Assembly (NCBI GenBank): GCA_026770705.1
Contig: JANJGN010000138.1
Location: 1,054,001 to 1,118,000, forward strand
DNA length: 64,000 bases
Direction: 5' to 3'
DNA from: Isurus oxyrinchus
Lineage: Eukaryota
The notes under the pieces: model-generated
What the model was told of the DNA's origin: nothing
Database searches by the model: none
What the model saw: the letters and a program-made list of their open reading frames with translations, nothing else
Shown here: positions 1 through 64,000 of the stretch, in pieces
Layout of the letters: each line of letters starts with the position of its first letter
How positions within the stretch are numbered: the stretch's first letter is position 1
Translations under genes and position numbers: made by a program

Positions 1-11349: not shown

Positions 11350-12760
11350 TGATGGCGCTGTACGACAGGGGGAATTGAGAATTCTCGGGAAGGTGCAGTT
11401 GAGGCAGAAGATCAACCAGAAAGATTGGGAATTGGATGAGAAGCCATGAAATCTATGATACACCTGCTCCTGTTTCTCATGTTCTTACAGGCATTACTCA
11501 GAGGAACTACCAAGAGTGTGTTGGCCTTGGAGTTGGAACAGTGCTGATTGACCAGTGGGATTTCAGAGTTCAGTCCGTTACTTCAGGAGTTCAGGTTTGA
11601 TAATTATAGAAAGGTAGAACCGTAGAATGGATAGAGCACAAAACGTTTGTTCCATGTTGTCTGTGCTGGCTCTCTGAATGAGAGATTCACCTATTGCCGC
11701 CTTGACCCGCACATTTTTTTTTTTCCTTTTCAGGGCTAATTCCTGCTTATTTCCTCTTGTGAAAAGAAGAATGAAGGTTGATCTGATCGAAGTTTCCATT
11801 CCATTTAAACCACAAGTTAGGTTAAAAGGAGAGAAACTGCTTTCCACGGTGGTAGGTGTGGGGTGAAATGAGGTCATACTTTTGTCACTAATTCCCTGCG
11901 ATGGTGTCTAGGCCAACCAAGAGGAAAATGAAGATGCTCTTTTCATATTTAGGGCAGTCAGAAATCGAGAAATAATTCTTAGAAGTTGATCGAATCTACT
12001 ATAATTTCCAGAAGGAAGTATTTATTTGCAATGAAGAACTAAATGTCTCTTCTGCTGTCTTGAAGAATTCCGCATCCCTTACCCTTTTCCTCCCAGTAGC
12101 CTCACGGCGGGGGTGGGGGGTAGGGGCACAGAGGGGGAAATCACGTGCAGTCAGAAGGCAGCGTTTGGACCGAGACTCGAACCACAGAGCCGCAGATTTT
12201 ATGTTTTACTGTTTGAGATATCCAGCTGGATCACACATGCTTATCACAGATGCCTTGATAATCTGACATGAGGCACTGCAACAATATTTTTCTTGCATTC
12301 CCGTGTTTGGTAATTCTCCCTATTCAGCGCCTTTCCCTCACAAGCAGACCAGCAGCCTCCATTTGGCTTCATTTCACCAATCTCCAAATTGACACCGACT
12401 ACTCGCTCCTCACTTGAGGCTTGTGATGTGACAACTGTTGTTACACAGCTGTCTGCACTGAACCTTCAACGTTTTGCAGATTGTGTTTATTGCACCGAAA
12501 AGTTAAGTTGAAGAAATTGGAGAGGAAAACTCCAAACTCACAGAGTTGGATTTTGCGAATGGTTAAAAAAAATAGATATAGTGTTTGTTGTGGGAAAGTG
12601 AGATATTGACACTATTAAAGCAAGAAAGCTCGTTGGAAATAATGTTCTAAATTCTGAGACTCATAACAATCCCAATGCCTTCCTCAAAAAACTCCAGCAC
12701 TAAATCCAGCAGCAAGTTTAACCCCGAATTCCAAATGACTGGAATTTGTGTAGGGTTGTT
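11350..12760 (+). repeat. Further copy of the ~1.4 kb module at ~730-2110 and ~58560-59830
   Basis: 12341 caagcagaccagcagcctccatttggcttcatttcac vs 1731 cagacagaccggcagcctccatttggtgtcatttcac. Confidence 0.8.
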
Positions 12761-13083
12761 TAATGCACACTCGGTCAAAAGCTGCTCTGATATAGAATGC
12801 AGTCACACTCACCTCACCCAGCGAACAGCAGTAGAGACAAGCACAACTTTGAATATTGCATGTTTTTTCGGAGAGATATTAAGTTGCAGAAATTCCACGA
12901 ATATACAATGCCAGTGCGGTTTATTTCGCCAGTGAATAAACGATTTCATAAGGTGTTTGTTTTGGGAAAGTGAGATACCTTATTGCTGAAAGCAAGAAAT
13001 CTCATTCGTAGCTTTGAACAGTTCCAATGAAAAGTCATTGGCTTGAACAGTTCGATTTGTTTGTCTTCAGTGATGTTCCCCGT

Positions 13084-14256
13084 GTGAGGTGGGAATGACT
13101 GCCCTGAATATCAAGGCGATATTTGACTAAGTGTGGCATAAAGGAGCCCTTGCAAAATTGGGGTCAATGGGAACTAGGGGGAAAACTCTCTGCTGATTCG
13201 AGTCATTCCTCGCACAAATGAAGATGATTATGATTGTTGGAGGTTAATCATTTCAGTTCCAGGACATCACTGCAGAAATTCCCAAGGGCAGTGCTGTCGG
13301 CCCAACTATCTTCAGCTGCTTGATGAATGGCTTTCCTTCCACCAGGATGTCAGAAGTGGGGATGGTTGCTGATGATTGCACAATGTTCAGCACTATTTGC
13401 AACTCCTCTGATACTGAAGCAGCCCATATCCAATTGCAGCAAGACCTGGGCAATATCCCGGTTTGAGCTAACAAGTGGCAAGTAGCAGTCGTGCCACACA
13501 AGTGCTAGGCAATGACCATCTCCAGAAAGATAGAATCTGTCCATTACACCTTGGCATTTAATGGCAAAACGATAATGAATTCCACTCTATCAGCAACCTG
13601 GGAATTAATAACGAACAGAAATGAACTCGACTAACCATATAATTACTGTGGCTACGAGAGCAGGTCAGAGGCTAGGAATCCTGCGGCGAGTAACTCACTT
13701 CCTTTCTCCCCAAAGCCTGCCCACCATCAACAATGCTTATGCCAGGGGTGTGATGGAATACTCGCCGCTTTCCTGGATGAGTGCAGCTCAAATAACACTC
13801 AATAAGATTTGCACCATCCAATACAAAGTAGCCCGCTTGATTGGAACCCCATCCACAAATATTAATACCCTGCACCATCAAAGCAGATAAGCTGCAGTGT
13901 GGAACATCTATAAGATGTAATGCAGAAATTTGCAAGGGCTCCTTAGCCATCACTGTCCAAACAAACGACCGCTACCAAACGGGATGGTAAATGCAGCGGA
14001 TACATGAGAGCAGCACTACCTGGATTTTCCCCTCCAAGCCGCTCACCATCCTGACTTTGAAATATATCGCCCTTCCTTCAATGTCGCTGGGTCAAAATCC
14101 TGGAATGCTATTCCTAACAACACTGCTGATGTACCTACATCACAAGGACTGTGGCGGTTCAAGAAGGCAGCTCACCAGTTTCTCAAGGGTAACTAAGGAT
14201 GGGTAGTTAATGTTGGCCGATACAGCGAAGACAATATCTTGTAAATTAATAAAAAT
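13084..14256 (+). mobile_element. L2/CR1-group LINE, 5'-truncated (RT to 3' tail)
   Basis: Degenerate ALNIKAIFD*VWHKGAL, IPKGSAVGPTIFSC, MVADDCTMF, RGVMEYSPLSW; tail ends in aataaaaa. Confidence 0.88.
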
Positions 14257-14789
14257 ATTTATTGGCCATCACACCCAGGAGTGGACTTGAAACCGGTGTT
14301 TCTGGCTGAGTCCACAAGTCCTTCTTATCAGCTATTTTAGAAGTGCTATTTCCATGCAACTTGATGTAGTTATTAATAACACTGACTGATACAAATGCAG
14401 TGATAAAGTGGGAGATTTTGAGATGCAGGAGTTCTAGTCAAACGAGTTGGCCATATCATTTCTAATTCGACTCTTACGTTCTTTCGCTCTGTGTTAATCA
14501 TTTAAGCCCCCAAATTTCAGTAAAACTATGCTTTTTAGTGAACAAGATCAGTTCCCTGAAACAGTTTATTTCGAACCATGTTGTGTTGTGAACGGTTAGT
14601 CATTAGAATAGCTAGAATTTCATTATGCCAAAGCTCAATATTTGAATTCAAGGCTATTAAAGCATGATTACAGAAAAAAATATTTACTTCTGAAAGTGCT
14701 GGCGGGGGGCGAGGGTTGGGAGGGGTGGGAGGTGCGGGTGTGCTGCGGGTGTTGTGCTGTGGTGGCGGTATGTAGCTGGGCTATCGCAT

Positions 14790-15670
14790 TTCTTGATTGA
14801 TCTCAATAACCAAATACTGGATGTGCAAGGCATAGTTTCAGAATTTGAGTATGATGCAAGACTTGGAAGTATTGTGAACTTTGTGGTGATAATGATGGAC
14901 TTCAGGAGGATATAGATAGGCTGGTGGGATGGGAAGACTCGGAGTAGGTGAATTTTAATGTGCAGGAGTGCGAAGTGATACATTTTGCTGAAATGAACGA
15001 GGAGGGGTGACATAAAATGAAGGGCGTAATTCTAAATTAATGCAGGAGCAGAAGGACCTGGATGTGTATCTGCAAAAATCATTGAAGCTGTCAGGGCAGC
15101 TTGAGAAAGCAGCTATAGGCCCCGAATACTGGATTTATTAATCAGGGCATAGAGTACCAAAGGAACTAAGTTGTCAACGTTCATAAAATACTGGTTCAAC
15201 TTAAAAGAAGGTTTTGCAAAGGATTCAGAAAAGATTTACGAGAATGAATCCGAGGATGGTAGAGTTCAGATATGTGGATAGATGGGTGAAGCTGGGGCTG
15301 TTCTTCTTGGAGAAGAGAAGTTTGAGGGGAGATTATTTTAGACGTACTCAAAATCATGAGGGATCTAGATAGTTAACATGGTGAAATTGCTCCCATCGGC
15401 GGGAGGTTGAGAAGCCTAAACTGATTTCAAAAATTACCAGAGGCGACATGAAGATAAACTTCTTTATGCAACAAGTGATATGGTGTGGAAGCTACTGGCT
15501 GAGTGTGTGGTGGAGGCAGATTCAATTGCAGTAGATAATTATCTGAAAACATAATATTTTCAGGGCCACATGGAAAAAAGTGAAGGAATGGGACTGGCTG
15601 AGTTGCTGTTGCAGAGAACCGGCAGGCAGACACTGTGCTGAATGGCCTCCTTCTGTGCTATGACCACTAT
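14790..15670 (+). mobile_element. CR1 LINE 3' fragment
   Basis: gtgcaagggcatagtttcagaatttgagtatgatgcaagacttgga (KFADDTKLG relic); tail gaatggcctccttctgtgctatgac. Confidence 0.8.
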
Positions 15671-18520
15671 ATAAATCTATGGGTAACCTTGCTTTAATGT
15701 CCTGTTACCCAAACTACGCAATAACTGGGGACAAAATAACTGATAGCACTACACCTAAGAATCAGGACAATGGAAGACAGGCACACTCCGAGGGATTAGC
15801 ACACATTTTATGTATAAAGTGCATCCAAATCATTTATTTCAGATTATTTATACACAACCAATAGGGAATAATTTGCTTTATAGATGCACACAATGTAAGA
15901 CATGACTAGAAGTTTCCCGCAACACCAGCTTCCCCACGTACCCCTGTCATCCGCCCCCAGCAATCTAGAAACCTAATCGTGGTGGTAAGTAATTCCTCAG
16001 CGTGATTTTTGGACAATCAAACTTGCGGCACACTCCCCACAAAGACGAAATAAATCTGTCAGTTCTGACCAAGCCCATCGACCTAAAAACGTTAACTTTG
16101 TTGTCTCTCATCACAGAAGCTGCCAGACCCGCGGAGTATTCCCAGGATTCTCTGTTTCTTTTTAACCTGTAAGGACAGTTGCGGCCAGTCTTTTCCTGTA
16201 TGTTTCTGAGGGATGAAGAATTCTCCCGCTCCGCCGCCACACCGCACCCCACCAACCCCCTCTCTTTTTTGATCGGTTTACAGAACAAACCATGGGAGGC
16301 GTGAAATAGCAGTTTTCTTACTTTGCTGAGGCCTGTTTTGCAAGCAATGACAATTATCCAAGATGGGCTCTCTGTTGACGAGCTCCGTGCGTCACTACAG
16401 GGTTGACAATGAAAATTATATTGACGCAGAAATTGATACAAGCATCGCCTCCGATGTTGTAAAGCCAGTAACAAGTGCGGCAAACACAACTTAAATACGG
16501 TTGACACTCGCCACTCACAATGGCTTTGAATTATAGCAGGTGGAATGAAGAAACAACAGTTAAATGAAAGAATTAGTGATCGCTCGCTTCTGAAACACAA
16601 GGAGCCTTTTCACCTGGTTGCAAGATGTGGAGAGCAGAGTCCTTGAATTAACTGCTGTCACATGCCACAAATGGCTGCTTCACAACAAACTAAACACGTG
16701 TTACGTAATTGGTGTATGAGTGAGAAACATGTGGAGTTTGTTCTCCTACCCGCTATATATTGGATAACTGATAGCTATTGGCAGATAGGTGCAGCTGTCC
16801 CTTGCATCTGCTCTTAGTTCAATAGCTACATTTATCCGCTCTCTTTAAAGCGACTATTGTCGTTCGTAAATCCATTGTGCTTAAGTGAATTATTACTGTT
16901 TTGTTCGCTGTCGATTGGTGTGATACACAAGCGGTGTCTCGCCAATTGGAAGCAGTTATAGTCTCCATAGGTTGACGTGCTGTTTCATTTTGTGGCTCCG
17001 CTTTGTGTGTGCGGTGTAAACGTCGATATCAACTGTGCATATTCAAGGATAAAAACATTCCTCCTGCATTAAATTTGAGTTAATAATACATTGCTCTGAT
17101 CTATCAACATTTTTTCAGTGACATGTCATGCCACCCTTTCACTCTCCAAGCCCAGCTACAACCTAAATGTATCTGAGAATGTTCTTTATTCATCTTTTAG
17201 TTATGCCCAAGAGTACGTGTTCATGATACTTAACCAAAGCATTAAAAATATTCCAAGTGTGAAATAGAGGATTGTCAGAAGCTCGCTTTCATATAATAGG
17301 GGCTTTCCCATTTTATCCAGAGTATGGATTAAAATATAACTTCATTAATTACGGCGATGCGGAATTTTAATTTATAATCGGGCGCACTGATTTAGGGAGG
17401 AAATAAAACAAAACAGGAAAAAGACTTGGAGGCACTGGATCACCTCCAGCAATGTTTGAGTGATTTCATCACGAATAACATAGCGTAGGGGCCTCAAAAA
17501 TAACGTTAGAGTAGGGTTACAGCTCGAAATACTGTAATGATTCTCTGCACGGACACAACTATTAATGCTCGAGTAGGGTCTTCCTCAGTAATACTAAATT
17601 CACCGTAAGAAAAGCTACGGTAACCTCACCAACAGTAATGTTAGTCAAAGGAAATCACGAGTAAGAGTTGAGCAGCAGCCTGTCCTGTAACCCGACAGCT
17701 GGGTTACCACCACTGATGTTATGCCAATATCACCATCAACACGAGAATAGAGTCACCGTGAAAATTCTGGAATAGGATGAAAAACAATAATCCAAAAACA
17801 AAATACAGCGATGCTGGAAACCTGAATTTGAAAAAGTCAATGCTGACCGTTACCTGAAATATTAACTCTGATTGACTCTCCACTGATGCTGCAGGATCTG
17901 CTGAGCATTCCCAGCATTTTATGCTCGTATTTCCCAACTAATAATGTTGGAGCAGGGCATCCCGATGTTTGAGTGGAGTTTGCATTGCTAATGATAGATT
18001 AAAGTCAGCACGGATTATTTTCCAATTTGTTTCCCACTATTAATGTTAGAGTTTATAATGAGTAGTAGCTGACTGATAGCAACAGCATAAATATACGGAC
18101 ATCGCCAGTATTCTTAATGTCAGAGCAATATCATCGTCAGCAAAAATAACGCCGATTCATCACGAGGTTTCGCACAGAAGACAGGAAGTTTAAGTTTAAG
18201 AATTACAGTCTATAACACGTTTACATTCTTCAATGGATGAGTCACGATCGCAGAAGAATAATATGAAGCCCCAGGAATCCAACACTGTACAGAGGGGTAT
18301 TCCTTTCCACTTTCAAGGGGAGCATGCGCAGAACACATTCCACCTGGGGTTGCTTCCGATCATTAATTTAAATGACGAAGTTTCTGGAACTGAGCTGGTC
18401 AATTTACCCATTGACGGACCGGGGTCTCTAAGAGGAAAATTACTCGCTTGTTTGTTAAGTGACTATAACTAACACGAATTATTGTGTAAGCTGATTTACT
18501 CACCGCGACATGAATTGGCC

Positions 18521-18526
18521 TATAAA
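18521..18526 (+). promoter_or_regulatory. TATA box upstream of GPCR exon 1
   Basis: ggccTATAAAgggg 75 nt upstream of the ATG at 18596. Confidence 0.5.
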
Positions 18527-18595
18527 GGGGAAAACAGTTACGGATCTTTAATGCAACTCAGAAAACTGAGTGATCCATCGCATTCTTCTACAAAA

Positions 18596-21500
18596 ATGAT
18601 CCTGCCAACGATTCTACAAGTAAAGCAAATTTACTACCCAATGCTAGCAGCCTTTTGTATTCCCGGTAAGTCATTGTTGCCTGGTATCTGCTGAGAATTT
18701 CACTGCTAGTGATTATGTGGCTGATTGCGGGAATGTCTCACTGCCGAGTCATATTTCTACCAGGATGAATGCTGAATATCAACGGGAAATATAGCTGTTC
18801 ACAGGGCCTGGGAGCCGTGGTTCTGCTCAGCAGATTGTGGGCACCTGGAGTTTAATTTTCCTGCTCACCCTGAAAGAGAGGGGGTTTGAATTGCCGCCAC
18901 TCCAACAGTTCATAGATCATTTAGCAATGTGTTGCTTAGTGTCTATATTAACAATCTCATATGTCCCGTTGCCCATTGTCGACATTACAGTGATAAGTCC
19001 AAGTACTGCAGCGTCCTCCACCCAGCAGGGAACAAGAAGATATTTTGAGGAACAGGAAGTTGCTCCTCATTCCTCCCTCGCAAAGAATCTTTGTGGATCC
19101 ATCTGTTCCTGTTTGGTTCATGACCGGGTCCTTCAGAGCGATTATAAAAAGTCAAAGGGTGCTGTGTTGAATTCAAATGGATAGTTGTTTTCTTCAGCTG
19201 AATATTTTATTTCAATTTATTGCTTCCTGTAATGGATTGGAAATTAAATTGAACACCGCTGGCACCTGATGTCCTTCCCGAGATTCCCATCACCAAATAT
19301 TCAGGAGGAACCGTTTGTAAAATTCTCTTTAGTGTAACATGGAGCCTCAATGGCAATTTATCAAATTCACTCAGTGTTTCACATGGGAACGGCTTGATGA
19401 CAGGCAGATTACATGTCAGGAAATCTGTTTATTATTTGACCTTTTAAATACAACAAGTTATAGAAATATCCCATTTTCCCCTTACGAAACTTTTTATTGG
19501 TAAGTGGACTGTCTCCATGAGGTCCTCACGGGTGACCTGCACTGTACAGTTTAAATGCAAATTGAGCCTCAATCCAATGCCAGTGGCGATGGTCTTTGGA
19601 AGGGAATCAGGAGAGATGTTTGACGGACGGTTGATCAGATTTTGCCAGTTTTACACTATTAACCGAAGTCAACATTAGCTCCAGTTGAGGCATCAATGCA
19701 TCAGTGTCGGTGAGAGTAGGAGTCAGCTTGGGGTGACTCTCCGTTGCCATCCTGTGAACTGAATTCGAGTGACCCTTCTCTCAGCACTATCAAACCATCA
19801 GACTGAAACTTACCAGGAGGACGACAGAGTCCCAGTTCCTGTACATAGTGTTACAGTACACTTGAGAATCAATTACCTGATGGAAAAGAAATTCTCATAG
19901 GACTCCGGTGGAAGGAAACAATGGACAAGATTTCACTTCTTTTAACATTTACTGTAAAAAAATCAAACCATAGACAAAAATATATAATTAATTGATAACT
20001 GTATTCAGTAGAAAGCGTTTATTATTATTATAGTAGCTGATACAACAATGGTAAGCCTGATGGATTTCTCGGCCAGTCCTCAGCACATATTTGGCTCTGT
20101 GTTCAGTCTCAATGTCTCTCACAACTCCACCTTGCTCCAACAGTGCTCAACTACTCTTCTTCCCGCAGGGTCTGATTCTCAATTGGCCTCCAACAGCCAA
20201 TTGACTCCATCCAAGCTCCACGGGTATGATAATCATCAACGAGGCACACTTCTGTGTAGCATCTTTCACTCGGGTCACAACGCTCCTGATGGCAGCGTTT
20301 TCCCAGAGGGACTGTCACCCCACCATTCAATGGCTCTCTGGTACACAGTATGATCAGCTCTGGTTAAAAAGAAATAACTCCCAGCTCTTCAGCTTGCCTG
20401 GCTGGCTCACAGATTGTCTCAGGTTACAGTCTTTTAAGATTGCTCCCATTCACAGATTCAGCGAGAGCGCCTGGGCCTGCATCGCCTCTGCTGAAAAGCA
20501 ATTGAATTTTTTATACTCTGCTTTTTTTGACCACAGATGAAATCCTATCTCCCAATCTGTTTATAGTTCCTAATTAGATGCACAGGTTCATTTCTCAGAA
20601 GTCCGGTATCCAATTTGTAGATCCCACCGCCAGAAACCTGTTTCCGGTCGCTGCTTCAGCTAGGGGTCATCTCAAAAATACTGCTCTTAAAAATGAGCAC
20701 ACGAGAGTGCATATTCGTTTATTTATTTTAGGAATTTCATGAACACTTTACAATATTATAAATCGATAGGTGTATATAACGCTAGGTAGAAATGCACAGT
20801 ACTATTTCCTGTAATATTCTGTGAAATGTTTGTGAGCATTCAGGTTACCTACTTTCTCTCCCCTTTTCCCACAGCAAACCTGATGACAATGGTGATTCTC
20901 TTCAGAGGAAATTGCGGCCTTTCAAAATGTTTTTATTTCTATATGGTGTCCATGGCAATAGCTGATTTACTGATCATGCTCAATGATGTTCTCGTGTATA
21001 ACATCCTTAGTAAGCATTTTCCACCTATAATCCTGTCCTATACACCCATTTGCAAGTTCATAATGTACACAAATAATGTCAACCTGTATTTAACGGTGTG
21101 GTTTACAGTCTCCCTCACATTTGACCGATTTGTATCTATCTGTAGTCACCAATTTAAGGCAAGGTATTGCACAGTGTGAACTGCGGTGACAGTTCTAACA
21201 GCAATCTCTGTCCTCTCATGTTTACAGGTCATCCCTTTTGGTTTGCATTTGACCCTAAGCGAATACTTCACAATGTTCACTGGGGTTTCCAACCCAGCCT
21301 GGAATTTTATACATCTCCTATTGGTGTAACATTCACTTGGCTACAAAGTATTTTATTGACTTGGATTCCTTTCACTTTGATATTACTGTTTAATTGTTTG
21401 ACGGTCAGACGAATTTAAGTAGCCAGTGGAGCCCGTAAGAAGCTCCGGGGTCACAGCAGCGAGAATCACAGTGATCCGGAAATGCAGAACCGAAGGAAAT

Positions 21501-21790
21501 CGATTATATTACTGTTCACTGTATCGGGTAATTTTATACTGTTGTGGCTGACAGCAGTCGTTTGTTCGTTAGTCAGTGGTGCGGTCATCCATGTACGACC
21601 GGATAATACAGCTCCCGCATACATCGCCACTCAAACTGGACAAATGCTCATGTATTTGAGTTCCTGCACAAACGCGTTTATTTATGCACTACACAAACTA
21701 AATTCCGGGAAGAGCTGAAGCAGATAGTGAAATCTCCTTGGACAATTATTCTGATACTAATAAAGAAAATGCAAAATGAAAGTAAAACTC
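18596..21790 (+). pseudogene. Two-exon class A GPCR pseudogene, GPR139/142-like
   Basis: Exon 1 18596-18665 MILPTILQVKQIYYPMLAAFCIP with G|GTAAG donor; acceptor ttttcccacag|at 20875 gives ANLMTMVILFRGNCGLSKC...ADLL...WFTVSLTFDRFVSIC...YCTV; NRRKSIILLF and SSCTNAFIY downstream; stops at 21177 and 21416, frameshifts near 21235 and 21688. Confidence 0.92.
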
Positions 21791-22289
21791 TTCCTATTCT
21801 GACCATAGTTAAATTTTCTCCAGTGTTCCCGGTTTGATTGTGCACTTTCTGCTGCCACGACAACATGTTGCTTTATTTAAATAATATCCGAAAACATTGA
21901 CCACTTTGTGTCATGTGTTTCATGTTTGCTCATTTTGAACGTGGATTAGAATTGTTTCTTCCAATTGAAACGCGCTTGCTACTCATGGTACGTGGAGAAC
22001 AGTCATCAACATGTTACAACAGTGGAGTAAACCCTCTCTGCATTGGCCTTAACTCCGGTGCACGGCAGGAACTGCAATAAGAAGCTCCAGTTTAGTAAAC
22101 AGCTAAGGTCCCAAAACTTCCAATGTCCACTGCAGTGAATTTAAGTTGCTGTTACACATCCCAAACTGCGCGGACGTCCTGACACGTTTTTGACAAAATT
22201 CTCTATCGACAACTAAGCCCTGAACCATCATAAATTGTTCCTCTGCGGAAGGAGAGCAGGGGTGTTTAGGGACCAGAAAGAGGATTGCA

Positions 22290-23935
22290 GGGACAGCAGG
22301 GCATGTGAGATAATAAATGAATGCTTTGCACCTGTTTTTACGAAGGAAGAATATGCTGGCTAGGCCATAGTGCAAAAGGAGGGAATAATGTCACTAAAAG
22401 GCTAAAAATTGATAAGGAGGAAGTATTGGATAGGTTAGCTGCACCGAAAGTCGTCAAATGAGGGAAGCGAGAGTAAATATTGAAGAGGCATTGGCTATAA
22501 AGTTTCGGTCTTATATAGATTCAAGGATCGTCCTAGCGAATGGAAAGTTGCAAACAATGCACCCTTATTCAAAGAAGCGTCAAGGGATTAAGCTACAGAT
22601 TTGTCAGTTTAAATTCGCTGATCAGAAACTTCTAGAAAGTACAATTAGCGACAGGATTAATAGAGGTGGACATATGCGAGTTAATTAAGGAAACCATCAT
22701 AGAATTCTGAATGGGAAATCATAGCTAACTAACTTACTTTTAAAAAAGTAACACAAAGGAACGATAAAGGCAAAACTGTTGGTGTACATGGACTCCCGAA
22801 CACATTTGATACAGTACCACACAACAGTCAAGTGAGGAAAAACATGTAGCTAATGGAATAAATCGGACAGTAGCAACATGTTTACAAAACTGGCTGAGTG
22901 ACAGGAGGCAGATAGTAATGCTTTATGCATATCTTTCAAGCTGGACGATGGCTTGTGTTGGAATTCCCCAGACGTCCGCATGGCACCCTTGCTTTCGCCT
23001 GAAAAATATTAATGATCTATACTTTAGTGCACAGGGAACAATTTCAAAATTTTCGGATGATACAAAACTTGAAAGCCTTGTACACTGTGGGGAGTGCAGT
23101 TTAGAGCTGCAAAAGGACATATACAAGGTGTTGGAATTGGTTTATAAGTGGCAGATGAATTCAACGTAGCAAAATGTGAGCCGGTACACTTTGGTAAAAA
23201 GACCATATAAGGTAAGGCTTACAAGTGCAAGGGAGGTTCTGAAGCAGTGGGATATAGGTGTATGTGAGTATATATAGTTGAACGTGGCAGGATAAGTTGA
23301 GAGGGCAATTAATAAAGTTTAAAGTTTCTTTGCCATTTTTAATAAGAACACAGAGTACAAAACCAAGGAGGTTATGTTGAGCTGTATTTTGACCTCAACT
23401 AGAGTTCTGCGGTCAGTTCTGGGCTCACATTTTAGGAAGGATTTATGTCATTGGAGAGAGAGAGCAGTAGAGGTTTAAAGGAATAAGGTGTTGGATTCAT
23501 TACTTATGAAGAGAGGTAGGAGAAATTGGAACACTTTTCTTTGGATAAAAGAAGCTGGAAGGAGCTTTGATAGAAGTATCCAAAACCCTGAGGAGACTGG
23601 AGAGGGAGGTTAGGGATAAAGTGTCCCACTTGGTGGAAGGAATATAATAAAAAAGATCACAGATTTATGCTAATTGGCAAAACAAAACAAAAGTAATATG
23701 AAAAAATAACTTTTTAACCAGTGAGTGGATGGGTCTGGAATGGACTTCATGAAGGTGGAGGCAGGTTCAATCGATGCATTCAAGAGGGAATTGGGTGCTT
23801 CCTTCGAAAATAAATATTTTCACTGTTACGAGGAGAAGGCAGGAGAATGGCATTAGATAAAGTGCTCATTCACAAAGCCGTTGCAGACATGATGAGTCGA
23901 ATGGCCTAATTTTTGCACTGTAACAATTCTGTGAT
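22290..23935 (+). mobile_element. CR1 LINE, 5'-truncated
   Basis: GIPQTSAW, AQGTISKFSDDTKLESLV, ELQKDI..LELVYKWQM; tail gaatggcctaatttttgcactgtaacaattctgtgattct. Confidence 0.88.
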
Positions 23936-23944
23936 TCTCTCTCT

Positions 23945-24945
23945 ACACCGCAAAACATGTGAATATGCGAGGCAGAATCTGGTATCGCCCTGCAGCACCG
24001 CACATCTACCAAAACGCTCATCTCTGCCTAAATCTTCTATCAACCAATACAAATTCTCAGGCCAGTCATCATCATACTCAACGTCGGTCCTCTCCATTCC
24101 ACACGTTGCCTAAAAAGACTTGATTGTTGAGCCTTGGACAATATATTGGGAATCACAACAAGCAACTTTTGATCATTCCCCATGAATTTCTAGGGGCCAA
24201 TCGTCTCCACTGCCATTCGAGGCCCACCTTTGCTCAGATTCCAAAATTGGCTAAAAGAGCAACCACCTTCATTCTGCCTATCAGCAACTCTTGTAATTGC
24301 ACTGATGCCAGCACCTACGTTCAGTCGATCTCGAAATTCAGCAATCATGGAGGCCTCCATACTTTTAATCAATGCAGAAGCGACTGCATTTGAACTGAAA
24401 ATGGTCGGAAATGAATGAATTCCCGCCTTCTTTTTAGGAAGGTCGCCATTTGTTCTAAGAGAGTCTCCTCCGTGAAATGGAAACCCCGTCAGTTCTAGAA
24501 ATATGTGAAATTTGGGTACAGTCTCGTAATTTTAATAGAAACACAGACTCGGAACATCTAGGGCAAACTTTGTCGATCTCTGATAACACCTATTAAACTC
24601 TAGAAAATACTCGTCCATGGACTGATGGTCTGTCATCGCAAATTTATCAGACGTTGACCACGCTACGTAGTCTTCTAACAAATCAGCTTCAATATAAAAC
24701 CTAACCACCAATTGTCACAGAAGACTTAGTCCCTCCTTAATGTCCAACCAGCTCCAAAAATAATTGACTCCTAATCTTATTGCTTCCTGCTGCTGCCGAA
24801 TTCAAAGCGGTGCCCTTCTTCCTCTTGGAAAACGTGGTAACTCGAGTGCTCATTTCCACCTCATTTTCCGTTGCTTCTACCGTTCAAATAACCGAAAAAT
24901 CAGTTGCAATCAAAGGTTGAAAAGTCGCTTCTGGCTTCAGCCATT
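23945..24945 (-). mobile_element. Degenerate Ty1/Copia-type (GalEa-like) gag-protease remnant
   Basis: Minus strand ENEVEMSTRVTTFSKRKKGTAL...NKIRSQLFLEL; LLEDYVAWSTSDKF..DHQSMDEYFLEFNRCY; LKLRD...ETLLEQM; PRNSWGMIKSC../CDSQY zinc-knuckle relic; FGRCAVL protease-start relic. Confidence 0.65.
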
Positions 24946-25782
24946 TTTCACCAGAGATTTCCTGGAGCAATACGTTTGTCAAAAATAGATACAAAGAATG
25001 CTTATTCAGCTTACAGCCACTATAGCTCGACATTCATTCTCTGGAACCATGGTGCGATTTGATACTCATTCCCTGAATAAAGGAAGAATATGGAGCCAGT
25101 CGTTCTTAACATTGGTTTAGTCACAAAACCCAGAGAACACAGGCACAAAGTTAATTTTCCTTCCATCCACACGGGTGGAAACCAATTATTTTATATGCTT
25201 AATAATATTGCACCACCATTTCTCCCAACTAATAAAAGAACCTTATAACTAGAGCATGCTCTTCAAGTGACAGGATTAGAACATTAAGTATGATAACCGT
25301 ACGTACTTCAGAATTGGTGTGCGGTCAAAGACAGGAGGGTGTGACTACAAGTGAGGCAAGTAACTGGATCCAGCAAGTAGAATTGGACGAGCCTCAGCCC
25401 TTGTGCTTGTCCAACAGGAATTAATTGCTTGCAGCTTACATAAAAGAGAGCAGTGACTACACCGTGGATGAATGCACACCTAAAGGGTCTCATTCCACGA
25501 GGCAGAGTAAAAGAATTGAAGTTAGCTGTAGAAGAGGACAGCATAGTCAGGCATATAGATACTAATCTTTGCAGCATGAGCTAAGAGCTGAAAGTCCTGC
25601 TGCCCGCAAAATGTCCGTTTTAAGGCTGGAGATGAACCTGGAATAGGAGGGGGAGGATACAATTGTTTTGATCCATGTGATATATCCCTTTGTGGCTCAA
25701 CATTAACTTTGCTTTTTTTTTAATGTTAACTCTCTTGTTAAGAGGCTTGGAACTTTCCAGGCCATTGTGCCCTGGGCAGCCA

Positions 25783-25854
25783 GTGATGGGGGTATAGTGG
25801 TAAGCATAGCTCCCTTCTAATTAATTGACCCGGGTTCGGTTCTCGGCCGCCGCA
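25783..25854 (+). pseudogene. tRNA-Gly(TCC)-derived pseudogene (anticodon now TCT)
   Basis: GTGATGGGGGTATAGTGGTAAGCATAGCTCCCTTCTAATTAATTGACCCGGGTTCGGTTCTCGGCCGCCGCA vs Gly-TCC GCGTTGGTGGTATAGTGGTTAGCATAGCTGCCTTCCAAGCAGTTGACCCGGGTTCGATTCCCGGCCAACGCA. Confidence 0.88.
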
Positions 25855-26496
25855 GTCTGTTCATTTCTAAACCCCTGAGATATGAAGTTCGCAGCTAAAT
25901 TTCTTCTGATTTGGTGAAACTTCCAAAAATACGAGCTGGTTTATTTTTTATAAAAAACATATTTCCAACCTCCACGTCTCATCCATTTAAAATGTAGCTT
26001 AGGTTTATTCCTTGTTGCTGATAATGAAAGGTTTCCTTGAACTGTGGTATGGAGCCAGGATAGAATGACTACGATTTAGTAAAATTCGCCGATTATATGA
26101 ATTTTTCTCCTCTGTTGTTTCCCATTTCTTATTTGAATATGGATTCCTGCACAGGGATTCTTTTATTGTTCAAAAAACGAGACACTGCTCAATTTGGGAA
26201 TCTGAAATAATGACTGTATTTGCTGAAATACTCATCTGTGCTCCGACAGCATCTGTGGAGAGAGGAAAGGAGGATTCACACTTCAGGTCGAATGAAGTTT
26301 TAACGAATAGACCTGATATCGGAACGTCGAAATTGCCAGAGCTACTAAGTTCTTCCAGTTCTTTTTTTCCATTTGAATCATGGAATATCAACAACACAGA
26401 AAGAGGCTATTCGGGCTGTCCATTCTGTGCTGGCCCTCTGAAAGAGCAATTCACCGAATGCTACTCTCTGTAATCCTGCAATGTTTCACTGTTCAT

Positions 26497-26704
26497 CCGA
26501 GTGCGGATTGATTCTATCAATATCAGTCTCTGGCACTATCTGTGATTGTGGAATTGATTCTGATGCTACCTGCGATTGTGGGATTCGTTCTATCAATGTC
26601 AGTCTCTGGTACTATCTGTGATTGTGGGATTAGTTACGTAAATATCAGTCTCACTTACTACCTGTGAGTGTGGTATTGATTCTGTATTTGTCAGTCTCTG
26701 ACTC
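26497..26704. repeat. 46-bp minisatellite, ~4.5 units
   Basis: Unit approximately GTGATTGTGGGATTGATTCTATCAATATCAGTCTCTGGCACTATCT. Confidence 0.85.
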
Positions 26705-28499
26705 ACGAACAATCAGCGTTCGGGTTGCACTAAGTAACTCATGTGCAGTTTTCTGCTGTAAATCAGCAACTAGAATCAACTTTTTCTGCAATTCACTTAG
26801 ATCATTATCTGAGCCAAAGGATTGGGATTGGGAAACGTTCACAGATCATTGAAAAGTGAGGGGCTTGAAGCTTTACCAACTCTAAATTGGCATCATTCCC
26901 TGCAGGGGATTTGTTGTTCACGAGCCCATCTTCACAAAGCAATCCTGCAGAAACATGGGAGGAATGAGGGAGGTAGTGATTTCTTGGGACTGTGCAATAG
27001 TTAATATCTGACAGGGAGACCCCAGATTCATTTAATCGAAGTGAACCACTCCGTGACTGAGAGCAATACCTAGCAATCATGTCCTGCAAGACTGCAGAGA
27101 TTACAACAGGGGAAATGGGCAATAATATGAGGCTTTGGATCACTCTCTGGCACTGGCCCTGAGTGTGTGATTAATAATGTATTTTTCTCCAGTAAAATAT
27201 CAGTGAGAAATGAGACAGCAACTTCTACCATTCCAATTGTACCTTCGTAAAACTGGATTGAACAATGTATTCTGCAATCGATACTTTGCCTGACTGTCTG
27301 TGTCTCATTGCCTGAACTCACTCTGACTTTATCTTTTACTCCGTCCTCTCTCACTTTTCTCCCTTGCCCTATAAAACAACGTGGGATATGCTTACTGAAG
27401 GGCCAGAGCACAACATTTGTATTTCCATATTAATTAAACATATTGCTGGTTTTGAATCATCTAATAATGTAAAATTAGACCTGTCTTAATCCAGCCAGAG
27501 CTATGATGCGTTTCAGCCCCTGAATCTGGGGACACCGTGAACAGAGCTGCAAAACTATAAATAACCCTGGAGAATACATAGCAGAGGCCGAGCGGAGTGG
27601 GAAGCCTATCCCTGGAACTGTCAGTCTGAGGAAAGTTTGTCCTGTGAATGTGCAACTGTGACCATTATGCAAGGGAGAGTGTGTGAAAGGGATTGGCGGG
27701 TTTAAATGATGTCCCTGTGCTTCTGTGTCTGCTCTCAGTGCCTGATTTCTGTGCCCCTCTTGTGTGAAACAAAATGATTTCCCTGCCATAGGATCACTCT
27801 GCTGCTAGCTCTGAAGTGAGAATAAAACGGGAAGATTGAGTTGATTTTGAGATTTCAGTCGAAAAGAAGAGAGCGTGTCAGCGAATGGATGAGACAGCGT
27901 GACCAGTGCAGAAGTGAAAGAGGTTTAAAACGAAACTGAGGCTTTTTCAGTGAATGAAGCCGTTTTCAAGAACAACCATTTTGGCACTCTGGAGTTTCCG
28001 AATTGCAATGGCTTTGGACAGTTTAACAGCAGAAAGGAACAAAATATTTCATGCATTAGGACACACAGTTCCCTCTAACTCCGAGTTCTGCAATCTCTCA
28101 CCGTTTATTCCATGTGCCTCTTTTTTGTTTGTCCTGCCAAAATGGTCGAACTCACATTTTCCTACTTTACACCCCATTTGTCATCTCTAATCACGTAACC
28201 TATCTATATCCTTCCATCCCCTTCACAACTAATTTTCCTACCTCCATTTGTTTGATCCTTACTTCCCCATCAACTTTGACGGTTGTTCAAGTCTCATGTG
28301 TCGCTTTTAGAAATGTTTCTGCTCAAGGATTGTTGTGAATGGGGAATTATGCCTGCCTGGTAAAGTTTGAAAGTAATAGCAGAGTGAATCACAATCAAGG
28401 AAGTATTTTGAAATATAAGCATTTCAACAAGGTCCATTCTACTGCTATCTCCCCGCATCCCTGCGCATTGATGGTTTTCCAACCATCATCTCATCGCCT

Positions 28500-29320
28500 C
28501 TTGCACCTGGACAGGCAGTGGGAATGCAGCCTATAGCTTGGAAGGTGGGTAATGGAGGGGTGGACTTTGCTCCTCCCAGCCGCACAAAGGTGGACACATT
28601 AAAAATCCATTGTGTGGTCCCGAGGCCACTTCCTCAGTACCTGCTGCTCCCAGGTGTATTTCCATTTCCTGTGCTGGTGTATGCCACGTTACTGCTTCTG
28701 ATCGGTAAGTGGAACAGCGCCATATGGATCAGGAGTGAGTGGGGTCGAGAATGAGAGAGATTGGGGCCTATAATGGAGTTTCTGGGGAAGGGGTGGGCAG
28801 GCTAGCATAGAAATGGGGAGGGGGGAGTGAGGCCAGCACGAATATAGGAGGTGGGAAGATGGAAGCTAGGCTAGCATGGCGTTGGCTTCAGAGGGTCCGG
28901 CGGTGGGGGTGGGGGGGTGGGTTTGTGGGGGCAGGGGTGAGCAGTGAGGGGGTGGGGGGAAGAATTGGCTTGAGGCAAACATCGTGTTTTTCTTCGGATT
29001 TTCTTTGAAATAAATGGTCCATTAACTTGATACTTCAAGGTAAGATAATTCTCTGCTTTTAACTTGGAACGTGATCTTTACGGAGGTGGGGTACATGGCT
29101 ACTGTAATTTGGAACCTCATCCACACGATGAGGCCTCTGGCAATGCAGTACTCGGCCCTGTGCTGAGTCAGCCTGCATCGTGCTACCTGGGCTAGAACTT
29201 GGACTCTCTGCTTTCTCGATGCAGGGCAAAAAAAAAATGACCACAGGCCAGTCCTCATCACAAAGGGACCTGCAATATCTCCAGCACATTCGGGAGATGT
29301 TCCTCGCTACATATTTTAAT
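28500..29320 (-). pseudogene. Possible RING/B-box (TRIM-like) gene relic
   Basis: Across frameshifts: LEILQVP..GLACGHFF / LPCIEKA ... AMYPTSVK (AMCPVSLK in the paralog), Pro-rich linker, CVHLCAAGRSKVH. Confidence 0.35.
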
Positions 29321-29803
29321 CTCAACTGTAGGAGCCTCTTCAAATGCTGCTCGATATTTGTTCAAACATTATAATAGTTTGCAACATTTCTCCGTACTAT
29401 CTCCGGACATAGAGAGATGTTTTCTTCAACTACGTTTATAGTGGACAGACTGTTTCCCAGTCAAGAGTAGACAGACTGTTTTTACCTGCTTGAAGTCTAA
29501 TAATTATATCCAGCTAAAAATGGCCTAGAAACATTTGCATTCCAATCGAGATCACAAAATATGGTACAGTCACCCAAATTCTTCTCATTAAGTGTTCCCA
29601 GATGTTTTTGCTTCCCGCCACTAATTTTCAGTCCTTTCTGTCATTGACAATTCTCACTCCATCAGTTGCTTCTTACCACACTTCTCCGCTTTTATTATCA
29701 TCTGTTACAGCCATATCAGGGCCTCTCAAATGGATTTTAGTGACCTTATTGCTGCCGGGAGTTCGGCGCTCCCAGCAGAGCGAGCCGCAGCGAGCCGAAA
29801 GTT

Positions 29804-31074
29804 ATGTCTGGTTTTCTGGATCACGGAGCTGCTGACCAGGATGAACCGCTGTCTGCCATGAGTGAGCAGAAGGATAGAGAGGAAGGTTGGATGGGCTTGG
29901 TCAAATGGAAGGGAAGAGGGAAGTTCTTCGGGAAAACTTTGAATGTAAGTGGTAGGATTTTTATTTTCTTCTGTTATAGCGCATAGAAGCTGAACTGGAG
30001 CCCATTTGACAGGGTGAAACTAAACAAATAAATAGGCCTGGGACCATGCCAAACAAGTTAGAATGTAAAACTGAGCAGAAAAATGTTTAAAATTCAGCCT
30101 GCACAATTGTTTCTTCAATACTTCCGTTTATGCGAGTGTCTACAGGACAAACTTGATCATTTCGTAATGAACTAAGGCACATGATTTATGCTCTTATCTA
30201 CACAGCGCAGCCCAAGGCAGTGACCATTGCACTGTTAAAGATTCAGATACTAATATCTGCGATAAGCATGATATAAAGAAACTTTTAGTCAATCGTATTC
30301 ATTGTGAGGTGACTGATTTCTGGGACATTGCAATATTAATTTTGCAGAGTTAAGGAAGGAGCTGTTGACCTGCAGCTGGACGCTGCTGCTGACTGTGCTA
30401 CAGGAGCGAGCGCACAGAAGGTGAGGAATGTGATGACCAAGGACAGTGTGCAGCCCCCTGCCACTGGACTCCATGACACTGGGAGTGGCCCTCCACAGGG
30501 AAAGGGGAAACAGTGTTATTCACCCGGGCCTGGGTTGGAGACTAGCCGAATGCTGTGTGCAGGAATAATTGCCAAGTTGGAGGACGAGGAGCAGGAGGAA
30601 CCAGCCACAGCTGGAAACGTGTCAACCCCCACCAATGGAACCGAGCAATGATCAGCATTGATGATAACGGGCACTGCACACAGTGCCAGCGGAAAGGAGC
30701 TGAGTGAGCCAGCCAGAGGGAAGAGGAAAGGCAGCATCAGGCTGAGGCTCAACGTTACCCTCAGTCAGAATGAAAACAGCCATATCAGGCCAATGAGGCA
30801 CAGAGCTGCTCACCAGCTGCATTCGCAGCCAAAAGAGGCTGAGCTTCACTTGGTAACAACCGAACATACATGGGTGCTAAATGGACAAGGACTGCCCAGC
30901 ATCACAGATCCAACACCATTTTACCCAACTCCATACATAACAGGGGACAGACTCCGAGGTGTGGTAGATGGACAATCGCACTTGGCCCTACGAGAGACTT
31001 TGGGTGAAATGGAAACCCTGAGGCAGGAGAATGGTAACCTGCGTACAGAGAACGAGAGGCGCCGGCTCAATTGA
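29804..31074 (+). pseudogene. Unknown decayed spliced gene with C-terminal coiled coil
   Basis: Exon-like 29804-29944 (…GLVKWKGRGKFFGKTLN|GTAAGT); acceptor tttgcag at 30347; ORFs 30421-30651 and 30658-31074 share a frame, split by TGA (TGG in the paralog at ~42886); ends ETLRQENGNLRTENERRR. Confidence 0.45.
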
Positions 31075-32534
31075 GCAGTTGGGTAAGGACACTGCACTAC
31101 AGTGTATGATTGCTGCACATTATGATGTATTGTTTCAGGGACCTGAAAACGGTGAACTGTGAACTTGGAACTGACCATACCTAACCCTGGTAGAGATTTG
31201 CATTTGGATGTCATGCAATGAATGTGTATCAATCCTGCCCCTCTTTAACCATCCCACCCCTTAACTGCTGAATTTATAGCCATTCGATTTTTCTGGGTAG
31301 AAATATAGAGCAATGTGTGACTTTATTCTTTCCATTGAAGATGTGAATCCTGGAAATCTGCAGTTTATGTGGCACAATGTTGATCTCTTGAAGGGTAAGG
31401 GTAGCTTTGACAGCAGGCCTGAAGTTGAAAAGGGGCTGAATACTTGTGGAATTGTCTCTCCGTTCTGTGAACTTAGGTCACACTGAGAGGTCACATCATG
31501 CCCTCAATCTTGATTTTCCCGTGAACATGCTCACAAGCAGTGGATCAGTGGGACCAGGGTTTATGCCAATTGGATGGCATCTCTCTCTTGTAATGCAACT
31601 GGATTAGCAATCTGATAAATCAAAAGTAAATTGTTATCTAAACAATTCGAACCAGACTGAAGTCACTACACAGAGTTTCTGCGACAAACATTGGACTGGA
31701 GATCACCGACAGCCCGCCATACAAATGTGTTCTGTACCCTCCTGACTCAGATAGCGAGCTCAAAATTAATTGCATCTGGAATACTGGAAGCAACGTTCAT
31801 CCACATAACTATAATGCACAGTTATTCATCGTATTTATATTGTATACAGTGTTCTCATATATCCGACTCACTCAAATGAGAATAATTGTAAAAACAATCA
31901 ATTATATATAAAACTGCAAAGTGCAATTGTGAAAATGTGTGAGACAGAAGGGCAGGTAACTATCGAAATTTTGGTGAGAGAGAGAGACAGAGTCACCCAT
32001 TGCTTCCAGAAGAGTGGATGATTGAAAATGTTACATCCAGATTCAAAAAAATGGGATAAATGTTAAACTGCCTATTGCCGGCCAGCCTGTTTCACGCATA
32101 TGGCGGCGAAGCTTAGACAAACAATGATCCTGAAATAAATAAATTGAAATAGAGAAATAGATCAGAAGCCTGGCGATCACCGACACTGGCTGATCTCCTC
32201 CAAGTTTAGTGTGAGTCTTAAATGCGCAGATTTCACTATTAGCACATTTTCTCATTGATAAATGGAGCCATTAGTCTCACGAGGAATTGTCCTGACCAGG
32301 GGGCAACTCAATTTTTATTATTCAACAATTATGCCATTTTTTGGGTTATTAAGCATTATAAATCCAGATTCTAATTGAAACATAGTGAGTTCACTGAGAG
32401 AAGGTATCCATTCATCTTCGCCTCTGATGTAACTGAAGGAAGGCGGCACCCCTACAGTACCACATTGAACCCACCTCTTCAGTTTCATTTGTGAATGTGA
32501 GAAGCTAACACTAGGTTTCTTTACTTTGGTTACT

Positions 32535-32663
32535 TTGGGAAAAGGCTATAGGCCAAGTGCTGGTAAATGGGGTTAGATAGGTAGGTCAGGCACTACTCAC
32601 GTGCCGGTGCAGACTCGATGGGCCAAAGGGCCTCTTCTGCTCTGTGATTCTGTGATTCTGTGA
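32535..32663 (+). mobile_element. Short CR1-tail/HE1-type SINE 3' end
   Basis: gcagactcgatgggccaaagggcctcttctgc followed by (tctgtgat)n terminal repeat. Confidence 0.75.
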
Positions 32664-33189
32664 AAATCTGATAGATGGTGAATGCCATTCATATTCCTCT
32701 CTGTTCCTCCTCGCCAATCTTTCGTTTTCTTTTATTCTAACTCTATTTGCCCCTTGAACTCCCTCCTAAACCTCCTCAATTTTTGTCACTAAACCGCAGC
32801 TCAGCGCCTACATTTAACCCACTGACTGTCCCATAACTGAAGTCTTTCCTCATGATGGCAGGAGGGATTCAGTACATATTTTTTATAATGTTCAATGGGT
32901 AAGATAAGTCCATAAACTACTGCCACTGACCCAGTGTCACAGTCCAAGAATTAAAGCTAGAGATTTCCCTGCGGGAATGGGAAAATAATTCTAAACACAA
33001 AGGGAGCTAGAATTTCTCTACACGGCAATAAATGTTTCACCCATTGATTTATTTGAAATCTTAGATTCAAAGAGTTTTCTTAAAAGAGATTATTACGAAA
33101 TATGAGGGAAAGGCGAAAATATGGAGGTAGTCACCAAACAAACAGAAAAAAAAAACAGAACATGCTCCAGCGAATAAAGGGTCTCAACA

Positions 33190-33660
33190 AGAGTAAAGGT
33201 CAAGGAACAGCGCCTGACCTTCCAACTGGGTAGGAAACAGCATTCTGGACCCAACACAATTTTAGATCAGAACATCTGCCTCAATATTGTTTGGTCACGT
33301 TTCTTTCTTTACTCCTTCATGTTACATTCAGACCGTGCCTTAGCAGCCATTCACAAACTCAGATGGACACCTCTTTTTTTTATTTCTTTCCTACAGCCAC
33401 TACAATTTGTTTCTAACCATAGAAACTCTCCTCCTGCTCTCTACCCTCACTGACATTCTCTTTTGCACATCCAACCTCCTCCCGCACTCCACTGGTTTAA
33501 ACCCTTGTTACATTTACATCTTTCCTCCATTTTGATAAAAAAAAACATCGACCTGAACAGTTCGCCTTTGGTCTCCACAGATGCTTTATGAACTGTTGAA
33601 TATTTCCACAATGTTCTGTTCACTTCGGTTTTCCAGTGTCTGTACTACTTTCCTTTACAA
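33190..33660 (+). mobile_element. Penelope-like fragment (second fragment at ~34208-34440)
   Basis: KVKEQRLTFQLGRKQHSGPN and QQINFELGNLQPSGLNIEFNKF relics of the GIY-YIG C-terminus. Confidence 0.55.
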
Positions 33661-34479
33661 TCTGAAAGCATTTTGGAAAAAATCTTGAATGTCATCCATA
33701 TTCCTCTCAATTTCTTCTCCGCCAATCTTTCATCTTTCATGCTCCGCAAGTCTGCCGCTACAGCTTCGTCCGAACGTCCCTCAATTCCGAACACTAAAAT
33801 GCAGCTCTTTGTTGAAGACAGTGTCTACCCCGGTAACAGATTCTCCCCCGTGATTTTTGCACTGATTTGATCCACAATTCTGGAATGCTAAGGGAAACAG
33901 AAAATCAATCCAAGACCTATTTCAGTTTCCTGGGAATCTCCAATTAAGGTCCACAGTGAAAATATTCAAGCCAGGAGTTCCAGCATGGAAGTTAGGAAAC
34001 AAGTCTATGCACAAAGGGTCGCAGAACTTCAGGACTCTCTTCAGTACAAGGAAATTAATCCTTGATCGATTGTTGTATTTTAACTCTAAGAATGCAAGAG
34101 CTTTGTTAGAGGATATTAAGGGCTATGGGGCAAAGGCGAGCATATGGCGATAGTCACCAATCAGACACAACATCATTGAACATGTTCTAGGGACTAAATG
34201 GCCTTAAGAGCAACAAAATTCGAGGGACAACAGATCAACTTCGAACTGGGTAATCTGCAGCCTTCTGGTCTCAACATTGAGTTCAACAAATTTTGATCCT
34301 AATATCTGCCTCAATGTTGTTTCGAGAGTGTATTTTTTTTTCTTCTTGTTGGTTTGGTTTGTGACGTTTCTTTCTTTATTCTCCATGTTACATTCGGGCC
34401 GTTGCTGTGCTGCCACTCACACCTAAGCTGGACAGACCTTCACTTTCCTTATTATACTCCCACAATCACAAAGGTTTGG

Positions 34480-35030
34480 AAATATTACAACACAGGAGAA
34501 GGTCATTCGACTAATCGTGACTGAATGAGCAATTCACTTAGTGCCGTTCCCCGCCTTCTCCCTGTATTGGCGGTCTTCATTTCGAGATAGCAGTCTCACT
34601 CCGCTCTTTATGATTCCCTTGAACCTACCTTCACCACACTGTCAGGTGGTGCATTCGAGAACTTAACCACTTTCCACGAGAAAGAAATGTGTTTTTTTTT
34701 CGTCGTGTCTTTTGTTTTTTTTTTAAACAACTGTGCTAGCTCGAACTTGGTCATTTCACGGATGGGAACACTTGCTTCCCCTCCAACCTCTCCAGACCTT
34801 TCGTGATGCTCAATCCCTCTAGCAAATCTTCTCTCAACCTTCCTTTCTCCCAGGGAATCAGTACTAACTTCTCCAATCTATCCTCACAACTGAAGCTCCT
34901 CATCCTAGGAAACATTCTCGTGAACATTTTCTGCCCTCCTTCCAACATCCTTCACATTTTCGCATCCTTCCAAAAGAGAAGCGAACAGAACCGGGTGGGA
35001 TGCACCAGCTGAGGCTGAACCAGAGACTTC
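34480..35030 (-). mobile_element. CR1 LINE 3' fragment
   Basis: LEGGQKMFTRMFPRMRSFSCEDRLEKL...KGRLREDLLE. Confidence 0.85.
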
Positions 35031-35279
35031 TACAAATCTTGTTTCTCTTATTCCCATTACAACAGTCTTTGGTTTTAGTGTCGTGAACACCTTTGACTCC
35101 TGCCCGCTCAGACTTTTGATGTGACCCCATAAGCATCGGATCAGACATAAACTGTGCAGGCCTTCCACATCTAGTTGTGAATAGTGGTGGACAATTAAAC
35201 ACTGACTGGAGAAGGAAGCTCCACAAATAAATACTGGCTTTCCCAGTGGTTTTCACATCCACGAAGCAATAATAAAAAG

Positions 35280-36420
35280 CTGTCAATGTATTCCGGGAAT
35301 CGCAGCAATCCTACCCTGGGGTCCAATTCCATTCGCTGTTGAAAGGGTTCCACAGTGGCCCAATCTGCTTCTCCGACACATTGACAGATATCAGAAGGTC
35401 ACCCTCTGTTTCACTGAGATTCATGTCAAGGACAGTTTCCAGTAAGCATGAAACAGGGGAAGAAAATTTACTGAAATAAATTGTAGTTGATGGAGCTGCC
35501 TTAAAAGCATTGTTTTTTTTTTGCCAGAATTACTTCTCAAATCCCTTGAGACATCCCTTAATCCGTTATATCCCTCTTTGTGAAGGTGTGTGCGCCGGAT
35601 CAAGGTCAAAGAACAAAAGAAAATGGGATCTCCTGTATAACTTCTGCTCTGAGCCAGAAGCGGTTATCATTCACTTAACCAGACAAAATCATTCGTTCAT
35701 TAGAATGATCTGAAGAGGAAGAGATGCTTCAGCACAACTGTGTGCACTCGGTTTAAAGGGAATTCCGATCCTATCGTTCTTCTTTATATTCACACAATAT
35801 TCTAAATGCTTTCCCCTGAATAAAAATGCTCAGCTCATTGCCTGGTTAATTTGGAAAAAAGTAAAAGCGCCATTGAAATTAAAACTCAGGATCACCTGCA
35901 TTACTGATACAAGATACCATGCACCAAACCACAGCACAAAGTTATGAACAACACCAGGCTTCAATGTTTTGAACCATATTCTACTATTTTGCTACAAACA
36001 CATTGGCAAATCTTCATCTGCTAAGGGGCTAGGTGGCAGCGAGAATTGAGAATTTGCAGGAAGGTAAATTAAGGCAGATGTTCTTCCAGGAAGTTATGGA
36101 ACGTTTGGGAAGCTGGAAGACACGTTATACACTTGCGCCTATTTCTCATGTTCTTGCAGACACCACACAGAGGAAACACTGGGGTTATATCTAACGTGGA
36201 TTGGAAGCAATGCTGATTCACCTTCGTGATTCCGGAGTTCAGTAAATTACATTTGAAGTTCAAGTTTCCTAATCCCAGATTCTTATAAGCATAGAATGGA
36301 TTATTTGGCCCATCATGTCTGTGCTCGTTCTTTGAAGGAGAAATTATTCTACTATCATTTCCCAGCCTTCCCTGATCCCTGCACACTTTTTCTTTTTCTT
36401 TTCAGGGATTCAATGTTTCC
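35280..36420 (+). repeat. Copy of module 1-1120, including a tRNA-Thr relic at 35865-35938 (-)
   Basis: 35277 aagctgtcaatgtattccgggaatcgcagcaatcctaccctggggtcc vs 1 aagttgtcaatgtgtcccaagcgttgcagcaatcctcccctggggtcc. Confidence 0.82.
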
Positions 36421-36492
36421 GACTGCCTTGATTTATGGAGATTTTTTTTTTCCTTCTTCATTATATCTGTCTTCAGTACTTTCCCCTTTACA

Positions 36493-37615
36493 GGTGTGAG
36501 CTTGGCTAACGTCGACATCAAGGCAGTTTTTGTCCGAAAGCAACGTCATGGATCCCGAGCACAACTGGAGTTAATGGGAAGCAGAGACAAAACACTCCGA
36601 TGCTTGGGGTCATACCATCACAAATGTAAGTTGTTGTTGGAGGTTAATCATCTGAGTTACAGGACATCACTGCAGGAGTTCCTCGGGATAGAGACCTCAG
36701 CCTAAACATCTTCAGATGCTTCATCAATGACGTTCAATTCATCTTAAGGTCAGAAGTGCTGATGTTTACTGATGATGGCACAATGTTCAGCACCATTCGC
36801 AAATCCTCACACACTGAAGCAGTCCACGTGCAAATGTATCAAGACGTGGACAATTTCCAGGCTTCCATTGACAAGTGGCAAGTAACATTCGTGCCACACA
36901 AACGCCAGGCAATGACCACCTCAAACAGAGGAGAATCCAACCATTGCTCCTTGAGTCTATTGGCATTATCATTACTGAATCTCTCATTATCAAAATCCTG
37001 GGATATCATTGACCAGAAACTGAACTGGAGAAGCCATACAAATGAAATGGCTGCAAGACAGGTTACAGGCGAGGAACCCTGCGGCGAGTAACTCACCTCA
37101 TGACTCCCCAAAGACCGTCTACCATCTACAAGACACAAGTCAAGAGCGTGTTTGAATACTCTCAATTGGCCTGGATGAGTGCAGCAACAAACCTCCAGAA
37201 GCTTGACACCATCCAGGAGAAGATAACCCGCTTGACTGGCACCCTATCCACCCAACATCCCTCCACCACGATAGTACAGTAGCAGAAGTGTTCTTCACCC
37301 AGACGATGCACTGTAGGAACTCACCAAGACTCCTTGGACAGCAAATTCCAAACCCACGAACACTGCCATCTAGAAGGACAAGGGCAGCAGATGCACCGAG
37401 ACACCGCTTACTTGAGAGTACTCCTCCAACCCTCACACCATTCTGACATGGAAACATATCGCTGTTCCTTCACTACCTCTGGATCAATACCCTAGAAACC
37501 CCCCTCCCCCACCACCCCCCTCACCCCACCGCTAACGGAACTGTGGGTGTACATACACCACGTGGAATGGACAAGGCAATTCAGCAGCATTTTCTCAAGG
37601 GAAACTAGAGATGGG
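36493..37615 (+). mobile_element. L2/CR1-group LINE, second copy of the 13084-14256 family
   Basis: NVDIKAVFVRK, LMFTDDGTMFSTIR, IYKTQVKSVFEYSQLAWMSAA. Confidence 0.88.
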
Positions 37616-37874
37616 ATTTTATTCTCTACAAATTGACAACCGTGCTTAATGCCGATCTGGTCTAAAATTCTGTATTCCCTCCCTAAACTACTCTACTTCT
37701 ACAGCTCCTTCTGATCTTTAAGATGTTACTTAACAGTTTCCCCTTTGACCAAGCTTTTGTCATCTGATCTAATATCTCCTTCTGTGGCTCAGCATCATGT
37801 TTGCTTTATTTGTCATTATAACCCACTTGTTAAGCCTTTTGTGACTTATGGCTATGTGCCAATATCAGTATTTA

Positions 37875-37947
37875 TCGATGGCGATACAGTGGTGAGCATA
37901 GCTGCTTTCCAAGTATTTGACCCCCAGTTCGATTCCCAGCTGCCGCA
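37875..37947 (+). pseudogene. tRNA-Gly(TCC) pseudogene
   Basis: TCGATGGCGATACAGTGGTGAGCATAGCTGCTTTCCAAGTATTTGACCCCCAGTTCGATTCCCAGCTGCCGCA; paralog of 25783. Confidence 0.85.
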
Positions 37948-48519: not shown

Positions 48520-50620
48520 CTGACTGACCGCGCACCAGCTGGAACATTGGAACTACCGTATTTGTAAATTGAAAGCTCCAGGTTACCGGCGAGCTGGAAG
48601 GGAATGAGTTTTCCCCAGAGCTGCCTCATTGTTCCGATCTTCACAAAGCTGCTCAGCAACTTCAACGCTCCCCTTCTGAATGTTGAAAATATTCCGCTGA
48701 AAGCAAACCTCAAGCTGAAAAACCTCTCGTCATTAGCAGGCTGACATCTTATCCAATCACCCTTTTTCTATTTATTTCATGAGATATGGATATGTCTACA
48801 CGACCAGTATAAGTTGCTCATCCGAAATTGCCTTGAGAAGGATTGCTACATTGACACAGTGAAAGCACTTCAAACATTGAAGTAAAATTAGTTTTGAGAT
48901 GTTGCCCTGTCCTCTGGTTGATGCAAGTGAAGCTTGCAATTGGAACTGAATTGCGAATGAGAAGTAAGACGGTCACAGTGTTTACGAATTATGACGGGTT
49001 CTTTAGCAAGAAATGACCGAGAGCCTGTTGAATTTTAAATTTGGTAGTAAAGGTCGGGGAAGTTGCAAGAGCAGGAAACTGAAATATATTTCCACCTGGC
49101 TCTCAGTAAGCGGCTTTAGGCAATTAGAGCAAGTTGCGGAACCAGTAAATGAGATAACAAATAACAGGCCGATTGCCCTTGGTGATTTACAAATCCATCC
49201 CTGGAACAGTCATACAGAAAAGCTACTAAACCGTGGGGAGAGCTCACAGTTATTTTGCGTTGGGTTTACCCTCTGTTGGGTGCCTTCGTGGCTACATTGT
49301 CAGACAGAGATTGGAATTACGACAAGTTAGACGGGAAAACATTGGTTTCTCAGCGACCTAGTTTATCCGTTGCTTACACGTAGCTCAGCAATGAAGTAGA
49401 CGTTGCGCAGTTCAGTATTTTACTTCGTTCCGGTCATATTTGAGAACAATTAACAACAAATTAGGAGTATATTGTGCTGCTTTTTAAAAAGACATCTCGA
49501 AGCAGCAAATGCCTTTTTGGCCTGGCCAGTATCTGACTAACTATTGAGAAATTTGGTAACTTTGCTGACAGATGCAGTATTTGCGTGAAATTGTTGCGAA
49601 GCGAGTTATTGTTGTCGTGCAGAGGGCTGTGAATAATTCCTTCGAAGTCGAATAAAACTCGTTGGCCCGTACGGGGATCGAACCCGCGACCTTGGCGTTA
49701 TTAGCACCACGCTCTAACCAGCTGAGCTAACCGGCCAGCTGAAGCATTCCACTATAGTATCTGGTTTTCAAATTCAACTGGCAGTGAGTGGAGGATTCAG
49801 CATTATTCCTTGCTGATTGATTGTGCACAGTCTGGAACTCCTGTTTGTCCAGTTGAAACTTCATGTAACCAGCGAGCTGTGAGTGTATGTTTCTCCCAGA
49901 GCTGCTGAATGATCCGACCCTCAAAAAGCTGTTCAGCCAGATAACTTCTCCTTCTTGTCAATGATGAAAATAATCTGTCCAAAGCAAACCTTCGGCTGCA
50001 AAATCTCCCGTCATCAATAGGCTGATATCTATGCAATCTCTTTTCTATTTATTTCTTGGGATGATGGGCATGTCGCGCATGACCAGTGCAAGTTGTTCAT
50101 TCACAACTGCCTTAAGAACGATGCTAAATTTAATAAGAATAACCACTTCAAATACTGAAGTAAAAATAGCGTCGAAATGTTGCCGTATCTCCAGGATTTT
50201 GGAATTGAAGCTTGTGGATTTCATGGTAAATGCAAGACGGAGGCTTAAACGAGAAATTACCGAATGCCTGTTGAAATTTGCATTTGATGCTATCATTCAG
50301 GGGAGTTGCAATGTCAGGGAACTGAAATATATTTCCGCCTGGCCCTTAATCGATGACTTAAGGCGATCAGAGCAAATTGGGAAAGTGGTATGTAACAGGC
50401 CAACGGCCCCTGTGATTGATGTATTTACCTGATTAACAGTTATGCAACAGCGCCGCTTCCCAAGTCCCAGAGCAACATTGTGGGGGGAGCTCACTCTTGT
50501 TTTGACTCGCGTTTACCCTCTTCTGGCTGCCTTCATAACGAAGCGTTCGAGATTGGTTGGAATAAGACCGGAGCGGCATTGATTTCTGAGCCCAGGTTGT
50601 TATGTGTCACCAATGGGCAG
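48520..50620. repeat. Tandem ~1.28 kb duplication around tRNA-Ile
   Basis: 48589 gcgagctggaagggaatgagttttccccagagctgc vs 49872 gcgagctgtgagtgtatgtttctcccagagctgc; 49073 ggaaactgaaatatatttccacctggc vs 50317 gggaactgaaatatatttccgcctggc. Confidence 0.8.
49663..49736 (-). tRNA. tRNA-Ile(AAT)
   Basis: Minus strand GGCCGGTTAGCTCAGCTGGTTAGAGCGTGGTGCTAATAACGCCAAGGTCGCGGGTTCGATCCCCGTACGGGCCA; canonical cloverleaf; TTTT terminator downstream. Confidence 0.96.
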
Positions 50621-51040
50621 TTAAAATGCAAAATTTTCCAATCCGCTGCACTGTTTTGCTGCAAACATCACTGGGAATTGTTTATCATGCTGTATGACAG
50701 AGCGAACGGAGAACTTACATTTTAAAGAGAGCCCGAGCACCGAGGTGAATCCTGAAAACATCAGCGTTCGGGCTGTTTGGGTGATGGATTTGTACGAACC
50801 AGATTTCTCTCCTGAAAAAAAGCCACATGCATATTTAGCCGTGCTCTTCATGGCACGTATTAGCTATTTGGCAAAATATATAGGGGGAATCTCCATGAAG
50901 TTGTCAAGCAACGAGAACAGTGGTTGTGTTTGATAGTGAGGAGGTTTGAAAGCAGGAAGTTATCAATTGACTGGTTAGATGGTCAGAAAAGTGCCAAATG
51001 GAATTCAAACCGGGGGAGAGCGACGTAATAAAGCTGGGAA

Positions 51041-51954
51041 AACCCTTTCGTGTACAAACTCGTTTCCATCTGTTTCAGATGAAGTTACATTGTTTCATAA
51101 TTTGCCATTGTGAGACATGAACTCTTGATAATCTTTTAAATGAAACCAATTGAACTTAATCAACAAAATTGGGATAAATCAGGCACAGCTCCTAATTCAG
51201 GTCAGCTGTAAAACCAAGGACAAAATTTAAAGGAACCTTACAAACTTTAAATCAAAATGTGATTAAAGGGCTCAACAAAACACCCCAGTCCCCGCGGTGC
51301 CCACTGAACATGGAAGGCCTCGAGCGTGTCAGCAGACACCGCGTGCTCCCTCTCCAGGGACATCCGGCAGCGAACGTAGCCGCGGAAGAGGGACAAACAA
51401 TCGGGCGGGACTCCCCCGTCGATTGCCCGCTGCCTGGACCTGTTAATGGCCAACTTGGCCAGGCCCAGGAGCAGTTTCACGAGGAGATCCTCCTCCTTCC
51501 CGACCCCCTTCCGCACCGGGTGCCCATAGATCAGGAGCATGGGGCTGAAGTGCAAACAAAACATCAATAAAAGGTTTTTCAAATAACTAAAAAGGGAGTG
51601 CAGCCTACAACACCCTATATATGCATGGTCCATCGACTCCACAAGACCGCAAAAAGCGAACGTGTCCTGAAAGTCCGTGAACCTATGCATCCTCTTATTA
51701 TACGGGAAAGTTACATGCTTTCATAATTTGCCATGGTGAGATTTGAACTCTTGATCTTGGGGTTACAAGCCCAGTACCACAAGCACATGGATATATAGGC
51801 CAAATCTAAAAGGCAGATGTAACTCTTTCGAGTACAAACACATGTCCATCTGTTCCTATTCAGATGAAGTTACATTGTTTCAAAGTTTACCATTGTGAGA
51901 GTTGAATTCTTGAGGTTACAAACCCAGTACCATAACCACATGGCTATTTAGACC
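51041..51954 (-). mobile_element. Dimeric tRNA-derived (Thr-TGT-like) element flanked by a ~14-bp TSD
   Basis: Two ~150-bp units GG(T/C)CTAAATAGCCATGTGGTTATGGTACTGGGTTTGTAACCCCAAGATCAAGAGTTCAAATCTCAC...; flanks aataaagctgggaa (51027-51040) and aataaagctgagga (51955-51968). Confidence 0.75.
51130..51707 (-). mobile_element. Tx1-clade non-LTR retrotransposon, 5'-truncated (ORF2 C-terminus + 3' UTR)
   Basis: FCGLVESMDHAYIGC zinc-knuckle relic, LHFSPMLLIYGHPV...DLLVKLLLGLAKLAINRSR...FRGYVRCRMSLEREHAVSADTLEAFHVQWAP, typical of Tx1 ORF2; 48-bp direct repeats at 51082-51129 and 51708-51755. Confidence 0.9.
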
Positions 51955-52681
51955 AATAAAGCTGAGGAGATCAAACAAGTCGAAGGGAATACACAATAAA
52001 TGACGAGAGTATTGGGAGGTATAGAGGAAGTAATGGACATTGGATCGAATCTCTACAGATTCCCGAATGTTACTTGAAAGGCCAATGAGTTGTTTAAGAA
52101 GTCAAGTAGAAACATTTCGCTTATTCGACGAAGCATAACACATACTAACAGGGAGGTTATGGAGGTACTTTATCAATTCTTAGTTAGGCCACAATTTGAG
52201 TACTGTGTGCATTCCTGGTCACCTCATGGAAATTACCAAATTACAAATCGAGGGTGGAGGTCCGGCATGATGAATGTGGATATCCTGCGGTATCTGTTGC
52301 TAAAAATGGGAGCCAACGTTAGACAAAACTCATCATCCCAGATTGAGCAGTGACCCTCATCAATATTCCACAACCCGTGCTCTGACCGGAGGGATATATT
52401 AACTTTTAACGGATCCACACAATTTAATTTTGAAGCCCGCTGAACTGAACAACACAGCAGAATCTTCTATGTATCTGTTGCATTTCACAAAATAACAATC
52501 CACACCCCTCCTCTTGCCAATGTGCTTGAAAGGAGTGTTATATGTCAACATTTAAAACCAAGCTTCACATGGAGCTACTTAGGAAAATGACGAACTGTCT
52601 GACCAAATAGGTAGATTTGAACGAGTGTTTGAAAGAAGAGAGCGTTAAAGGGGCTCAGAGCTTAAGGGACGGAATCCCTGA

Positions 52682-53390
52682 TGTCACAAACGTACCATAA
52701 TTCTCATCACATTATTGTGATTTATTGTAAAAGTTGGTAATAGTGGGATTTGATTAGTTTCTCTGAGTGTGTGGGGGATGTAATTGAATTGGAGACAGCT
52801 TGTCTGGAGGCTTGAACTCATCAATGAAGCTAGGTTTTAAATGCTAAATGGGAAAACATGGCTGACGTCTTAGAATGTGAGCTGAGCAGAATTTGCAGTT
52901 AAATCACAATGGTTTAAATTTCAATGAGAAAGTTGGATGTTACACCTAGCCAGAGAAGGCAACCAATCAGCATGTTTATTTTTTCCCAAAGGTTCCAGAA
53001 AATATTAGCACTATGATTAGCAATATGATTCATATTATGAGAAAGGTAAAGTTCCAAACACACATGGGAACAATGGGACTCACATTAAAAAGTACAAACA
53101 TGTATAAAGGAGAACGATGACAGGGAAGGCATTCTAAGGTCGACTGGAAGTGTAAACAGCCTTCAGTATTTGTGCATTAAGCCTGCTGTCTACACAGACC
53201 GAAGCTTGGAATTGCCACTTTGAATACTTCTGCCCAGGGTATTGTGTCGACTTGCTAGGGTTTAAATATATTTATTTTTACTATTTACCAAACGGGAGAG
53301 TATGGGGAAGCGAAGTTAATTAAGGGTTTTAAGAGTTAATATAGCAGGAATTTGTAGACCTATGTTGTGCTTGAAATCCTCTTACATGTG
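52682..53390 (+). mobile_element. LTR-like element related to 4592-5528
   Basis: Starts TGTCACAAAC; shares aatgctaa..aaacatg, atgtttattttt and agttccaaa blocks; 3' boundary uncertain. Confidence 0.45.
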
Positions 53391-54772
53391 TTACATGTTC
53401 GGTACAAAACATCAGACAATTACCTGGAACCGTTCGTTCATCACCTTCACGTGTTCAGCTATTTTCTAATCTCCCCGTCAACGCAGAAATTAAAGCCGTG
53501 ATTCATCAAATCTTGCAGCTCAGAAGGAGGCCTGTCAGCCAATCTACTCCGTGCCTGTTCTTGGAAAGAGCTGTCAATTTTGTCCACAATCAAGTTTCCA
53601 AGTCACCCTGTAAATTAGTTATTTTTAAATTCAGATTGAATCTCATTCCACTGACCTTTCTGATAATAAATCAATGCAGCATGGTTAATGGGAATATTTT
53701 TTTAAAAAATCCTGGAAATCCTCAGCGGTCGGGGACACCAGTGGAGGTATCAGAGTGAAATGTGCAGGTCGATGACTTATCATCAGAAATGAAGAAAGAT
53801 AGAAATATACCAAGTATTAAAATCGTGGAGAGCAGGAAAGGGCAGGAGGTACAAAGGCGAATGTCTGTGATGGTGGAGGGAAGGGGAGAACATGTTTCTT
53901 GATGCAACATCCAATGAGAGTTGTAATGGTTATGGTGAAGAATCAAAACGTTTGTCCAGATGGGGTTGTGATTGGTTGCATAGCAACCGCCCAAATGTAA
54001 TATGAAGGGGCAAAGATAGAAACGTGATGAAACAAAACCTGTTAAACCCAGTAAGAAATAACATGGAGGCAGATGTTATGAAGGTTACATCAACATAACA
54101 ATGTCGGAAAAAAAATTGCGTTTATGTGCCGATATTAAGAAGCCTGAATGGACAAACATTACACTTAGAGGTGTTTACTTAAGGAAGCACTTTGCTTTAT
54201 TACAGGTTTAGCAGACCAAGGGAGGAGATTCACTGGTTTATGTTACTGCACGTTATGCAAGAAAGAGTGGGTAGGGTTAAATGGTGGATCGTTTTAATGA
54301 TGGTCTGGGGTTGGCAGATACATTTACTTCCCTAAACTTAGTGATTCACACAATTTAAACATTATTCCGAATGAGCTGTATTGCTTTCAAGGGAATAGTA
54401 TCACACTTTGCCCAAACAAACACCATAATAAATGGATTACATGTTCGAGAAATCCATCTCTGTGCCTTTGGAGCTTCCGTTTTCAATTTCTGCAACATAA
54501 TAGCTCCCTGAATTAAATACACCCTTCAAGGCTTTGAAGGTCCATTGCACAGACCAGGATAACAATTGTTACGTCACACTCCACTGGTTAAAATGAATGG
54601 TTGATGCAAGTTGGAAGATTTGTGAAATGAAGCCAAAGGGAGGCTGCCGGTCTGTCTGTGAGGGAAATGCGCTGCAGGCAGAGATTACCAAAGAAAGAAA
54701 TGGGAAAAATATAAACGCTGTGAAGGCACTTGTTAGACAGTGAAGGCAGCGATGGGAAACATGTTCAATACA

Positions 54773-54845
54773 GACCGGACAGTCGTGTCGGTAGAGCATC
54801 AGGCATTTATTCTGAAGGCCCATTGCTCCAGACCAAGTCCAAGTG
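54773..54845 (+). pseudogene. tRNA-Lys(TTT) pseudogene
   Basis: GACCGGACAGTCGTGTCGGTAGAGCATCAGGCATTTATTCTGAAGGCCCA...; T arm degenerate. Confidence 0.72.
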
Positions 54846-54904
54846 CAGCCTTTTGGGTCAAAGGGCGTAGTCCCAGTGAAATGACAGTTTAAAAAAGCAA
54901 GGAC

Positions 54905-55238
54905 CATAAGACATAGGAGCAGAAACTAGGCCAATCAGCCCATCGAGTCTGCTCCACCATTCAATCATGACTGATAAGTTTCTCAACCCCATGCTCCCGC
55001 CTTCTCCACGTAAGCTTTGATCCCCTTACCAATCAAGAACCTATCTATCTCGGTCTTAAATACACTCAATGACCTGGCCTCCATTGCCTTCTCTAGCAAT
55101 GAATTCCATTGATTCACCGCTCTCTGGCTAAAGAAGTTTCTCCTCATTTCGCTTCTAAAAGGTCTTCCCTTTACTCTGAGGCTGTGCCCTCGGGCCCTAG
55201 TCTCCCCTCCTAATGGAAACATCTTCCCCAAGCCCACT
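54905..55238 (-). mobile_element. Well-preserved CR1 3' end
   Basis: GKMFPLGGETRARGHSLRVKGRPFRSEMRRNFFSQRAVNQWNSL...FKTEIDRFL; tail ctgctcctatgtcttatg. Confidence 0.92.
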
Positions 55239-58200
55239 CAAAGAATGCTGACTTTTTCAAGAGAACAGAAGAGATTGATATGTTTAATCGGTTTGCAAAA
55301 AATATAGATTTTTTTCTCGAAATTTCAGCATCCACGATCATTTTTAGGAAATATTTCTAGATTCCCAGCTGCTTTAAGTGTGATAAATTCTTCTGGACTT
55401 TTCCCTTGGTGGGCCGAGACACTGGCGCTGTGAATCCGTGCCAGCGTTATGTGCTGATTCAACTCCATTCGTCCCGCCGGCATGTGCAGTTTCTCCCAAT
55501 TTAATCTGACACTAGGTTCTAACAGGGTAGAAACCCCGATCAGACCACCCTTCTCAAGAGATCAGAAACAGGTAGCATCTCTGAAAAGGGGGGAGAAAAG
55601 ATGCAGAGAACGACACTAGGTGAATGTTTCCTTCAGCGAGCCAGCAAAGACAGGACGGGCACCTTCTCTGCTTTACCCTTCCTGTAATTATATAAATCTA
55701 AGAAATCAGAGCTGAACTCCTAAAGTGACCAACTAAACTCCGGAATCATCATTGCTTCCAATCCAGTGCCAATGTAATGCTGGTGATTTGAGCAGCGCCT
55801 GTAAGAATATGAGAAATAGAGGCAGATGTATTATGTGTTTCACGGCTTCACAAAAATTCACGAACTTTCAGGCTGATCTGCTGCCTCAATTGTACCAACC
55901 TGAGAATTCTCAATTCGCATCGTCAAACAGCGCAATCACTTATAAAGAATTCCTAATACGTTTGCGATCCCAGAAGTGGTGTACAATCATGTTTACAGCA
56001 AAATGATGCTATGTAATTCACGACATTGCATTACAAAACTCCTTTGTACTTTTCATGCCTGTTGCATAGATCCGTGTAGCAGCAAATTTAAGGCAGTTGT
56101 GTAAATATCTATTGGAATGAGTGGTACTTCGGATATGACAGCCTGGAAGTTGAGATGTTAAAATTATTGTTTGTACATGTGCACTGGCGGATAGTGAGCG
56201 GTGCACCTGAAAACCCAAATCTTTTTGCATCAATTTGTTCCCCTGTTTCTCACCACCTAGGAAATACGCCCATTGCTCATTTGGTGCCTGAAATATCTGC
56301 TCTTTGTGTACTCCCCACACCCTTAATGACTGGCTCTGCATCGACTGTTCAGCTGGAGGCACTGAAATCATGTACTTTACAAGCGTCGTCCAAAAGGGTA
56401 CGTCACAGCCCAGAAATTTGTCGGCGACAAATAATTCACTGACTCAGAAACTAATGCTTTCCCCGTATAACGTTTTTGAATTAAATTTAATTCGGTTTCA
56501 CTTCTTATAAAGAACACTCAGCACAGCGCAAATACTAGAGAAAAGCAGGGAGAACTCTCCACAGTGTTGTCTTCTCTTCTGTCAAGCGTTTCTGCAAGCG
56601 ACTGTCCCTGAGATCAACGCATGCATGACGACTATGGTTGGATTCTTTTTCCTGCACGTTAGTTGTTACTATATTTGCTATAAACACAACAAATCTCTGA
56701 CTGAAAGCCAGGTAGAAAGATCATCCAGTTCCCTCACCTTGTAACTCCGCCGAATGCTGGGAGTGAATTGAAAATCCAACGCACAGTCGGTGGACCCACT
56801 TGATTTTGCGCTGAATCACCTGTCACTAATTTAACTAACGTCCCGACATGCGGTGCCAACTTCAATGGTTGGTGCAGCCATTTCTCCAGCCCCCTCAGCT
56901 CCTGTATCTCATTTAGCATTGACTAGTATAGCTTATATCACCTTTCCTCACTCTACCTGAAAAAATGTACAACTTCACTATTCTCCGCATTAAATATCAC
57001 TTCATGGCATCTGTTCCATCAGCCTACCTGTGTCCTCTGGAAGTTTATTATTATCCTCCTCTGAATTTTACAACACTTCTGTGTTTTGCGTCATCCACAC
57101 ATATTGAATTGGTGTCCTCCACGTTGACGCCTCGGTCCTATGTTGAAGAAAAAACAGCATCAATGGCACTGCTGATGGCTGGAGAATCCCATTATATAGC
57201 AATTCACCGCGGCTCTTTGTTTCCTCCTGTTCAGCTGACTTTGTACCTATGCTCCACTGACAGTCTTCTTCCCAAAACAATCAAGCTAACTGAATGCAAT
57301 CTGCTTTTAACACATTCAGGCATGTTTTCCGTAAAGAATCCGCTCTTATCCATGTGGTAATACATTTTGTCTCTGGATATCGTTTCCAAAAGCTCTTCCA
57401 CCACTTGAGTTTAAATTGGTGCGTGTGTGGTTTACAAAATGATAATTAGTTAAATTTTGTGAAGAATGGTATAACATTTGCAATTCTAAAATTCTCTAGC
57501 ATCGTCCGTTATAACTAAGCAGGATTGGAAATTTGCGGCCCACTACCCTCCACAATTTCCAAACTTTCTTTCCTCAACACCCTGCCTCTGAACTAATCCA
57601 GGTGAATTATCAACATTTAAGTAAAGCCAGGTTTCTAATGCCTCCCCTGTCTACAATTGTCGTCCATCCAATTTCACAACTACCTCGAGTTTCATTCTGC
57701 CTTTGGCCGTGTTTTTCTTTCTTGGCAAACACGGTATAATCATCTGGTTCCAGGCGTGAAATTCCGTTTTAGTCCCTATTCGGCCCGTTCCTGTTTTCGT
57801 AACCTTTTATATTTATATCCATATAGTAAAAAAAAATCATCTGCTAGTCTATTCTCCCATTCACCCTTTACCTCTGAAATCTCGTAAGGCTTCGTAAATG
57901 TACCCGTAATATCGTTTTTTTTTTAAGTGTGTGCGACGGATAACAGGAAAAGAAAATGGCAGAGAAAGCGGAGAAAAACATCTGTTTTTACAAAATTAGT
58001 GGTTGATTGAGATGTCTTTAAAATCTTGTTTTTTTTTTCTGGAAAAAAGTCTCAAATCCCTTGAGACGTTCGTAGATTGATCCATGGTGCCCCTCTTTGT
58101 GTAAGTGCATGCAGTGGATAAAGACAGAGAGGAAAAGAAAATGTTATATCGTGCACGACTTCTGACCTGACCACAAAGCAGTTATCAATCACGTAATATG

Positions 58201-58381
58201 GCAAACCCACTGGTGCATTGGGATGAACTGAAAAGGGTGCGATACATAAGCATACCGGTGCACGTTATTTTCAAAGGGAATTTCGATCCTGTTATGCTTC
58301 TTTATGTTCACATTCATTCTATATGCTTCCTCACGACCTGAAAATGTTCAGCTCTTTGCCTGATTAATTTTAAGTAAATAA

Positions 58382-58456
58382 CAGCACCATTCAAATCTGA
58401 ACTCAGGATCGTCTGCATGACTATATGTAAGACATGACCCAGTCTACCTCACTGCT
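58382..58456 (-). pseudogene. tRNA-Thr relic (paralog of 568-642)
   Basis: gcaccattcaaatctgaactcaggatcgtctgcatgacta at the paralogous position; very degenerate. Confidence 0.5.
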
Positions 58457-59328
58457 AAGTCCCAAACAGCTATGTTTTGAACCGTATTTCACTATTTTGC
58501 TGTAAGTTCATTGAGAATTCTTCATCTGTTACGGGGCTGTAGGGCAGCACGAAATAAGAATTTTGAGGAAGGAGCAATTGAGGTGGACATTCAACCAAGA
58601 AGTTCTGCACAGTTTGTGAAGCCGTGAGACACATGACACACCTGTCCCGATTTCTCATGTTGTTGCAGACACTGCTCAGAAGATACATCAGGATTATGCT
58701 AAGCTAGGAAAGGAAGGAGCACTCTTTGACCAGTGGGCTCTGGAGTTCAGCAGGTTACATCTGGAGTTAAATTTCATCATCCATGATTCGTATTAGCATA
58801 CAATGGGGTCAGCCGATAAATAGGCTATTTGGAACATCCTGTCAGTGCTGGCTCGTTGAAGGAGAAATTCGCCTCAATCAATCCACCGGCCATCTCCACG
58901 ATCCTTACAAAATCTTTAGTTTTATTTTCAGGGATTAACTGTTTTTTCTATTCTCATCATTATAGAAGAATGATCTGATCGAGGCTTCTAACCTGTTAAA
59001 GTGAATTGTTAGTTTAAACACGGAGAAGCCATTTCACCCGGCAGGAAGAATGGGGTTGAATGTTGACTTTTTGTTTTGGTCACAGTTCCACAGCGCAGGT
59101 GCCAGCCAAGCAAGAGGAATGTCAGGAAGCACTCTTCACACAAGGAGTACCTGGAAACCCAGGAAGAATTTAAATTGATCGAGGCTACCACAATTGCAAG
59201 AGAGTGGATCCTTTGTTGGAAATCAAAGTAACGCTGCCAGTTCCTCAGCTCCCCGTGAAGAATTCAGCGTCCAAGGCTGTTTCATTTGGTCGTTTCACCG
59301 GGCGTGAACATCTTAAGCCGAAAGTGAA

Positions 59329-59401
59329 CAGCCAGACATGGACTTATCACTTGAACGCTCAGATTAAAATTCTGGTGCCCTAACGAAAGAGCTGCCCAGT
59401 G
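59329..59401 (-). pseudogene. tRNA-Lys(TTT) pseudogene retaining the anticodon arm
   Basis: Minus strand ...GCACCAGAATTTTAATCTGAGCGTTCAAG...AAGTCCATGTCTGGCTG; paralog of 1561-1621. Confidence 0.7.
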
Positions 59402-60046
59402 AGAGCAGCCATCACTACTTAAAAAGAGGCGCCACAAGCTTTTTATGCATTCCCTTGTGAGGTGACTCATCTTCTGCAGCTCCTTCCTCCTCTCAAGCAG
59501 ACCAGCAGACTCCCTTTGGCTTCATTTTACAATTATTCTAATTTGCACCAACTACTCACTCCTGACACATGGCGTGTGACCTCGCAACTGTTGTTAGCAG
59601 TTATCTGCACTGGGCATTTAAAGCTTTGAAGATTGCATTAGTTTCGGGAAGATATAATAGGAGTCGGAAGCTACAAAATGAATAAACAATTTCTAATGGT
59701 GTTTGTAGTGGGAACGTGTGATGACATCACATTGAAATTTAAAAAGCTTCTAAATAGTCCAAATCATAAATTGTAGGGATGGAAATATATCTGCCAGCCC
59801 AAGGATTTCATCAAAAAAGCACCAACATTTATCTCTCTCCGTTCGTTCCTTCCTAAAGCGCAGTAACATAAATCATTCAAACTTTGCCCACAGTTATAAC
59901 CGGCAATATTTTGAAATGTTCCTCCCTCATGACTTCCCAAGGAAACAATGATCCTATCTGGCTTCATTATATAGTCGCCTAATTATCAATGCTGCCTCTG
60001 GACGTCAATGTTTTTATTTAAAGCCATGCATCGACTAAATCGATAA

Positions 60047-60120
60047 AGACGCATCTGAGAATTAAAAGCAGAATCGCTTTTTCATTAAACAAGCGCTTTA
60101 ACCATCTAAGTCACAACGCC
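60047..60120 (-). pseudogene. tRNA-Thr pseudogene (paralog of 2323-2396)
   Basis: Minus strand GGCGTTGTGACTTAGATGGTTAAAGCGCTTGTTTAATG... Confidence 0.7.
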
Positions 60121-60659
60121 AACACGGACTAGAGCTTTGCAATGTAAACTTCCAAATTGTATCCCACTACTTTGCTGCAAACATTATTGTTCATCTATTA
60201 TTGGGCTGTATGAAAGTCCGAATTGAGAACGTTCATCTGCAAAGGGCTTTCAAAGCTTTGAAGATTCGATTTCTTTCGGTGAGATATTAAGTCACATAAA
60301 TTCCAGTGAGAGGTACAAAGGGAGAGGGATTGATTTTGCGAATTGGGAAACTGCTTCACATAGTGCCTGTTGTGGAAATGTGAAGTCCTGGCAGGTCCCG
60401 CAGATGCTGTTGCTGTATTGTAGGTCAGATAGCAGACTCACCCTCCATTAATTGAAGATCAACCTCATTTCTGGAGTCAAACACAGATCACTGGTTCTAG
60501 GTCTTTCCTTCCGACCATGGATTGGTCAAAATGTGACTCCAGACACAGAGCTCTAAACTGTCCCCCTGAATTGGTCTAGCAAAGCACTGGGTCTTATTAA
60601 AATCGCAGTTGCAAAGAGCAATTAGGGTGTGGGGAAATGCTGGTCTCAGCAGTCACAGA

Positions 60660-60709
60660 TCACAGCCCTTCCCTTTGTCCATTTTGTGGCTCTGAAAAGA
60701 GCCGTTGTT
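60660..60709 (-). promoter_or_regulatory. Replication-dependent histone 3' stem-loop plus histone downstream element
   Basis: Minus strand AACAAC-GGCTCTTTTCAGAGCC-ACAAA (stem-loop 60688-60703) then purine-rich AAAGGGAAGGGCTGTG. Confidence 0.9.
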
Positions 60710-60731
60710 AGATATAGTGCTGAAACCAGTT

Positions 60732-60818
60732 TTAGGGTCGCTCCCTGCGGATGCGGCGGCACAGCTGGATATCTTTTGGCAAGATGGTGGCACGCTTTAA
60801 GCGGATGGAGCACAGGTT
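60732..60818 (-). pseudogene. Histone H3 C-terminal fragment
   Basis: NLCSIRLKRATILPKDIQLCRRIRRERP*, in frame, followed by the stem-loop. Confidence 0.88.
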
Positions 60819-62310
60819 TTACACAGGAGTACTTTTTTCCTGTGCAAGCCCTTTTATAAATATTCCTATCTTTCCAGTAAACAGTTGGAATTTATATACA
60901 ATATTACTAAGCTCTGAAGCTGCTCCCGCAACCCCCCTCCCCTCCCGCCACATAAAACCAGGAAACTAAATGACAGCATCCATCTATTTGTTCCATGTGG
61001 CTGCGGTGTAATTTATTAAAATTACATCTCATAGCACCAGCCAAGTGGTGGGATGGTTTTAGCTCTGAGTGCTGTGATCAAACATTTATCAATCCATTGC
61101 TTATTGACTTCTGAGAATGTTCAATTTATAGAACAATCCAGGTTTTCCCTTAAGTGGACTTATGTAGATAAAATTACCATGTCTCTGCGAGCTAACTGAG
61201 AATGACTTAATCTGCACAGTGATAGTGCAAATAAATGTTGAGCCTCATGCCAGATCAATAGCCATGGAAATTAAGCCGGGAGCATGATGGGTGGCTGTTT
61301 TGGTGGTTCCAGAAAGTAGCATATGTAATAACCACGTGGCAGAGCCAGAATGCTACTCCATTGTACTCAGTGTCTCATCATAGGGCTGTACCCTCATCCT
61401 GGGGACCAATCAGTGAAGATTCGCTGTGCCGTCTCCAAATCACTGGTATCTTTCCTTAAAGATGCAGATCAAGACTGCAAATAATATTAAAGGTATGATG
61501 TCACCAAAGTCCTTTGTTTTTTAGCAAGACTTATTAATTCTTGAACTCAAATCCCCTTACAATACAGTTGAAAATGCACTGTCTTCAAATAAAAAAAAAA
61601 ATGTGTCTAAGTGAGGTTATGAAAAGCTGCATAGAAGTCGTCCAAAGGCAACATATAGGAACAATTAAATAAAGGAGACCGAACGAAGCCCGGCAAAGGA
61701 AATAAACAAGGAAGAAGATAAAGAAGGATATTAAGAACTGAAATTGATGAACTCATTTTTGAGTTCAGGGGCTGAAGCGTCCTGAGACAAAAGATGATCC
61801 ACTTTTCCATAAGTTTTGATTTTGGCGAGGCCATTTATTCCCTAGGTTCTGTTCTATTATTTAAAGATATCGTGGCAAATTGGGAGCCAAATTGCTTTTG
61901 CCATGTACGTCAATAAATTTTCTAATAAAACATTATCGATCGCAGCTTTAAAATAAAGCCACTTATTAATATGTACAGAACGGAGCTGTGAACTTCCAGC
62001 ACCCTTTCTGTCTCTATTGCTTCCTAATTTCAATGTTGAAATCTGTCTATTTGATGTACCTGTGTTCCTTATTCCCAAATTCCAAGCAAGCGGAAATAGT
62101 TTCCTCAACTGACCATATCCGCACCAGAGGTCCTAGTACATAAATCATTAACGTAGCTTGCATACAAGGTCCAGCAAGTGATTAGGAAGGCAAATTAAAT
62201 GGTGGCTTTTATTGAGGGAGAATGGAAGTTTTAGTGCAGCTGTACAGAAGATTAGTGAGCAAACATCTGGAAAACTGTGTACAGTGTTGGCCAACATATT
62301 TTTTAAAAAT

Positions 62311-63239
62311 CGTCATGAAACGATAATATTTCTCGTAATACTATTGTCGGTTTATATGTGTGAATGTGGATGTTCCTGCCTCAGTGAATGAAGTAATTTA
62401 ATTAGAGTCAGATAGACTGCAGGTTTGAAATTATCGAAATAATGTAAGAGCAGGAAGGCATCTGAAATGCTAATAAGTAAATCTGGATGAGGTGCAGGGT
62501 GTGAAGGAAATTTGCATTTTCAGATAAGTGGAAGGTGGTTGGGTTTCAAATGGATACATTTGCATTTTTGCAACTAACAAGATAAACAGGGCAAGGTTAT
62601 TATGTTTATTTTTCCTAAAAATAAACAGGCTTTATTGACTTTCTGAATTATTTTTACAAAACGAGAAAATTAAACTTTCAAAGTCCTGTAGAACAATGGA
62701 ATTTAGAGATTAGAATGAGAGAAACGTATATACAAACGGATGAAAGACTGTATAGAGAGCGTTGCCATGTCACATTGAAAGGTACACCATGTGAAGCAGT
62801 CCTTGGGGAACAGCCACTTTAGCAGACGTTTGCTATTTATACAAATACAAAGAGTTGCGTTGCAAGGCTTTGGTAATCCAATGTCGAGTATTTGGTGTGG
62901 TACCTTTGCATCATTGATTTTGTATTTTCAAATCTATTTTAGACTGCTGCCTTATAGGGGGAGTGGAGTTGGCAACCTGTTTAACTAAGAATTTTGGTAA
63001 ATACTACGCCTAAATAACCGTGTAACTTTAATATTGTGTGTATTTATCGTTTTTTTTCCTTCTGTTAATAAATGTTTTACGATAATTAAAAATCCCTTAA
63101 GGTGTTATTGGATTCAATGCCTCGGAGTTCAGTGCAAAAGCCTTCTCGGAAAAAATACAAATTGCCTGAAATTTTGTGATAAATGGCCAAGTTTCCCTTG
63201 TGCATTTGGTCCACCTGGCATACATCACCTGTCATACCA
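62311..63239 (+). mobile_element. Solo LTR inside CR1 (paralog of 4592-5528)
   Basis: cgtcatgaaacgataatat...gtcatacca at the same CR1 position. Confidence 0.65.
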
Positions 63240-63887
63240 AATGCATAAGAAGCTTTGCAGAGAAAGGTCAGTCAATTCTTTCCGAGGATGACGGGTCTAA
63301 CTTATTTATGCAGTTTGGTCCTGTTTCCATTGGAGTTGAGAAGAAAGCAAGGAGACCTTACTGAATCATACCCGGTCCCGAAGGGACATGATTGGATGGA
63401 GTAGGGGACAGTGTAGAAAAAGGAGAGGTCTCCATTTGAAGAGGAAATACGAGGCTTTTTTACTCCTCGTGGAGCCACGTTCTGTGTAATTTTACTTTTT
63501 GCTGTCTCCATGAACATTTTCTTTCACCCAATGCCCGGAAATTAGGCGTTTGCATCGCGTGGATGTTCTGAATGTTCATGACACACAAAAGGCTCTTTCT
63601 CACTTGACAAACATTTTCTTCCACCTGCTCTGATGGGAATTGAAATTCAGCGGTAAATATGATCAAACAGTTTATGGCTTTTTTTTTGTAAAATGCACTT
63701 TTTTTAACTTCAGCGAACATTGCAAATACAATCTAACCGACCAGTTCACTTGTTGATGTCCTTTTCGCTTTCTTTGATGTATTTCATGACTCTGCTGGGT
63801 GCTCTATTACATGCATCCAGTACTGCCTGTGTTAAAAAAATAATAACCACAATCCTATTGCTCATTTTGCACGCCACGTCGGTATGA

Positions 63888-64000
63888 TTTATTTTTCATT
63901 CATGGGATGTGAGCATCGCTGGCTAGGCCAGCATTTACAGCTGCTGCTAAATTACGCTAGAGAACTTGGTGATGTGCTGCCTTCTTGAACTGCTAAAGTC
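63888..64000 (-). mobile_element. 3' end of L2/CR1-group LINE
   Basis: ttcattcatgggatgtgagcatcgctggctaggccagcattta is the reverse of the 13084-family tail. Confidence 0.7.

Follow-up and report, generated by a model that had tools for sequence, protein, structure and literature searches.

Tx1 families that prefer other transposable elements (Mariner, Harbinger or LTR elements) or microsatellites have already been published (Kojima 2015, PMC4494074). The criterion of target specificity in that study was more than 20% of the flanks in one repeat. The crocodilian Tx1-Mar with its relatives, and SINEU, resemble the locus described here, with its putative preference, in that the Tx1 elements prefer a transposable element (Mariner-N4, Harbinger, LTR) and small-RNA heads are found at 5′ ends. 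However, the crocodilian families have U1/U2 snRNA heads, poly(A) tails and target-site duplications (TSDs) of ~10–16 bp, and the body text names no SINE target (PMC4494074). According to the available text of PMC1950540 and PMC1919474, Xenopus Tx1L in Tx1D is also a Tx1-type APE LINE in a non-autonomous mobile element. Its target is a DNA transposon and its specificity was shown biochemically, whereas the host here is tRNA-derived and the specificity is putative. Keno (U2), Mutsu (5S) and Dewa (tRNA-Leu spacer) are LINEs in multicopy small-RNA loci, to which the present case is comparable; Dewa occupies the spacer of real tRNA arrays, whereas the LINE described here interrupts a degenerate tRNA-like head (available text of PMC3706591). 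APE-type LINE duplications are typically 10–20 bp in the available part of PMC6895275. The same source describes the rotifer element R9, a site-specific LINE that also makes a very long duplication (126-bp stagger), but in an rDNA target.

In cartilaginous fish, tRNA-derived heads are found in the shark elements HE1 and SacSINE1 and in SINE2-1_CM, as far as their available descriptions go. SacSINE1 is 463 bp long and the unit described here ~135–150 bp, a comparison of length and description rather than of sequence. For the whale shark, the available part of PMC8455134 reports Tx1 and no full L1, and a repeat library exists as its supplementary file 20. Further background is given in the available parts of PMC4640811, PMC8869645, PMC3747384 and PMC2746220. 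In searches of an open-access literature library, Tx1 was linked neither to a SINE-like target nor to a duplication of 48 bp, and no paper was listed on a Tx1 family of sharks that sits in SINEs or tRNA-derived repeats; the likeliest venues for such reports are subscription journals and repeat-database reports, which lie outside that literature.

Anatomy of the nested locus

The window, meaning the whole stretch of DNA analysed, is 64,000 nt from Isurus oxyrinchus (GCA_026770705.1, contig JANJGN010000138.1, 1,054,001–1,118,000, forward strand). The region was read on both strands. A CR1-type LINE contains two tRNA-like units, and the second unit contains a Tx1-type LINE piece. This three-layer nest is real and cleanly bounded (Table 1). 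Read on the minus strand, unit 1 (51954–51821) is followed by an 18-nt linker and the first 96 nt of unit 2; then comes the LINE piece, after which unit 2 is completed by its last 89 nt. The preliminary description of this DNA had proposed the same nesting order, and both repeats and the boundaries were recovered.

Table 1. Features of the nest, with positions counted from the first letter of the window
Feature	Position	Strand	Evidence
Decayed CR1-type LINE ORF2, part upstream of the insert	50934..51026	+	empty-site reading runs through the junction
Left copy of the outer direct repeat (14 bp), probably the TSD of the entire insert	51027..51040	+	12/14 against 51955–51968
Unit 2, downstream part (U2b): T-arm region and tail	51041..51129	-	77/89 against unit 1
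48-bp repeat, copy at the LINE 3′ end	51082..51129	-	43/48 against 51708–51755
3′ UTR of the Tx1-type LINE, 117 nt, without poly(A)	51130..51246	-	comparable UTR of the relative P0012
5′-truncated ORF2 C-terminus of the Tx1-type LINE, zinc-knuckle region to stop	51247..51706	-	protein homology
Unit 2, upstream part (U2a): entire tRNA-like head and ~21 nt of tail	51707..51802	-	Rfam tRNA model
48-bp repeat, copy at the LINE 5′ end	51708..51755	-	its edge is the final base of the 5′ arm of the tail stem
Linker separating units 1 and 2; its T4 run is a possible weak Pol III stop	51803..51820	-	
Unit 1: tRNA-like head with a 6-nt deletion, and tail with a long stem-loop	51821..51954	-	
Outer direct repeat, right copy	51955..51968	+	
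Decayed CR1-type LINE ORF2, part downstream of the insert	51969..52227	+	

The split host LINE is presumably CR1, a label taken from peptide motifs and not from a repeat library. The chance of finding the outer repeat at both boundaries is ~2e-4 when 49 registers are allowed. The insert and one outer copy were removed in silico, and a collinear, single decayed CR1-type ORF2 reading was obtained. A weak alignment (E 0.59) of this empty site with a remnant at 14884–15030 spans the junction, and its part downstream of the junction matches a remnant near 4.5 kb (tblastx E 7.5e-5). The claim that a CR1-type element is split by a ~14-bp direct repeat was thus confirmed by the 12/14 identity and by the flanks that are collinear once the insert is removed. 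The length of the repeat fits the usual TSD range of APE-type LINEs (~10–20 bp), and the tRNA-like insert is flanked by this probable TSD in a collinear CR1. The outer repeat was also considered as part of the unit, which was rejected because one copy is needed by the CR1 frame. Miniature LTR elements make duplications of 4–5 bp. A tRNA-bearing element of this kind was rejected because the outer duplication has 14 bp. A plus-strand RNA primed at an L1-like site was rejected as well, because the antisense transcript would have to end exactly at the head start. By eye, the linker end (51803–51812) resembles the flank preceding unit 1 (51955–51965), a likeness that might stem from annealing when the 5′ junction of the outer insert was formed.

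The two units lie head to tail on the minus strand inside the outer repeat, as described previously, with identities of 73/89 and 77/89 and a tandem period of 153–159 nt. The head of unit 2 was aligned full-length with the Rfam tRNA model (model positions 1–71 at 51729–51800) at 12.5 bits, against a gathering score of 29. TGT is found at the anticodon position in both heads. Of the earlier assignment to tRNA-Thr(TGT), the anticodon stands; at this score only the anticodon speaks for threonine. The parent tRNA could not be fixed because the head of unit 2 differs from the tRNA-Ile gene of the window at 35 of 74 positions and from the tRNA-Asp gene at 40 of 72. The B box is exact in U2a (51748) and has one mismatch each in unit 1 and U2b, and the A-box scan was too permissive to count. 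Unit 1 begins at head position 1, and its tail folds as a long stem-loop (z −2.7, with 1 of 200 shuffles as stable), the only one of six folded stretches below z −2. With the stem position taken from this fold, unit 2 falls 4 nt short of a complete terminal stem, and it closes with neither poly(A) nor a simple repeat. The unit tail has no family in Rfam and no match to the Tx1 UTR or elsewhere in the 64-kb window. In the bacterial and archaeal genomes a 20-nt unit motif gave 1 match, limited to the motif, which is chance. No second unit copy was found in the 64 kb (best other score E 0.66), and because of this a SINE, a satellite and a small array cannot be told apart from one locus.

A second decayed SINE-like element with a tRNA-type head lies at 43836–44150 (+). 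Its body may resemble that of Deu-domain SINEs. Its head weakly resembles the unit head, with a score of 37 that was reached by 0 of 2000 shuffles. No kinship is claimed, because this head was picked after the fact and another stretch of the window scores 36.

The Tx1-type LINE piece and the inner repeat

The LINE piece has a stop-free frame of ~151 codons that is 60–66% identical to four database proteins. The homology begins within a few codons of 51707, in the middle of ORF2, and runs to the stop. The copy is 5′-truncated with an intact-looking 3′ end, and the earlier identification of a truncated ORF2 end of the L1/Tx1 group holds. The named matches are gene models of white shark and epaulette shark that carry such fragments, and the shark-like source assumed in the preliminary description holds as well. 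The Atlas neighbours are chordate clusters with a zinc-binding RT domain (zf-RVT), and their cluster names are generic. Pfam gave nothing for the fragment. The copy differs at 19 of the 90 positions where three relatives agree, part of which will presumably be family divergence; one of them is the first knuckle cysteine, which is changed. P0002, a longer relative that includes the RT end, reaches human L1 ORF2p with an E value of only about 1e-6, against 1e-63 to 1e-83 for unnamed full-length APE-RT-zinc proteins. P0138 is a weak full-length match (31% identity, E 7e-5) in which the APE endonuclease, RT and C-terminal zinc knuckle are all present, and P0002 is linked to it at E 3e-78. The long-protein search gave no match to a protein named Tx1. 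Apart from the distance to human L1 and the whale shark record of Tx1 without a full L1, which are indirect, the label Tx1 is taken from the motifs. The piece likely belongs to Tx1, judged from a C-terminus from which the RT is absent.

The 3′ end was compared with P0012, a frameshifted relative of another family with ~69% identity, which reads through a 135-nt UTR to a similar terminal peptide in the same frame. The 3′ UTR here has 117 nt, or about 123 nt in the comparison with P0012, with ~2 nt of uncertain origin at its junction, and its end matches that of P0012. Because the UTR length and the terminal peptide in the same frame are similar, the 3′ end of the LINE appears intact. P0012 is the only relative whose 3′ flank can be read, and this flank is not the unit. 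As P0012 represents a different family, this shows only that the wider LINE group is not confined to the unit as a target. No second Tx1-type piece is present in the 64-kb window. In the bacterial and archaeal genome collection none of 424 pattern matches to the LINE protein was confirmed. Traces of the unit or the UTR were sought in all 157 stored proteins, and only chance-level matches of 4–30 residues appeared among the best 40 of 218 rows; P0012 was the one useful read-through among these proteins.

The inner repeat is exactly 48 bp long and 43/48 identical on an ungapped diagonal, with random-level identity on either side. For comparison, the TSD of Tx1L is reportedly about half as long, and R9 belongs to a lineage with a restriction-like, not an APE, endonuclease. 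The chance of such a match is ~1e-20 for random sequence. However, a third homologous copy exists in unit 1, and therefore the similarity alone does not make the 48 bp a TSD. In the tRNA fold, the repeat begins in the variable loop near position 46 and takes in 27 nt of head and 21 nt of tail. The preliminary description gave the 48 bp and their position correctly, but its start at the B box has to be moved to the variable loop, 7 nt ahead of the B-box core at 51748. Because of this start, the upstream U2a keeps the whole tRNA-like head. At its other edge, position 51708, which is homologous to 51867 of unit 1, the repeat closes with the final base of the 5′ arm of the tail stem. This agreement with a stem edge may be fortuitous, since several edges of that kind exist in the unit. 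Both edges of the repeat meet the LINE ends to within 1–2 nt, and U2a and U2b together rebuild one unit without loss. When 51717–51718 are read in the LINE frame, these two U2a-specific bases yield a histidine that is found there in related ORF2 proteins; they are possibly microhomology at the 5′ junction, or chance.

Possible histories of the nest

A history of two insertions in sequence is proposed, in which the order, the RNA intermediates, the staggered cut and the target preference are our reconstruction. First, RNA from the first base of the tRNA-like head would have read past the weak T4 stop into the second unit. A LINE enzyme would have copied this dimer RNA, slightly clipped at its 3′ end, into the dead CR1 with a 14-bp TSD. 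Second, a Tx1-type LINE would have nicked unit 2 in the variable loop of the tRNA and copied only its last ~577 nt. The cut in the second strand would have lain 48 bp downstream, where the 5′ arm of the tail stem ends, and 48 bp would thereby have been duplicated. The LINE family probably prefers the unit or tRNA-like DNA. We regard it as probable that the 48 bp is a TSD from a staggered cut. The joint reading, with two retro-insertions, a genuine 48-bp TSD in the second and a LINE family that prefers the unit, is put forward more tentatively. These degrees of confidence are judgements and were not computed.

We rank the TSD first, since no unseen parts have to be assumed and the LINE ends lie at both edges of the repeat. 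The divergence of the repeat, ~5% per copy (pair CI 3.5–23%), fits a LINE piece that lost a knuckle cysteine and was counted for the two-step history, as was the start of unit 1 at head position 1. In addition, the only Tx1-type piece in the 64 kb lies in the only unit locus, which is 0.45% of the window. This coincidence favours an association of LINE and unit, with a figure that is post hoc because the locus was chosen from a genome scan for being nested. The flank of P0012, a member of another family, counts against the preference. The joint reading of TSD and preference also takes in the prior that many Tx1 families prefer a repeat (PMC4494074). By analogy, the nest works like known Tx1 elements living in other repeats, and from one copy the membership in a target-specific family is only putative.

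Several observations stand against the two-step TSD. The length of 48 bp is well outside the norm of 10–20 bp for APE-type LINEs. Four of the five differences between the two copies form adjacent pairs, which would be odd for point decay of once-identical copies. Moreover, the LINE frame stayed open in only ~12% of simulations at 5% divergence and in 45% at 2%, under an assumed indel rate. Within the repeat, 5 of the 48 columns differ between U2a and U2b, and unit 1 differs from the two at 9 and 7. U2a and U2b are the closest pair, but they are not significantly closer (5/48) than unit 1 and unit 2 are outside the repeat (11/81; Fisher p 0.78), and the likelihood ratio of equal age against a later LINE insertion is 1.5 for equal age. 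The TSD that had been asserted from the start is kept as the simplest reading and is unproven on these counts. Taken alone, the window is compatible with three histories that the divergence cannot separate: a true TSD, a trimer that lost sequence at a junction, and a chimera made by template switching.

The same two steps with a real long TSD could have been made by a LINE family without preference for the unit. Such a chance landing agrees with the single copy, with a nested locus selected from many windows, with the unrelated flank of P0012 and with the lack of a second case in the window. It requires, however, two rare things at once, a target of 0.45% of the window and an outlying TSD length, and is considered unlikely, although it is placed first among the alternatives.

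Placed next, and also unlikely, is a chimera made in one step. A Tx1 transcript would have read into a downstream unit and been primed at the CR1, and the enzyme would then have switched to a 3′-clipped dimer RNA. Only the 14 bp would be a TSD, and the 48 bp would be an overlap between two RNAs. Crocodilian SINEU copies have repeatedly gained small-RNA heads at the 5′ end, and U1/U2 heads are found on Tx1 families (PMC4494074). At the present locus the three pieces are about equally diverged, the paired differences could have been inherited as variants from two source copies, a stem boundary marks the end of U2a, and the two bases giving the histidine are a possible microhomology. On the other hand, this junction match is just two bases, a read-through and a switch to the same repeat family are both required, and a donor LINE sitting in a unit would still be needed.

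A trimer or array fragment is ranked lower again as an improbable history. Here the LINE would have entered a third unit and ~105–110 bp would have been lost at the 5′ junction, namely the tail of unit 2, the linker and the head of unit 3, so that the 48 bp would reflect periodicity. The tandem units with their period, and the failure of U2a and U2b to be significantly closer than independent units, are consistent with it. An unseen third unit and a deletion are required, however, and no other pair is as close over the 48 columns as U2a and U2b (5 differences, versus 7 and 9). Finally, transcription of a master copy of the whole 914 bp (dimer and truncated LINE) and its insertion as one SINE-like element, as the preliminary description had suggested, is very improbable: a single outer TSD encloses everything, the pieces are similar in age and Tx1-linked SINEU elements exist (PMC4494074), but ten T4–T5 runs on the sense strand (nine in the LINE piece, one in the linker) should stop Pol III, and Pol II read-through would need clipping exactly at head position 1.

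Beyond the two-step history, a shark Tx1 family specialised on a tRNA-derived repeat, with a variable-loop nick and a fixed 48-bp stagger, is a doubtful proposal. If it is true, each insertion would rebuild a complete tRNA-like head with A and B boxes directly upstream of the LINE. The target would be left whole, and a Pol III promoter would come to lie in front of the LINE end. Should the repeat be moved by the same enzyme as well, the pair would form a closed loop: the LINE would disseminate the sites where it lands, and new SINEs with Tx1 tails could arise directly. Provided that targeting and the 48-bp stagger hold across copies, the known Tx1 targets would gain a SINE-like repeat, and the duplication of an APE-type LINE would exceed the usual length more than twofold. 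The placement of the second-strand cut by such LINE enzymes is described as an open question in the available part of PMC6895275, and a fixed cut at a stem boundary, if real, would give a direct handle on it. Otherwise the three layers are dead elements nested in an ordinary way. What deserves further attention is the length of the duplication and where it lies.

Neighbourhood of the nest

An intact-looking tRNA-Ile(AAT) gene lies at 49661–49737 (−), 1.3 kb from the nest, and an intact-looking tRNA-Asp(GTC) gene at 45519–45592 (+). A decayed Asp-like tRNA copy may be present at 25792–25848 (E 0.35). A histone 3′ stem-loop, closely preceded by a broken histone-like C-terminus, was found at 60662–60780 (−), and a second histone-fold fragment at 42057–42446 (−). 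Judged from these remnants, the region is a putative decayed histone and tRNA cluster. Two old local duplications have ~70–77% identity (25680–33028 with 37772–46653, and 205–5906 with 57999–63628). A 46-bp minisatellite is found in both copies of one duplication (26559–26698 and 38602–38952) with different copy numbers. An old repeat with a period of ~1.24 kb (47929–50534) surrounds the tRNA-Ile gene, and the tRNA is left in only one of its units. A fragment of a rhodopsin-family 7TM receptor lies at 20790–21176 (+), and 20859–20981 has an inverted copy at 48129–48249.
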